Below are positions 1 to 46,522 of a DNA stretch of 46,522 nt, in pieces (the stretch's first letter is position 1; the number at the start of each line of letters is the position of its first letter). The stretch spans positions 1 through 46,522 of the forward strand of contig DXJF01000022.1 of assembly GCA_019057375.1 (NCBI GenBank). The letters are read 5' to 3'. The stretch comes from Candidatus Heimdallarchaeota archaeon (lineage in GTDB: Archaea; Asgardarchaeota; Heimdallarchaeia; Heimdallarchaeales; Heimdallarchaeaceae). The position numbers and the translations under genes were made by a program. The notes below the pieces were generated by a model. The model did not search any database, was not told the DNA's origin, and worked only from the letters and a program-made list of their open reading frames with translations.

Positions 1-195
1 AAACAGAGGAAGCAAAGTAACTGCAATTCTTAGTAACCAATCTGTTATATCATCGCTGGCAGGACTATCCCAAATTACAAAAACAACAAAACTTGCTATC
101 ATTATCAAGCTAAAGAGAAGGTTGAGAGTAAAATCCTTCCACCCAAATCTAGTTGCTTGTTTAGCAATAATGATCTCTTCTTCTTCTATTTTCAT
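1..195 (-). CDS. Partial membrane protein (runs off window start)
   Basis: ATG at 195-193, open to base 1: MKIEEEEIIIAKQATRFGWKDFTLNLLFSLIMIASFVVFVIWDSPASDDITDWLLRIAVTLLPLF. It has hydrophobic segments and lies directly downstream of the URO-D-like gene. Not in the ORF track. Confidence 0.65.
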   Translation of the reverse strand, partial: MKIEEEEIIIAKQATRFGWKDFTLNLLFSLIMIASFVVFVIWDSPASDDITDWLLRIAVTLLPLF

Positions 196-201
196 AGCCC
201 T

Positions 202-1197
202 CTATCCTTTTCTAGTTTTTTTAATTGTTTGGGAAATGATTTCGATATTTTCGTCTGGAGCAGTTATGGGAATTACACATCCTGGTGCAATAATGACTCT
301 ATTATCATTCTCTGTAGATTTTTTCAGCGCATCAAGGATATTATTCTTTATGTCGTCAGGTTTCCCATCAACTAAAGCTCTCGTTTCATCAATACCAGCA
401 AGCAATCCTTTTGGAAATATTTCTGCTGCTTCGCCTATTTCGGGCCATGTCAATCTATCATGCCAATTTAAGGCATCGACTTCCATCAATTCAGCAGCTT
501 CTCTGAAACGTATCTCCTGTCCATGGACGTGCATCACAATGAATTCAACCTTTCTCCTTATTTTTGATAATAATTTTTTCATAAACGGTATTTCAAATTT
601 CAGCACTTCTTCCCATGATAATTCGGTTTTTCTAAAGTGCTGAGAAGCTAGGAAAATCCCTTCTGCACCTGCATCAATTGATGCTTTCGCAAATTCAATA
701 ATATCCTCGGTTATTGTAAACAGAGATTCCCTTATCGTGTCTGGTTTCTTATTTATGTTTGAAACTAAATCACAATCCATTTTTGAAGCAACCATTAAGG
801 GTGAAAACAAAGTCATCATTTTTGGTAAACTCTCTAAATCCTTACTAATTAGCTCTACAGTTTTTAATTGCTTACCCAGTTCCCCTTCTCCAACAGCAAT
901 AGATTCTAATGATTCCCAGTCATCAATTGTATCAATACAACAGTTCTCACAACTTGTACTTCCTGTAATGGGGTCGTAATCCTTTGCTACAACACATCCA
1001 TAATCAACAACTGGAAACCTACCATGAGGAGATATTTTCATTAAGTCAAATTTGTGTTTATTATAGAACTCTACATGAGCTTTAGCAAGTTGGTAAGGAT
1101 CTCTATCACTATTCGGAAAATGTTTCCATAGACTGAAAAGAGGATATTCTTCATTTAGTCCTTTGAAAGTTTGCAAAAGGATTTCCAGCTTATCCAT
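202..1197 (-). CDS. Uroporphyrinogen decarboxylase family (URO-D/MtaA-like) TIM-barrel protein
   Basis: 331 aa. N-terminal W-x-HF, 'AGAEGIFLASQ', 'MHVHG', 'LNWHD', 'LLAGID' and C-terminal 'IIAPGCVIP' are typical of the URO-D superfamily. Confidence 0.8.
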   Translation of the reverse strand: MDKLEILLQTFKGLNEEYPLFSLWKHFPNSDRDPYQLAKAHVEFYNKHKFDLMKISPHGRFPVVDYGCVVAKDYDPITGSTSCENCCIDTIDDWESLESIAVGEGELGKQLKTVELISKDLESLPKMMTLFSPLMVASKMDCDLVSNINKKPDTIRESLFTITEDIIEFAKASIDAGAEGIFLASQHFRKTELSWEEVLKFEIPFMKKLLSKIRRKVEFIVMHVHGQEIRFREAAELMEVDALNWHDRLTWPEIGEAAEIFPKGLLAGIDETRALVDGKPDDIKNNILDALKKSTENDNRVIIAPGCVIPITAPDENIEIISQTIKKTRKG

Positions 1198-1348
1198 AAG
1201 AAAACTTGATGGAGAATATTATCAAAGTTGTGGTCAATGAAAAGAATCTTCGGGGAATGTTTCGTATTCTCTCTTTGATATTAAAAACTATAAAAACAAT
1301 TCAATCGAATAACTTAAAAGTCAGCACATAAACGCAAAAACGAGAGAA

Positions 1349-1651
1349 ATGTCTTCACGAGAAAGAAAAGTAATCAGAAAGAAGAAAAAATTTGGTCTCG
1401 TAGTGGAATTCATTCCCACAATACGTGATCTTACTCCTGATGATGAGACAAAGAAGAAAATAGATGCTGAGATTCGAAGAGCTAAGGGGATTACTCCTGC
1501 TTATTTGTCTGATAAATTCAATATTAGAGTAAGCACAGCAAAGAAATTCTTGCGTGAAGCTGAAGAAAACAAAATTATTGAACTTGTAGTTGCTTCAAGA
1601 AGAACTAAAGTTTATTCAGCAACCTCTGCTAAGGCTTCAGAAAGTAGCTAA
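1349..1651 (+). CDS. rps25e: 30S ribosomal protein S25e
   Basis: 100 aa, basic. 'ITPAYLSDKFNIRVSTAKKFLREAEENKIIELV...RRTKVYS' matches the eS25 winged-helix pattern. Confidence 0.85.
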   Translation: MSSRERKVIRKKKKFGLVVEFIPTIRDLTPDDETKKKIDAEIRRAKGITPAYLSDKFNIRVSTAKKFLREAEENKIIELVVASRRTKVYSATSAKASESS

Positions 1652-1716
1652 ATCCTCCCTTAATTTTGATTCTATTTTAACATCTTATTGCTGTATTCAT
1701 TGTTTTTTAGAACTGT

Positions 1717-2673
1717 TTACGAATAGAAATCTGAAGAAAATGGTGCATCAGTTAATCCACTTTCTGTGACATAGAATAATGCTTCTCTTTCGGGCATTCT
1801 AGAACTGTCAAATAGTCTTGCTATTCTTGAACTCCCTCTAGATTTTCTCAAAAATATTCTCTGTTGTGGTCTATGAGCCCATGCAAAACCCAGAGCTGGT
1901 TCTTCAGGACTACCAAAAAGAAACTCTTCAACATTCGCCATAATTTGATTAGTTACTACAACCGCAAGATCATATTTTACTGCTAATGCAATTAGCTTTT
2001 CTGCAATTTGCATGATTCTTTGTTGCCTCTCAACTAATCTCTCTTTACCTATATATTCAGATCTGAAATGGGAAGCAAAGGAATCAACTATAAGCAGTTT
2101 AATGTTCTTTTCTTGAATTATCTCATCAAGAGTATCAACTATACTAAAGAGATGATGTGTATTAAGTGCAGAATTAATATAGATATTTTCAAGAATTTCC
2201 TCTACTTCCAATCCTCGATAAGTCGCCATCTCGACAATTCTTTTCGGAGAAAAGGTTCTCTCAGTATCTATAAAGAATGCATTTCCTTCTAATCCTCCTT
2301 CATCAAAAGGAAGTTGAATATTGATACATAGCTGGAAACATAGTTGAGTTTTACCTGAACCAAATCCACCAGCTACTTCAGTCAGTTCTTGTGTCCAGAT
2401 CCCTCCACCTAATATCCCATCAAATTCTGAAGATGATGTGGTGATTTTACCCCTTCTACCTTCTGCCTCTAGAAATTGTAAAGCTGTAACTGGTTGGATT
2501 CCTAGTTCGTTTTGTGCAGCTTCTATTACTTTTATCGCATCTTTCTTATTAATTTCAACCTTTCTAATCAGCTCGTCAGAAGTTGAAACTGCAATATTTT
2601 CCAAAGTGAGTTTTGACTCTTGTAACTTCTGGAGAATTTGTTTATCTATCCCTTTGAGTTCCATTTTATACAA
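1717..2673 (-). CDS. radA: RadA/Rad51-family recombinase (RadA or close paralog)
   Basis: Walker A GGFGSGKT, 'FIDTERTF', Walker B LLIVDS, 'HFRSEYIG', 'VVVTNQ', plus an N-terminal HhH-like domain. Confidence 0.85.
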   Translation of the reverse strand: MYKMELKGIDKQILQKLQESKLTLENIAVSTSDELIRKVEINKKDAIKVIEAAQNELGIQPVTALQFLEAEGRRGKITTSSSEFDGILGGGIWTQELTEVAGGFGSGKTQLCFQLCINIQLPFDEGGLEGNAFFIDTERTFSPKRIVEMATYRGLEVEEILENIYINSALNTHHLFSIVDTLDEIIQEKNIKLLIVDSFASHFRSEYIGKERLVERQQRIMQIAEKLIALAVKYDLAVVVTNQIMANVEEFLFGSPEEPALGFAWAHRPQQRIFLRKSRGSSRIARLFDSSRMPEREALFYVTESGLTDAPFSSDFYS

Positions 2674-2837
2674 AGATACTATTTTGTTAAACTAGTTAAG
2701 AATTTTGGTTAGAAGAGTGTTTTTAAAATGTTTGAAAAACCTAAAATTTTTTAAATTCAACACATGAGTTTATAGTGATTGATTTTGAGGATAAACCTCT
2801 AAACAGAGACTTTAAATTAATCACAATTAAACCACAA

Positions 2838-4028
2838 ATGTTGATAAAAATGAAAGAAGTAGTTCCTGATGTGTATTATGTTGGTGTAAATGATCATTTA
2901 ACAAAGTTATTTGAAGGGCTTTGGCCTATTCCTGAAGGAGTAAGTTACAACAGTTACATAGTTAAAGGGGAAAAAACAGCTCTAATTGAAACAGTAAAAA
3001 TACCCTTTATTGATGAATTTCTAAAAAAGGTGGAGGAAGTTACCTCTTTTGATATAGATTATATTATTCTAAATCACATTGAACCCGATCATAGCAGCTC
3101 TTTACCTCGTCTTCTAGAAAAGATCCCAAATGCAACAATTTATTGTTCTAAAAAGGCTGAAGGAATGCTTGATAGTCTTTACGGAATAACTGAAAATATT
3201 CATGTTGTTGAAGAAGGTGAAAAACTGGATTTGGGGGGTAGAGAACTGGTTTTCTATATGGATCCTTTGGTTCATTGGCCTGAAACAATGATTACTTATG
3301 ATATTAAAGATAAAATTCTGTTCTCATGTGATGCATTTGGATCATACAAAGCTCTGGATTTTGGTTTATTTGATGATGAGTGTGATCCCGACATTTACTA
3401 TGAAGAAACTATTCGCTATTTCAGTAACATTGTAGCAAAATATGTTAAATATGTCAAGAAGGCAATGGAGAAGTTAGCTGGATTAGATATCAAAATTATT
3501 GCTCCTGCTCATGGACTTATATGGCGAAAAAATCCTCAAAGAATCATTGATTTGTACATACATCTTTCTGATAGGATGGCAATACCAGGTGTTGCAGTTA
3601 TATGGGGGTCAATGTATGGAAACACAGCGAAAGTTGTAAATCATGTGGTTGAAGGAATAAAAGAAGTTGGCCTTCCCGTTAAAGTCTTGAATTTCTCTAC
3701 TGACCATCTCAGTTATTTGATAAAAGAGACTTGGAAGTACAAAGGAGTTATTTTAGGATTTCCAACATATGATGGTGGTCCATTCCTAAATGCTTCATAT
3801 TATCTGCACCTTATTAAGCGAAAAGATCTAAAAGAAAGAATTGTTGGTTTCTTTGGTTCTTCTATGTGGAGTGGTAGAGCTTTAAAACAAGCCGCTGATC
3901 AAGTTCAAGAATTAGATTGGGAAATTGTTGATCCTCTGCTAGAGTTTAAAGGTTCTCCTACAGATGAAGTTTTAGAACAAGCTAAACAACTAGGCAAAGC
4001 AGTTGCTGAAAGAGTAAAATCTTCATAA
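2838..4028 (+). CDS. fprA: Flavodiiron protein (FprA, A-type flavoprotein)
   Basis: Metallo-beta-lactamase ligands HIEPDH, HWPE, CDAFG and APAHG, followed by a flavodoxin domain (SMYGNT). The likely start is ATG 2838 or 2850 rather than GTG 2775. Confidence 0.92.
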   Translation: MLIKMKEVVPDVYYVGVNDHLTKLFEGLWPIPEGVSYNSYIVKGEKTALIETVKIPFIDEFLKKVEEVTSFDIDYIILNHIEPDHSSSLPRLLEKIPNATIYCSKKAEGMLDSLYGITENIHVVEEGEKLDLGGRELVFYMDPLVHWPETMITYDIKDKILFSCDAFGSYKALDFGLFDDECDPDIYYEETIRYFSNIVAKYVKYVKKAMEKLAGLDIKIIAPAHGLIWRKNPQRIIDLYIHLSDRMAIPGVAVIWGSMYGNTAKVVNHVVEGIKEVGLPVKVLNFSTDHLSYLIKETWKYKGVILGFPTYDGGPFLNASYYLHLIKRKDLKERIVGFFGSSMWSGRALKQAADQVQELDWEIVDPLLEFKGSPTDEVLEQAKQLGKAVAERVKSS

Positions 4029-4037
4029 TTTGCTCTA

Positions 4038-4055
4038 TTTTTTATTTTTTTTTTT
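4038..4055 (+). terminator. Oligo-T tract terminator candidate after fprA
   Basis: An 18-nt, almost pure T run starts 10 nt after the stop codon. Archaeal terminators are typically T-tracts. Confidence 0.5.
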
Positions 4056-4164
4056 GCATTACAACCTAATAGTAGTATTTCACTTAAAAATGCATCTTCT
4101 GACTAAATTAGACGTTCATGAAAAACATTTTTAAAGAATTCAAAATAAATAAAGATGGGGGAAA

Positions 4165-4377
4165 ATGTCGTATACTCCAACCAAAATAAAGAAAGAAGGT
4201 TTGCCTCTTACAACTGAAATAGTCGATATCATAGTCGATGGTATGACTGACCATAATAAAGATGTAAGAGAAGCAGCTTATTCTACTTGGGTAGCAATAG
4301 TAGAACTTGAATCAGACAAAGTTACTGAGGATATGCTACATAAAATAACAAGTGCATTGAAGACTTATAGAGTCTAA
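4165..4377 (+). CDS. Small HEAT-repeat-like protein
   Basis: 70 aa. 'IIVDGMTDHNKDVREAAYSTWVAI' matches the HEAT consensus (L..D....VR.AA). Confidence 0.6.
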   Translation: MSYTPTKIKKEGLPLTTEIVDIIVDGMTDHNKDVREAAYSTWVAIVELESDKVTEDMLHKITSALKTYRV

Positions 4378-4427
4378 ATATTCTGTTTTAATTTTTAATT
4401 AAAGTAAAAAAAGAGTAGGAGGTAGGA

Positions 4428-6053
4428 TTAATAATCCTCGTCCATTCCACCACCAGGACCACCTGGAGGTGCTGGACCACCTGATAATTCTTTAGCAGCG
4501 ATGACATCGTCTATACGGAGAATCATTTCCGCAGCTTCAGCAGCACTACTGATTGCTTGTTTCTTAACTGAAATTGGTTCAAAGACATTAAGCTTGGTCA
4601 TGTCATCAACTTTGGATTTGAAAGGATTCACACCATATCCATGTCCATCTTTAGCATGTTGAACGTGTAGTTCAGAAAGAACATCTATTGGATCCAATCC
4701 AGCATTTTCTGCTAATGTTCTTGGAATAATTTCCATTGCTTTGGCAAACTTTTCGATTGCTAATTGAACTTTGCTGGTTTGACCCATTGCGAAATCACCA
4801 AGTTTTTTGCTAATCCTTATTTCAGGAGCTCCACCACCTGGAACAACTTGTTTGTCATGAATAACCTGACGAACAACACATAAAGCATCATGAATTGCTC
4901 TATCAGCTTCATCTACAATCATTTCTGTTCCCCCTCTAATGATGATAGAAACAGCTTTAGGATTCTCACAACCAGTTATGAAAATCATATTATCGTCTGC
5001 AATAGATTTTTCTTCAGCAACTTGAGCTTTACCAATGTAACCTTCAAGATCATCTAAACTTGTGGTGATTTGTGCACCAGTGGCTTTGGCTAGTTTTTCC
5101 ATATCACTTTTCTTGATCCTTCTAACTGCACCAATTCCTTTCTTAGCTAGATAATGTTGAATAATATCATCAATACCTTTCTGACAAAGAACCACATTAG
5201 CGCCTGAAGCAATGATTTTGTCAGCCATTTCCTTTAACATTTCATGTTCACTATCAAGAAATGCTTGGATTTGATCTGGACTAGTGATATTAATCTTGGC
5301 ATCAATTTCAGTTTTACTTAGTTCTAAACCCTTGTCTAACAACAGAATCTTTGCATCATCAATTTTCTTAGGCATGTCTGCATGTACGAATTCTTTGTCT
5401 AGAATAATACCATCAATTAATTCAGTATCAACTAAGCTTCCGCCTTTTTTCTTCTGAATTTGAATATTATCAATATCAGCTACTAATTCCCCATCTTCGT
5501 CCTCAGTAACAGATTTTACTGCTTTAACAACGATTTCTGAAAGGGGACCCTTCTCTCCGCTAACTATTTTAGAAGACATAGAAGTTTCAGCAACAGCTCT
5601 TAGGATTTTATCATCTTCAAAGGAAACATCCATTGCCATTTCTTCCAGTACCTTATCAGCTTGAAAAAGAGATAATCTATAACCTTCAATAATAGAAGTA
5701 GGATGAATATCCAAATCTAATAATTCTTCAGCTTGTTTGAGTAATTCACCAGCAATAACTACAACAGTGGTTGTACCATCGCCTGTTTCTTGATCTTGGG
5801 TTTTAGCTAAATCAATAACGAATTTGGCAGCTGGATGGCTTACTTCAATTTCCTTAAGGATAGTTGCGCCATCGTTGGTAACTGTGGTGTCCCCAAAGTT
5901 ATCGATGAGCATTTTATCCATGCCTTTAGGACCTAGTGCTGAACGAATAGCTTCAGAGACAGCTCTTGCTGCTGTAATGTTATTTCTCTGAGCATCTTTT
6001 CCTCTTGTCCTTTCGGTTCCTTCCTTTAATATATAAACAGGTTGGCCATACAT
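4428..6053 (-). CDS. ths: Thermosome subunit (group II chaperonin)
   Basis: 541 aa with LGPKGMDKM, TNDGATIL, GDGTTTVV, VVPGGGAPE and RIDDVI. Confidence 0.97.
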   Translation of the reverse strand: MYGQPVYILKEGTERTRGKDAQRNNITAARAVSEAIRSALGPKGMDKMLIDNFGDTTVTNDGATILKEIEVSHPAAKFVIDLAKTQDQETGDGTTTVVVIAGELLKQAEELLDLDIHPTSIIEGYRLSLFQADKVLEEMAMDVSFEDDKILRAVAETSMSSKIVSGEKGPLSEIVVKAVKSVTEDEDGELVADIDNIQIQKKKGGSLVDTELIDGIILDKEFVHADMPKKIDDAKILLLDKGLELSKTEIDAKINITSPDQIQAFLDSEHEMLKEMADKIIASGANVVLCQKGIDDIIQHYLAKKGIGAVRRIKKSDMEKLAKATGAQITTSLDDLEGYIGKAQVAEEKSIADDNMIFITGCENPKAVSIIIRGGTEMIVDEADRAIHDALCVVRQVIHDKQVVPGGGAPEIRISKKLGDFAMGQTSKVQLAIEKFAKAMEIIPRTLAENAGLDPIDVLSELHVQHAKDGHGYGVNPFKSKVDDMTKLNVFEPISVKKQAISSAAEAAEMILRIDDVIAAKELSGGPAPPGGPGGGMDEDY

Positions 6054-6263
6054 TTTATTAACCTCATTTAAGTTTAATATGTATTAAATCAAGAAATTTG
6101 TCTATTCATTGATATATAACTCTTGCTGTCTTGAAAAAATTTTTTTAAGGCTTGAAATTGCTGTTTTACTTATCTTTTGAATGCTCACAAACTATTGACA
6201 ATATTCTTTAAACTCTTTTTTACCTATCTGCAAATATTTTTAAGAGTCCAAGTGAATATATTA

Positions 6264-7301
6264 ATGGGGTTTTCTGACGATTCACAATTATCTAATGAAT
6301 CAGAGCAGAAGTGGGAAATATTGTTGGAGTCAAATCAAGGTAATGAATGGGTAACATCCTCAAGAGATTTATCAGTCTCAATTGCAGGTCTAGATGGGGT
6401 TGGTAAAACCGCTATAGTTAACAAACTATTGCGTGATGAAATTTCAGAAACCTATTCAACTTATGGTATTAATCAAGAAATTGTTAAAATAAGTGGATTA
6501 AATTTAGGTTTAACTGACCTCGGTGGTAAGGAACCCTTTAGAAACTCCCTATGGCCAAGCTATATCTCTCGATCAGACGCTTTGATTTATGTTGTGGATG
6601 CTACAAAAGAAGAAAAGATTGATGAGTCAAAACAATGGTTTGTCCGTGCTCTTAAGTGGATTAAGAAAGAATCTCCTGTATTAGTTCTTATCAACACTTG
6701 GGATCAACCTATTAACAAAGAAGTAATTAAATCAATTACTCAAATTTTCCAAAACTCAACAGAAGAAATTACAATTGATTTTCTATCTATTTCACCTATA
6801 ACTGGTAAGAATCTCAACAAAACAGTAGACTGGTTAGCAAATACCATTATTTCTAATTTGATAAGTGCAGGAATAACAGTTGACTATTTCGTCGCTTACA
6901 TTAAAACAGAGCAAGGTATGGTGGAAGCTCGTATTAGGACAGTTGCCGATAAAATTCTAGATAAAGGGTTATTTCCAGTAATTAGGTACAAGTTTGCTTC
7001 AGAAGATGAATCTGTTCTCGAATATATGCGGGTTGGAGGACGACAAGTTATCGCAGCTGCAGATAGTCAAACTTCTTGTTGGTTAGTAACTACTAAAAGT
7101 GAAGAATTTAAAGGAACTAATCTGCTGATGAAACTTCTAACTGAATTTATAAAAGAAATTCATGGTTTACGTGTTCAAAAAGGAACTAATTTGTCTGAAT
7201 CAGATTTAACTAGCTATCTTGTAAAATATATGATTGATAACCAAACATTCTGGTCTGAAACCCAACAACCTATGTTTGAAATCGCGTCTATTGATGAATA
7301 A
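6264..7301 (+). CDS. Arf-like small GTPase fused to a C-terminal putative longin-like domain
   Basis: G1 GLDGVGKT, G2 TYG, G3 DLGG, 'LWPSY', 'LIYVVDA'. An extra ~140-aa C-terminal alpha/beta domain follows. Likely start is ATG 6264. Confidence 0.8.
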   Translation: MGFSDDSQLSNESEQKWEILLESNQGNEWVTSSRDLSVSIAGLDGVGKTAIVNKLLRDEISETYSTYGINQEIVKISGLNLGLTDLGGKEPFRNSLWPSYISRSDALIYVVDATKEEKIDESKQWFVRALKWIKKESPVLVLINTWDQPINKEVIKSITQIFQNSTEEITIDFLSISPITGKNLNKTVDWLANTIISNLISAGITVDYFVAYIKTEQGMVEARIRTVADKILDKGLFPVIRYKFASEDESVLEYMRVGGRQVIAAADSQTSCWLVTTKSEEFKGTNLLMKLLTEFIKEIHGLRVQKGTNLSESDLTSYLVKYMIDNQTFWSETQQPMFEIASIDE

Positions 7302-7364
7302 ACCAAAAATTCTCTTAAACAATATTGTTAAATATTTTTTATTTTAACTATATCTGATTATATC

Positions 7365-8861
7365 ATGGATTCCGAACTCAAAGAGATACTTAAAGGCATT
7401 AAGGGAAACAGAGATTTCTATCCAGAGGATTATGCTGAATATAAGGTGATATTCGATGCTATGCATAATATATCTAAGCAATTTGGATATGAGTTATATG
7501 AAGGACCCATTTTAGAATATGCTAAACTAATCGAATACAAATCGGGTCAAAATCTTGCCACAGAAACATATAGATTACTAGACAGAGAAAAACGTAAACT
7601 AGTTCTTCGTCCTGAGATGACCCCTTCTTTAGCCCGATTAATAGCTAATCAACATCAAAGATACCCTAAACCAATTCGATGGTACTGTCTTCCTAGGGTT
7701 TTTAGAGATGAGACTCCCCAGAGAGGAAGAGTGAAGGAACATTTTCAACTTAATGCTGATATTATAGGAGTAAATCATCCCGCAGCAGATGCAGAAATAA
7801 TTGCTTTAACAACAAATATTATCAAGACTGCTGGATTAAAAGATGAAGAGTTTGTTTGTGTAATAAATAGTAGAGAGCTTCTTCAAAGTTATTTGGAATT
7901 TCTTGATGTTAAAGATAAAGAAGAAGTTATCAGAATTATCGATGCTAAAGGAAAATATGTTCAGAGCGCAATTGAAACTGATTTGATAAAAAAAGGTTTC
8001 AAATCTTCTGAGTCTAAAGTTCTTGCACAGCAATTTCGAACAATCTGGCAACAAGATCCAAGAAAGGAGAAGAACTATCCTGATATAGAGAGCAAATCTG
8101 ACTTGGCACAATATCTTGATGAATTAATGATAATTGAAGAAAAAGAAGTTAAAGCAGCTTTAGAGAGTATAGGCCTTAGTGCAGAACAGACCTCCAAGGT
8201 ATATGATTTTACTTTAATCAAAGGAATTCCTCAAGATGTCATCGTAGCTTTGAAATCTCTTGAAGTAGGTGATAGGGTTAAACTTGCTATAGAGAATATG
8301 GAAGAGTTACTGACCTATCTAGAATCTTTTGATGTTCTTGGAAACTGTGAATTTGATATGTCAATAGCTCGGGGTTTGGACTATTACACTGGAGTTGTTT
8401 ATGAATTCTTAGACCGAACAGGTTCAGTTGCTAGAGCAATCGCTGGAGGAGGAAGGTATGATCAACTTGTTGAAAGTTTTGGTGGTGGAAAAATCCCAGC
8501 TACAGGAATAGGAATGGGTGAAACAGTGCTTCATTCTATTTTGAAGAAATTAAACAGGTTTCCCTCTTACAAACATCCCGCAGAGATTTACGTTGCCGCT
8601 ATTTCAGAAGATGTAGTGAAAGCAGCTGCAAAAATTGCTCAGGATTTACGGAAAGATTTTTCGGTAGTCTTCAATCCATTTGGGTGGAAGCTTTCAAGAC
8701 AATTAGAGGATGCTGGAAGCAGAAATGTACCTTATATGATCATTGTAGGAAAGCGAGATTTAAATGAAGATAAAGTCACTCTTAGAGATATGAAATCTGG
8801 AGAACAAATTACTGTTTTAATTTCAAAATTAAAAGAGGAATTAGAAGTTAAAGTAAGTTAA
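7365..8861 (+). CDS. hisS: Histidyl-tRNA synthetase
   Basis: GNRDFYP, LRPEMT, FRDETPQRGR..EHFQ, RGLDYYTG, GGGRYD and a C-terminal anticodon-binding domain. Confidence 0.96.
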   Translation: MDSELKEILKGIKGNRDFYPEDYAEYKVIFDAMHNISKQFGYELYEGPILEYAKLIEYKSGQNLATETYRLLDREKRKLVLRPEMTPSLARLIANQHQRYPKPIRWYCLPRVFRDETPQRGRVKEHFQLNADIIGVNHPAADAEIIALTTNIIKTAGLKDEEFVCVINSRELLQSYLEFLDVKDKEEVIRIIDAKGKYVQSAIETDLIKKGFKSSESKVLAQQFRTIWQQDPRKEKNYPDIESKSDLAQYLDELMIIEEKEVKAALESIGLSAEQTSKVYDFTLIKGIPQDVIVALKSLEVGDRVKLAIENMEELLTYLESFDVLGNCEFDMSIARGLDYYTGVVYEFLDRTGSVARAIAGGGRYDQLVESFGGGKIPATGIGMGETVLHSILKKLNRFPSYKHPAEIYVAAISEDVVKAAAKIAQDLRKDFSVVFNPFGWKLSRQLEDAGSRNVPYMIIVGKRDLNEDKVTLRDMKSGEQITVLISKLKEELEVKVS

Positions 8862-8913
8862 TTTCGCACTTCATAATTTTTAAGCCTTCAAACAAAACAG
8901 ATTTATTTATTTT

Positions 8914-10521
8914 ATGGAATTGCTATCAATGACTGTTGCTCTTCATAATTATTTGAAAGGAATAAACCTCGATGAATTCGTTGTCAATGTAAAGGACAGG
9001 AGTAAATTTGAAGAAATTCTTACCCATCTTGGGTTAGACTCTAACTTTTCACTAGAGAAGTTTGTTGAACATCTGTTGTATGAGAGTAAAATATTCCTTA
9101 ACAAAGAAAAACGAAAAGAAGCCTTGATTATATTAAAAGCTACTAAGCCCTTGCTTAATCTGGTTCCAAAGTATTTGAGCGCGTTCTTCTATCTCACTTT
9201 AACTGATTCATTTATTCTAGCTAATGATTATGAAGGAGCAACAAAATCTGTTAATCGTGCAAATTCTATAGCTGAAGAACTGAATGATCCTAGGCTTATA
9301 GTAAGAGTTCTAAATCTCATGTTTGTTATTAATAGAACTGTTTTGAAGGACAAAGCTGTAGAATTTTTACTTAAATCTAAGGAAATCTCTGAAAAGAATG
9401 AATTCTATGAAAATATAGTTTTTTGTGATGTTAATATTGGTTTGATGCACTTTTTCAAAAAAGAATACAGTAAAGCTGCTGAATATTGCTCATATGTAAT
9501 TGATCTCATTACGACAAAGAAATATCCTAATAATAAGTTGATTATGCCAGCTGATTGTTTTCTTCAGATCTTTTCTGAAAGCCCAGAACTTGTTGCTAAT
9601 CCTAAGAACCAAGATATGATTTTGAAAGGTGTCACTGTTGTACTTAGAACTATCAAACAATTCAAATCAGATTATGAAGCAACTCGAAGACTTTCTATAC
9701 TTGTAAGTTTTCTAAAACTTTCTGAAAACTTAATTGAACGCTCTCTGAAAGAAATCGATTTGTTTATTGAGAATCTTCCCAAGGATAAAAGATCTCTTTA
9801 TTATTATGGAATCGCAAATGGGATAGCCAATTTCAAAGATTATAAAGTGTCACTAGTTTATTTTGAGAAAGCAATAAGTCAGATGAAAAACCTGAAGGAT
9901 GAAGAACAAAGAAGAATAAAGAAAAACTATGCATATACTCTTTCTATCACCATGGAAACTACAATGATTTACGATTTGGAGACTTCACAACAGACATCTC
10001 AAAGGCTTAAAGGATTAAGAATTAAAACAAATGAAGATAATCTCGCTGGGAAAAAAGACAAGCAAATTAATTATAGAAATTCAGTAAGTGATTCAGATGC
10101 GGTTTTTGGTGTAAAAAGAGATTTTTTGGAGAAAAAATTGCTCAACAGTATTAAGAATCATTATACACAAAGAGAAATAATAACTGGTTTTTCATATCAG
10201 AACAGTAGAAACGACATCTTGAACCATTTGGAGATGTTTGTAATAAATGCACTTAACCAGAATGATGAATTATTATCACTTCTCTTAGTGGGTACAACAA
10301 TTAGTGAAAAAGACTCAAAGAAGAAGAAGCGTACTTTTACAGGATACCAAATTCTAGGTCATAGGGTGCCTAAGTCAATATTAGATACAAAACACTTCGA
10401 AGACTTTGATATCAAATTCCTTTATGATTTAGTTACTGCTCCCCAAAAGTTTAAACAAATTGAGATTATAACTCCACACGAATCTTTAGAAACAGACTAT
10501 AAGAGAATTTTAAGCAAATAG
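8914..10521 (+). CDS. TPR-like helical repeat protein with unknown C-terminal domain
   Basis: 535 aa. TPR-like motifs such as 'NIGLMHFFKKEYSKAAEY' and 'LVYFEKAI'. Confidence 0.55.
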   Translation: MELLSMTVALHNYLKGINLDEFVVNVKDRSKFEEILTHLGLDSNFSLEKFVEHLLYESKIFLNKEKRKEALIILKATKPLLNLVPKYLSAFFYLTLTDSFILANDYEGATKSVNRANSIAEELNDPRLIVRVLNLMFVINRTVLKDKAVEFLLKSKEISEKNEFYENIVFCDVNIGLMHFFKKEYSKAAEYCSYVIDLITTKKYPNNKLIMPADCFLQIFSESPELVANPKNQDMILKGVTVVLRTIKQFKSDYEATRRLSILVSFLKLSENLIERSLKEIDLFIENLPKDKRSLYYYGIANGIANFKDYKVSLVYFEKAISQMKNLKDEEQRRIKKNYAYTLSITMETTMIYDLETSQQTSQRLKGLRIKTNEDNLAGKKDKQINYRNSVSDSDAVFGVKRDFLEKKLLNSIKNHYTQREIITGFSYQNSRNDILNHLEMFVINALNQNDELLSLLLVGTTISEKDSKKKKRTFTGYQILGHRVPKSILDTKHFEDFDIKFLYDLVTAPQKFKQIEIITPHESLETDYKRILSK

Positions 10522-10524
10522 AAC

Positions 10525-11322
10525 TCAATTGAACATTGTGAGTATCGTTTGTTTAAGTTGATTTATTTTTTCAGCTGAATATTGAAAGTTCTTCATTTCA
10601 TCTATAGCTTTGAACATGTAGTCCTTTGCTTTTGATTTCTTGTCCAATTCAAAAAATACTCTCCCAATTAGAATAGATAATAAGATGACTTGATCTTTAT
10701 CTTTTTGTTTTTTGAAATGATTCAGAGCATCTTGAAAAGCTTTCAAAGATTCTTCATATTTGGATTGGGATACTAATAAGTGACCCAAATCATTCTCTAC
10801 TTCAGCTTTTTTATCAAGTGCTTTAATTTTCTTATAAATCTCAATCGCCTTTTTGTATGCATTAACAGCTCTTGCAGGATAAGCAGAATATTCAACTAAA
10901 TCTGTTTGGTAAGTAAGAGCAAGTTCTTTCCATGAATCACCAAGTTTTTCCAAATTGCTCAAATTAGTAAAAGTATCTGTGGCTTGAGCTAAGTATTGTT
11001 TACTTTTTTTGAATTCCCCTTCTTCTCGGTAAATCACTCCTAGAAGAAGAGCGCATTCGCCTATTTGGGGTGAAAGATTTAATTCTTGGAATCTGCTTAT
11101 AGCTAATGAATAAAATTGACGAGCTTGGGAAAACTGGTTTATGTTGTAGTAAGCAGTACCTAATAATAATAATGTCTCAGCGGATTGCCCTTTGTTACCA
11201 ATTGAGGAAAAAATCTCTTGGGCATAAATGAGGTCCTTAATGCAGTTTTGAAAGTTTCCCTCTTGGAAATCTTTTTGTCCACGAACAAAGAAATAATTAG
11301 CATTAGTTTCTTGATCTTTCAT
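10525..11322 (-). CDS. Tetratricopeptide repeat protein
   Basis: Repeated 'LGTAYYNINQFSQARQFY', 'LGVIYREEGEFKKSKQYL' and 'LGHLLVSQSKYEESLKAF' units. Confidence 0.85.
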   Translation of the reverse strand: MKDQETNANYFFVRGQKDFQEGNFQNCIKDLIYAQEIFSSIGNKGQSAETLLLLGTAYYNINQFSQARQFYSLAISRFQELNLSPQIGECALLLGVIYREEGEFKKSKQYLAQATDTFTNLSNLEKLGDSWKELALTYQTDLVEYSAYPARAVNAYKKAIEIYKKIKALDKKAEVENDLGHLLVSQSKYEESLKAFQDALNHFKKQKDKDQVILLSILIGRVFFELDKKSKAKDYMFKAIDEMKNFQYSAEKINQLKQTILTMFN

Positions 11323-11439
11323 ACTTGGAACCCCTAGCCATTACAATAATTCTTCCTAAACTAGTACATCCTTTTTTTAATATATACTTTCTAATAGTTT
11401 TATCCGCCAATAAGAATAAAGGAAAAAAAGTGACAAAAA

Positions 11440-13197
11440 CTAACTTATGAAGAACAATGGCTTTTCTTCATAGCTTTTATTTACATTATCCCAGTCAATT
11501 TCTCGAGCAAGTGTTCTCTTCCCTGAGTCGATTATATTATTGACTCTTCTAGCATGTAAAATTTCGTTTGCTTTCCTAATAAGTGATCTTCTTTGATAAT
11601 TTGGTTCAGGTCTTGCTACTGTCAAAGCAGTTTTTGCTTGTTTTTCAGCTAAGATACCAATTACCACCTTATCTCCTTTGACGAATTCTACTAATCGAAA
11701 AACTTCAGGATTCAACTTATTTTCAAAGAAAGCTTCTTCGGGAATTATTGATAGTATCTTCTCAATATAACTAACTGATATAAACCTTTTAGCTATTTCT
11801 ACGATACCAATCACTGGATCTAAGAATTCAGTAGGAAACCGAATGGGTGATTCAGAATAGAAAACTGTTGGCTGGGTTTGTTTCTGTTTGGATTCAATCA
11901 CACCACTAATAATAAAATTATCTTCTCGGAAGGAGTCGTAAACTTCTTCGCCTATACCAATACCAGATACACTGGTCATTATCATTTCATCCAGAATCAG
12001 TCGAGACCAAGCATCAATTGGTATCGTTTTCTTAATTGTTGATTTCCTAATTTTAGGCTCCTTTTTCTTCTTGAAAACAGAGAAAAGTTTTCTAAAGAAA
12101 CCTGTAGGCTCAGGTTGTTCTTCAATTTCAATTTTTTCTTCTGTAATTTCTCTTTCTTCCTTAACTCGTCTAAAAACATCCATTTGAGGCAAATTTTTCT
12201 TGAATTTTTCAAATGCACTAATATCTTCTAATTTTAGTTGTAGAAGAGCTTCAACTTCCTTGAGATTAATATCATCTAGAGGACTTAGTAATCCTATCCA
12301 CCCTTCAGCTGTTGCAGTCCTGGCATGAACAACAAAAAAATTGATTTCTGAGGTTATTGATTCTAGCTTATTTGTAAATCTGATATACTTTAATATATGA
12401 GGATAATCTCCACTCAACAGCTTTGTAGTACTCTTGAATTCCTTGGTAACTTGTGCAGTCTTAAGCACTGGTATAAGGGATTCAAATTTTTCACCTTTGG
12501 TTTCACCATCTTGCCATCTGAAGTAATAAAACATTGTTGATTCCTTGAAATAAGGGATTGGAACAGCTGGATTTGGTTCTCCTTCTGTTTCATTAGCAAA
12601 ATGTTTGGCAATAATCTGCGAGATAATTCCTGTTTGTTGTGATTCCATAATATTTCGAAGGTTCTTCCATTTTTCCAAGGATTTTGAAAAAATAGATTGG
12701 CACAAAGCAGTTTCAATCAGGAATGCAGCCCACCATGGTGGAATGTATTGCATTTTTTCTCCTACAAATACCAAAAGATGTCTGGTATAATAATCTGCAA
12801 CTAATGCAGCCGCTATATGTTTGGCAACTCCTCGATCAAGAAGATAGTAGAATCTCTTTCTCAATATAGACGCAACTTTGAAAGAAAATGCTACAAGATG
12901 TGTTAATTCATACCATGCTTCTTCCTTAGGTAATGACAATTTTTTCCAAAAATCAATAATTTCTTGTCTTCTTACAGAATCCTCTAGTTCAAACTTCACT
13001 TCAGAAGACATTATGATATAATCAGCAGTGTAGAGAGCAGAAAGAACTAGATTATTTGAGTTATCATAATCTGTTTGAAATTCCCCTATCAAGTCTTTAC
13101 TCATTACTTTATAACGTTCAAATAGAGTTTGAAGTTGATGAACCCTTTTAGTTTCTTGATATTCTTTCTCTAAAAATTGGTAAACAGCATCCTTCAT
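11440..13197 (-). CDS. Hypothetical protein, 585 aa
   Basis: Long, clean ORF with no recognisable motif. It is divergently transcribed from the TnpB-like locus. Confidence 0.75.
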   Translation of the reverse strand: MKDAVYQFLEKEYQETKRVHQLQTLFERYKVMSKDLIGEFQTDYDNSNNLVLSALYTADYIIMSSEVKFELEDSVRRQEIIDFWKKLSLPKEEAWYELTHLVAFSFKVASILRKRFYYLLDRGVAKHIAAALVADYYTRHLLVFVGEKMQYIPPWWAAFLIETALCQSIFSKSLEKWKNLRNIMESQQTGIISQIIAKHFANETEGEPNPAVPIPYFKESTMFYYFRWQDGETKGEKFESLIPVLKTAQVTKEFKSTTKLLSGDYPHILKYIRFTNKLESITSEINFFVVHARTATAEGWIGLLSPLDDINLKEVEALLQLKLEDISAFEKFKKNLPQMDVFRRVKEEREITEEKIEIEEQPEPTGFFRKLFSVFKKKKEPKIRKSTIKKTIPIDAWSRLILDEMIMTSVSGIGIGEEVYDSFREDNFIISGVIESKQKQTQPTVFYSESPIRFPTEFLDPVIGIVEIAKRFISVSYIEKILSIIPEEAFFENKLNPEVFRLVEFVKGDKVVIGILAEKQAKTALTVARPEPNYQRRSLIRKANEILHARRVNNIIDSGKRTLAREIDWDNVNKSYEEKPLFFIS

Positions 13198-13237
13198 TAC
13201 AAATATGTTTACTAAGGATAAATTAAATCTATCGCAA

Positions 13238-13252
13238 GAGAAAGTTTATTTT
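13238..13252 (+). promoter_or_regulatory. BRE/TATA-like promoter candidate for the upstream structured RNA
   Basis: Purine-rich GAGAAAG followed by TTTATTTT, about 25 nt before the predicted 5' stem at 13273. Confidence 0.4.
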
Positions 13253-13272
13253 TGTAAAAAAGAAATTAATTT

Positions 13273-13345
13273 TGCGTGAATTGTGATGAGGGTTTTACCG
13301 TTGGAGTTCTTAACCGTGAAATAAAAGGCACCTCTGAATTCCGCA
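13273..13345 (+). ncRNA. C/D-box-like (K-turn) structured RNA, copy 1
   Basis: Box C GTGATGA 13283-13289 and box D CTGA 13334-13337. Terminal stem TGCG(T)GAAT/ATTCCGCA with a 3-nt bulge before the GA gives K-turn geometry. Internal hairpin spans 13293-13321. Confidence 0.65.
13327..13339 (+). repeat. GGCACCTCTGAAT direct repeat, copy 1 (copy 2 at 15434-15446)
   Basis: Exact 13-bp match. TGATGAG, TTGGAG and TGAAA are also shared in the same order upstream of each copy. Confidence 0.9.
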
Positions 13346-13393
13346 TTAATTTCTTAAATAAGAGATATTTGTCTGAATAACAAATTTGCCGAG

Positions 13394-13401
13394 TTTATAA
13401 A
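13394..13401 (+). promoter_or_regulatory. TATA box for the TnpB-like gene (leaderless transcript likely)
   Basis: TTTATAAA lies 26 nt before GTG 13427. Confidence 0.45.
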
Positions 13402-13426
13402 TCAAACTTCTGATTATATAGTAGAT

Positions 13427-15388
13427 GTGACTTTGACCTCTCAAAACTCCATAAAAGATGAAAATATTGTAATCAGAACCTATCGAATGGGTGTTAGGTT
13501 TCATGGTTCAAAAGAAACTCGTCGATTATTAGAGATAGAAGCTAATTCAAGAATTGCAAGATTACAAACTGAACAAGAGGACTTTATATTTGATGACAAT
13601 GCTCATGAGATTGCTTTATCAATAGTTAACCAGAAATTAGATATACCACCTAAATTTGCTCCACGAGAAATCCAAAAATCAACAAAAAAATATTCTAACA
13701 TTGCTGATAGTGCATATTATTGGCTCTACTTGGCATCAAAAAGTACTGCAATAAGGGAAGAGAAGGTTAAGAAAATGCTTTCTTTATTCAAGATTTGGGG
13801 GTATCAGGCTGTAGAGTGGATACTTTTTGGTAGATCTCCTAGAGTTGAAAAAAGATTATATCTAGATTGGCAAGTTCGTCGTATATTTGTTATTAACTTA
13901 CTCCACAGCACTCGTAGAAAATTTGATAAGATTTGCCCAAAGGAGCTGAAACTTTCCTCAAAAATCCCAACAATATCCGAAAAAGAACTAGAACAAAACA
14001 TTAAACGATGTTCTACATCAATAACTAAAGAAATTGTCTCCTCCCAACAACAAATAACAGATAAGTCTTATGCTTTTATGGACAAATTGCATCTACTTGA
14101 GCAGAATTCGAAAATAACAGCTTCACTTCTTCATAAGTGGATAACTGAAGTAACAAGTTCACGTTGGAAGAGTTTAAAGAATTGTGCTAATTCTCTTTCT
14201 GAAGTACTTGGAAAACCAAAGGGCAGTCTGTTTTCAGCAATGCGAACAATTGTAGCCTTTGCACTTTATCCTAAAATAGGACAAACTGTATCAAAAGTAA
14301 TTAGTCAAGTACTCCTAGAAGAAATAGTTCCAAAACCATTTGAAAGAAAAAGAAAAGGAAAATTACCTATCATCCTACTCATGAAAAAAAACTATGTTGT
14401 TGTACGACCTGGAAATTCAGCAGAAATGACAAATTTAGCAAAAATACATGGTCGATTTCAGATAGGATTCACTCAGCAAGGCAAAAAAAGAATAAATGGA
14501 ACTTTGATTTTCCCAAAACGAGTTCAAACAATGTTGAAACAAGGAGCTAAAATCAAAGTACTTCAAATTAGAAGTGGATGTGCTCCAAATTACAAACTTA
14601 ATGTTTCAGTCACTTTAGAAGGTAGTCCATGGGTTTTCTTCGGATTAACAAACGTAAAATCGTTAGGTGAAAAAATAAAGTGTCCTTCTAATTTAGTAAT
14701 TGGTTTAGATATCAATCGCCTTGGAAAATACACTGTAGCGTTATCTAATGAAGTACCATTACCAAAGATAATTCTAAAGTTAATAAACAGATATCATCTA
14801 TTAACTAGAAAGATAATACCAGATTTGAATAGAAGTCTTAAATTTAGTGGAAAAAGAAAGGATAATTTAAGTTATACAAAACTCAAAGGTGAATTATCTC
14901 GAGTTTATAGGAGACGAAGTAATATATTAAGAGAAATAAAACATCAAATAACCTGTTTTATTGCTTCAACTATTGTTAGAAGTAATTGCAAAGCTTTGTG
15001 TGTAGAGGATTTGGAATTTAATCCGATTGGTTTGAAAGGAGCATTAGCTAAGATTTTCTTTTCATTTCCAGATGAAATTAACATATACGAGAAAGCAATA
15101 TCGTTGGCTTCATACTTTCTGGGTTACAAAGTTCAATTAATACCAGTTAATCCAAGCAATACTAGCAAGTATCACTATAACTGTGGAGGTAGAATAGAAA
15201 GAACTAATAGATTCTACGATAATGCCAAATGTGAGAAATGTAATGAAATGGTTAATACGCATATAAATGCTGCACGAAATATAAAGGATAAAGGAATAAA
15301 AAAGCTATCAGAATTACAGTCCCTTTCTGCATACGAGGGCAAAGACTTCAGTCTTCAAGCAAGTCAACTTACATATAGTAATGATTGA
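13427..15388 (+). CDS. tnpB: Large TnpB/Cas12-like RuvC protein
   Basis: RuvC-I VIGLDIN, RuvC-II LCVEDL, 'VNPSNTSKYHYNCG', zinc ribbon CEKC and RuvC-III-like NTHINAARNI. At 653 aa it has an expanded N-terminal helical region. Confidence 0.85.
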   Translation: MTLTSQNSIKDENIVIRTYRMGVRFHGSKETRRLLEIEANSRIARLQTEQEDFIFDDNAHEIALSIVNQKLDIPPKFAPREIQKSTKKYSNIADSAYYWLYLASKSTAIREEKVKKMLSLFKIWGYQAVEWILFGRSPRVEKRLYLDWQVRRIFVINLLHSTRRKFDKICPKELKLSSKIPTISEKELEQNIKRCSTSITKEIVSSQQQITDKSYAFMDKLHLLEQNSKITASLLHKWITEVTSSRWKSLKNCANSLSEVLGKPKGSLFSAMRTIVAFALYPKIGQTVSKVISQVLLEEIVPKPFERKRKGKLPIILLMKKNYVVVRPGNSAEMTNLAKIHGRFQIGFTQQGKKRINGTLIFPKRVQTMLKQGAKIKVLQIRSGCAPNYKLNVSVTLEGSPWVFFGLTNVKSLGEKIKCPSNLVIGLDINRLGKYTVALSNEVPLPKIILKLINRYHLLTRKIIPDLNRSLKFSGKRKDNLSYTKLKGELSRVYRRRSNILREIKHQITCFIASTIVRSNCKALCVEDLEFNPIGLKGALAKIFFSFPDEINIYEKAISLASYFLGYKVQLIPVNPSNTSKYHYNCGGRIERTNRFYDNAKCEKCNEMVNTHINAARNIKDKGIKKLSELQSLSAYEGKDFSLQASQLTYSND

Positions 15389-15452
15389 TGAGTTTCATAG
15401 TATGCATTGGAGCGTAAAAGCTATGAAAATAACGGCACCTCTGAATCTGCGC
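15319..15452 (+). ncRNA. omegaRNA-like 3' RNA containing C/D-box-like copy 2
   Basis: Hairpins lie in the CDS tail (CCCT/AGGG 15321-15339; AAGAC-TTCA-GTCTT 15342-15355). Box C TTGATGA 15385-15391 overlaps the stop codon, followed by an 8-bp stem TTTCATAG/CTATGAAA and box D CTGA 15441-15444. Confidence 0.6.
15434..15446 (+). repeat. GGCACCTCTGAAT direct repeat, copy 2
   Basis: Exact match to 13327-13339. Confidence 0.9.
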
Positions 15453-15457
15453 TTTAT

Positions 15458-16852
15458 TTATATTTCCAGCATTACTTTTTTATTTTGTTTATTCCAAAAG
15501 ATTCTGTTACGATAACTTGGCTTTGCTTTTATTGGCATTTTTTCTATTTTATTAGTCCACTCTTTGACTTTCTTTATGCTTTTAGTAAAAGCATCATTAG
15601 ACACATTGGTCATTAACTTTAATTCATCTGCAGCTGGTTTTCCTGAAACTGCCTTAATTATATCGTCAGTTTTCTTGATAAATTCTTTCTCCAGCTTGTT
15701 TCTACCATCTTCAAAAACATTTAGTCTATGTTGATAATCTTGACTAACTAGTCTTTGGAATTTCTCATTAAACCACCAGAAACTATCTGGATCGTAAAAA
15801 GCATCTGATATTTTTAGCTTCTTCTTTAAACTAGGTTTTGGAAGGAAAATGGGTTTAAAAGTACTGATACATGGAGCTGATGATCCTGTTACCCAATGAA
15901 TTTGAATATCTTTTAGAATGTGAGATACGAGGGATCCTGTTGTTTGATCTGGAATAATTATTCCTGTTGCATGATGGCATGGACTATTAGCTTTTGCTTT
16001 AGCTGGAGCCCATTTTTCCTCTTTCTCTGGTGTGACATTGTGATTTCTAAGAACGTCCATAACATCCTTGGGCGTGATTTTTCCTTTATTTTTTAACATT
16101 AGTGTAGTGGTACACTGTTGTCTCTTAAATCCCTTAGTGAAATAATGTGACCTTTGTGAAGATTCTTTTACTGCATGATAAATTCTGAATTTTGGAACAA
16201 AATCCTTTGCAAAATTAAATTCATCTTTTGATTTACTATATCCTTTTTCGATTGCATGTTTTATGAGATTGTGATGAATTAGATCATATTTGGCTCCAAT
16301 TGAAAAAGTGTTAGAAATTGTTCTAATATCTCTAACCTTCTCTGCAATCCAGTATTTATCAGCTGTTTCTAGAACCCACGCTTCTTTTTGGTCTGCAATT
16401 ATGAAAGAATTATGATAATCTCTACCTACAACACCGTAAGAACACTGTCCGCCTTGTCCATAATCCCCCAGAAGGGAAATTATGATTTCAAGAGCTGTCT
16501 TCGCAGTTTTAGCTCTTTCTAGCGTAAGTCTTATTAGATCCATACCTAGTAATCCAACATCTCTTATTGGTTCTTTACTCCAAACAGCTTCATTTCCTAT
16601 AGCTAAACCATGTTCATTTGCTCCCATCTCACATCCAAACATCCAGAAAGGTTTCATAAGGAGAACATCATATGTTTGTTCGACTTGAGGAATTGAAATA
16701 TGTGTACATTTCACTTTAGAATTTTTTGCATGCTTTTTTCCTGGAATGTATTCTATATTATGGGCTTCATTTGCAACTCGATTAGAGTTCTTACCTAGTA
16801 TAACACTCCCATCCTTTGTTGAATTTCCAACAGCCACAACAGTATCACACAT
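15458..16852 (-). CDS. Peptidase C69 / secernin-family Ntn-hydrolase (dipeptidase)
   Basis: N-terminal MCDT with Cys nucleophile, 'GKNSNR', 'MGANEHGLAIGNE' and 'GLLGMDLIRLTLERA'. Confidence 0.9.
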   Translation of the reverse strand: MCDTVVAVGNSTKDGSVILGKNSNRVANEAHNIEYIPGKKHAKNSKVKCTHISIPQVEQTYDVLLMKPFWMFGCEMGANEHGLAIGNEAVWSKEPIRDVGLLGMDLIRLTLERAKTAKTALEIIISLLGDYGQGGQCSYGVVGRDYHNSFIIADQKEAWVLETADKYWIAEKVRDIRTISNTFSIGAKYDLIHHNLIKHAIEKGYSKSKDEFNFAKDFVPKFRIYHAVKESSQRSHYFTKGFKRQQCTTTLMLKNKGKITPKDVMDVLRNHNVTPEKEEKWAPAKAKANSPCHHATGIIIPDQTTGSLVSHILKDIQIHWVTGSSAPCISTFKPIFLPKPSLKKKLKISDAFYDPDSFWWFNEKFQRLVSQDYQHRLNVFEDGRNKLEKEFIKKTDDIIKAVSGKPAADELKLMTNVSNDAFTKSIKKVKEWTNKIEKMPIKAKPSYRNRIFWNKQNKKVMLEI

Positions 16853-16900
16853 TGTAAGTATCATTAAAACTAGTTAATAAAAAAACTTTACACCGATTCT

Positions 16901-18238
16901 TTAGAACCGATGAATTAAATTGGCAATAGTTTTCATTCCAATAACAAAATCTTCTATGAATATATTTTCATTGGGAGCATGAGCGTTTGAATTTGCATGA
17001 CCACAACCAATGGATATGCAGGGAACTCCTTCGAACAAGTACATTGGACCTGATCCTCCAACCAAAGGCCAAATTACTGGTTCATGATTCTCAATATCTT
17101 TAATTGTATCTACAACTTGTTTGGCAAAAGAATCTTTGATAGATGTTTGAGCTGCAGGATAACCATCCCAACTAGTAATTTCAATATGTTGAAAACCATT
17201 ATCATCCCAGAATTTACGAATCTTCTCAACCAAATCCTTTGCATCTTGTCCAGGAACAAGTCTAAAGTCAACTTTAGCAAAAGCTTCGTTTGGAGTGACA
17301 GTTTTTCCACCTGGACCCTGATATCCACTCCATAAACCACAAATGTTGCATGTGGGCTCTAAGAAATATTTTTTCTTAATGTCCAAACCAGTAAGATTCA
17401 AACGAAAGCTATCTACACCAAAATTTTCTTTGAATAAGTCTTCCTTCAAATTAAAATCTTCTATAGTTTTCATATCTTCAGGTGAAGGTTCAGGTATATT
17501 TTCGTAGAAACCAGGGACAAGAATTCTATCATTTCTGTCTTTCAGTGAAGCTAAAGCCCAACTCATTTCATAAGCTGCATTGTTAACAAATTGTGTATAT
17601 CCACTATGGACATCTCTACCTATAGTATTAGTTTTCAAATGAAGATAAAGGATACCTTTGACACCCAAATACACTTCTTGAATACCGTCACCATCTCTTC
17701 CACCAAATTCCCAAATACAACCATCTGCATCAGTAATGAATTCTCTATTGCTTTTCACAAATTCTTCTAAATTGGGAGAACCAACTTCCTCTTCTCCTTC
17801 AATAACAAACTTGACGTTAACTGGAAGTTTCCCAAAAACATCAACATACGCTTTTATTGCTTGAAGTCTGCAGATTATTTCTCCTTTGTTATCTGAAACA
17901 CCTCTAGCAAAAATCTTCCCGTCTCTGATAGTTGGCTCGAAAGGAGGAGAATCCCATAAGCCTATGGGATCTTCAGGTTGAACATCATAATGATCGTAGA
18001 ATAGAAGAGTTTTGTTTGCTCCAACATTCATTTCTGCACAGAAAACAGGATTACCAGAGGTTTCAGCAAGAAAGTATGTAAATCCAGCTTCTTCAAAATG
18101 CTTAGAGAGGAACTCAATTGCTTCTGGTCCACCTGTTTCTTTAGCAGCTATACTAGGAATCTTAAGTAGTTCGCACAAAAGGTCGACTGAAGAATCTTTA
18201 TTTTTTTCTATTATTTGATAAACATCTTTTAATGTCAT
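16901..18238 (-). CDS. M20-family metallopeptidase/dipeptidase
   Basis: YDHYDVQP, RGVSDNKG, EGEEEVGS and AHAPNE. Confidence 0.92.
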   Translation of the reverse strand: MTLKDVYQIIEKNKDSSVDLLCELLKIPSIAAKETGGPEAIEFLSKHFEEAGFTYFLAETSGNPVFCAEMNVGANKTLLFYDHYDVQPEDPIGLWDSPPFEPTIRDGKIFARGVSDNKGEIICRLQAIKAYVDVFGKLPVNVKFVIEGEEEVGSPNLEEFVKSNREFITDADGCIWEFGGRDGDGIQEVYLGVKGILYLHLKTNTIGRDVHSGYTQFVNNAAYEMSWALASLKDRNDRILVPGFYENIPEPSPEDMKTIEDFNLKEDLFKENFGVDSFRLNLTGLDIKKKYFLEPTCNICGLWSGYQGPGGKTVTPNEAFAKVDFRLVPGQDAKDLVEKIRKFWDDNGFQHIEITSWDGYPAAQTSIKDSFAKQVVDTIKDIENHEPVIWPLVGGSGPMYLFEGVPCISIGCGHANSNAHAPNENIFIEDFVIGMKTIANLIHRF

Positions 18239-18313
18239 ATCTCTCTTGTTTTAGTAGAAAATTTAATCTTTAAGACTTTCTCAATAACTTAATATCAGAA
18301 AAAAAAGAAGAAT

Positions 18314-19285
18314 CTAAAGTTTGAGTAATTCCTCATAGATTCCTTTAATTAATCCAAAAATAAGATTTAAATCAGCTGATTTAGTAAGACCAAATTCTAT
18401 GTTTTTCTTTTTGATCTTCAAATAATCCATTGATTCATGGATTTTAGATAATTTTCCTTCTAACATTAATACTTTCTTGAAGAAATTCCAATCAGCTGAA
18501 GTATTACTGTTAAAAAAATATTCTTCCTTATCACTTGTCTTATCTTTATGGAGAGAAAGCGTAAAGGGTTGTTTTCTCTTTAATATGCTATTAAAACTTA
18601 AGATTTGTTCCTTATCCAATTGGACAATAATGCCCATAATGAAATTGTAATCGCTTTTATCATGAAAATTGAATGAGAAGTTTGGTCCAGAATCATCCAA
18701 GTAAAATTGTAAATTTTCTATTTCTAGTAGTAATAGATTCCTTCTTAGTTTTTCCATTATCATTAGTTCTTCTTCTTCAATAATCTGATTCATACTAACT
18801 TTTTTATCTTTAGAACCACCAATTATTGATTCTTTCATCTTATAATCCCAAAGTTCTTTATCTCCATGAATTGCAAAAGAATATTTGTCTTTAGAACTAA
18901 TTTTTCCATAAAAAATACCCTTAGCTACTCGTTGCCCATGAAGCCATTCTTGTTGTGAAACAACTCTCGGCTTTCCTGGAACTCTATCTAATCTTGCTTG
19001 TCTAGACATTTTTCGATCTGTAGTATCAGGTATATCTTTTCTAAATGCAGCTCGTTCTTCTATGGATTTTTCTTGGTCTTTTCCATGAATAGTACGTCGT
19101 GTAAGATACAACAATATAGGTAAGGTTATAATCGTAATTGGTATCGCAATCAGAAAATGTTGAGGGTTATTTAATGTAAAAACAAATATCATAACTGCTA
19201 TAATAAAAAGTAGAATAGCAATGATTTCTAGATATCTCTTTTTAATTAATTCTGAAAATTGAAATTCTCCACTCTTCATTGTCAT
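18314..19285 (-). CDS. Membrane-anchored hypothetical protein (paralog of 19340-20611, no RING)
   Basis: N-terminal TM hairpin 'KKRYLEIIAILLFII...' is homologous to the neighbour's 'KKKYLEISVVILFAI...'. Both share 'FYGK' and 'F(S/T)L(T/S)LHK'. Confidence 0.75.
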   Translation of the reverse strand: MTMKSGEFQFSELIKKRYLEIIAILLFIIAVMIFVFTLNNPQHFLIAIPITIITLPILLYLTRRTIHGKDQEKSIEERAAFRKDIPDTTDRKMSRQARLDRVPGKPRVVSQQEWLHGQRVAKGIFYGKISSKDKYSFAIHGDKELWDYKMKESIIGGSKDKKVSMNQIIEEEELMIMEKLRRNLLLLEIENLQFYLDDSGPNFSFNFHDKSDYNFIMGIIVQLDKEQILSFNSILKRKQPFTLSLHKDKTSDKEEYFFNSNTSADWNFFKKVLMLEGKLSKIHESMDYLKIKKKNIEFGLTKSADLNLIFGLIKGIYEELLKL

Positions 19286-19339
19286 AGGTACAACAGATTC
19301 TTCTTTATATAGCCTTGCATTTATATCTGAAGGAATGTG

Positions 19340-20611
19340 TTAATATGATTCTTTAAGTTGATCTAACCATCTTTTCTGAAGTTTCTGGCAGTTAGGACAT
19401 TTTTGATGGTTATCCAACCACATAATCATATGTAGTTTGTGAGCGTATACACCACAGCATGGAGTTTGAACTATATCTTCTTTTTCAGATGGATATAGCT
19501 CCAATCTACACACCTTACAGCGTGGTCTGCTTGTACCGCATGATGAGCACTCTATATCATCTAAACTTAGTTTTTCACCACAGTTAAGGCATTCCAATTC
19601 TTCAACTTCAATAATCCCGATATCGATTCTTGAGAGTTCTGAGGACAATTCTTTAACTAGACTTAGGAAATCTTTCAAATCCTTAATGTTAGAGATATTC
19701 CCTGTTACGTATTTCTTATCGATCATTAAATGTTCTACACTTTCGTAAACTGTGTCTAACTTCTGTTTAAATTCATCTTTTGCTAGAATCCCTTCTTTAA
19801 CCACTGAATAACTGCTAATAATAGAATATTTGTTTTCTTCCCCAACTTCATTCTTATGGAGAGTCAATGAAAAATGTTGATATTTTTTGAGAATCCCTTC
19901 TAGTATAATTTCTTTATCAGAATATAAGTGTAAAACAATTCCTGTGATAAAACTATATTTACTTTTTTTTGAAAACATAAATGCTAAACTAGGTTTAACT
20001 TCATCATAATACAATTGTATATTTGTTCCACCCATATCAACGATATCTTTTCTGAGATTCTCAAGAATTTGCAAAGAGTATACATCAAATACCTCATTTA
20101 AACCTGGTTTTTCACCTGCTGTTCGCTTGACTTCGGCAGATTGTACTAGGAATTCAAAAATTGGGCTAACAATAGGATATCCAGCAGAAAATGGCCCTCC
20201 TACCTTTCCATAGAATTTCTTCCTTCTTACTTCATCGTCATACATTATTTCTGCTGAGCTAATCATCACACCCACTGGGCGTCCATATTCAGCTCCTGCA
20301 CCTTTATCTACAAATCCGGGCATTGTATATCTTGCTGTATCTTGATGAGCACTTCTTGGAATTAGATTTTCTTGTCCTACTCTCTGGAGAGCACGAATTT
20401 CGCTTATCGCTTTTCTGTCAGCTGTTCTTCTAGTAAGAATAATAATTGTAGGAAAGACAACAACTAGAACTGCTTCAACAATTAGAAAACTATATACATC
20501 ACTTAAAGAGAAAAACAATATAACAGAAGCAATTGCAAAAAGTATAACCACAGATATTTCCAAATACTTTTTCTTAAAAAACACTTTAGTCTTCTTTGCC
20601 CCACTCTTCAT
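19340..20611 (-). CDS. Membrane-anchored protein with C-terminal Zn-ribbon and RING-like domain
   Basis: TM hairpin at the N-terminus. C-terminal CLNC..CSSC ribbon, then CKVC..PCC-x4-H-x2-H-x3-W..CPNC. Confidence 0.78.
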   Translation of the reverse strand: MKSGAKKTKVFFKKKYLEISVVILFAIASVILFFSLSDVYSFLIVEAVLVVVFPTIIILTRRTADRKAISEIRALQRVGQENLIPRSAHQDTARYTMPGFVDKGAGAEYGRPVGVMISSAEIMYDDEVRRKKFYGKVGGPFSAGYPIVSPIFEFLVQSAEVKRTAGEKPGLNEVFDVYSLQILENLRKDIVDMGGTNIQLYYDEVKPSLAFMFSKKSKYSFITGIVLHLYSDKEIILEGILKKYQHFSLTLHKNEVGEENKYSIISSYSVVKEGILAKDEFKQKLDTVYESVEHLMIDKKYVTGNISNIKDLKDFLSLVKELSSELSRIDIGIIEVEELECLNCGEKLSLDDIECSSCGTSRPRCKVCRLELYPSEKEDIVQTPCCGVYAHKLHMIMWLDNHQKCPNCQKLQKRWLDQLKESY

Positions 20612-20718
20612 TCTTAAGCTATACTGTAAGCATTCTTCTATAAATAACCTCTTGTTAAAATGAGCAATAGTGCAACAGAAAATGAAAAGTTTAAGAATTC
20701 CATTCTCTTAATTTACTC

Positions 20719-21915
20719 ATGCCTAAAAAACAGAAAAGAGATTTCAATTTTGATACCCTCTGTGTTCACGCTGGACATGATGTATTTGAAACCAAGACTA
20801 TTACTCCACCAATCTATCAAAGTGTTGCATATCCTTATGAAAGTGCAGACTATGCTGCTCAACTCTTCCGTTATGAGATTGAAGGATTTATGTATGGAAG
20901 AATGGACAACCCAACAAATAAGATGTTTGAAGATCGGTTAGCAGCTGTTGAATTAACTGATAAGGCTCTAGCAACCTCTTCAGGAATGTCTGCAATATTC
21001 ATAGCTTGTTTGCATTTATTGGGTAAAGGTGAAGGATTCCTAACTCCAAGTAAGATTTATGGAGGTACGAATAAACTCTTTTCAGAAACTTTCCCAAAAA
21101 TGGGTTTTAATCCAGTTTTTGTCAGTGATGCTTCCAGTATTGAAAATTGGTCGGAGGTTATTAATAACAAAACCAAATTCCTTTATGTTGAATCTCCCTC
21201 AAACCCCAACTTATTCATAGCTGATATCCCTGCATTAGCGAAATTAGCAAAAGAAAATAATTTACCCTTGATAGTAGATAATACTGTTGCTTCTCCAGCT
21301 CTCCAACAACCTATAAAATTAGGTGCGGATATAGTTATTCATTCAGCCACTAAATATCTGAGTGGAAACGCTTCTTGTATATCAGGAGTCATAGCAGGTT
21401 CTGCTGATTTTATTGACAAGGTAAGAGAAAAGGATTATAGAAATATAGGTCCCTCGATAAGTCCTTTCAACAGCTGGTTGTTACTATTAGGTATGGAAAC
21501 TTTGAGCTTGAGGATGAAGAAACATTGTGAAAATGCTTTAGCTTTTGCTGAATATCTAGAGGATCATCATAAAGTTGATTCAGTGCATTATCCTGGGTTA
21601 AAGAGTCATCCTCAGCATGAATTAGCTAAAAGACAACTCAGCGGATTTAGTTCTTTGTTGTCATTTGTAACTAAAGGGGAACTATTAGATGCGAAAAATG
21701 TCATTGATTCCTTTGAGTTGATAATACATACTGGACATTTAGGAACAACTAAAACTTTAGCAACACATCCCGCATTTACAACTCATCAGCAACTAACTCA
21801 AGAAGAAAGAATAGCAATTGGAATTCCTGATACCATGATAAGAATGTCAATTGGTTTGGAAGATATCGACGATCTAATAGACGATGTAGACCAAGCTCTC
21901 TCAAGAATACGCTGA
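20719..21915 (+). CDS. PLP-dependent Cys/Met metabolism enzyme (methionine gamma-lyase / sulfhydrylase family)
   Basis: YGRMDNPT, SSGMSAI, ESPSNP, VDNT, HSATKYLSG (PLP lysine) and RMSIGLED. Confidence 0.92.
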   Translation: MPKKQKRDFNFDTLCVHAGHDVFETKTITPPIYQSVAYPYESADYAAQLFRYEIEGFMYGRMDNPTNKMFEDRLAAVELTDKALATSSGMSAIFIACLHLLGKGEGFLTPSKIYGGTNKLFSETFPKMGFNPVFVSDASSIENWSEVINNKTKFLYVESPSNPNLFIADIPALAKLAKENNLPLIVDNTVASPALQQPIKLGADIVIHSATKYLSGNASCISGVIAGSADFIDKVREKDYRNIGPSISPFNSWLLLLGMETLSLRMKKHCENALAFAEYLEDHHKVDSVHYPGLKSHPQHELAKRQLSGFSSLLSFVTKGELLDAKNVIDSFELIIHTGHLGTTKTLATHPAFTTHQQLTQEERIAIGIPDTMIRMSIGLEDIDDLIDDVDQALSRIR

Positions 21916-21943
21916 AATATTGGAAAAAAAGGGGGGGAAGAAT

Positions 21944-22558
21944 TTAGAAATCAAAAGCGTTGATTTCGTCTAAAGTATTGTAAGTATTTTCAACAGCTTG
22001 GCGAACTTGCGCTTCTGTCTTTGCACCAGTACATACAAGATTTCCAGATTGGAATAAGAGAAGAACGGTTTTAGGCTCTGCTAGTCTGTAGATTAATCCG
22101 GGAAATTGTTCAGGTTCATACATGGAGTGTTCCAACCATAATGCTGCTAATTCAAGGTTTATTGTTCTATGATTGAAATGACCAGATGCTACAATATTTT
22201 GAACTATTATTTCTGGATCTTCATCTATCTTGGTTCCTACAGTTCTTAGGATTTTGGTCATTTGCACAACTCCCTCATGAACCATCTCAGTTGATTTAGC
22301 GCCGGTTAAAACTAATTTTCCAGAGCTGAAAACAAGACTAGAAATCTTTGGCTTTTTTATTTTTAATATTAGTCCTGGGAAGGTTTCTGGATTATAACTT
22401 ACAAATAAATCGTCATCATCAGTGAGTGTTTGATAGGCAGTAACTAAATCAATTGTTGTAAAAAGATTGATACTTGCTACAACGTTTTGGATTACTATAC
22501 CATAATCTATTCCTTTTGGTGTCATTTTATCCCATCTATCCTTTATATATTGAGGCAA
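21944..22558 (-). CDS. tbp: TATA-box-binding protein
   Basis: Two repeats: NVVAS..YNPETFPGL..VFSSGKLVLTGAK and NIVAS..YEPEQFPGL..LFQSGNLVCTGAK. The start may be ATG 22525. Confidence 0.96.
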   Translation of the reverse strand: MPQYIKDRWDKMTPKGIDYGIVIQNVVASINLFTTIDLVTAYQTLTDDDDLFVSYNPETFPGLILKIKKPKISSLVFSSGKLVLTGAKSTEMVHEGVVQMTKILRTVGTKIDEDPEIIVQNIVASGHFNHRTINLELAALWLEHSMYEPEQFPGLIYRLAEPKTVLLLFQSGNLVCTGAKTEAQVRQAVENTYNTLDEINAFDF

Positions 22559-22688
22559 CTAATTAACATCTATTTAAAAAGCTTTTTATCTCAAGTTTAT
22601 TGAAATCGTCCTCTGTTGCATCTAGATGACTTTTACGCGCCTTTCTGATATAAGTCTGTTTTATTGAGTATTTAAAGAGAGATTTCAA

Positions 22689-23480
22689 TTATTCCTTGCA
22701 ATCACACTTAATATCCAGTATTTTTTGTGCAATAATATTCTTCACTATTTCTTTGATAGTGTCTGTTTTTTCCTTGAAAAGTCTTACAACTTCTTCATGA
22801 GTAATTTTTTCTTGCATTCCTGCACCATAATTTGTGATCAAACATAATGTAGCATAACACATTTTTAGCTCTCTGGCTAGAATGGCTTCAGGAATAGTAG
22901 TCATCCCTACTACAGTTCCCCCCATCTTTTGGTACATGATTATTTCAGCTGGTGTTTCAAATCTTGGTCCATCTGCACAAATATGAACGCCCTTTGTATG
23001 CACCATCCCACCTATTTCTTCTACAGCTCTTATGTACTGTGTTCTCAATTTTGGACAATAAGGATTTGTATAATCTAGATGTACAACACCTTGTCTAGAG
23101 GTTCCATCACTAAAGTTGATTTTTGTTTGACCATCATAATATGTTAGTGGTCTATGTTTGGTCATGTCTATTATCTGATCAGGAATAACAAAATCTCCGG
23201 GATTAATGCTTGTATCTATTGAGCCTACAGCATTAGTAGCAAAAATTCTAGAAACGCCTAATTCATGTAAAGCATAAAGGTTTGCTCTATAGTTAATTAG
23301 GTGAGGTGGGACTGAATGTTTAGGTCCATGTCTAGGCAGGAAAAATATCTCTTGATCTTTATGTTTGACTTTAGTTATATTATCTACTTTACCATAAGGA
23401 GTTTTCACAGAAACTTTTTTGGCTTTTTTGAATAAACCATAAACTCCTGACCCTCCAATAATTGCTATTTTGTCTTGCAT
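22689..23480 (-). CDS. mtnP: 5'-methylthioadenosine/methylthioinosine phosphorylase
   Basis: IIGGSG, LPRHG..H, NYRAN, NAVGS, DGPRFETPAE, VGMT..PE..LAREL. Confidence 0.92.
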   Translation of the reverse strand: MQDKIAIIGGSGVYGLFKKAKKVSVKTPYGKVDNITKVKHKDQEIFFLPRHGPKHSVPPHLINYRANLYALHELGVSRIFATNAVGSIDTSINPGDFVIPDQIIDMTKHRPLTYYDGQTKINFSDGTSRQGVVHLDYTNPYCPKLRTQYIRAVEEIGGMVHTKGVHICADGPRFETPAEIIMYQKMGGTVVGMTTIPEAILARELKMCYATLCLITNYGAGMQEKITHEEVVRLFKEKTDTIKEIVKNIIAQKILDIKCDCKE

Positions 23481-23540
23481 TGACTATAGATGCTATTTGA
23501 CTTAAAAGAATTTTTCGGATGAAATCCCATTTAAAGGATA

Positions 23541-25262
23541 CTAATCCAGTGAAATTTCTACTTCATCAATTGATTTCCATTTAACCGCACAACCTATATG
23601 CTGACAAATTGCAATTAAAGCCTCTTTGAAATCAGGGAATTGGTCTTTTAAAGCCAAAAGAGATGACTTACCGATAGATTTCATATGCTTTCGAACAGTC
23701 TCAAAAACTTCAGAGTGAACCAATCCATAACTTGTTAAAAATATTATGTTAAATTCCTTGAGTATTCTATCCACCTCTGAGGAAGAGAGTATCTTGGTTG
23801 TTTCATCTGTTGAATATGCATTGAATCTTGTATCCAAATCATTGAGAGTTATACTTTTTTTACTCTTGTCAAGTTCCCTTCCTACTTCTGTTATTATCGC
23901 TTGAAAAACAGGAAGTCTCTCTTCGAAATCTGAATGATGTTTTTCTAATAGCTGACTTAGTTCATTGTTTGGTATCCTTGTTCCAACGTAGAATATGTGA
24001 TTGATTTTTCTCTTTTCTGTGAAATGGGGTTTAAGATTTTCATCAATTACATAGATGATAGGAATGTCTACTTTATCTAACTCCTCCATCTGCTTCTTCT
24101 TCTTCAAGATGTATTTTATTGTATAGAAACCAACAATCTCTAAATAGAGTGTTTTTTTCCCTCGTTGGAGAAGAAAATCTGGGACATACATTTTTTTCCC
24201 TATAATTATAGCTTCAGGTTCAGGAGTTGCCTTCCAACCATGATAATTTCTCCAAGATTTTAAGAATTGATTTTCTACTTTAGAATCTATTTCTGGTCTG
24301 AAATTAAATCCATCATCTTCGTCTGCTTTAAAAGTAGGAAGCAGTAGTAATTCAGATGAGTTAAGTGAAAACATTACCTTTCTATTTCTTGGTTTAACAA
24401 CTGCATTAATTTGGAAAGCTATTTCTTCTCGCAATAAAACTCGTAGAATATATGTAGCGACGTTAGCTATGTTCTTCCCCCATCCTCCCTGCTCAGTATA
24501 AAGTTCTAATGGGGGATGAATTGTAATTTTGTAGCCATCTTCTTCAAGGACTATGTCAGTAAAAACATAATTCTTCTTTGAGAGATAGATGACTTTTTTT
24601 GCTAGATATCCTGGCAATTTCTTTATTCGCATTTGAAAATCTATTGAAAAACACAAGATAGTTTCAATCGTATCATAATTAAAATATCTGATTAGTTGTA
24701 AAGGATCTATATTTTCATTTTTCAGAAGTACTCTTTCTGAATCTATATCTCTATACAGAAGTTTGTCAAGAATGGAGGTGGGAATTCCCAAATTCTGTTC
24801 AATTTCACTAACTATTTTTTCTCTTAGTTCATTATTAACAAAACCATTTTGTTTCTTGTTAACAATTTCATATACTTTAGATCGAAACTGAGCTGGAGTC
24901 ATACTAGAAATAGCGTTTTTATTAGAAACACTATCGGCAATAAAAGAGGTGATGTCACTACTAGTCTTCTTAGGTTCTTTTGTTTTTCTAACTCCTATAA
25001 TTTCGTCTGTTGATTTAGAAGAGTAAGAATAAAACCTCGCAGAAGAAACATTTAGGGATTTGATTATCTTGTATGACGGAAAAAGATCTTCAACAATTTT
25101 GAATAATACTTCTGATTTCTTTCTTCCTAAGTTTTTTTCAAGAAATTGAATATAAGCAAGAACTTTGTTTCGTTCTTCTGCTTGTAAGTAAATTGGAACA
25201 AGCATTGTATTGTTTCCAGTTCCTCTTATTTCATGTTCCAAATCAGATAAAGCTATTCTCAT
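23541..25262 (-). CDS. bax1: DUF790/Bax1 endonuclease
   Basis: 'LIRYFN', C-terminal PD-(D/E)xK-like 'VPDF...YLEIVGFYT..Y..KK'. Its start is directly adjacent to the XPB stop. Confidence 0.82.
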   Translation of the reverse strand: MRIALSDLEHEIRGTGNNTMLVPIYLQAEERNKVLAYIQFLEKNLGRKKSEVLFKIVEDLFPSYKIIKSLNVSSARFYSYSSKSTDEIIGVRKTKEPKKTSSDITSFIADSVSNKNAISSMTPAQFRSKVYEIVNKKQNGFVNNELREKIVSEIEQNLGIPTSILDKLLYRDIDSERVLLKNENIDPLQLIRYFNYDTIETILCFSIDFQMRIKKLPGYLAKKVIYLSKKNYVFTDIVLEEDGYKITIHPPLELYTEQGGWGKNIANVATYILRVLLREEIAFQINAVVKPRNRKVMFSLNSSELLLLPTFKADEDDGFNFRPEIDSKVENQFLKSWRNYHGWKATPEPEAIIIGKKMYVPDFLLQRGKKTLYLEIVGFYTIKYILKKKKQMEELDKVDIPIIYVIDENLKPHFTEKRKINHIFYVGTRIPNNELSQLLEKHHSDFEERLPVFQAIITEVGRELDKSKKSITLNDLDTRFNAYSTDETTKILSSSEVDRILKEFNIIFLTSYGLVHSEVFETVRKHMKSIGKSSLLALKDQFPDFKEALIAICQHIGCAVKWKSIDEVEISLD

Positions 25263-26665
25263 TAGATCACATCACTTTGTTTTCTTCTTCTAACCGTTCC
25301 AGTCTCAAGACTTTCTGGTGTAACAAGCTCATAGAGGATAGCTTTTCCTTCCTTTGGTCGTAGAATTCTCCCTAATCTTTGAATAAATTGCCTTGCTTGT
25401 CCTGTTCCACTTACTATTATTCCAACATTTACATTTCCACAATCCCACCCCTCATCAAGAACTTTACCAGTAACTATCTTAGAGTAAATTCCTCCGCTAA
25501 ATTTTCGTAGTATATCGCTGCGTTCAGCACTCTTTGTTTCATGGGTAATTGCTGGAATTAAATGCCTTCTACTGATATCATACACCATATCATTAAACTC
25601 TGAAAAAATAATAATATGGTCCTCTTGGTGTTTTACTAGAATTTCTTCGATTTTATTCAGTTTTGCCTTTGATGAAAAAACAAGATTCCTTGCCATGCGA
25701 TGAGCATTTAAAGCTTCTTTTGCTTCATGGTCTTGATTTACTCTGAAAATGAGATATCTTTCATAATCTTCAGGAGTTCTGATCTGAATGTTCCTTTTTC
25801 GGAGATAATCTCTATATGTTGCCATATGCTTATCATAGGTTTCTCGTTCTTCTTCATCTAAAGGCACTTTTATGGTCATTTGTTCATATTCCGCTATATA
25901 CCCTTTTTTTGAAAGATCTGAAACACTAGCAACCTTAATTGGACTCCCGATTAATTTGTATAGACGTTCTTCTCCTCTATCAGATCGATTCGGTGTTGCT
26001 GTAAGTCCCAAACGATAAGCTGAAGGTAAGCCTTTAAGCACTTTGAGTGCTTCTTTTGATCCTGCATGATGTGCTTCATCTAGAATGATAAAATTGAAAT
26101 TTTTTCTTAGTAGATTAATGTTTAATCTTGCACTATCATAAGTTGTTACTGTTATCTCTTTAATCTCTTTTATCTGGTCTCCAAGTTGACCAATCATGTC
26201 ATGAGTAAGAGAAGAATATTTCTTCAAGTGCTCTATCCACTGATAGAGCAAGTTTTTGGTTGGAACAACAATAACCGTTTTTTGTTTTAGCTTTTCAATA
26301 GCTTTTAATCCAATAATGGTTTTACCTGCGGCAGTTGGTAAAACAATGATGCCTTTTCCATCATTTTGTAGAAATTTATCCAAAGCTTGTTCTTGATATT
26401 CTCTTAACTCCAGTTTCACCTTGAATTTACCTTGGTAAACTTGAGATAAGCTTGCATCTTGTAAAATGGATGAATTAATTATAATATTCTTTTTTTCTAG
26501 AATCTGAATGATTTTGAAATAATTTATTGGTAATGCCCTGTATTCCTTTTCTTTCTTTGGATTAGCTTTTAGGTACGTTAATAATTCTCTATCCTCTATT
26601 TTTTGATCTGATTCTAGAATAAGATCAAAAGCTACTCTAAAGAATATCTTAACTTCTGTAGGCAT
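25262..26665 (-). CDS. xpb: XPB/Rad25-like SF2 helicase
   Basis: LREYQ, PTAAGKT, DEAHH, GLTATP.R.D, VLDEGWD, QRLGRILRP. Confidence 0.92.
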   Translation of the reverse strand: MPTEVKIFFRVAFDLILESDQKIEDRELLTYLKANPKKEKEYRALPINYFKIIQILEKKNIIINSSILQDASLSQVYQGKFKVKLELREYQEQALDKFLQNDGKGIIVLPTAAGKTIIGLKAIEKLKQKTVIVVPTKNLLYQWIEHLKKYSSLTHDMIGQLGDQIKEIKEITVTTYDSARLNINLLRKNFNFIILDEAHHAGSKEALKVLKGLPSAYRLGLTATPNRSDRGEERLYKLIGSPIKVASVSDLSKKGYIAEYEQMTIKVPLDEEERETYDKHMATYRDYLRKRNIQIRTPEDYERYLIFRVNQDHEAKEALNAHRMARNLVFSSKAKLNKIEEILVKHQEDHIIIFSEFNDMVYDISRRHLIPAITHETKSAERSDILRKFSGGIYSKIVTGKVLDEGWDCGNVNVGIIVSGTGQARQFIQRLGRILRPKEGKAILYELVTPESLETGTVRRRKQSDVI

Positions 26666-26762
26666 TATTCTTCCTCCAGTTTAAATACTAGTTTTAAATA
26701 TAAAAAGACTGCTTAATTAAAGAATCTGAACATTTGAGTAAAAAGAAAAATAAAAAAAGAAG

Positions 26763-27764
26763 CTAAATTGAGAGCTTCCTTGGGTTGAGATAGAGATTTG
26801 ATTCACTATCATCTAGTTTTACTTCTGTATCTGAAATTTTCAATTCATTGAGTGATTTCTTTATGTTCTTCTTTATATTTTTGTAGAATCTAAGAGTTGA
26901 ACTGAATAGAATTAGCATATTGTAGAAAGTTTTATCTTTAGCTAGTTTTTCTTCGAAAATATCGATTTTGAATCTTCCACCAATATTCAAAAACCTTCCA
27001 TTTATTTTTGCTATAACTTTGTTGTGGATGTTTTTTATTACCCAATCAGATCCGAATCTAAGTCTTTTATCATCAATAATAAATGACTGGAAAATATCAT
27101 GTTCATCTAAGTAACTAAAACCAAAGATTTTACCTTGAAAACGTGGAAAATGAGCCAATTTGCGTATTCTATATAGATTACGAGTATGCTTGAATATACA
27201 GACATAGGCTGGACTTGGTTCCCCAGTAGCATGAGAATTGGCAAAGCTTTCACCTTGTAATCTTTCAATAGTCCCTCGCCAATAACCACTTGGTGAAAAG
27301 AGTTTCATTACAAATCTTCTCTCAAGGGGATCTTTTCCTTTCCAGAGATTTTCTCTGATTGCGAGCAGGCCGTAATCTTCTCCAGCAACTTTAACGTCTC
27401 CGATTTGATCCATATCTCTGGTCCATTGTCTATCTTTTTGAGCTCTTTGAGCATCTTTTCTTATTCCCCACTCATCTTTATGCATTTTTGTTCGCCATAA
27501 ATCTACATCGATGTGTAAGTAGACTATTCTTTCTTCTTTTTTCTTCTTCTCCTCTGCGGGGGGTGCTGCTTTAACAGGAGCTACTGGCTCTTCTTTGACT
27601 TCTTCTGGTTCTGGTTCAGGCTCTGGCTCAGGTTCTTCTTCATCTACTGGTTCCTGTTTGACAATTTCTTCTTTCTGTTCTTCAATAGCGTCTTGTAATT
27701 CACTTGTGAACTGACTTTCTTCTTTCTTTTCTTCTTCATATTGCTTGTTTTCTTCAAAAGACAT
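26763..27764 (-). CDS. Protein with acidic Glu/Pro-rich N-terminus and putative LURP-one/Tubby-C/scramblase-like domain
   Basis: N-terminal EPEPEPEPEE low-complexity tract. C-terminal 'DDKRLRFGSDWVIKN..VIAKINGRFLNIGGRFKIDI' followed by a hydrophobic helix. Confidence 0.5.
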   Translation of the reverse strand: MSFEENKQYEEEKKEESQFTSELQDAIEEQKEEIVKQEPVDEEEPEPEPEPEPEEVKEEPVAPVKAAPPAEEKKKKEERIVYLHIDVDLWRTKMHKDEWGIRKDAQRAQKDRQWTRDMDQIGDVKVAGEDYGLLAIRENLWKGKDPLERRFVMKLFSPSGYWRGTIERLQGESFANSHATGEPSPAYVCIFKHTRNLYRIRKLAHFPRFQGKIFGFSYLDEHDIFQSFIIDDKRLRFGSDWVIKNIHNKVIAKINGRFLNIGGRFKIDIFEEKLAKDKTFYNMLILFSSTLRFYKNIKKNIKKSLNELKISDTEVKLDDSESNLYLNPRKLSI

Positions 27765-27856
27765 ACAAATCTACCTTACGACATTAAATTACTATTTTCA
27801 GTACTTTAAACTTTCTGTATGTAAATGAAAATGGCTACATAATAAAAAACGAAAAG

Positions 27857-28630
27857 CTACTCTTCTTCTTTCTTCAAAGATTCTACTAACCAAGGTAATG
27901 TTTCAATAACATCTCCTCGTATCCTATAATGAATAAGGTGATCATAGTAAGTTGGTGTCAAATTAAAAATAGCTTTTTTAGTAGAAGGAGGTGGAGCTAA
28001 CAAAACATCTGCAGCAGGGAAAATTCCTAAACTTGTTCCTATTCCTATTGCTATATCACTTTTAACTGCTATTCTCATGGCTTCTCGCATAATTGAAGGA
28101 TCCAAGAGCTCTTCAAAAAGCACTACCTTGGGTTTCATAGGTTTTCTACATTTTGGACATTCAGGATAAGGTAAAACTTTCAAATGCTTATCTTCATCCA
28201 AATACTCTTCAAAAGAGCACTTTATACAATGCATCATCTCTGCAGTTCCATGGACTTCATAAACATTTTTGGAACCTGCTTTGATATGTAAGCTATCAAT
28301 ATTCTGAGTGACAATGTGAATCTTATTTTCTCCAAACATCTCTTGAATTTCAGTTACAGCATAATGTGCAATATTTGGTTTAGTATCTCCAAAGTTCTTA
28401 TACAAGTCTCTAAAAAACTCCCAGACTTTTTCTGGTTTTTTCTTGAAAGCTTTTAGTGTAGAAACCTCAAAAGGGTCGTATTTATCCCACAGTCCTCCTG
28501 GAGAACGGAAATCAGGAACACCACTAGGAACACTAATTCCTGCTCCAGTGAATATAACAACATTGTCTGCTTCTTTAATAAGTTGAGCCACAGAATTGAT
28601 GATGTCAATTATTGATGTCAGTAAATTCAC
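27857..28630 (-). CDS. cobB: Sir2-family NAD-dependent protein deacylase
   Basis: TGAGIS..SGVPDFR, TQNID.LH, HG, CxxC..CxxC, KPKVVLFEE, GTSL. Confidence 0.95.
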   Translation of the reverse strand: MNLLTSIIDIINSVAQLIKEADNVVIFTGAGISVPSGVPDFRSPGGLWDKYDPFEVSTLKAFKKKPEKVWEFFRDLYKNFGDTKPNIAHYAVTEIQEMFGENKIHIVTQNIDSLHIKAGSKNVYEVHGTAEMMHCIKCSFEEYLDEDKHLKVLPYPECPKCRKPMKPKVVLFEELLDPSIMREAMRIAVKSDIAIGIGTSLGIFPAADVLLAPPPSTKKAIFNLTPTYYDHLIHYRIRGDVIETLPWLVESLKKEEE

Positions 28631-28729
28631 TCCAGTTGTTATATTATTGAATAGCTTGTTTATATTTTTGACTGGAAAATTATCTGAATGTTAAGTCCTC
28701 TTCGAAAAGTTAAAGAATATCAATAGAGG

Positions 28730-29335
28730 TTGGCCCTCATGGAATATCACTTAACTACTCCTATCCCCCCTGAAGAACTTAAGAAAATCAAAATAGGGGA
28801 TGTAGTTTATATTACAGGAACTGTTGTTACAGCACGTGATGAAGCTCATTTGAAAGCTTTAGAGTTACATAAAGCAGGAAAACAACCACCTGTTGATTTC
28901 AAGGGTATAGGGCTCTTTCACTGTGGTCCTGTAATGAAAAAGAATGAGCAAGGAGAATGGACTGTTGTTGCAGCTGGCCCAACTACCTCAGCAAGAATGG
29001 AAATCTTCCAAGATGAGTTTATCAAAACTTTTCAACCTGGAATTATCATTGGAAAAGGAGGAATGGGTGCAAGAACAACAAAAGCATGCCAAGAAGAAAC
29101 TTGTATTTATGGTTACTTTACAGGTGGAGCAGCTCTTCTAGCTGCTGACCGAATTAAACAAGTAATAGATGTTTTTTGGTATGAGGAATTAGGTATGCCA
29201 GAATCACTCTGGGTTTACGAAGTTGATGAATTTGGTCCTTTAACAGTTACAATTGATTCACATGGTGGGAACCTAACTGATGAATCAAAGAAGAACATCG
29301 AGGCTAATAAAGAAAAGATTTTGCAGGAGTTGTAA
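28730..29335 (+). CDS. Fe-S fumarate hydratase / tartrate dehydratase, beta subunit
   Basis: TARDEAH, HCGP, AGPTTSARM, IIGKGGMG, GPLTVTIDSHG. Confidence 0.92.
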   Translation: MALMEYHLTTPIPPEELKKIKIGDVVYITGTVVTARDEAHLKALELHKAGKQPPVDFKGIGLFHCGPVMKKNEQGEWTVVAAGPTTSARMEIFQDEFIKTFQPGIIIGKGGMGARTTKACQEETCIYGYFTGGAALLAADRIKQVIDVFWYEELGMPESLWVYEVDEFGPLTVTIDSHGGNLTDESKKNIEANKEKILQEL

Positions 29336-29339
29336 AAAA

Positions 29340-30218
29340 ATGATGGATATTGCACAAGTAGTAGAAGATACCGCAGCTAAATTACTCAAAATATCTGCAA
29401 CTAAACTTCCAAGTGAAGTCAAGGAAGCACTGATTCAAGACGAAAAAGATACTGAGGGCAGTTTAGGTAAATCACAGTTAAAAGCTATTAACGAAAATGT
29501 CAATCTAGCTGAAACTTTCACTAAACCTATGTGTCAAGATACTGGATTAGTATCTTTCTTCGTTAAAATAGGGGATAAGTTTCCTATTAAATCAGAAGTT
29601 AAAACAGCTCTTATCAAAGCAACAAAGAATGCAACAGAGAAAGTACCTCTCAGACCTAACGCAGTAGACATGTTTGAAGGGAATACCAAAAACAATGTAG
29701 GTTTGAGGGGATATGTACCTTGGTTCTATTTTGATTTGGTTGAAGGAGATAAATGTGAAATTATTGCTATGCCAAAAGGCGGAGGAAGTTCCAATGTTGG
29801 GAAAATGAAGATGGTTCCTCCTGGAAAAGGAATCAAAGGAGTGAAAGAGTTTGTTGTAGAAGCGGTAGCTGCTGCTGGTCCTCTTGCATGTCCTCCTTAT
29901 ACAGTGGGTGTAGGTGTCGGTGGTGGCGAAGATATGTGTATGAACCTTGCTAAGAAAGCCTTGTTAAGACCTCTTTATCAATATCATGAAGATGAAAATA
30001 TTGCTTCAATTGAGAAAGAACTCAAAGATATTCTAAACAAACTTGAAATTGGTGCAATGGGGCTTGGTGAAGGAACATCTGTATTTGATGTTCATATGGA
30101 ATTTGCTGCAAGACACCCAGCAAGTTTGCCAGTGGGTGTAGTCATCTCTTGTTGGGCATTAAGACACGCTGGTGCAACAATAGATAAAGAAGGAAATGTG
30201 GAGTGGCATCCACAATAA
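29340..30218 (+). CDS. Fe-S fumarate hydratase / tartrate dehydratase, alpha subunit
   Basis: PMCQDTG, PLRPN, KGGGS, ACPPY..GVGVGG, RHPAS, CWA.R. The likely start is ATG 29340, just after the beta-subunit stop. Confidence 0.92.
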   Translation: MMDIAQVVEDTAAKLLKISATKLPSEVKEALIQDEKDTEGSLGKSQLKAINENVNLAETFTKPMCQDTGLVSFFVKIGDKFPIKSEVKTALIKATKNATEKVPLRPNAVDMFEGNTKNNVGLRGYVPWFYFDLVEGDKCEIIAMPKGGGSSNVGKMKMVPPGKGIKGVKEFVVEAVAAAGPLACPPYTVGVGVGGGEDMCMNLAKKALLRPLYQYHEDENIASIEKELKDILNKLEIGAMGLGEGTSVFDVHMEFAARHPASLPVGVVISCWALRHAGATIDKEGNVEWHPQ

Positions 30219-30329
30219 ATTTTTCACTACTCTTTTTTGAATTTACTTTTAATAGATTTTAAGTGATTGAGGAATTAACTTATATTGTTATAAGTTTATG
30301 TTAATATTGAACTAATTTGGGAAAAGTCA

Positions 30330-32318
30330 ATGCTAACAGAATTACAGAAAAATTTCTTAAAAGGTAAAAGAAACATAATTTGTAGTTTAGTATTTATTCT
30401 ACTGATAGTTCTGTGTTTCTTGATTATTCCAAGTTTAGCTAGTCCTTCTGTAGTTTTACCAACTCCACAAAAAAAAAGTGATGTACTTTTAGATGATGTC
30501 TTAAGCTCTAAATTTTCCACTCAAGGCAGAGAGAAAATAAATGAGAGTTTTGATTTAAACAGTATTTCTCAATTAGCATGGGCAGCTCAAGGAATAACCC
30601 ATCCTCCATCTCGAACTGTTCCAAGTGCTGGAGCAACTTATCCTCTCGATGTCTTCATAAGTACTAGAATAACACTTGAGCATTTAGATAATGGAACATA
30701 TGTTTACAATCCAACTGATCATTCGCTAATACGATCTGAGATACAACCTACTTATATGTCAATATTGCAAGTGATCATTTCTGACAATAACCATCTAAAT
30801 CTGGAACTGATTAATTCCGCTCCAATTCTGTTTCTTATAACCGCAGAATATGAACGAACAACAGAAAAATATAGTAACAGAGGAATACGGTATGTTCATC
30901 TTGAAATTGGACATTTGTTACAAAATTTGCGTATTCAAGCAAAAGCACTGTTTATAGAGCTAGAAATAGTTTTGAATTTTGATGAGAATCTCTTACAATC
31001 ACTTTATGGAATAGAATATACTCCTTTAGCTGTTGTTTTTGCATGGGAAACGGATTCAGCTGATCTCCATCTCAATAAGAAACTTAATCGCAATAACTGC
31101 AATAATCTTAAGTTAAAATACTACAATTTTGACGTCCAAACATCTACATCAGTTGAAGAAGCTATTAATGCTCGTAGATCTATAAGGGATTATTTACCTG
31201 ATGCAATAAAGGAAACAGAAATCAAACACTTGTTAAAGCATAGTATAAACCAGATAGATGCACAATCGAATGAATCTGTTTTTGACCCCTTTCTAAGTAA
31301 TTCGTCCATCAGTGCATACTTGTCAGTTAGCAATATCGAAGGGATTGAAGAGGGAGTTTACAGATATATTTCCGCAGAACAAAGTCTTAATAAAATAATC
31401 AACAACTCAAAACAAGAAGAGTTATGGGAAGCGAGTTTAAAACAACAATGGGTATTAGATGCTGCTGTAGTAATTGTATTGTTTATGAATCAATCAAAAT
31501 TATATGAAAATTATAAAACATATGAATTCAATTATAGGAATGCATTGTTCGATATGGGTGCAGCAGCTCAGAATCTTTATTTGGAAAGCTATGCTTTAGG
31601 TTTAGGAATGGTAGTCATTGGTGCTTTTTCTGATACAGAAATAAAAAGCATAATAACTGCCTTATCAGAAGAATCCCCAATCTATGTCATACCGGTTGGA
31701 AAAGTATCAGTAATATCTGCTTATGGACCATTTGGGACATGGAAACAAATGATAACTAGCATATCCGCTTGGTTAAGTATAAGTGCCATGTATTTCGCAC
31801 ATCTTTTCATAACACCAATGATAAGAAAGAAAATCAAAAGTAAGAGAAGTGTTAGGTTACACATAAGTTTGGTACTGCTATCCATCTTGTTTTTAATTGT
31901 ACATTTATTTCTTAATCATGGAGGATGGACTTTTCTAAGAAACCTAACTTGGGTAAGTTTCTGGGGAGTTATTAAGTCTATTTTTTTCAATTTTTCATTA
32001 AAAGGAGAGTTAGACCCTTATAATGTAGGATTCATAATTTCAAGACTTGGTATATGGTTTGGTATATTCTTCTTAGCTTTAAGTCTTGCTCTTCTTTTTA
32101 GAAAAACCAGACTAAAATTTGGTAGTAAAATAAAAATTATTCACAAGTATTTTGGATATGCTTTAGTGATAATGATAATATACCATGCTTTGATAAATGG
32201 AGTTATAGTAAGCTACATATATCCTTGGGGTGTGATTATTCTTGTTTTTGCAACACTTATTTATGCATTCTTGACTTTATATCCAAGATTAAGAAAAATA
32301 AAGATATTCACAAAATAA
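30330..32318 (+). CDS. Tandem SagB/ThcOx-type nitroreductase domains with N-terminal TM and C-terminal multi-TM His-rich domain
   Basis: RTVPSAGATYPL, 'EIGHLLQN', 'RRSIRDY', 'GAAAQNLYL..GMVVIGAF'. The C-terminal ~190 aa is hydrophobic with paired His residues. Confidence 0.8.
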   Translation: MLTELQKNFLKGKRNIICSLVFILLIVLCFLIIPSLASPSVVLPTPQKKSDVLLDDVLSSKFSTQGREKINESFDLNSISQLAWAAQGITHPPSRTVPSAGATYPLDVFISTRITLEHLDNGTYVYNPTDHSLIRSEIQPTYMSILQVIISDNNHLNLELINSAPILFLITAEYERTTEKYSNRGIRYVHLEIGHLLQNLRIQAKALFIELEIVLNFDENLLQSLYGIEYTPLAVVFAWETDSADLHLNKKLNRNNCNNLKLKYYNFDVQTSTSVEEAINARRSIRDYLPDAIKETEIKHLLKHSINQIDAQSNESVFDPFLSNSSISAYLSVSNIEGIEEGVYRYISAEQSLNKIINNSKQEELWEASLKQQWVLDAAVVIVLFMNQSKLYENYKTYEFNYRNALFDMGAAAQNLYLESYALGLGMVVIGAFSDTEIKSIITALSEESPIYVIPVGKVSVISAYGPFGTWKQMITSISAWLSISAMYFAHLFITPMIRKKIKSKRSVRLHISLVLLSILFLIVHLFLNHGGWTFLRNLTWVSFWGVIKSIFFNFSLKGELDPYNVGFIISRLGIWFGIFFLALSLALLFRKTRLKFGSKIKIIHKYFGYALVIMIIYHALINGVIVSYIYPWGVIILVFATLIYAFLTLYPRLRKIKIFTK

Positions 32319-32333
32319 AGAATCATTCAATTA

Positions 32334-32885
32334 CTAATTTTCTTTTCTTGTAAGGAAAAAAAATAAACCGTTTCTCAAATTCTTTCCATCAAAATATTTT
32401 CCTTTTTCTTTCTTTACAAGTATGTAGTTATTCTGAATTAAGGGAATTGCCTTTTCTATTCTATTTAGCATAGTTTTTCCTTCTTTTATCCCAATAATTA
32501 ATTTTCCATTTTCTTTAGTTATTCTGTGAATCTCCTTAATTAGCTTCTGAAATTCTGGATAGTTATTTTTGCCGATAATGCAGCATGTTACATTATAGAG
32601 CATCACAAGGTCTATCGATTTGCTTTTTAAAGAAATCTCAAGTTGTCCATCTGATTTCATTATCTCTATTCTTCTTTCTACTTTTGCTTCTTTAGCATTA
32701 ACAATAAGTTGCTCCAATTTTACTTGATCTTCATCAATAGCAATGACTCTTCCATCCCAACCGATTATCTTAGCAACTGGGATTGTATAGTTCCCACTAC
32801 CACATCCAAAATCAAGGACTGACATATTTTCTTTAATACCCAATTCTAGTAAGTGGTTTACTAAGTAATCAGCTATTTCGTCCAT
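32334..32885 (-). CDS. Class I SAM-dependent methyltransferase
   Basis: Motif I VLDFGCGSG, acidic 'AIDED' and 'SIDLVML'. Confidence 0.88.
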   Translation of the reverse strand: MDEIADYLVNHLLELGIKENMSVLDFGCGSGNYTIPVAKIIGWDGRVIAIDEDQVKLEQLIVNAKEAKVERRIEIMKSDGQLEISLKSKSIDLVMLYNVTCCIIGKNNYPEFQKLIKEIHRITKENGKLIIGIKEGKTMLNRIEKAIPLIQNNYILVKKEKGKYFDGKNLRNGLFFFLTRKEN

Positions 32886-32979
32886 CAGATATCCAGTACT
32901 TTTTTATTTTTCAATATCTAGTTATTCTCTTGAAACACAATTATTATTACTTCTTTTGACTATCTATTAATGACTAAGG

Positions 32980-33624
32980 ATGTTTGGTTGTAAAATTAAC
33001 AGATTAAAAGCAGTTAATTTGCTCCTGTTTTTGTTGATAATCACAACCATTTTGACATCTAAAGCAAGTTCTGATTTGGATGGAGCTTTAAAGTTAACTA
33101 TAACTTCAATATCATGGGAAATGGCAACACAGACAGAAAATTACACTTCTTTTGATATGTACTTCAATCTAACAATTGACAATATTTCTAGTAAAACAAT
33201 AGAAGCTGTTTTTGCCGATAGTTGTAAGTTTGATTCTTATATCAACTATCAATTAAATGATAGTTCACTTCTTCTTACTACTCATGGGAATGAAGCGTGT
33301 TTTTTGATGATAACCGAATTGAGATTGCCACCTGGTCCTTCATATTTGAATGAATATGAATATGTTAAAATCAATGATTCTTCTTTAACCGATTTACCTG
33401 ATGGTTACTATGAAGTAGTTATTGGGGAAGAATACGTGAAATTAAACCCCTATTTTGAAAAAGAGGCTCGAGCTTCTTTTCAAGTCTTCAATGATTCAAA
33501 CTCTTTTGATCTTCCTGAAAGACCAACTTATGAAGTATCTGTAAATAATCTCTCAATTCTATCCTCTCTCATCTTCTTTTCTATTTTACTGCAAATTCAT
33601 AGGAAGAAGAAAAAACAGTTTTAG
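32980..33624 (+). CDS. Secreted/surface protein with signal peptide, Ig-like domain and C-terminal TM anchor
   Basis: Hydrophobic N-terminus, several N-x-S/T sequons, and a C-terminal hydrophobic helix followed by RKKKKQF. Confidence 0.65.
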   Translation: MFGCKINRLKAVNLLLFLLIITTILTSKASSDLDGALKLTITSISWEMATQTENYTSFDMYFNLTIDNISSKTIEAVFADSCKFDSYINYQLNDSSLLLTTHGNEACFLMITELRLPPGPSYLNEYEYVKINDSSLTDLPDGYYEVVIGEEYVKLNPYFEKEARASFQVFNDSNSFDLPERPTYEVSVNNLSILSSLIFFSILLQIHRKKKKQF

Positions 33625-33840
33625 AATGCATAATAGCATCTCTCTCCTAAATCTAATTAATGTATAAATCCGCCAATATTTATGAGTAATGTTTCAGAAA
33701 TTGAAAAAATTAAGAAACTAATTGTTGATTATACAAAAATGGATTATTGTGAATGTTCTTGATTGTGGTTTTGAAGAAACTTAAGATTGGAAATTTAAAG
33801 ACTAATCTCTCTTCATTTCTACTAAATTGTTACAATCTTT

Positions 33841-34062
33841 TTACTTGTTACTAGATGTTTCATTAATATCTAGAAGAATTAAAATAAAGAACATAATACT
33901 CAATCCTGCGAGTGTTCCAGAACCCACATATAAACTTTCATTATGCTTGCTTATTCCTATAATTGTTAGAATTACGCCTAATATAATTAAAATTGATGTG
34001 CTAACCATCATTTGTATGTAACTTCTCTTTTGCAATTGTTGTTCGATTACTAGTTCATTCAT
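33841..34062 (-). CDS. Small two-TM membrane protein
   Basis: 73 aa with two hydrophobic helices and an ATG start. Confidence 0.55.
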   Translation of the reverse strand: MNELVIEQQLQKRSYIQMMVSTSILIILGVILTIIGISKHNESLYVGSGTLAGLSIMFFILILLDINETSSNK

Positions 34063-34362
34063 GTTCTACGCCAAGAATTTTTTTAATTAACCATAAATAT
34101 ATTTTTCCATTAGAAAATCTAAATAATAATCGTTTTATAATTATAACTATCACAATTCATCTATATATTCAGTTATTAATTAATTAAATGCCACTGTATT
34201 CCGATAAGTATAGTCTATATTCGATACTTATAATGAACCGCTTATACAAAATCGCTAGTAATCGCTAGTATATGGTAGGATATAATCCAACAAAACTCAG
34301 TATTATATCATTTTCTTTTGCTTTTAGTAAATTTTTTTATAGAATTCTATTTAATTTAAGTT

Positions 34363-36411
34363 ATGAGTGATCCACTTCATCCCCCAGTTGCTAAAAAAGA
34401 GCTGAAAATAACTGAAATTCATGGACAGAAAATTGAAGACGTTTATTTCTGGCTCAGATTTAAAGAAAATCAAGAAGTTATTGATTATTTAACAGTTGAA
34501 AATGATTATACTAAAGAGAAAACTAAGCATCTTGATACTTTCACAGATGAACTGTTCCATGAGATGAAAAATAGAATTAAGGAAGATGACGAAAGTGTTC
34601 CGTACAAATTCAAAGACTATTATTACTATGATAGAGATGAGAAAGGGAAGGAGTACAAAATCTATTGTCGTAAGCATTCAAGTTTAGAAAATGACGAAGA
34701 AATACTCCTTGATATAAATGAATTAGCCAAAGATTATGAGTACTACAAGCTTAGAACATTAAAAATAAGCCCAAACCAGAAAATGCTAGCTTATTCCATA
34801 GATAACACAGGTTATGAGAAATTCTTTATCCAGATTAAAAATCTAGAAACAGAAGAAACTACCACTACTGGAATTGAAAACATAGGTTGGAATTTTGAAT
34901 GGGCGGATGATAATACTATTTACTATAATGTACGAGATGATGCACAGAGACCCTATGCACTAAAAAGACACATATTTGGTTCTTCATCAAAAGATGATCC
35001 AGTAATCTTTGAGGAGAAGGATATAGAGAGACGTGTTTCTGTTTGGAAAAGCAAGGACAATAAATATCTCTTTATGAATTCAGAATCAACAATAAGTTCT
35101 GAAATAAGATATCTGGATTTATCTGACCCTCTGGGTGATTTCCAAATATTCTTTCCAAGAGAAGAGAAACATGAATATCATCTTACACACAAAGATGGAT
35201 ATTTCTACATTGTTACAAATTCAGATGATTCAACCAATTTTAAATTAATGAGATCAAACGTTAAAGATTTTAAAATGGAGAACTGGGAAGAAATTATTCC
35301 TCATAATAAAGATGTACGTCTCATGTGGACAGAGGCTTTTGAGGATTTTCTAATTATATATAAAAGAGAAGCAGGTTTAGCTAAAGTAGACATTTTTTAT
35401 GAAAGGAATAGCGAAAATAATCACACAATAGCGATGCCTGAAACAGTGTATGGTGTTTGGGATGGTGATAATTTTGAATATTCTTCTGATTATCTTAGAT
35501 TAGTTTATACTTCACTAATAACTCCTAAATCAGTATATGATTACAATGTAAATGAAAGAAAATTAATATTAAAGAAACAAGACGAAATTAAGGATTATAA
35601 AAAAGAAGATTTTGTTACAGAAAGAAAATACATTACAGCACGTGATGGAGTTAAAGTTCCTATTTCAATTGTTCATAAGAAGAACATTAGTACTCCTGCT
35701 CCAACATTTCTCTATGGATATGGCTCTTATGGTGTATCAGTTGATCCTTATTTCTCTCCAACAGCTGTTAGTTTAATTGAGCGAGGAGTGATATATGTAA
35801 TCGCTCATGTCAGAGGAAGTGGATTACTAGGTAGGCCATGGTATGAAGACGGTAAATTACTGAAAAAGAAAAACACCTTCAATGATTTCATAGATACTGC
35901 AGAACATCTGATAGAAAACAATGTTACCACCAAAAAACAACTAGTTATTGCTGGTGCTAGTGCAGGGGGATTATTAGTTGGGGGTGCAGTTACAATGCGT
36001 CCTGATTTGTTCCACTTCGTTGTTGCTAGAGTACCTTTTGTAGATGTTGTAAATACAATGCTGGATGCAAGTATTCCACTAACAGCTCAAGAATGGAAAG
36101 AATGGGGGGACCCAAGAGATAAGGAATACTTTGAATACATGCTTTCCTATTCTCCATATGACCAAGTAAAACCAATCGATTATCCACATTTACTTGTAAC
36201 TTCTGGGTTAAATGATCCTCGAGTTGCTTTTTGGGAACCAGCTAAATTTGTTGCTAAGCTTAGAACACTTAAGACTGATAACAACGATTTACTACTCAAG
36301 ACAAATATGGGAGCTGGGCATCATGGAGCTTCTGGACGATATGAATCTATGAAAGAAACTGCATTTATTTATGCTAATGTTCTTGATAAGGTTGGGTTAG
36401 TTCAAAAATAA
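34363..36411 (+). CDS. ptrB: Oligopeptidase B (S9A prolyl oligopeptidase family)
   Basis: Beta-propeller N-terminus, YGYGSYG, GASAGGLL (Ser nucleophile), GLNDPRV and AGHHG. Confidence 0.94.
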   Translation: MSDPLHPPVAKKELKITEIHGQKIEDVYFWLRFKENQEVIDYLTVENDYTKEKTKHLDTFTDELFHEMKNRIKEDDESVPYKFKDYYYYDRDEKGKEYKIYCRKHSSLENDEEILLDINELAKDYEYYKLRTLKISPNQKMLAYSIDNTGYEKFFIQIKNLETEETTTTGIENIGWNFEWADDNTIYYNVRDDAQRPYALKRHIFGSSSKDDPVIFEEKDIERRVSVWKSKDNKYLFMNSESTISSEIRYLDLSDPLGDFQIFFPREEKHEYHLTHKDGYFYIVTNSDDSTNFKLMRSNVKDFKMENWEEIIPHNKDVRLMWTEAFEDFLIIYKREAGLAKVDIFYERNSENNHTIAMPETVYGVWDGDNFEYSSDYLRLVYTSLITPKSVYDYNVNERKLILKKQDEIKDYKKEDFVTERKYITARDGVKVPISIVHKKNISTPAPTFLYGYGSYGVSVDPYFSPTAVSLIERGVIYVIAHVRGSGLLGRPWYEDGKLLKKKNTFNDFIDTAEHLIENNVTTKKQLVIAGASAGGLLVGGAVTMRPDLFHFVVARVPFVDVVNTMLDASIPLTAQEWKEWGDPRDKEYFEYMLSYSPYDQVKPIDYPHLLVTSGLNDPRVAFWEPAKFVAKLRTLKTDNNDLLLKTNMGAGHHGASGRYESMKETAFIYANVLDKVGLVQK

Positions 36412-36427
36412 TTCTTATATTTTTCTA

Positions 36428-37372
36428 TTAATCGCTTAGAGCATATTCTGTAGTGGTATATGATTCTCTTATACTCACTTTACCATTAGTGTACTGTGTT
36501 GCAAATTGACCACAATTGGTACCAATATCATTCTCTTCCCATTCACCAATACTGATGGCAGCACTAAAACCTAGTTTTCTGAACTCTTTAACTAATGGGA
36601 AGATTTCTGTATTTTCTACAGTAATCCCACTCTGGAGTTTATTATCCATAGCTTTGCTAGTAGGGTTAATTGGGGTCAACTTGATCCAATACTTTTCTGG
36701 ATCAAAAATATGAGCGACTATTTCGGGATTGATCTTAGAATCTTCAGCCACTGCAAAGTTGAGTGTTATTTTCCTATCTCCCTTTGTGTACCATTTTTCA
36801 CCAAATTTTGCAATTTCCCCCAGATCCCAGATATTTGTAGTCATCCATTTTTCTCTTTCTTCTTGATCTGTGGAATGAATTGAGAATTGTAGTTGGAAAT
36901 TACCATTAGGATAAAAGTGATTCTTCAGTTCAATTAGTTCATCAAGGAAATCTGCACCTTTGTTTGGAGCAATGGTACTTAGACAAGGCATTAATCCTGG
37001 AGCTTCATATTTTTCTGGGAGTAATTTTAAAACTTCTAGAACGTTTTTATTTAATGAAGGTTCTCCCATTCGAGCAAATTGAATTTTGAATTTAGGAATT
37101 GGTATTTTTCCATTCGGGAAACGTTTCTTGATCATGAAGTCAATCTCTTCAAGCATTCCTTCTGTAGAAATTTTACCGTGATAGTACTCCCCAGCATCGC
37201 ACATTAAACAACCAATAGGACACCCATACATGGTTGAAATAACCAGAACCCATTTTTCTTCTCTAGGAATAGGAGGTTGTAGACTTTCAACAAATTCTAC
37301 GATTTTACCTTCTTGTTTAGCTATGTAAAGAATAGCTAAATCTTCTTTACCATATTTCCCGAATATTTCCAT
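36428..37372 (-). CDS. RlmN/Cfr-like radical SAM protein
   Basis: CPIGCLMC (CxxxCxxC), MGEP, SIH and C-terminal CGQ. Likely start is ATG 37372. Confidence 0.85.
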   Translation of the reverse strand: MEIFGKYGKEDLAILYIAKQEGKIVEFVESLQPPIPREEKWVLVISTMYGCPIGCLMCDAGEYYHGKISTEGMLEEIDFMIKKRFPNGKIPIPKFKIQFARMGEPSLNKNVLEVLKLLPEKYEAPGLMPCLSTIAPNKGADFLDELIELKNHFYPNGNFQLQFSIHSTDQEEREKWMTTNIWDLGEIAKFGEKWYTKGDRKITLNFAVAEDSKINPEIVAHIFDPEKYWIKLTPINPTSKAMDNKLQSGITVENTEIFPLVKEFRKLGFSAAISIGEWEENDIGTNCGQFATQYTNGKVSIRESYTTTEYALSD

Positions 37373-37984
37373 TATTAACCAAGTCCACCAGTCTCTCAAT
37401 GTTGTTAAAAATATTGTGGATGTGGGTTTTAATGAAATTATCTGGATTTTAAAACAAAGTGCTATAATCTAATTGATAATTAATCACTCTCAGAATTCTT
37501 CTTCTTTTTATTATATATCTGGAAATTGATGCTCCACTATCTCTGATAGTTTCCGAGAAATCAAACTTTACTTTCACTTCCACAATCTGAGTTAGTTAGC
37601 TTCGTACTTCTTGTTTTTAATTAGATATACTCAGAAATTCTTAATCCAATCTATAGAGTTTTGTATAGTAAACGAATTAAGAGATTTCTTCGAGTTTAAA
37701 TATCAAACTGTTCATTACTATATTGAGACTACAGTCTCTTACTAAGTCAAGCCATTGACTTAAGTAAAAAGGCGTAGCTGAAAGATCTAGGAGACAGAAA
37801 GAATTGTATAAACGGAAATCAATGGTTCCAAATTGATTGGTTTGGTCATGTTCTTCCCAAGCCATAAAACTGTTTATTAGTTTTACCTCCTGAATTTATA
37901 AAACTCTGTCAAACTAGGTCTTTCAGCACCACTTAATTCATAATACAAGTCTGAAATAATTCTTCTTAAAATTCATATAATGTC

Positions 37985-38221
37985 TTACATGAAATCTTCT
38001 AATCCTGATTGTTTCTTCGGTCTCATAAAATCTTTCAGTTCCTTATCCTTCTGGTCAATGAACCATTGTTTAATGAGTTTGGTTGCAGAATCAATAACAG
38101 ATTTGGGTATCCAGAGAGAATTGTCAGTAAAACCATCAATTATAGCTAGAAAGGCTTTCTCTGTCTCAATATCTATCTTTCCTAACTTGTAATTGGAATA
38201 CTTGCTCTGTTTCTGTTCCAT
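37985..38221 (-). CDS. Small protein with ETEKA..WIPKS motif and C-terminal PIP-box-like motif
   Basis: 78 aa, ending KKQSGLEDFM, which fits Qxx(L)xxF(F/M). Confidence 0.65.
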   Translation of the reverse strand: MEQKQSKYSNYKLGKIDIETEKAFLAIIDGFTDNSLWIPKSVIDSATKLIKQWFIDQKDKELKDFMRPKKQSGLEDFM

Positions 38222-38277
38222 GTTAAAGAGAAGAAGGAGATTTCAGTTTATAATGATGAAAGAAACTCATATTATCC

Positions 38278-38820
38278 CTACTCAGATGAAACAGTATCTT
38301 TTGAATATTCAAGAAATGTTGGTTCTCCATCTTCATCAAAATCTTCGTCTAATAATGACATTGTATGATGAAGAAAACCAGAATCAGGTCTATAAATTTC
38401 ACGCTCAAGTTCAAGTGTTTGTCCTTTAACTTCAGGATTGTGAAGAGTAATTTTCAGAATAAATTTTCCTCTATCCCATTTATAATAATGTAGTCTTGGA
38501 TATACAAAAATAGGAGAATAGTTAATATCATCCCCTGCATTTATTTTTAAGTCATTCGATGTTCTTTTATTTTCATCATATGTTGGGTCATAATCACGAA
38601 AATATGAATAAGGAACATCAGAATCCCATGGAACATCAAACTCGATAATTGGATTGAATTCTGCTTCAATATCTATTAATGCAGTTTTTTCTCCATAATT
38701 CATGATTCGAATATTGATTTCACAAGAAGTACCTCTCTTACCTATTTTTTTATCTCCTACAACTCTAACATCCCGTATTTCAAGCACAGGTTTTTGGACT
38801 TTTTCTAACTTCAATCTCAA
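38278..38820 (-). CDS. Hypothetical beta-rich protein, probably 5'-truncated
   Basis: 180-aa ORF with only a TTG start. The frame closes about 30 nt upstream, inside the opposite-strand YaaC-like fragment. Confidence 0.55.
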   Translation of the reverse strand: MRLKLEKVQKPVLEIRDVRVVGDKKIGKRGTSCEINIRIMNYGEKTALIDIEAEFNPIIEFDVPWDSDVPYSYFRDYDPTYDENKRTSNDLKINAGDDINYSPIFVYPRLHYYKWDRGKFILKITLHNPEVKGQTLELEREIYRPDSGFLHHTMSLLDEDFDEDGEPTFLEYSKDTVSSE

Positions 38821-39345
38821 AATACAAGACCTCTTGTGGAATATTATTCATTACTTCAAGCTGTTAAGGGATCAATTATACTTGAATTAGATTTTGATAA
38901 AGAGTATCGTTTTGAACATCATGGATTGAAGGCAGATTATACAGATGAGGACGTATACATCAGAGCTGAAATTAAAAAATCTGGTGTGTTTCCGGCTCTT
39001 CTTATAAGATTTTCAGATGTTTATGATCATGGAGATGACATGGGGAATAATAGATTTGAATATACGATGGATAAATATTTTGATAAAAAATATAAACATT
39101 CATTAGAGGAGCTATTTGAAGAGTTATTAAGAAGTCCTTATGAAAATCTTCCTAAAACATTCATTGCTTCATGGATGCTTTCTATGTTAGTAAGATATAG
39201 ACCAGCTCTTTGGCAAAATTTGCTTAGTGGAAAATATGACAAAATGAGTATTGATTTACAAAAATTTCATGATGTAAAAATACCAGAAGCATTTAATTCA
39301 TTATTTAAAAAATATGGAGCAGTTGACTTGAATTCTCATTATTAA
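38809..39345 (+). pseudogene. YaaC-like protein, N-terminally truncated
   Basis: Homologous to the C-terminal part of 41438-42244 (PLVEYY..KG, HGL, GVFPA, SWMLS.LVRY.P..W). An in-frame TAA lies at 38806-38808. Confidence 0.7.
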
Positions 39346-39353
39346 ATAGTTTC

Positions 39354-39410
39354 TGTAATATTTGTGTTTATATATTTTCATTAATGATTCTAGTTAAGCG
39401 ATTCTAAGAA
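39354..39410 (+). repeat. Repeat A copy 1 (copy 2 at 42878-42932)
   Basis: TGTAATATTTGTGTTTATAT..TTTCATTAATGATTCTAGTTAAG...TTCTAAGAA, containing the palindrome TCATTAATGA. Confidence 0.88.
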
Positions 39411-39475
39411 GAACAAGAAAATATTTAGTTGGTAAGGTTTATAGACACAGTTTCAAATCCATGTCTTGAAAATAG

Positions 39476-39581
39476 TATTTCCATTTCCCACTTTTACCAT
39501 TTTGCTCCTGTTTCGAGAAAGTTTAAATGATATATATCCCTTAGTTTAGCGAATAATCATAAAGAGGATGAGAGTTTAATG
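39476..39581 (+). repeat. Repeat B copy 1: promoter/leader block (copy 2 at 43089-43194)
   Basis: About 100 bp near-identical block with GAGAAAGTTTAAA (BRE/TATA) and AAAGAGGATGAGAG, ending at an ATG. Confidence 0.88.
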
Positions 39582-40790
39582 ATATGAAAGAGGCGAAAAA
39601 GACTGAATAAAAAGAAAATAATAGGGAAAATAATAGGAATTATATTAAAAATTATTATTATTGGTGCATTTGTTGCGCTTGTACATATTGGTTATTTTAT
39701 TGAGAAAGATGAGAAAGATAAGAAAGAGCAGCTTATAGAAATGGAAGAGAAACATAGGTGGCTTACAGAAAAATGTGAGATTCTTAGTGCTGTTGACGAT
39801 TCCATTGCGAGTAAATATAGTAGTCTAACAATAGATTATAATGGGTCAGAGATAGATTACGATAGTCTTTACAACATATATATGGAGCTTTTAAATGCTT
39901 ATTATGAGCTGCTGCGTTATGATATTGTAGTAACGGAAAATACTAGTCAAATGATTTTACCTGCGCAATATATGGTTTTTGCTGAGACTGTTAGAAGATA
40001 TTATTATGAGGATTTCTATGTTAAAGATACATGGAGTAGAGGAAATAAATCAGGGTATTATGCAGAGATGAGAAGATTTTATCGAGATATAGTCTTACAT
40101 AGTTCTCAGAGCTATTCTGGTATACTTTCGGACAGTTATTGGTTCTTAGAAGTATCTAATGCTCTTGAAGATTACTTGATATATGGTAATCGAACAGAGT
40201 TTTTGGCTTGGGATATTTTTTATAATACGTATTATGACTGGCTTCCTTATTGGTGTGCAACGGGTTCAGGTAATGCTTTGAATGACATAAATGTTGTGGT
40301 TCAATGGTGTATTGATAAAATTAATTATGAAAGCGATGCAAAAATAATTTTGGGTCAAGAACCATATAGTGGGGACTATGCTAAATTTCCAGTTGAAACA
40401 GCTTTCAGAACAATGGGTGATTGCGAAGATCAAGCAATATTATGTGCAGCCTATTTAGAATCGAGAGGATATGAAACAGCTTTAGCAGGAGTTCATGATG
40501 CTGAAAACCCTAATTTTGAAGGAGTTTTTCAGCACGCTGTACTTTTAGTTCATGTTGAGGATACTATATCTTATCATAAATTATATTCGGCTGATTTATG
40601 GAATCTTGGAGATATGGATCCATATGAAGGGCGCACATGGTGCTGGTTAGACCCAACTTGGAATGTTCCTTTTGGTACTGAACCTGGGTGGATAAAGTAT
40701 TATCGAGATAAATGGATAACAAATGATATGTATGACAATGTAATTATAGCAATCTGTGATTTAAATGGAGCAATTATTTATACGCAATAG
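39579..40790 (+). CDS. Transglutaminase-like (Cys-His-Asp) surface protein, short stalk; in-frame TGA at codon 3
   Basis: GDCEDQA, QHA and WLDPTW. The reading frame upstream of ATG 39741 encodes a TM anchor back to 39588. The ATG homologous to the paralog's start (39579) is followed by ATA TGA. Confidence 0.7.
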
Positions 40791-40849
40791 AAAAAAGAAG
40801 TTCTAGAGATTAATGCAATTGATGAAAAAACGGGTGAGAGATTTACTAA

Positions 40850-41206
40850 AGAAAGGATAGAATAGCTGTTAAGATCGACAATCCAGAAAATTACATAAAG
40901 GCAGAAATAAAACCAGGTGTTTTTCTTGCGTTGCTTATAAGACAGACATTTCATGATGAAGAAACAAATCATATAGAAATGGAAGAATATCTAAAAGAAA
41001 ATTATAAACCATCAATTAAGGATTTAATCAATAATAATAGCGTTCCTGCTGTTCTTATTATATCCTGGATGCTTTCATCGTTAGTAAGATACAAACTAAA
41101 GGTTTGGCAAGAGATATGTGCTGGAGAAGAAGATGAATTAATAACCAAAATTCAAGAATTTCGCAGGAGTGCGTTTCCGAAAGCAGTTAAGAATCTTTTT
41201 TGGTAG
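40850..41206 (+). pseudogene. YaaC-like C-terminal fragment
   Basis: YIKAEIKPGVFLALL and SWMLSSLVRYKLKVW. It lacks the N-terminal half, with an in-frame TAA at 40847. Confidence 0.7.
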
Positions 41207-41437
41207 TATGAATATTCATCAAAAGAACAAAATATACTTAGTTTTCATAATTCATCTAAACAATTATATTCTCCATCCAGAAGAAGCAAAGCCCTAAATA
41301 CATTCTAGCATATTTAAATATCTCTCAATGAATGCGAAATAACTTTATATTGTAAAATCTATAATAAACCATTCTCAAATAGTTCCTTTATCTTATTAGA
41401 TATAGTATTCTAAAGTTAAGGGACTTCAATCTTGAAA

Positions 41438-42244
41438 TCAATAGTAAAATTTTAGATTTATTGTTTCATCAATTATTCTGAAAATACATTTTGGTAACGT
41501 ATTTTTTCTAAATTCTCTTATTTGAAGTATTATATCATCTTCTTTTCCCAAACAGATTCTTTCCCAGTTGTTCGGTTTATATCTAACTATCGAAGATAAC
41601 ATCCAACTAACAATGATAGATTTTGTTGGGTCTTCAAATGGTCTTTTAACTTCTAGAAAATAGGGATCTTGAAGCAGTTGTTCTATTGTAGGCTTATAAT
41701 CTTTTGATAACATTTCTTTTATTAACATGTTCTGTTTATCAAATATCAAAAGAAAAGCTGGAAACACACCAAATGGTTTAATTTCAGTTTGACAGTAAGA
41801 ATCATTATTTTTTACAGTTTTTAAACCATGATAACTGAAGAATTTTGTTTTTTCTGTATCTAGATAAGTTGAAATAATACCTTTTAAGCACTGCAGATAT
41901 CCATAATATTCAACTAGAGGGCTGGAATTTTTATGATTTCTATTCATGTTCTGGGAAGCTTTGAACATTTCTAATGCCTGACGAAAATATAAAGATGACT
42001 CATTTGAAACTTCCTTTAAACTATTAATATCTCTTATATTTGGCATATCGGATCGATTTATATTGTAACTATTGGCAAAATCAGAATTTAAGTATTCATT
42101 GATTTTATTCTCAATTTTTTCGTTAAAAGAATCAAAGAGACTTTCTGAAAAAACTGTTTTTTTTATCCTTTCCTCTAACAATTTCTGTAAATAGAATGGA
42201 AATGACAATTTCTCTAATTCTTTCAGACAAAGACTCATAGTCAT
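41438..42244 (-). CDS. YaaC-like protein (apparently full length)
   Basis: YFRQALEMFKAS, PLVEYYGYLQCLKG, HGL, GVFPAF, WMLSSIVRYKPNNW. Confidence 0.72.
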   Translation of the reverse strand: MTMSLCLKELEKLSFPFYLQKLLEERIKKTVFSESLFDSFNEKIENKINEYLNSDFANSYNINRSDMPNIRDINSLKEVSNESSLYFRQALEMFKASQNMNRNHKNSSPLVEYYGYLQCLKGIISTYLDTEKTKFFSYHGLKTVKNNDSYCQTEIKPFGVFPAFLLIFDKQNMLIKEMLSKDYKPTIEQLLQDPYFLEVKRPFEDPTKSIIVSWMLSSIVRYKPNNWERICLGKEDDIILQIREFRKNTLPKCIFRIIDETINLKFYY

Positions 42245-42559
42245 AGTTATTAATATTCAAGAAAATTCGAAATACTTAACTTTTACTATATTATAATCCT
42301 CCATAATTATTTTTAGGCTTTGAGATTTTCTTTGAAAAAATCTAAATGCATTTTTGAAACAGAACATAGTTTTACAGCTTGAGGTTAAAAATATAAGATT
42401 CTTTACTAAGTAAAGAATGTATTACGCTGTCCTTTATAATTTTCTCTCCTTTAGTAAATTGATTTTCTGAGATTTAATAGTTTTAAAGGCTTTACTGAAA
42501 AAATAATTATGTATTACCTATTGTTATTATATCCTAAACTAATCACATTATTGATAAAA

Positions 42560-42867
42560 ATGTCAAATCAAAGTAAAAAAAGAAATTAGATCCTTCAAAA
42601 TTACCTTCTCAAGTTAGTAAGAAATTACAAAAGGAGAAAAAAGGAATCTTTCCAATTCTACCTACTAAAATCGACTCAGAAAAAATCAAAAGTAAGAAAT
42701 TAGAAATTACACTCAAATGTTATAGATGTAGAACAAATAAATTCTCAAAACTATGTATTAAATGTAAGCAACCAATTTGTGGAAGATGTCAAACTAAAAA
42801 ACCAGAAGGTTATTGTGTCCCATGCAAGAATAAGTATTTTGGCGAGCTAACAATAGTATTAGAATGA
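42560..42867 (+). pseudogene. Frameshifted 8-Cys zinc-finger protein
   Basis: The ATG 42560 frame stops after 9 codons. One extra base in the A7 run (42575-42581) would give about 102 aa with CxxC-x8-CxxC-x4-CxxC-x8-CxxC. Confidence 0.7.
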
Positions 42868-42877
42868 TGAATCCTTT

Positions 42878-42932
42878 TGTAATATTTGTGTTTATATTTT
42901 CATTAATGATTCTAGTTAAGAGGTTCTAAGAA
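42878..42932 (+). repeat. Repeat A copy 2
   Basis: Near-identical to 39354-39410. Confidence 0.88.
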
Positions 42933-43088
42933 ACTGCAAAAAATTAAACGATCTTACTGCAGGAACATATATACCTTTTAAAAAGTTGCAGAATCCTGTT
43001 CAATTTTTTTATTTGACATACAAACATCATTTTATTTGACATATAAAAGGACAAAAAAGATTGTTTATATGTAATATATAGAAACTGA

Positions 43089-43194
43089 TATTTCCATTTC
43101 CCACTTTTACCATTTTGTTCCTGTTTTGAGAAAGTTTAAAACCTTCATATCTCTTAGTTTAACGAATAATCATAAAGAGGATGAGAGTTAAATG
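43089..43194 (+). repeat. Repeat B copy 2: promoter/leader block
   Basis: Near-identical to 39476-39581 and ends at the ATG of the stalked protein. Confidence 0.88.
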
Positions 43195-45195
43195 AATAAA
43201 AATATAGTTATTGGAAGTTCATTGATAGTTGTTTTTTTAAGTTTAGGAGTACTTACTGGTTATTTCATTCCGCAAAATAATCAAGCACAATATGATACTC
43301 TACTATCAGAATTTCAAGAATTGAATGGAGAATATAGTGATCTCTTAGTAGATTACAATAATTTGGAAGGAAATTATACTGAGTTGCAGGAAAAGTATGA
43401 CATACTAATTGAAGGAAATGTTACTCTTGATGAACTCTTCGATAAACTACTGTTAGATTATAATATATTAAATGAAACCTACTCTGCATTATTGGTAAAT
43501 TATAATATGGTGATAGAAAATTATGAAACATTAGTCATGGAACATACTGAGTTACAAGAAGCTTATGGTGTGTTAGTGGGGACTTATAATACTTTGTTGT
43601 TTGATTACAATACAATGATTGTTGAATATAATTTATTATTAGAGGAATACATCATATTAGAAGATAACTATAATCTATTAATAGCAGAACACGACGTGCT
43701 TGTAATTGCTTATAATGTTTTATTTGCAGACTATAATGCATTGTTAATAGCTTTTAACATTTTGGAGACTGAACTTGGAGATTTACAAATAGACTATGAT
43801 GATTTAATGATAAATCATAATGCCCTAATATTAGCTCATGAAGAATTACAATCGGACTACAATTCACTTCAAGTTGAATATGATAATCTTTTAACAAGCT
43901 ACAATATGCTACTAAGCGAATACGAAGCCTTAGATGGCCTTTATGCTGCAGTATTGATAAATTATAATTTGTTGATAACAGCTTATGATAATTTAGTGAT
44001 AGAAAATAGTGACTTACAGGAAGAAATTGACACCATGGTAATAGCTTATGCGACTTTAGAGGCAAGTTACAACATACTGCTTAGTAATTATGATACATTA
44101 TTGGCAGAACATAATGTATTGCAAAACAATTATGAACTGTTAATAGCAGAATTTGATGCTTTTATAATAATTTATAACGAAATGTTGGTAGAATATGGTA
44201 TATTGACAGAGACTTTGGTTGCATTACAAAATGACTTTGACAACCTTTTGATAGATTATAATACATTGTTAGCAACTTATAATCAACTCGATATTATGTA
44301 TTCTCAACTTGAAGCAGAATATTTAGTGTTAGAAACAGAATATAATCTTTTGTCTCAACAATGGGATACATTAGCTCAATGGATTAAGGGTATGACTTTA
44401 CCTGCTCAATATATGATTTTTGCCGAAGCAGTTAGAAGATATTACTTTTATGATTACTATTTAGTGAATGCGTATAATGCTGCTAGTTATTGGTATGAAT
44501 TTACAAGATTTTGTCGAGATATTGTTTTACATGATTCTAGACATGATTGTTTGGAAGGTTATTGGTTCCCTGAAGTATCTAATGCTCTTTCAGAATGTTT
44601 GAAGTATGGAAGTCAAACTGAGTATATGGCTTGGGAAATTTTTTATACTGTTTTCTATCCATGGCCTCCTACTTGGAGTCTTGGACATTTTCCTGCTGGT
44701 AGAGATGATTTAGTTGATATCAATACTGCTGTTCAGTGGTGTATAGATGAAATTGCTTATGAAGATGATACGGATATAACAACATTCCAAGAATTCTTTG
44801 CTTATGACTATGTTAAATTCCCTGTTGAGACAGCTTTTCGAACCTTAGGAGACTGTGAAGACCAAGCAATGCTTTGTGCGGCTTATTTAGAATCTAATGG
44901 ATTTGAAACTGCTCTAGCATTATTTCATGATGCTGATAATCCAGAATTCTCTGGTGGTTTTTATCATGCGACATTTCTAGTAAGAATTGATGACATAGAA
45001 GCTTTTTGGAATCAATATCCTACCTGTTCTTTATGGGATTTCGGAACTGGTACTTCATGGTGTTGGATTGATACAACATGGGATGTGCCATTCGGAACAG
45101 AACCTGGTTGGCTGCAATATTACAGTGACAATGGAATGACCTTTGATGAAGTTACTTTCGCTATCTGTGACTTAAATGGAGCAATTAGTTTATAA
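43192..45195 (+). CDS. Membrane-anchored, long coiled-coil-stalked transglutaminase-like protein
   Basis: N-terminal TM, 52 heptads (Y-x-x-L-x-x-x) at residues 34-397, and a C-terminal domain with GDCEDQA / YHA / WIDTTW. Confidence 0.85.
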   Translation: MNKNIVIGSSLIVVFLSLGVLTGYFIPQNNQAQYDTLLSEFQELNGEYSDLLVDYNNLEGNYTELQEKYDILIEGNVTLDELFDKLLLDYNILNETYSALLVNYNMVIENYETLVMEHTELQEAYGVLVGTYNTLLFDYNTMIVEYNLLLEEYIILEDNYNLLIAEHDVLVIAYNVLFADYNALLIAFNILETELGDLQIDYDDLMINHNALILAHEELQSDYNSLQVEYDNLLTSYNMLLSEYEALDGLYAAVLINYNLLITAYDNLVIENSDLQEEIDTMVIAYATLEASYNILLSNYDTLLAEHNVLQNNYELLIAEFDAFIIIYNEMLVEYGILTETLVALQNDFDNLLIDYNTLLATYNQLDIMYSQLEAEYLVLETEYNLLSQQWDTLAQWIKGMTLPAQYMIFAEAVRRYYFYDYYLVNAYNAASYWYEFTRFCRDIVLHDSRHDCLEGYWFPEVSNALSECLKYGSQTEYMAWEIFYTVFYPWPPTWSLGHFPAGRDDLVDINTAVQWCIDEIAYEDDTDITTFQEFFAYDYVKFPVETAFRTLGDCEDQAMLCAAYLESNGFETALALFHDADNPEFSGGFYHATFLVRIDDIEAFWNQYPTCSLWDFGTGTSWCWIDTTWDVPFGTEPGWLQYYSDNGMTFDEVTFAICDLNGAISL

Positions 45196-45347
45196 TTTTT
45201 TCTCCTTTTTTTATCATTTTCCGACAAAAACGTAAAATGAGTGGTTTAAATAATTTTATTGAGTAACATAATGATGAAACTATTTTCTATCCAGGAGAAA
45301 ATAATTGCTATAAATTTGATAGCTGAAATGCTGCAGGTACTGGAAGA

Positions 45348-45854
45348 TTATGAGGACATAGAACTGTTAAAATATTGTTTAACAATATTGCACAAAAAGT
45401 AAGCTTTATTTGCATAATTTAGAGCTAAATCAGCTTCTTTTTCTGTAAAAATCTCTGAAACAGAAACTTCTTCATTCACTTCGTATCCATAGAAGGAAGG
45501 AATTCGCCATTGGTAAAGAACATTACTTGCGATAATTAATCTTACTACATCAGTAGTATTAAGATGATATTTTTTAAGTATTATTTCCAGTTGTTTCTTG
45601 ATTTTTTGGAGATCTTCATTTAACCTGTGACCACTTTTACCTTTTGGATATGTTTTTGTTATTAATTGTAGTATTGTCTTAATGTAAAGTTCAAAAGCTT
45701 CTTGAGCTCTCCTTATTGAGAGATCATAATCATATTTTTCTTTGTGTTGTTTGGCTTCTTCTTCAATTTTAGATGCTTTATAGAATTGTTTATCTATAGA
45801 TTGTAATTCCTCAATAGTCCATTGAGGTAGTTTCTTGGAAATGCTTTTTTTCAT
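45348..45854 (-). CDS. HEPN-domain protein
   Basis: 'YDLSIRRAQEAFELYIKTIL..YPK...H.L...SFYG....FTEKEADLALNYA' follows the pattern of the HEPN partner of MNT-HEPN pairs. Confidence 0.75.
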   Translation of the reverse strand: MKKSISKKLPQWTIEELQSIDKQFYKASKIEEEAKQHKEKYDYDLSIRRAQEAFELYIKTILQLITKTYPKGKSGHRLNEDLQKIKKQLEIILKKYHLNTTDVVRLIIASNVLYQWRIPSFYGYEVNEEVSVSEIFTEKEADLALNYANKAYFLCNIVKQYFNSSMSS

Positions 45855-46161
45855 TTATTCTCTCATCCTTCAATAATTGCTTAGACTTAGGCCAAACTCT
45901 TTATAATAATTGTCCACAGCCAAGTTCAGAAAAAAGCATTTTCTTATTAAACAAAGATGTTTCATATATTTTCTTACCGAATGCTGTGGCTCCTGGTTTC
46001 GGTAAGATTTATTTGTGAAATATAGATGCTCAAAAAATGATTGCTATATGTGACATATAGATTTAGTAAAACTCATTCGGAAAATTACCTTATTTCACCA
46101 TAACTCATTAGGTTATAATTATATATTACCGAAGTTAAAATTATAGTAAAAAGGTTATTAA

Positions 46162-46522
46162 ATGTCTATAACACCCGTAGAAGCAGCTATAATTGTATCA
46201 CCATTGCTTTCAGTAATTGCAATGATTTATACTTGGTATAAAACCAGAGTAAAAGAAGCTAGATTTATTGTTTTTGATTTTCATATAACTAATATCAAGG
46301 ATACTGCTGAGCGAGAGGGAAAAAAAATAGTTCAAATCACTTCAACATCTACAATTCTGAATAAAGGTGATCGAGTAGGATTTGTAAGATTTAAAAGAGC
46401 TGAACTCAAAGTATATCTTAAGAAATCTGAAGACAAAATAGCATTTGATCTAAAACAACCAGATTATATCGAACCACGAAGCTATTCTCTTGACTCAGGA
46501 ATCTCCACTACTGCAGGATTTA
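46162..46522 (+). CDS. Partial N-terminally membrane-anchored hypothetical protein
   Basis: ATG 46162 is open to the window end: MSITPVEAAIIVSPLLSVIAMIYTWYKTR...ILNKGDRVG. Not in the ORF track. Confidence 0.65.
   Translation, partial: MSITPVEAAIIVSPLLSVIAMIYTWYKTRVKEARFIVFDFHITNIKDTAEREGKKIVQITSTSTILNKGDRVGFVRFKRAELKVYLKKSEDKIAFDLKQPDYIEPRSYSLDSGISTTAGF

What the first reader, a model, noticed from the sequence alone, without database searches (positions are those of the whole stretch)
13273..15452. Cas12-sized TnpB-like protein bracketed by two C/D-box-like structured RNAs: candidate new RNA-guided system
Seen in sequence: both flanks share the ordered blocks TGATGAG..TTGGAG..TGAAA..GGCACCTCTGAAT in the same orientation. 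Each begins with a box C (TGATGA) and ends with a box D (CTGA) about 50 nt later, and each has an internal hairpin whose stem differs in sequence but keeps pairing (TTTTAC/GTGAAA versus TTTCATAG/CTATGAAA). There is no TnpA, Cas1/2 or CRISPR array. Established knowledge: TnpB uses an omegaRNA from its 3' end; C/D motifs form K-turns bound by L7Ae; TIGR-Tas and IS110 link C/D-like RNAs to Nop-domain proteins, and no Nop domain is recognisable here. Inference, three models: (A) an omegaRNA plus a stand-alone second copy carrying a different guide, both K-turn based and possibly using host L7Ae; (B) two C/D methylation-guide sRNAs hitch-hiking with or co-opted by the element; (C) IS200/IS605-type left and right end hairpins.
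Basis: partly seen in the sequence, partly recalled or inferred. Interest (0 to 1): 0.92.

Follow-up and report, generated by a model that had tools for sequence, protein, structure and literature searches.

The report
TnpB element splits C/D sRNA gene
A transposon-type RNA-guided enzyme gene of an Asgard archaeon sits inside a small ribosome-modifying RNA gene, with a spare copy of that gene that its own guide does not match; this explains the two look-alike RNAs and suggests a natural cut-and-replace way of spreading.

Summary
The two look-alike flanks are real, but they are not a pair of K-turn guide RNAs.

- **Copy 1 (13274-13344)** is a complete archaeal C/D box sRNA gene. It is conserved in the genus and in a second genus. 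In all 11 related loci examined, no TnpB-like gene lies within 1.5 kb.
- **Copy 2 is a chimera.** Its "box C" and 5' hairpin arm (15386-15406) are the conserved 3' end of an omegaRNA-like scaffold shared by a Heimdall-group family of ~640-aa TnpB-like proteins. This genome holds ten diverged paralogs.
- **From 15407 onward**, copy 2 is the 3' two-thirds of the native sRNA gene, 46/46 identical to a related genome.
- **Empty sites** show that 13278-15406 (variant sRNA gene, promoter, 653-aa ORF, scaffold) is a strain-specific insertion.
- **The 20 nt in guide position** match the uninterrupted allele of a relative 20/20, where CCG precedes them. They match the locus's own copy 1 at only 6/20 and have no other target in this genome.

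Best reading, with function inferred: a TnpB-type selfish element aimed at the sRNA gene of element-free relatives, linked to a replacement copy its guide does not match. Earlier notes of this scan describe the same layout at tRNA loci on other contigs of this genome. I checked the tRNA-Val locus myself.

The parts
13241..13254 (+). A/T-rich promoter-like box (BRE/TATA type) of the C/D sRNA gene, in native left-flank DNA
   Evidence: Conserved upstream of every orthologous sRNA (alignment). It lies about 20 nt upstream of the RNA's first paired base. Its role as a promoter is inferred.
13274..13344 (+). Copy 1: complete C/D box sRNA gene. Terminal stem 13274-13281 with 13338-13344; box C 13283-13289; D' guide 13290-13301; D' 13302-13305; short hairpin 13306-13314; C' 13316-13322; D guide 13323-13333; box D 13334-13337
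   Evidence: Related sequence at E<1e-6 in 23 of 24 other genomes of the genus and in both genomes of a second genus. No TnpB-like gene within 1.5 kb in 11/11 loci. Terminal stem and hairpin covary: 88.8% of cells paired, 4 pairs with changes on both sides, 0/500 shuffles reach the score. Full-length sub-threshold Rfam match to a C/D snoRNA family, SNORD58, E=0.0049. The D' guide has a 10-nt perfect complement in the genome's own 16S rRNA.
13278..15406 (+). Strain-specific inserted unit, 2129 nt: variant sRNA allele, spacer, promoter, TnpB-like ORF and omegaRNA scaffold
   Evidence: Empty sites in relatives. The left flank aligns up to 13351 and the right flank from 15407 onto one uninterrupted sRNA locus; L093 is 92.6% and 94.4% identical. 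The left edge is placed where the window departs from the allele of its closest relatives.
13394..13401 (+). TATA-like box of the TnpB-like gene. The GTG start 25 nt downstream suggests a leaderless mRNA
   Evidence: A 'cgagtttaaata'-type box is conserved upstream of all ten paralogs of this genome and of related loci. Its function is inferred.
13427..15388 (+). 653-aa TnpB/Cas12f-like ORF with RuvC D428, E527, H612 and an H/C-C-C zinc finger
   Evidence: Pfam Cas12f1-like TNB domain, 1.9e-7. AF2 model pLDDT 84, pTM 0.70. Foldseek top hits are Cas12f, with TnpB and other Cas12 further down the list; best E 3.5e-9, probability 1.0. Conserved residues from the 25-sequence alignment. H612 aligns with the RuvC-III Asp of solved Cas12f.
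15321..15406 (+). omegaRNA-like scaffold (minimum extent). Hairpin 15321-15324 with 15336-15339. Its loop 15328-15334 pairs with the 3' terminal 15400-15406 to form a pseudoknot.
   Evidence: 33-sequence family alignment: 96% of cells paired, 5 of 7 pseudoknot pairs show changes on both sides, 0/500 shuffles reach the score, and slid controls collapse. The window's own terminal pair is the compensatory U-A where most relatives have C-G.
15407..15426 (+). Predicted guide segment (first 20 nt after the scaffold)
   Evidence: 20/20 identical to the uninterrupted sRNA allele of L090 and 18/20 to L093 and L089. Only 6/20 to the locus's own copy 1. No other match with 3 or fewer mismatches in the genome. 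Across the family, sequence after the scaffold end differs from locus to locus.
15407..15452 (+). Remnant of the native sRNA gene: D' 15408-15411, hairpin, C' 15423-15429, D guide 15430-15440, box D 15441-15444, 3' stem strand 15445-15452. A T-rich tract follows from 15453
   Evidence: 46/46 identical to L090 and continuous with the native right flank carrying the peptidase C69 gene.

Best explanation
**Shown: what is there.** The ORF encodes a member of a small, very divergent TnpB/Cas12f-like family. The family was found in Heimdall-group Asgard archaea, with a few records labelled Thorarchaeota.
- The last ~90 nt of the gene plus 18 nt downstream encode an omegaRNA-like scaffold. Its 3' terminal 7 nt close a pseudoknot.
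- The gene, together with a complete variant C/D box sRNA gene on its left (copy 1), is a 2.1-kb insertion into the single-copy C/D sRNA gene of this lineage.
- The insertion point lies between the D' guide and the D' box, directly after CCG.
- The native gene lost its box C and D' guide. Its 3' two-thirds now follow the scaffold, so its first ~20 nt occupy the guide position. That junction is copy 2.

**Inferred: how it works.**
- The protein-omegaRNA complex recognises the uninterrupted sRNA allele of element-free relatives, which offers a perfect 20-nt match next to CCG, and cuts it.
- Repair from an element-bearing chromosome copies in the whole unit. This is homing, as with free-standing homing endonucleases.
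- Copy 1 mismatches the guide after 6 nt, so it should escape targeting. It could keep the 16S-directed methylation guide in service.
For: **Insertion and origin of the two copies**
- Empty sites with the same flanking genes occur in 11 related genomes.
- Bases 15407-15452 are 46/46 identical to the native allele of L090. The guide 20-mer matches it 20/20.
- Copy 1 is a different allele. Its 5' part is 26/27 to a distant species, L085, but 22/27 to the closest relatives. Its 3' part is 40/44 to L084 and about 34/44 to the others. Its terminal stem has co-varied.
- The flanks differ from empty-site relatives by only about 6-8%. The roughly one-third divergence between the two 3' parts therefore cannot have arisen in place after a local duplication.
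- The genomes searched typically hold one copy of the sRNA gene. None of the 11 loci aligned holds a tandem pair.

**Guide and scaffold**
- The guide has no other target in this genome.
- The scaffold pseudoknot is supported by covariation.
- Sequence after the scaffold end differs among family loci.

**Protein**
- TnpB/Cas12f fold and motifs.

**Family behaviour**
- Copy number varies from 1 to 13 per genome. The family is absent from three sister genera. The only ortholog of this paralog above 48% identity is one metagenome contig.

**Same layout elsewhere in this genome, checked here**
- Contig C65: the flank after the scaffold is an intron-less tRNA-Val(GAC) 5' part, identical to the intact tRNA of relatives, where CCG precedes it.
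- A complete tRNA-Val that lacks that CCG and carries an intron interrupting the guide match lies upstream, inside the inserted DNA.

**Target-adjacent motif**
- Four verified empty sites have CCG, CCG, CTG and CTG immediately 5' of the guide-matching sequence.
Against: - No experiment or RNA data was available.
- The third RuvC residue is His, not Asp, so nuclease activity is unproven.
- No transposase sits beside any paralog, and how the first "spare copy + element" arrangement formed is unexplained.
- The window and its only occupied relative, L082, are 93.5% identical over 4 kb. They may record a single event, so repeated homing at this site is not shown.
- An allele the guide does not match (L084, 6/20) also occurs in an empty site. 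Copy-1-like sequence is therefore not exclusive to the element.
- Many family loci (54 of 64 tested) show no bracketing repeat. At least one, on C92, is a plain intergenic insertion.
Confidence: 0.6

Rival explanations
1. Ordinary transposition without homing. A trans-acting transposase, for example one of the genome's IS607-type serine recombinases, put the element into the sRNA gene. The intact copy 1 is an unrelated second copy, either a pre-existing duplicate or a separately acquired allele, that merely made the hit survivable. The guide match is then the trivial consequence of omegaRNA guides being flank DNA.
For: - TnpB guides are flank-derived by construction (established knowledge).
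- Four serine recombinase genes exist elsewhere in the genome.
- The C92 paralog is a clean intergenic insertion with no spare gene.
- In C47 the element sits in one of two tandem tRNA-like copies.
Against: - None of the 11 related loci aligned has a tandem sRNA pair.
- The native 5' part (box C and D' guide) is missing rather than left at the left junction, which simple insertion does not predict.
- Copy 1 is a foreign-type allele directly joined to the element, both in the window and in L082.
Confidence: 0.2
2. Domesticated, nuclease-impaired TnpB-like regulator (TldR- or Cas12m-like). It would use the sRNA-derived guide to bind DNA and tune expression of the sRNA locus or another target.
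For: - RuvC-III Asp is replaced by His family-wide.
- Several subfamily loci are syntenic across MAGs and sit next to the same tRNA-Cys gene.
- Paralogs are old, at 37-48% identity.
Against: - The guide has no target in this genome with 3 or fewer mismatches, and copy 1 matches at only 6/20.
- D428, E527 and the Thr-His pair are conserved rather than drifting, as expected for a working site.
- The locus is a recent strain-specific insertion, and family copy number is patchy.
Confidence: 0.07
3. One reading: a new RNA-guided system in which both flanking RNAs are K-turn (C/D-like) guide RNAs used by the protein, possibly with L7Ae.
For: - Both copies carry UGAUGA...CUGA in order.
- The host has the fibrillarin/Nop5 operon.
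- In copy 2 the D', C' and D boxes survive within the guide-proximal RNA, so L7Ae binding to the omegaRNA tail cannot be excluded.
Against: - Copy 1 is conserved without the protein in 11/11 related loci.
- Nine other paralogs and about 60 related loci share the scaffold but have no box D or second copy.
- Box C of copy 2 is not kept in the ortholog, and its spacing is wrong.
- Rfam models see copy 1 but not copy 2 as C/D-like.
Confidence: 0.03

Closest known systems
TnpB-omegaRNA (OMEGA) nucleases of IS200/IS605 and IS607 elements, e.g. ISDra2 TnpB, and miniature Cas12f
   Same: - WED, REC, split RuvC and zinc-finger fold (Foldseek).
- The scaffold RNA overlaps the gene's 3' end and closes with a pseudoknot next to the guide.
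- The guide is the DNA flanking the right end.
- A short motif lies 5' of the target.
- The logic matches guide-directed re-cutting of the element-free site, as reviewed in PMC13565253.
   Different: - About 250 aa larger, with an expanded helical lobe.
- Sequence similarity is confined to the C-terminal ~200 aa.
- Only 431 of 1.84 billion representative proteins reach E<=0.001 with the family profile.
- RuvC-III is His, not Asp.
- There is no adjacent TnpA.
- Here the element interrupts a functional RNA gene and is joined to a spare copy of it.
TnpB clades with RuvC-III Asp-to-His (RIIIr-4) and the Asgard-linked TnpB groups of Altae-Tran et al. 2023 (PMC10691335)
   Same: - A conserved His in place of the RuvC-III Asp, read there as a likely active, rearranged site.
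- Asgard-restricted TnpB lineages are reported there.
   Different: - RIIIr-4 is described as lacking the C4 zinc finger and as linked to an RHH/MazE-like protein. This family keeps an H/C-C-C finger and has no such neighbour.
- The Asgard groups in that paper are Cas1-associated. The only Cas1 in this genome is on another contig.
- Identity with any of their clades was not testable here.
Free-standing homing endonucleases ('intronless homing'), e.g. phage T4 SegB in the tRNA gene region (as summarised in PMC13565253)
   Same: The nuclease gene sits next to the gene it targets. The host's own copy is immune through sequence differences. Spread would be by break repair that co-converts flanking markers.
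   Different: Target recognition here would be by a guide RNA that is itself the remnant of the target gene. Activity and conversion are inferred, not shown.
Archaeal C/D box sRNAs (2'-O-methylation guides bound by L7Ae, Nop5 and fibrillarin)
   Same: Copy 1 has boxes C, D', C' and D, 12- and 11-nt guides, a covarying terminal stem and a 10-nt complement in the 16S 530-loop region. The host encodes Nop5 and fibrillarin.
   Different: Copy 2 is not such a gene. Its 5' third is replaced by element sequence.
Synthetic 'cleave and rescue' (ClvR) gene-drive designs (own knowledge, not checked in papers here)
   Same: An RNA-guided nuclease aimed at a needed gene is linked to a recoded copy that the guide does not match.
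   Different: This is a natural element in a prokaryote, and spread would need DNA exchange and recombination. Whether the sRNA is needed for fitness is unknown.

Membership tests
TnpB / Cas12f-type RNA-guided nuclease (OMEGA) | RuvC-like fold with WED, REC and zinc-finger (TNB) domains | tested here: met
   Pfam PF07282 at 1.9e-7, above its cut-off. Foldseek top hits are Cas12f, with TnpB and other Cas12 further down; best E 3.5e-9, probability 1.0, on a pLDDT-84 model.
TnpB / Cas12f-type RNA-guided nuclease (OMEGA) | Catalytic D-E-D triad in RuvC I, II and III | tested here: not met
   D428 and E527 are invariant, but the RuvC-III position is His612, nearly invariant and aligned to the Asp of solved Cas12f. 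This is a conserved D-E-H variant. Its activity is unknown.
TnpB / Cas12f-type RNA-guided nuclease (OMEGA) | Structured omegaRNA encoded at or overlapping the 3' end of the gene, followed by a variable guide | tested here: met
   A conserved scaffold with a covarying hairpin and pseudoknot ends at 15406. Sequence after it differs between loci.
TnpB / Cas12f-type RNA-guided nuclease (OMEGA) | Short target-adjacent motif 5' of the guide match | tested here: inconclusive
   CCG, CCG, CTG and CTG at four verified empty sites. Other loci, inferred from paralogous copies only, are less regular. No biochemical test was possible.
IS200/IS605 or IS607 insertion sequence | Adjacent Y1 or serine-recombinase TnpA, or defined ends matching those families | tested here: not met
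   No Y1 transposase in the 89%-complete genome. The four serine recombinases lie on contigs without family members. Left ends were defined only roughly.
Archaeal C/D box sRNA (copy 1) | Boxes C, D', C' and D with ~12-nt guide spacers and a terminal stem, conserved as a gene | tested here: met
   Alignment of 13 sequences, covariation, presence across the genus and a sub-threshold full-length Rfam C/D match.
Archaeal C/D box sRNA (copy 1) | Guide complementary to rRNA or tRNA | tested here: met
   The D' guide pairs with 10 consecutive nt, or 11 counting one G-U, of the genome's own 16S rRNA. No convincing target was found for the D guide.
Archaeal C/D box sRNA (copy 1) | Bound by L7Ae, Nop5 and fibrillarin; directs 2'-O-methylation | not testable with these tools
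   The host encodes Nop5 and fibrillarin. No RNA or modification data were available.
Archaeal C/D box sRNA (copy 2) | Conserved box C at 12 nt from D', its own promoter and a terminal stem | tested here: not met
   The spacing is 16 nt. Box C is TGACGAG in L082. The 5' third is family-wide scaffold sequence. No Rfam match. Only 3 bp of terminal stem remain.
Type V CRISPR-Cas | CRISPR array and adaptation genes at the locus | tested here: not met
   No repeats of array type in 9000-20000 and no tandem repeats in the window. The only Cas1 is on contig C8.

The most novel reading that the evidence does not exclude
This Asgard-specific D-E-H TnpB-like family may be a natural RNA-guided cleave-and-rescue or homing drive. 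It would specialise in small structural-RNA genes: a C/D sRNA here, tRNA-Val checked here, and tRNA-Leu and a 23S trailer according to earlier scan notes. Each element would cut the ordinary allele in other cells and travel with an allele its guide does not match, changed in loop, target-adjacent motif or by an intron. The family would then drive allele turnover of sRNA and tRNA genes, and could favour intron-bearing tRNA genes.
Probability: 0.4. Interest if true: 0.85.

Novelty: new variant of a known kind. Interest (0 to 1): 0.64.

Why it matters
**If the inferred mechanism holds**
- It would be a natural case of an RNA-guided nuclease linked to a guide-mismatched copy of its own target gene, the design principle of synthetic cleave-and-rescue drives. 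I found no description of this arrangement for TnpB in the papers I read (PMC10691335, PMC13565253).
- It would show that TnpB-type elements can colonise functional RNA genes without integrases or introns.
- It would give a testable link between mobile elements and allele or intron diversity of small RNA genes in the archaeal relatives of eukaryotes.

**Other products of this work**
- It defines a compact but very divergent D-E-H TnpB clade with a mapped scaffold, a predicted guide and a candidate C-Y-G target-adjacent motif. These can go straight to biochemical testing.
- It identifies a conserved Heimdall-group C/D sRNA aimed at the 16S 530 loop.

**If only the structural part holds**, this is an ordinary insertion of a known element type into an unusual target.

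Tried and rejected
- **Rfam at gathering thresholds:** nothing in the window.
- **Metagenome scans:** two exact-pattern scans, one for the scaffold-guide junction and one for the copy-1 3' end. The first found nothing. The second found only unrelated GC-rich chance hits.
- **Target of the D guide:** one 12/12 complement exists on contig C81. About 0.4 such hits are expected by chance, and I did not examine its context. A 6-nt complement beside the D' target in 16S is too short to count.
rejected as conserved structures.
- **Degenerate remnant of the native 5' part before the ORF promoter:** rejected. That T-rich 'ccgag' stretch is family-conserved promoter-proximal sequence.
- **Right edge of synteny with L082 as the end of a mobile unit:** rejected. 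L082 merely lacks the peptidase C69 gene and resumes at window 16841.
- **A shared 'TGAGGG' near the left ends of C92, C65 and this unit:** noted but treated as coincidence, because native sRNA alleles of other species carry it too.
- **Circle integration by a single crossover:** fits C65 but not this locus, where the 5' part of copy 1 is also foreign-type.
- **A single universal target-adjacent motif:** holds for four verified empty sites but not clearly for loci inferred from paralogous copies.
- **Column error:** my first count of sRNA stem pairs used wrong columns. It was redone.
Full report
**1. Observation**

The window is contig C117 of an 89%-complete, 3.47-Mb MAG. Public records of the related proteins and loci are labelled Heimdallarchaeota.

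The ORF 13427-15388 is flanked by two ~60-70-nt segments that share ordered blocks. These include an exact 13-mer found only at these two places in the assembly. The similarity exceeds chance:
- BLAST E=0.006 between the flanks.
- z=6.1 against shuffles.
- 23 nt at 87% identity.

**2. The protein and its family**

Pfam sees only the Cas12f1-like TNB zinc-finger domain, plus a weak OrfB_IS605 signal.

About 58 full-length homologs of ~640 aa come from Heimdall-group MAGs and a few labelled Thorarchaeota. A genome scan returned 109 loci, often several per MAG.
- This genome holds ten paralogs at 37-47% identity.
- The family is in 24/24 other genomes of the genus and 2/2 of a second genus.
- It was not found in four genomes of three sister genera. 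Copy number ranges from 1 to 13 per genome.

A family profile reaches only 431 of 1.84 billion representative proteins at E<=0.001. Against solved structures it reaches only the C-terminal parts of Cas12f and TnpB.

An AF2 model (pLDDT 84, pTM 0.70) matches Cas12f best, with TnpB and other Cas12 structures further down the list. The best hit has E 3.5e-9 and probability 1.0.

D428 (RuvC-I) and E527 (RuvC-II) are invariant. The RuvC-III motif reads Thr-His where Cas12f has Ala-Asp. A conserved Asp-to-His change is known in another TnpB clade and is read there as compatible with activity (PMC10691335).

**3. The omegaRNA-like scaffold**

All family loci share a conserved block that overlaps the last codons and ends in an invariant TTCAT motif followed by about 7 nt.

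In a 33-sequence alignment those terminal 7 nt pair with the loop of an upstream hairpin.
- 96% of cells are paired.
- 5 of 7 pairs show changes on both sides.
- 0/500 shuffles reach the score, and slid controls collapse.

In the window this is 15328-15334 with 15400-15406, and its outermost pair is a compensatory U-A. The scaffold therefore ends at 15406.

Beyond the scaffold end the sequence differs between loci, as expected for a guide or flank.

**4. Copy 1 is a real C/D box sRNA gene**

An 86-nt query around copy 1 finds a related sequence at E<1e-6 in 23 of 24 other genomes of the genus and in both genomes of a second genus. In 11 of 11 fetched loci no TnpB-like gene lies within 1.5 kb.

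The alignment shows:
- box C;
- an invariant 12-nt D' guide;
- a D' box of the form U-N-G-A;
- a short hairpin;
- a degenerate C' box;
- a conserved D guide;
- box D;
- an 8-bp terminal stem.

Stem and hairpin covary: 88.8% of cells paired, 4 pairs with changes on both sides, 0/500 shuffles.

Rfam's C/D snoRNA models match copy 1 full-length below threshold (SNORD58, E=0.0049). They do not match copy 2.

The D' guide has a 10-nt perfect complement in the genome's own 16S rRNA, in the 530-loop region. The match includes a position where this 16S reads A and, from memory, most archaea read U. The host has the Nop5-fibrillarin operon.

**5. Empty sites and the anatomy of the insertion**

Relatives keep the same flanking genes around a single sRNA gene.
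- The window's left flank aligns up to 13351 and its right flank from 15407. Both overlap on the one sRNA of L093, at 92.6% and 94.4% identity.
- From 15407 to 15452 the window is 46/46 identical to the allele of L090 and continuous with the native right flank.

Copy 1 is a different allele.
- Its 5' part is 26/27 identical to a distant species (L085) but 22/27 to the closest relatives.
- Its 3' part is closest to L084 (40/44).
- Its terminal stem has changed on both strands.

The window departs from the native allele at 13278. The inserted DNA is therefore 13278-15406, and the native box C and D' guide are gone.

The flanks differ from empty-site relatives by only 6-8%. The two 3' parts differ by about a third, so copy 1 cannot be an in-place duplicate of the native gene. 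It was imported.

The one other occupied site is metagenome contig L082, 93.5% identical over 4 kb.
- It has the same arrangement.
- Its remnant carries a different loop, of L091 type.
- Box C of its copy 2 is mutated.
- Its neighbouring peptidase gene is deleted.

**6. Guide logic**

The 20 nt after the scaffold match uninterrupted alleles as follows: L090 20/20, L093 and L089 18/20. In those alleles CCG precedes the match.

They match the locus's own copy 1 at only 6/20 and have no other match with 3 or fewer mismatches in the genome. An allele the guide does not match also exists in an empty site, L084.

**7. The same design at other paralogs**

*C65.* The flank after the scaffold is the intron-less 5' part of tRNA-Val(GAC). 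It is identical to the intact gene of relatives, where CCG precedes it.
- The native 3' part of the tRNA remains 4.3 kb to the left.
- The inserted DNA holds a 662-aa ORF, a complete tRNA-Val that lacks that CCG and carries an intron breaking the guide match, and the TnpB-like gene.
- One relative (G023) has the left part of this insert but no TnpB. Deletion between the direct repeats would produce this.

*C145.* This paralog abuts a tRNA-Val(CAC) 5' half, with CTG before the match in relatives. A full but different tRNA-Val lies upstream.

*C92.* This is a plain intergenic insertion after CTG.

*Closest subfamily.* The first ~20 nt after the scaffold resemble part of a complete tRNA gene within 50-250 nt. 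Examples are tRNA-Cys in eight MAGs and a tRNA-like gene in C47, L018 and L019.

Overall, 10 of 64 loci show significant similarity between upstream and downstream flanks.

Earlier notes of this scan report the same theme for tRNA-Val, tRNA-Leu and a 23S trailer on other contigs. I used them as leads only and re-derived the tRNA-Val case myself.

**8. Mechanism and limits**

*Shown.*
- The insertion.
- The identity of the two copies.
- The scaffold structure.
- The pattern of guide matches.

*Inferred.*
- That the D-E-H enzyme cuts or binds.
- That C-Y-G acts as a target-adjacent motif.
- That spread is by break repair (homing).
- That copy 1 rescues sRNA function.

No Y1 transposase is present. 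Four serine recombinases and one Cas1 lie elsewhere, so mobilisation in trans is not excluded.

No RNA data could be obtained, and no further copies were found in metagenomes.

**9. Verdict**

The headline reading of two K-turn guide RNAs for a new system is not supported.

What is there is a divergent TnpB-type element that has split a C/D box sRNA gene and is joined to a replacement copy its guide does not match. It is a new variant of a known kind, with an attractive but untested homing or cleave-and-rescue reading.

Noticed in passing
L084-L094 (sRNA orthologs), equivalent to window 13306-13322: The stretch between D' and C' of the conserved sRNA is the only hypervariable part among relatives, with compensatory stem changes. 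It is exactly the part the element's guide reads. One empty-site genome (L084) already carries an allele that matches the guide at only 6/20.
   Followed up: partly
G000 contig C65, about 36330-40656 (loci L101, L113): A 4.3-kb insert in tRNA-Val(GAC) holds a 662-aa ORF, an intron-bearing tRNA-Val and a family paralog. Relative G023 has the same left part and tRNA but no TnpB gene, as if it had been deleted between the ~145-nt direct repeats.
   Followed up: yes
L006, L012-L017, L067 (downstream of the family gene): In eight MAGs one subfamily sits 50-70 nt from a complete tRNA-Cys(GCA) gene. It carries a ~20-nt D-arm-like tRNA-Cys fragment in guide position. The fragment and the neighbouring tRNA do not co-vary.
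   Followed up: partly
L044 and L060: The 20 nt in guide position recur 20/20 and 19/20 about 500-600 nt downstream, next to a 131-138-nt segment that is 82-86% identical to sequence upstream of the element. This looks like an insertion into one of two tandem paralogous coding regions.
   Followed up: no
L082:4085-4209 versus window 16841-16958: The only other occupied site lacks the whole peptidase C69 gene. The deletion starts right after the sRNA remnant's T-tract.
   Followed up: partly
proteins P0083, P0105, P0113 and others: The family profile also hits much longer proteins (1200-1800 aa), some with several matched stretches. They could be fusions or tandem copies of the TnpB-like module.
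   Followed up: no
window 11440-13197 (-) and 8914-10521 (+): Two large ORFs (585 and 535 aa) next to the locus have no Pfam match. The 585-aa gene is conserved and syntenic in all relatives examined.
   Followed up: no
L009 and L005, downstream of the scaffold end: The guide-position sequence recurs at 16-17/20 some 120-185 nt downstream, in a non-tRNA context that also contains UGAUGA. This may be another small RNA gene used as a target.
   Followed up: no

Follow-up and report, generated by a model that had tools for sequence, protein, structure and literature searches.

Organisation of the locus

The TnpB-like gene described here lies within a 46,522 nt stretch of DNA (the window; contig DXJF01000022.1, assembly GCA_019057375.1) from a Candidatus Heimdallarchaeota archaeon. 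It is preceded by a complete box C/D small RNA (sRNA) gene, termed copy 1, and followed by a convergent gene for a Peptidase_C69 protein (Table 1). A sequence-only reading of this DNA had proposed a second C/D-type module (copy 2) at the end of the TnpB-like gene. This two-copy module is both real and unique, with the strict motif pattern occurring twice in the 3.47-Mb genome and not at all in a reversed control. As the same reading described, the TGA stop codon is embedded in TTGATGA, the final 70 nt of the coding sequence contain two hairpins, and the module ends close to the peptidase stop codon, the conserved block finishing at 15452, 5–6 nt before it. An Rfam search of the window at the gathering threshold gave no matches and a tRNA scan detected no tRNAs. 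Single-sequence folding of 15319–15452 was no better than that of shuffled sequences (z -0.5), so the folding energy is uninformative for this region.

Table 1. Positions of features at the junction and in its surroundings (window coordinates).
Feature	Position	Strand	Basis
TATA-like box of the sRNA gene, putative native promoter	13245–13253	+	Same A/T box at the same distance upstream in 11/11 TnpB-free orthologous loci
Copy 1, complete C/D-box sRNA	13274–13345	+	Covariance model R1, 79 bits, E 5.9e-19
Copy 1 terminal stem	13274–13281 with 13338–13345	+	
Copy 1 box C	13283–13289	+	
Copy 1 D' guide	13290–13301	+	
Copy 1 D' box	13302–13305	+	
Copy 1 C' box	13316–13322	+	
Copy 1 D guide	13323–13333	+	
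Copy 1 box D	13334–13337	+	
Predicted TATA box of the tnpB-like gene	13394–13401	+	Conserved ...GAGTTTAAATA-type box upstream of paralogues and homologues
TnpB-like ORF, 653 aa from GTG 13427	13427–15388	+	Pfam Cas12f1-like_TNB, homologues
3' part of predicted omegaRNA scaffold (transposon right end)	15319–15407	+	Alignment of 31 tails, pair counts
Scaffold hairpin 1	15321–15339	+	Paired in 100% of cells, 31 homologous tails
Scaffold hairpin 2	15342–15355	+	Sequence
Scaffold third stem region	about 15364–15390	+	Within the right end
Pseudoknot, hairpin 1 loop with the last 7 scaffold nt before the terminal T	15328–15334 with 15400–15406	+	Covariation
Box-C look-alike TTGATGA over the stop codon (TGA 15386–15388)	15384–15390	+	Part of the right end, not sRNA-derived
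Terminal T of scaffold	15407	+	Conservation stops after this base
Displaced 3' half of the resident sRNA gene (D' box, variable hairpin, C' box, D guide)	15408–15452	+	Matches TnpB-free alleles
Predicted omegaRNA guide (first 20 nt of flank past the right end)	15408–15427	+	Follows pseudoknot and T, the position where TnpB guides start
Box D (CTGA) of displaced half	15441–15444	+	
Terminal-stem 3' strand of displaced half	15445–15452	+	
Peptidase_C69 gene, native neighbour of the sRNA gene	15458–16864 (stop 15458–15460)	-	Pfam PF03577, E 7e-15

An Asgard TnpB-like protein with an altered RuvC-III site

Pfam analysis of the TnpB-like protein identified a Cas12f1-like_TNB domain (PF07282, E 1.9e-7, better than the cut-off), as in RuvC-fold nucleases with a TNB zinc finger, and phmmer aligned residues 489–627, which cover RuvC-II, the zinc finger and RuvC-III, to Cas12f/TnpB structure chains. 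Comparison with homologues indicated that the real start of the ORF may be TTG 13433. The catalytic residues D428 (RuvC-I Asp) and E527 (RuvC-II Glu) are invariant among 22 aligned family members, and the position of the RuvC-III Asp is a histidine (His612) in at least 90% of them, so that the canonical D-E-D triad is absent. Conserved D-to-H changes at RuvC-III have been described in other TnpB branches that are believed to be active, namely the RuvC-III-rearranged branches of Altae-Tran et al. 2023 (PMC10691335), while a binding role rather than cleavage is possible for the His variant. Codon-position identities between the window gene and its orthologue on an environmental contig (L014) are 97.1, 96.5 and 90.8%, from which we conclude that the protein is under purifying selection. 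The genome encodes ten paralogues at 39–47% identity, and homologues with a named source are nearly all from Heimdallarchaeota, with a few from Thorarchaeota. A profile search for Y1 TnpA (PF01797) found none in this 89%-complete genome, while control genomes gave matches. Elements that carry only tnpB and are non-autonomous are common.

The predicted omegaRNA scaffold ends at the transposon right end

The suggestion that the 3' end of the gene has the layout of a TnpB omegaRNA was supported by the alignment of homologous loci that the sequence-only reading had called for. In 31 aligned tails, hairpin 1 is paired in every case, and the pseudoknot between its loop and the end of the scaffold is paired in 90.8% of cells, with double or compensatory changes in six of its seven pairs; slid controls for the whole scaffold structure reached 29–53%. 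The ORF is therefore overlapped at its 3' end by conserved, structured RNA whose pseudoknot adjoins the predicted guide, which supports an omegaRNA-type scaffold overlapping the coding tail and stop codon. Across 69 distinct family tails, nucleotide-level similarity continues up to ...TTCATA..TGC.T and is then lost sharply. The scaffold had been proposed to end at CTCTGAAT (15446), but family conservation, the covarying pseudoknot and the empty sites of sister genomes described below all place its end at 15407, about 40 nt further 5'.

This boundary divides the proposed C/D module. TTGATGA does overlap the stop codon, as had been noted, but this look-alike belongs to the transposon end: the paralogous locus L004, which has no sRNA context, features GGATGAG at the same place, ahead of the conserved TTCATAG block, and the L014 orthologue has TTGACGA. 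By these comparisons, the look-alike was inherited as part of the right end, and in combination with the displaced box D it gives a pseudo-C/D appearance. The interval from box C to box D is thus not a scaffold, as its 5' third (15384–15407) is the right end and its 3' two thirds (15408–15452) are the displaced half of an sRNA gene. The resulting chimera scores only 37 bits with model R1, compared with 79–98 bits for real copies, has no Rfam match and can form a closing stem of only 3 bp; with its 5' third shared with L004, it does not have a complete C/D architecture of common descent. One possibility is that a K-turn made of the look-alike and the displaced box D would recruit L7Ae to the 3' end of the omegaRNA.

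A resident C/D-box sRNA gene

Searches with R1 identified one sRNA copy in each of the 24 other genomes of the genus, and the gene was present in all 30 other family genomes searched, once per genome except in G009, where it occurs twice, at two contig ends. A second, weak R1 match was found only in the genome studied here. In the sRNA alignment, 85.6% of cells are paired (29–49% in slid controls) and all three helices covary; together with the invariant guide stretches, this argues that the resident sRNA is real. Boxes C and D lie near the ends and are closed by an 8 bp terminal stem, which is 92% paired with compensatory changes, and the G-C pair that follows the tandem G.A is invariant. Both internal boxes, D' (UGGA) and C' (AUGAAAA), are degenerate, and in the alignment a guide spacer of 12 nt separates C from D' and one of 11 nt separates C' from D. 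Both guide stretches are invariant among naive (uninterrupted) alleles, and rows of the copy 1 type differ from these at one base of the D guide.

Ten contiguous nucleotides of the D' guide are complementary to the 530 loop of the organism's own 16S rRNA, a match that was equalled by 70 of 5000 shuffles. The D guide gave no match of at least 8 nt in rRNA or 28 tRNAs, and a pairing of this guide beside the D' target in 16S rRNA was dropped since only 6 bp can pair. When copy 1 was compared with CD-box snoRNA families, SNORD58 gave a full-length match (27.5 bits, E 0.0046) below its gathering score of 42. In their boxes, spacer lengths and terminal stem, the resident gene and copy 1 resemble the archaeal box C/D sRNAs that guide methylation with L7Ae, Nop5 and fibrillarin, and the 10-nt match to the 530 loop may be a further likeness. 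They differ in having a variable hairpin between D' and C', no Rfam family above threshold and no target found for the D guide, while the chimera has a mere box-C look-alike and a 3-bp closing stem. The retention of the sRNA in 30/30 family genomes is the sole sign of a need for this gene.

Empty sites define the insertion point and the predicted guide

We read the orthologous site in detail in 11 genomes of the same genus. Each features the same 585-aa gene followed by a single sRNA gene and, where the contig continues, by sequence that aligns with the 3' end of the Peptidase_C69 ORF; none carries TnpB at this site. The proximity of the module to the peptidase gene, which had been ascribed to an RNA filling the gap, is therefore the native spacing of the sRNA and peptidase genes. 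A cold-seep metagenome contig joins 13306 directly to 15417 at a depth of 17.7, while TnpB contigs in the same run have 3–5x. JGI metagenome scans with either the TnpB-like protein or the exact junction between right end and guide as queries returned no matches, and a look-up of sequencing runs that contain the locus listed no RNA run.

Every base of the window from 15408 to 15452 matches the 3' half of the lone sRNA gene in TnpB-free sister genomes, and with the G024 allele this identity extends over the entire half. The insertion point is ...ACCGT|TGGAG... within the sRNA gene, and the guide position consequently starts at 15408 rather than 15447. As the displaced half abuts the right end, its first 16–20 nt occupy the omegaRNA guide position, and the predicted guide corresponds to the intact sRNA allele of G024 (L100). 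With the scaffold ending at 15407, both guides that had been proposed (15447–15466 and 13340–13359) are wrong; the first is the trailer of the sRNA gene, and the second that of its replacement copy. The sequence 5' of the target is ...TTTTACCGT in the one naive site read, and the candidate TAM rests on this single site.

These data bear directly on the sequence-only reading as a whole, in which the entire 15384–15446 interval is the 3' scaffold of a K-turn or C/D-capped guide RNA that exists in two copies, each with a guide formed by the 20 nt past CTCTGAAT. Both copies do share the ordered motifs and a covarying internal stem, and copy 2 retains its 37 bits with R1. Against this, neither the conservation across the family nor the pseudoknot extends past 15407, the box D block is absent from all other 69 tails, and the sequence past 15407 belongs to a gene found without TnpB in 30/30 family genomes. 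The supposed guide of copy 2 consists of the sRNA terminal-stem 3' strand and the peptidase stop, and similarity to L014 runs on through it. TnpB-free genomes have copy 1 alone, and we read copy 1 as a functional sRNA gene rather than a second scaffold. Already contradicted by the empty sites, such a capped guide RNA is highly improbable.

We therefore consider it very probable that 15319–15452 is a junction rather than a single RNA module, where the end of a TnpB element that sits inside a resident C/D-box sRNA gene meets the split-off part of that gene; the scaffold ends at 15407, the displaced 3' half lies at the guide position and copy 1 is the working gene. The element, which appears to be non-autonomous, measures about 2.1 kb (about 13302–15407) and lies in the small C/D-box sRNA gene of a Heimdall (Asgard) archaeon. 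For its left end, the upstream regions of paralogues were compared, and past the promoter box their similarity was too low for placement.

A guide-mismatched working copy that travels with the element

From 13302 onwards, copy 1 is a replacement 3' half linked to the element. By its sequence, copy 1 is a working sRNA in which the putative native promoter is joined to this different, element-linked half, which would keep the gene functional. Its 5' half also differs from naive alleles, and the 5' strand of its stem carries compensatory changes that fit the replacement half. A simple cut-and-insert event at ACCGT|TGGAG is not enough to account for everything, including these differences in the 5' half. 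Copy 1 mismatches the predicted guide at 10 of 20 positions, the first being guide position 6, and the guide 20-mer is unique in its own genome. The predicted guide equals the naive allele and the gene copy linked to the element is guide-resistant, as in homing or cleave-and-rescue systems.

The environmental contig L014 also bears the element, but its flanking gene is 98.6% identical to that of the TnpB-free genome G009 and only 92.3% identical to that of the window. L014 switches to the window type of copy 1 from the fifth nucleotide of the sRNA, and the allele at its guide position is of the G009 type. The diverged copy 1 therefore travels with the element, as a G009-like background contains it too. 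Close relatives are polymorphic for the insertion, which is present in two lineages that are not sisters. Vertical descent accompanied by repeated, precise losses was rejected as the main history, given that naive alleles retain the ancestral 5' strand of the outgroup type and that L014 matches a TnpB-free genome at 98.6%. In one TnpB-free genome (G013), the middle of the sRNA gene resembles copy 1 and its ends are ancestral, a pattern that might reflect either a scar left by deletion or an allele of independent origin.

The pair of half-genes could alternatively be a target-site duplication. A trans-acting integrase, such as an Asgard Cas1-like transposase, would have made widely staggered cuts that duplicated about 45–60 bp (the sRNA 3' half), and the left duplicate would have diverged later, partly to escape the guide, so that the element itself carries no replacement fragment. 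Asgard TnpB groups that are linked to a Cas1 homologue and flanked by repeats have been described (PMC10691335), the genome contains one Cas1 gene, and direct repeats extend beyond the end of the RNA gene at both the sRNA and tRNA-Asn loci. In a cursory look, however, this Cas1 gene was on a different contig and none lay within 1.5 kb of the examined family loci. The two copies are also unequal: the right one equals naive alleles, whereas the left, working copy has diverged at numerous positions, among them the terminal stem with its 5' partner strand, and this change is far above what the 5–8% divergence of the genomes allows. The same diverged left copy in the G009-like L014 argues that it was carried along with the element, and we regard a duplication as unlikely.

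We give similarly little credence to a domesticated, immobile TnpB that acts as an RNA-guided, TldR-like regulator of the sRNA locus or another target, rather than as a homing nuclease. The histidine in place of the RuvC-III Asp, the lack of a detected TnpA, the age of the paralogues (39–47% identity) and the occupation of a shared tRNA site by some family insertions across several genomes would all fit such a role. On the other hand, the RuvC-I Asp and RuvC-II Glu are invariant and the insertion is polymorphic between close relatives and found in two non-sister lineages. With no other match to the guide in its own genome and copy 1 mismatched at 10/20 positions, there is also no resident target to regulate.

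Proposed mechanism

For a TnpB element inserted in the sRNA gene, we infer homing or cleavage from this arrangement. The 3' end of the tnpB mRNA would be processed into omegaRNA, as has been shown for other TnpBs (PMC10278001). The TnpB-omegaRNA complex would then recognise an uninterrupted sRNA allele (...ACCGT on the TAM side, followed by the guide match) and cut or bind it, and repair from the occupied copy would convert the naive allele, resulting in homing or retention. Copy 1 would be spared due to its guide mismatch, and copy 2 because the right end takes the place of the TAM side.

A bolder and rather doubtful extension is that this represents a natural element that cuts the wild-type gene and brings a resistant copy, directed against a guide RNA for rRNA methylation. 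The TnpB-omegaRNA complex would destroy or convert uninterrupted alleles, the element would supply a recoded, guide-immune sRNA and spread between species by recombination, and the fast-evolving sRNA hairpin (guide positions 6–16) might be the footprint of an arms race.

Comparison with known systems

Like IS200/IS605-type TnpB systems such as ISDra2 (PMC8612924, PMC10278001, 10.1101/2023.11.20.567912), the locus combines a RuvC domain with a zinc finger, a scaffold over the tnpB 3' end with a pseudoknot adjoining the guide, and a guide formed by the DNA just past the right end, which thus matches the uninterrupted target. In contrast, the protein described here is about 250 aa longer, has His for the RuvC-III Asp and is encoded in a genome without a detected Y1 TnpA, and its activity and TAM are predictions. 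The target is also part of a small-RNA gene, of which a working copy with guide mismatches is linked to the element. The Cas1H-Asgard-1 and -2 TnpB groups (PMC10691335) are likewise restricted to Asgard archaea and show one conserved T downstream of tnpB with a hypervariable stretch behind it. Unlike those groups, this locus has no Cas1 neighbour and lacks their conserved downstream motif GTTCACTCA.

Insertion in a small-RNA gene with direct repeats of gene parts as flanks, leaving the gene intact on one side and a fragment on the other, is comparable to SSV/pNOB8-type integrase elements and the Caldiarchaeum tRNA-Thr(GGU) locus (PMC3293823). Here, however, there is no integrase and no att-type segment of identity, the target is a C/D-box sRNA rather than a tRNA, and the displaced fragment lies exactly at the omegaRNA guide position. 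IStrons, which combine a group I intron with an IS605/IS607 TnpB (PMC4227781, 10.1101/2023.11.20.567912), also render their own insertion harmless to the host gene, but by RNA splicing, whereas rescue here would come from a replacement DNA copy of part of the gene. A literature search, incomplete since the term 'C/D' is not searchable, found no report linking TnpB to C/D sRNA genes or to natural cleave-and-rescue, and a C/D sRNA appears to be a new target for a TnpB element.

As a fully resolved natural case, the locus reveals from sequence the element and where its scaffold ends, a predicted guide, a naive target that 30 related genomes contain, and a working, guide-resistant copy of the target gene. 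For an Asgard-specific clade of enlarged, His-variant TnpBs, it opens the TAM, the use of the guide and the question of cleavage or binding to direct tests. It widens the strategy of inserting into a small-RNA gene while keeping that gene working from tRNA genes to a C/D-box sRNA, and corrects the tempting but wrong interpretation of a new C/D-capped guide RNA.

Other insertions in the TnpB family

Other members of this TnpB family have the same layout with tRNA genes. A search for flank repeats at 79 family loci was positive in a minority, mainly beside tRNA or sRNA genes (the window locus, L006, L009, L022, L031, L033 and the tRNA-Asn group), and most elements have no repeats. Duplication of gene parts is therefore not general to the insertion chemistry of the family.

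The empty site and the insertion point

To find the empty site, the 585-aa gene upstream was sought in relatives and the adjoining DNA was read. TnpB is absent at this locus in 11 same-genus genomes, which instead carry one small-RNA gene of 71–81 nt; wherever the contig extends beyond this gene, the adjacent sequence, at the same 5-nt spacing, matches the peptidase gene's 3' end. The 3' half of this uninterrupted (naive) gene is identical to window 15408–15452, the allele of one relative (G024) matching the whole half, which places the insertion point at ...ACCGT/TGGAG..., with an ambiguity of one T. The displaced half forms a chimera with the right end of the element, and the motif series recurs upstream (copy 1); the strict two-copy motif pattern is unique in its own genome. 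A covariance model of the sRNA gene (R1) found one copy in 24/24 other genomes of the genus and 30/30 other genomes of the family, and no copy in 16 genomes from the order's other families; only the genome of the window gave a second, weak match (copy 1, 79 bits; chimera, 37 bits). In an unrelated cold-seep metagenome, one contig at depth 17.7 fuses 13306 directly to 15417, with TnpB contigs at 3–5x in the same run, and the occupied form is present in two other metagenome runs.

The interrupted gene

We read the interrupted gene as a putative box C/D methylation-guide sRNA. Its parts were taken from the covariance-model alignment, in which 85.6% of cells are paired, compared with 29–49% in slid controls. 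Within the 16S rRNA of the same genome, the 530 loop contains 10 nt perfectly complementary to the 12-nt spacer (11 with one G.U), a match equalled by 70 of 5000 shuffles; no target was found for the second sRNA guide. Against CD-box snoRNA models, copy 1 gave a full-length, sub-threshold match.

Features of the locus, parts of the sRNA and predicted scaffold structure (pair counts on an alignment of 31 tails)
Feature	Position	Strand	Description
Copy 1	13274–13345		upstream motif series
TnpB-like ORF	13427–15388	+	653 aa; Pfam Cas12f1-like_TNB, E 1.9e-7
Peptidase_C69 ORF	15458–16864	-	convergent; annotated Peptidase_C69
sRNA terminal stem			8 bp; compensatory changes
sRNA box C			AGUGAUGU
sRNA first spacer			12 nt; invariant
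sRNA D' box			UGGA; degenerate
sRNA middle hairpin			length and sequence variable; pairing retained
sRNA C' box			AUGAAAA; degenerate
sRNA second spacer			11 nt; invariant among naive alleles
sRNA box D			CUGA
Hairpin 1	15321–15339		100% of cells paired; double changes in 1/4 pairs
Second CDS-tail hairpin	15342–15355
Pseudoknot, loop of hairpin 1 with the final 7 nt of the scaffold	15328–15334 with 15400–15406		90.8% of cells paired; double changes in 6/7 pairs
Slid controls, whole structure			29–53% of cells paired

The TnpB-like protein and its family

The genome that includes the window (as contig C117) measures 3.47 Mb at 89% completeness; no Y1 TnpA was found in it, and 10 full-length paralogs of the TnpB-like protein occur (39–47% identity). 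Homologs from named sources belong to Heimdallarchaeota and a few Thorarchaeota, and a genome-collection scan yielded 79 further family loci, with titles nearly all Heimdallarchaeota. Alignment to Cas12f/TnpB structures covered RuvC-II, the zinc finger and RuvC-III, and sequence comparison indicates that the protein is under purifying selection. Within window 14695–15290 (residues ~428–620), His replaces Asp in RuvC-III of nearly all of the 22 aligned members; the motif, NTHxNAAxNI, has this His at the catalytic Asp position of TnpB/Cas12f, and the first zinc-finger pair, HxxC, is likewise conserved in nearly all 22. Conserved D-to-H TnpB branches have been described and are presumed active (PMC10691335).

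The end of the guide-RNA scaffold

Among family 3' ends, nucleotide-level similarity extends past the stop codon, which is not at a fixed place in the family, and breaks off sharply beyond a ...TTCATA..TGC.T block. Because a pseudoknot adjoining the guide is the known design of TnpB omegaRNAs, the pseudoknot in this alignment sets the end of the predicted omegaRNA scaffold at T15407. The sequence-only reading had assumed a scaffold end further 3' (15446); family conservation and the pseudoknot move this boundary ~40 nt further 5'. Its other observations held: the TGA stop (15386–15388) lies within TTGATGA, both CDS-tail hairpins are present, and the module ends just before the peptidase stop (CTGA at 15441–15444, block end 15452, gap 5–6 nt). 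It had also proposed aligning homologous loci, and across the 31 tails hairpin 1 is kept.

The TTGATGA over the stop codon does not stem from the sRNA: in paralog L004, at an unrelated site, GGATGAG precedes the same conserved block. The environmental contig L014 reads TTGACGA at this position. TTGATGA and the displaced box D together imitate a C/D RNA, for which the available closing stem is 3 bp only.

Copy 1 and a proposed mechanism

Copy 1 retains the native promoter box, both box C and box D, and the 16S guide. Starting at TGGAG, it departs from every naive allele, with another hairpin, one change in the D guide and another 3' stem strand, to which compensatory changes in its 5' strand are matched. 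Against the predicted guide (15408–15427) it has 10/20 mismatches, the first at position 6, and elsewhere in its own genome the 20-nt guide is unmatched.

By analogy with TnpBs already characterised (PMC8612924, PMC10278001, 10.1101/2023.11.20.567912), the omegaRNA would derive from the tnpB transcript's 3' end, with the first 16–20 nt of the displaced half as guide. This guide would match uninterrupted alleles beside ...ACCGT, and a cut at a naive allele followed by repair from the occupied copy would convert that allele. Copy 1 would be spared through mismatch, and the displaced half would escape because the TAM side is missing.

The element in two backgrounds

L014 holds the same element at 94.8% nucleotide identity, and third-codon identity to the window is higher in the element (90.8%) than in the flank (85.7%). 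In the flanking gene, identity is 98.6% to TnpB-free G009 but only 92.3% to the window; upstream, L014 is G009-like through sRNA nt 4 and then carries window-type copy 1, and a G009-type allele follows the right end. A unit of copy 1, tnpB and right end therefore entered two non-sister lineages, and in each the local naive allele occupies the guide position.

When L014:4088–4209 is compared with G009 contig C178 (L134), similarity to the window ends right after the sRNA and returns in G009 ~1.4 kb further on, so the peptidase gene seems to have been deleted in L014 exactly at the target-site edge. A TnpB-free sRNA, L098 (G013:C146:25753–25824), has a copy-1-type middle and ancestral-type ends; it may be a scar left when the two copies recombined and the element was lost, or alternatively a naturally guide-resistant allele.

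Comparison with known elements and tRNA-linked relatives

The omegaRNA layout and the rule that the guide equals the flank are textbook TnpB, and integrase elements are known to insert inside small-RNA genes and rebuild the gene on one side. A TnpB target that is a C/D-box sRNA, and whose empty site occurs in 30 sister genomes, appears to be new. At the Caldiarchaeum tRNA-Thr locus, an insertion that rebuilds the small-RNA gene it enters was described without a guide-RNA reading (PMC3293823).

In the genome of the window, family member L009 (C65:37277–42040) is located within tRNA-Val(GAC). To its left there is a complete tRNA-Val with a ~31-nt insert after the anticodon, probably an intron, which splits the stretch matching the guide position; on its right, a tRNA-Val(GAC) cut short within its T-arm abuts the right end. 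Another paralog, L006 (C145), is inside or next to a tRNA-Val gene. Four Heimdallarchaeota MAGs (L016, L017, L019, L024) share the layout of the window with a tRNA instead of a C/D sRNA: tnpB is immediately preceded by an intact tRNA-Asn(GTT), and the right end is directly followed by a degraded duplicate of the 3' part of this tRNA together with ~10 nt of trailer. At L020, L025, L026–L029, L074 and L094, in several genomes, near-identical sequence (...CGCATAGCCGCTTTGCTAA...) follows the right end, with a reverse-strand tRNA-Cys 40–90 nt beyond, suggesting that these loci have either a conserved guide or an insertion site in common. On contig C12 of the window's genome, ~6 kb from paralog L004, the 23S rRNA match (C12:79333–82910) is 3578 nt long, against 2987 positions in the model, so it may contain an intron or another insertion.

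Follow-up and report, generated by a model that had tools for sequence, protein, structure and literature searches.

The TnpB-family gene at positions 13427..15388 (forward strand; an open reading frame of 653 aa), within the 46,522-nt stretch of Candidatus Heimdallarchaeota DNA analysed here (the window), probably encodes an RNA-guided nuclease, either active or modified, and this nuclease would drive a cut-and-replace element. The gene belongs to an Asgard-archaeal clade of enlarged TnpB-type RNA-guided proteins that have histidine both at the third catalytic position (D428-E527-H612) and as the first zinc ligand. We put the probability of this reading at roughly 0.62. The motifs and their conservation, an RNA scaffold, an insertion polymorphism, the identity between guide and target, a recoded resident allele, and purifying selection on the gene are all observed at this locus.

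The protein has the parts expected of a TnpB/OMEGA protein: a RuvC domain with three motifs, a TNB zinc ribbon between motifs II and III, and WED and REC domains ahead of them. A WED strand (residues 15-25) is followed by a helical REC (29-300), by further WED residues (343-399), and by the RuvC domain with its inserted zinc ribbon (424-637). The match to Pfam PF07282 scores 31.6 bits, above the cut-off of 26.3; that to NCBIfam guided_TnpB (E 1.4e-12, 47.6 bits) is below the cut-off of 100. Structural matches to the AlphaFold model (pLDDT 85.2) cover residues 13-629 and include Cas12f (Z 13.0), ISDra2 TnpB (Z 12.7), and ISFba1 TnpB (Z 11.8). The original prediction held that a helical N-terminal region enlarges the protein by about 250 aa. 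The model bears this out: residues 29-300 form an all-helical block, which makes the REC about 270 aa long, and no more than about 334 residues can be superposed on ISDra2 TnpB.

What sets the protein apart from the TnpB family, with its D-E-D triad, is the third position of the catalytic site. The RuvC-I aspartate, Asp428, lies in the motif G-L-D-I-N-R (codon 14708..14710, forward strand), and the RuvC-II glutamate, Glu527, lies in VEDL (codon 15005..15007, forward strand); GLDIN and VEDL are intact and are found where they had been placed. In RuvC-III, the motif reads NTHINAARNI, and a CAT codon (15260..15262, forward strand) encodes His612 where the canonical motif has its catalytic Asp. 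The proposal that a histidine takes the place of this Asp agrees with HMMER alignments, which set H612 on the RuvC-III Asp of solved Cas12f chains (NADFNA or NADYNA). The same kind of alignment places H583 on the first zinc cysteine of these chains, again as had been proposed from the reading of HYNC for CxxC. HYNC (H583 to C586, 15173-15184) and CEKC (C602 to C605, 15230-15241) together supply the four ligands of the zinc ribbon (15173..15241, forward strand). In the AlphaFold model, His612 sits at the N-terminus of a helix made up of residues 611-637. Other conserved acidic residues, E489, E503, and D598, appear from their place in the sequence to lie far along a long helix or inside the zinc ribbon, and position 532 is Asn.

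His612 is a conserved trait of an Asgard-wide clade and not a private mutation. Close homologs do not have Asp at this position. In an alignment of 51 homologs, in which D428, E527, H583, C586, C602, and C605 are invariant, one truncated protein lacks position 612, and the residue is His in 49 of the other 50 and Gln in the remaining one. Residue counts for the wider clade, taken from the best 150 of 434 representative clusters, give a similar picture: of 121 clusters, 115 have H at position 612, five have Q, and one has D; the RuvC-I Asp and N430 are each found in 101 of 101; at the E527 position, 106 of 122 clusters have E, 15 have D, and one has H; and among 124 clusters, 107 have H as the first zinc ligand, 16 have C, and one has N. 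Named members come from Heimdall, Odin, Hod, Loki, and Hel archaea. Because Gln occurs in five representative clusters, a histidine acting as a general base is not strictly required. The D-E-H triad alone is not new, since TnpB clades with an Asp-to-His change in RuvC-III have already been described (Altae-Tran et al. 2023, PNAS; PMC10691335). That paper argues that those with a conserved change probably keep nuclease activity. One distant long relative of the protein here has a weak match to a MazE domain.

Ahead of the gene lies a box C/D sRNA gene (13274..13344, forward strand), which is the rescue allele of the element. It has the features of archaeal box C/D sRNAs, namely C/D and D'/C' boxes, guides of about 12 nt, a terminal stem, and complementarity to rRNA. 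Between the two strands of the terminal stem (13274-13281 with 13338-13344) lie the C box GTGATGA (13283-13289), the D' guide (13290-13301), a D' box-like TGGA (13302-13305), a C'-like GTGAAAT (13316-13322), the D guide (13323-13333), and the D box CTGA (13334-13337). Across 17 alleles, 100% of the cells in the stem pair, and three of the eight pairs are compensatory. At position 467 of the 16S from the same genome, the D' guide forms 10 Watson-Crick pairs and one G-U, a match whose chance expectation is estimated at about 0.03; this position falls in the GCGGTAAAACC segment of the 530 loop. For the D guide, no rRNA target turned up, and a genome-wide 11-mer search returned noise. An Rfam match of the gene to SNORD58 (27.5 bits) is weak and below the gathering score, and the window as a whole has no Rfam match at gathering thresholds. 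The sRNA gene adjoins the same peptidase gene in 16 other genomes of the genus and is uninterrupted in 16 of the 16 other genus genomes examined. It is probably an important gene.

The limits of the element were set by aligning both junctions with the empty sites of two other genomes, G011 and G018. These genomes and a third, G016, are without positions 13352-15406, and the empty sites demonstrate the insertion of a TnpB-only element of about 2.1 kb, whose sole gene is the tnpB-like gene. The left junction core is TTGGAG (13301..13306, forward strand), and the same hexamer is present at the right junction (15407-15412). From the right junction onward runs the displaced native 3' half of the sRNA (15407..15452, forward strand), which is 93-100% identical to the G011 and G018 empty sites and colinear with them. 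It runs from the D' box to the D box CTGA (15441-15444) and the 3' strand of the stem (15445-15452), and is followed by a T-rich run. On the left side, the sequence is 93-100% identical to the G011 flank except over 13260-13351, where identity is down to 74-83%, and the sRNA allele has, in both strands, a terminal stem of the type seen in distant members of the genus. Here the element carries a replacement sRNA 3' half (13307..13344, forward strand), a version divergent from the native allele, whose only match to the guide is the 6-nt core TTGGAG. A target-site duplication was considered for the flanking direct repeat, but its left copy turned out to be of foreign origin, and this reading was dropped.

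The 3' end of the tnpB-like gene overlaps a conserved scaffold that is followed by a variable, flank-derived guide, as in TnpB/OMEGA RNAs. The mapped part of this omega-RNA-like scaffold (15321..15405, forward strand) is conserved among 20 loci and ends in the motif TTCATAGTATGC; its 5' limit probably lies further inside the ORF. Hairpin 1 has a stem of 15321-15324 with 15336-15339 and a loop, GCATAC (15329-15334), that forms a pseudoknot with GTATGC (15400-15405). Hairpin 2 occupies 15342-15355. Compensatory double changes are seen in four of the six pseudoknot pairs, and 90% of the pseudoknot cells pair, versus 31-58% for slid partners. The structural case for the scaffold rests on this covariation, because the fold of the single sequence is no stabler than that of shuffles (z = -0.24). 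RNAalifold on the mixed alignment recovered hairpin 1 only; hairpins 2 and 3 are visible by eye only.

The loci diverge in sequence exactly where the scaffold ends. The guide segment, the first 20 nt or so past this point (15406..15427, forward strand), is the displaced native 3' half of the split sRNA gene, and with up to 2 mismatches allowed it matches nothing else in the genome. No clear TAM consensus emerges from the 5' neighbours of five targets that match their guides, and a possible TAM, AC at -4/-3, was dropped because it needs boundary shifts. RNA as the target was rejected, since the guide is sense to the sRNA here and antisense to tRNA-Val at a paralog. A TATA-like box, TTTATAAAT (13394..13402, forward strand), precedes the GTG start of the gene by about 25 nt, inside a conserved CGAGTTTA-AAT motif that is common to the upstream regions of paralogs; it is a probable archaeal promoter of the tnpB-like gene.

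A second occupied copy, at the orthologous site in a second species background, is present on another contig; its left flank has 99% identity to G009, whose own assembly has an empty site. The guide of this second copy equals the intact G009 allele at 22 of 22 nt, and in each of the two host backgrounds the guide belongs to the native type. Such guides count against a TAM-distal cut with copying of the donor, which would not give them. Today's guide in the window differs from the G011 and G018 alleles by a 2-nt indel after 8 nt. Foreign SNPs in the 5' half of the sRNA, left of the core, are common to both occupied backgrounds. Between the two occupied copies, dN/dS is 0.21 for the gene and 0.15 for its RuvC half. 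The dS of the element (0.145) is lower than that of the adjacent host gene (0.278), which points to spread. The element carries no TnpA. The genome lacks a Y1 TnpA and has four serine recombinase genes elsewhere; no recombinase gene lies in or beside the element or on any contig carrying a family member. The genome has no close paralog of the gene (identity 47% or less). Within the 46.5-kb window, no tRNA (ARAGORN), tandem repeats, CRISPR array, or cas-like neighbours were found.

Cut-and-replace would join these observations as follows. The element interrupts a conserved box C/D sRNA gene at its D' box. The tail of the element's mRNA would fold as an omega-RNA scaffold of hairpins and a pseudoknot, with the displaced native 3' half after the scaffold serving as the guide. 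The left end of the element supplies the diverged 3' half, which rebuilds a working sRNA and has itself lost the match to the guide. A complex of protein and RNA could then recognise and cut uninterrupted sRNA alleles through the D-E-H RuvC site, and repair or recombination would install the element together with the resistant allele, giving a homing-like spread. We infer from these data both that His612 supports catalysis, with cleavage taking place, and the manner in which the element enters its site. A DEDH site is used by RNase H-fold nucleases such as Argonaute PIWI. We know of no assay of any D-E-H TnpB, and none was found in the literature searched. A broader proposal, which we offer tentatively and at somewhat less than even odds, is that of a natural cleave-and-rescue selfish element. 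An RNA-guided D-E-H nuclease directed against a conserved non-coding RNA gene, together with a recoded, guide-resistant copy of the targeted part, would need no transposase to invade one and the same site across species and to hold it, and the whole Asgard clade would do so on tRNA, rRNA-trailer, and sRNA genes.

The original prediction allowed for either of two options: the protein would be a nuclease with a His ligand, or else a nuclease-dead, RNA-guided DNA binder analogous to TldR or Cas12m. The evidence leans toward the first: D, E, and His are conserved together, the RuvC half has a dN/dS of 0.15, the insertion is polymorphic with a guide that copies the intact allele, and the resident copy is recoded. 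In the second option, His would abolish cleavage, and the complex would act in a TldR- or CRISPRi-like way, binding the guide match and, for example, repressing or marking the sRNA locus. This we consider unlikely. It draws on the missing third carboxylate, on the Gln tolerated in five related clusters, and on the fact that a recoded resident allele would equally evade mere binding. Exapted, inactive TnpB derivatives are also well documented (PMC10691335). However, the dead derivatives described there have lost several catalytic residues or the C-terminus, whereas D and E are invariant here and the RuvC-III motif is whole save for the Asp. The analogy with TldR also lacks support at the locus itself, since the RuvC is not truncated, the guide is without another match in the genome, and the insertion is polymorphic within and between species rather than a fixed regulator, with the lower dS of the element again indicating spread.

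A role in targeting for a recombinase seems equally improbable. The complex would mark the site, and a serine recombinase acting in trans (an IS607-type TnpA) would integrate a circle via a TTGGAG crossover, each copy gaining its local flank as the guide. IS607 inserts at GG, a preference that the TTGGAG at both junctions would suit, and the native-type guides in both host backgrounds and the four serine recombinase genes of the genome are consistent with this route. Yet neither the element and its surroundings nor the contigs with family members supply a recombinase gene, and the foreign SNPs shared to the left of the core fit gene conversion and not a precise crossover. Recombinase targeting by itself would also leave the conservation of the catalytic residues unexplained. 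Finally, the notion of a decaying relic, a dead transposon copy inactivated by a private mutation to His, could appeal to the lack of a TnpA and of a close paralog, but it is already contradicted by the clade-wide His and the ortholog dN/dS of 0.21, and it sits poorly with an intact frame of 653 codons and a covarying RNA scaffold.

If the D-E-H site does cut DNA, it would add a third catalytic layout to the TnpB/Cas12 toolbox, drawn from a large Asgard clade of Cas12-sized, CRISPR-free proteins. The context may outweigh the triad, as the guide is copied from the gene that is split and a resistant replacement is brought by the element. This pairing of guide and replacement would explain how TnpB genes without a transposase persist and spread, and it links TnpB biology to homing endonucleases and engineered cleave-and-rescue drives. 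With both the natural target and the resistant alleles known, the idea is directly testable. Even a protein that only binds would be a compact programmable binder with a known natural target.

Among known systems, the closest are the RuvC-III-rearranged TnpB clades of PMC10691335, above all RIIIr-4 and the archaeal TnpBs linked to RHH/MazE. They have in common with the protein here a conserved His for the RuvC-III Asp and an archaea-rich membership. [quoted passage not shown] The protein here also differs in that it has no RHH/MazE neighbour, is about 650 aa long, of which the REC takes up about 270, and belongs to an Asgard-wide group. That paper makes no mention of targets in non-coding RNA genes or of rescue copies, unlike the element described here.

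The TnpBs of IS607- and IS200/IS605-family elements, such as ISDra2 (PDB 8h1j) and ISFba1 (PDB 8iaz), have the same fold (Z 12.7 and 11.8). They likewise have a guide RNA over the 3' end of the gene, a pseudoknot by the guide, a guide taken from the right-end flank, and insertions present in some genomes and absent from others. In contrast, the protein here is about 250 aa larger and D-E-H instead of D-E-D. Its element has no TnpA and no near-identical genomic copies; the gene targeted encodes a structured RNA, and the replacement that the element brings for the displaced part is mismatched to the guide. Cas12f (type V-F; PDB 8dzj, 8j3r, and 9nzq) gives the best structural and sequence matches among solved structures, but its guide is a spacer, whereas the guide here is one fixed flank with no CRISPR array or cas genes in the window. 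TldR and other nuclease-dead derivatives are also TnpB-derived, with an altered catalytic site and no transposase beside the gene. The protein here differs from them in its retained D and E, conserved third His, full-length C-terminus, and polymorphic locus, and no promoter-like second target was found. In homing endonuclease genes and synthetic cleave-and-rescue drives, which serve as an analogy only, specificity is borne by the protein; here it would be borne by RNA, and cleavage is hypothetical. The likeness lies in site specificity for one conserved gene, in the foreign flanking markers that travel along, and in a resident copy that resists the element's own specificity.

The TnpB-type gene is the sole gene of a ~2.1-kb insertion in a box C/D sRNA gene, and its product is predicted to serve a selfish element, resident in this conserved non-coding RNA gene, as an RNA-guided enzyme of the TnpB type. 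The ORF (13427-15388, + strand) begins with GTG and encodes 653 residues. All of the motifs cited in the original prediction are present in this single ORF: GLDIN (D428), VEDL (E527), HYNC (H583 and C586), and NTHINAARNI, which contains H612 (codon CAT, 15260-15262, + strand). CEKC (C602 and C605) is present as well. HMMER alignment with solved Cas12f chains places H612 at the RuvC-III Asp and H583 at the first zinc cysteine. RuvC-I reads D-x-N-R (D428-I-N430-R431, window 14708-14719), replacing the usual D-x-G. The only Pfam domain above cut-off is the TNB zinc ribbon (PF07282); NCBIfam guided_TnpB covers residues 416 to 621, with a score below cut-off. An AlphaFold2 model (mean pLDDT 85.2), for which 51 homologs served as input, has Cas12f as its top structural match (Z 13.0); it also matches ISDra2 TnpB (Z 12.7, with 334 residues aligned across model residues 13 to 629) and ISFba1 TnpB (Z 11.8). 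The enlarged helical N-terminal region that had been claimed from the sequence is borne out by the model, in which residues 29 to 300 are all-helical, correspond to the extra length, and form an enlarged REC lobe.

The histidine assigned to the catalytic position is not private to this protein. In an alignment of 51 close homologs (36-93% identity; those with names come from metagenome bins of Heimdall and Thor), His occupies position 612 in 49 proteins and Gln in 1, the position is absent from 1 truncated protein, and D428, E527, H583, C586, C602, and C605 do not vary. When 1.84 billion representatives were searched with a profile, 434 clusters were returned (E ≤ 0.001); the best 150 of these were used for residue counts in the wider clade. 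Among these 150, the 121 clusters spanning position 612 have His (115), Gln (5), or Asp (1); D428 and its neighbour N430 are each kept in 101/101; the RuvC-II residue is E (106), D (15), or H (1); and the first zinc ligand is H (107), C (16), or N (1). N430 may belong to the active site and have co-adapted. Named clade members are Heimdall, Odin, Hod, Loki, and Hel archaea. Relatives of 800-1,800 residues from Odin, Hod, and Loki archaea (P0084, P0093, P0112, P0115, P0164, and others) retain the His; the more distant of these long proteins combine a C4 zinc ribbon with an R-H motif and a RuvC-II Asp (D-D-H). Residues 647 to 671 of P0112 weakly match MazE-antitoxin.

Among paralogs and relatives, DNA-level conservation extends over the final ~70 nt of the ORF and 17 nt past the stop codon, closing with a common motif, here TTCATAGTATGC, that ends at 15405; downstream of this motif the loci diverge completely. 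In an alignment of 20 loci, on which covariation was scored, a C-rich/G-rich hairpin (15321-15339) is retained, and its loop, GCATAC (15329-15334), pairs with GTATGC (15400-15405), the last six bases of the scaffold. Four of the 6 pseudoknot pairs show compensatory double changes, and 90% of pseudoknot cells are paired, compared with 31-58% when the partners are slid. Such an arrangement, with its guide-adjacent pseudoknot, is what one would expect to see in a TnpB omega-RNA, and the guide would start at 15406.

The interrupted gene is an unannotated box C/D sRNA. On the left side of the element it is complete (13274-13344), its C and D boxes, D'/C' boxes, D guide, and 12-nt D' guide all present along with a terminal stem. 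In 17 genus genomes the sRNA neighbours the same C69 peptidase gene, and it is uninterrupted in the 16 others examined. Its invariant D' guide forms 10 Watson-Crick pairs and 1 G-U pair with the genome's own 16S rRNA, at the GCGGTAA-type 530 loop (segment GCGGTAAAACC); a search for a target of the D guide found none. Across the 17 alleles the terminal stem is 100% paired, with compensatory changes in 3 of 8 pairs.

In two sister species (G011 and G018), sequence on both sides matches the window at 92-94% identity, but 13352-15406 is missing; the two flanks share a 51-bp overlap at these empty sites. The site is likewise empty in a third species, G016. The native 3' half of the sRNA gene lies at 15407-15452, where it forms the right flank of the element and continues the empty-site sequence. 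The 3' half of the left-side sRNA (13307-13344) is diverged, having only TTGGAG in common with the guide, and both strands of its terminal stem belong to a type that occurs in distant genus members (G014, G003, and G031) and not in G011, G009, or G018. Thus, the working sRNA of this genome is a foreign allele, which arrived with the element and is mismatched to its guide.

A metagenome contig (L042) has the same site occupied, by a copy whose protein is 93% identical and whose left allele is the same foreign one. In its left flank the contig is 99% identical to species G009, whose assembly has the gene uninterrupted; the site is therefore polymorphic within the species. The G009 assembly has a contig break and overlapping contig ends exactly at the sRNA locus, which looks like an assembly-graph bubble from presence/absence polymorphism. 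The overlapping ends (L043, end of G009:C13, and L024, start of G009:C178) share ~140 nt, and both are the empty allele. Over 22 nt that take in the variable loop, the guide of the L042 copy equals the intact allele of G009. Between the two occupied copies dN/dS is 0.21 overall and 0.15 in the RuvC half, and dS is 0.145, lower than the 0.278 of the adjacent host gene in the same two DNAs. The sequence comparisons suggest that the element has spread from species to species, entering the same site, and that its protein has since been under purifying selection. Two conserved ORFs of the window lack a Pfam family: 11440-13197 (- strand, 585 residues; dN/dS 0.14-0.17 between sister species) and 8914-10521 (+ strand, 535 residues).

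Entry into the site by crossover, or through breakage at the insertion point, would fit the presence of TTGGAG at each junction and the native-type guides of both backgrounds; gene conversion would fit the shared foreign markers left of the TTGGAG core. A TAM-distal cut with copying from a donor would not yield native guides. The element contains no transposase; the genome has no Y1 TnpA, and its four serine recombinases all lie outside the element.

This genome contains a short fragment and ten full-length matches of the family, of which nine have intact frames and one an in-frame TGA; the family was also found in 18/18 other genus genomes sampled. The TGA-containing paralog (L006, G000:C102:37638-39455) may have become a pseudogene, or may be recoded. 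The guides at ten related loci (L003, L004, L007, L011-L013, and L017-L020) are copied pieces of tRNA genes, and tRNA copies, either intact or with an intron, are often found beside such elements; the L007 element is flanked by direct repeats of 38 nt and 34 nt. Directly past the scaffold end of locus L015 (G006:C8), the guide resembles sequence at G000:C63:7020, near which lies a C-box-like ATGATGA; its target may be a further small-RNA gene.

The original prediction offered either a nuclease with a His ligand or a dead binder of the TldR or Cas12m kind. A working, if altered, nuclease is favoured as the putative function, because the D-E-H site is conserved, the protein is under selection, guide and target are identical, and the resident allele is resistant. 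As a counterpoint on the role of the His, five clusters have Gln at position 612. The TldR-like role lacks support: the catalytic site is not decayed, a search of the genome found no second guide match, and the locus is not fixed. RNA targeting is unlikely, since the guide has the sense orientation relative to the sRNA here and is antisense to a tRNA at a paralog. Membership in Cas12 fails, as the window contains no CRISPR array. The low identity among the genome's copies (37-84% to one another, and at most 47% between the 653-residue copy and any other) shows that this is not an insertion sequence that has multiplied recently.

Altered RuvC-III occurs in six large TnpB branches (Altae-Tran et al. 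2023, PMC10691335). The largest, major clade RIIIr-4, has Asp replaced by His, is without the C4 zinc finger, and takes in archaeal TnpBs linked to RHH/MazE genes (PMC10691335). Our literature search found no assay of a RuvC-III Asp-to-His TnpB; for conserved RuvC-III rearrangements, those authors inferred that nuclease activity is kept (PMC10691335). Because Asp-to-His clades have been reported (PMC10691335), the D-E-H triad is a variant of an already described kind.
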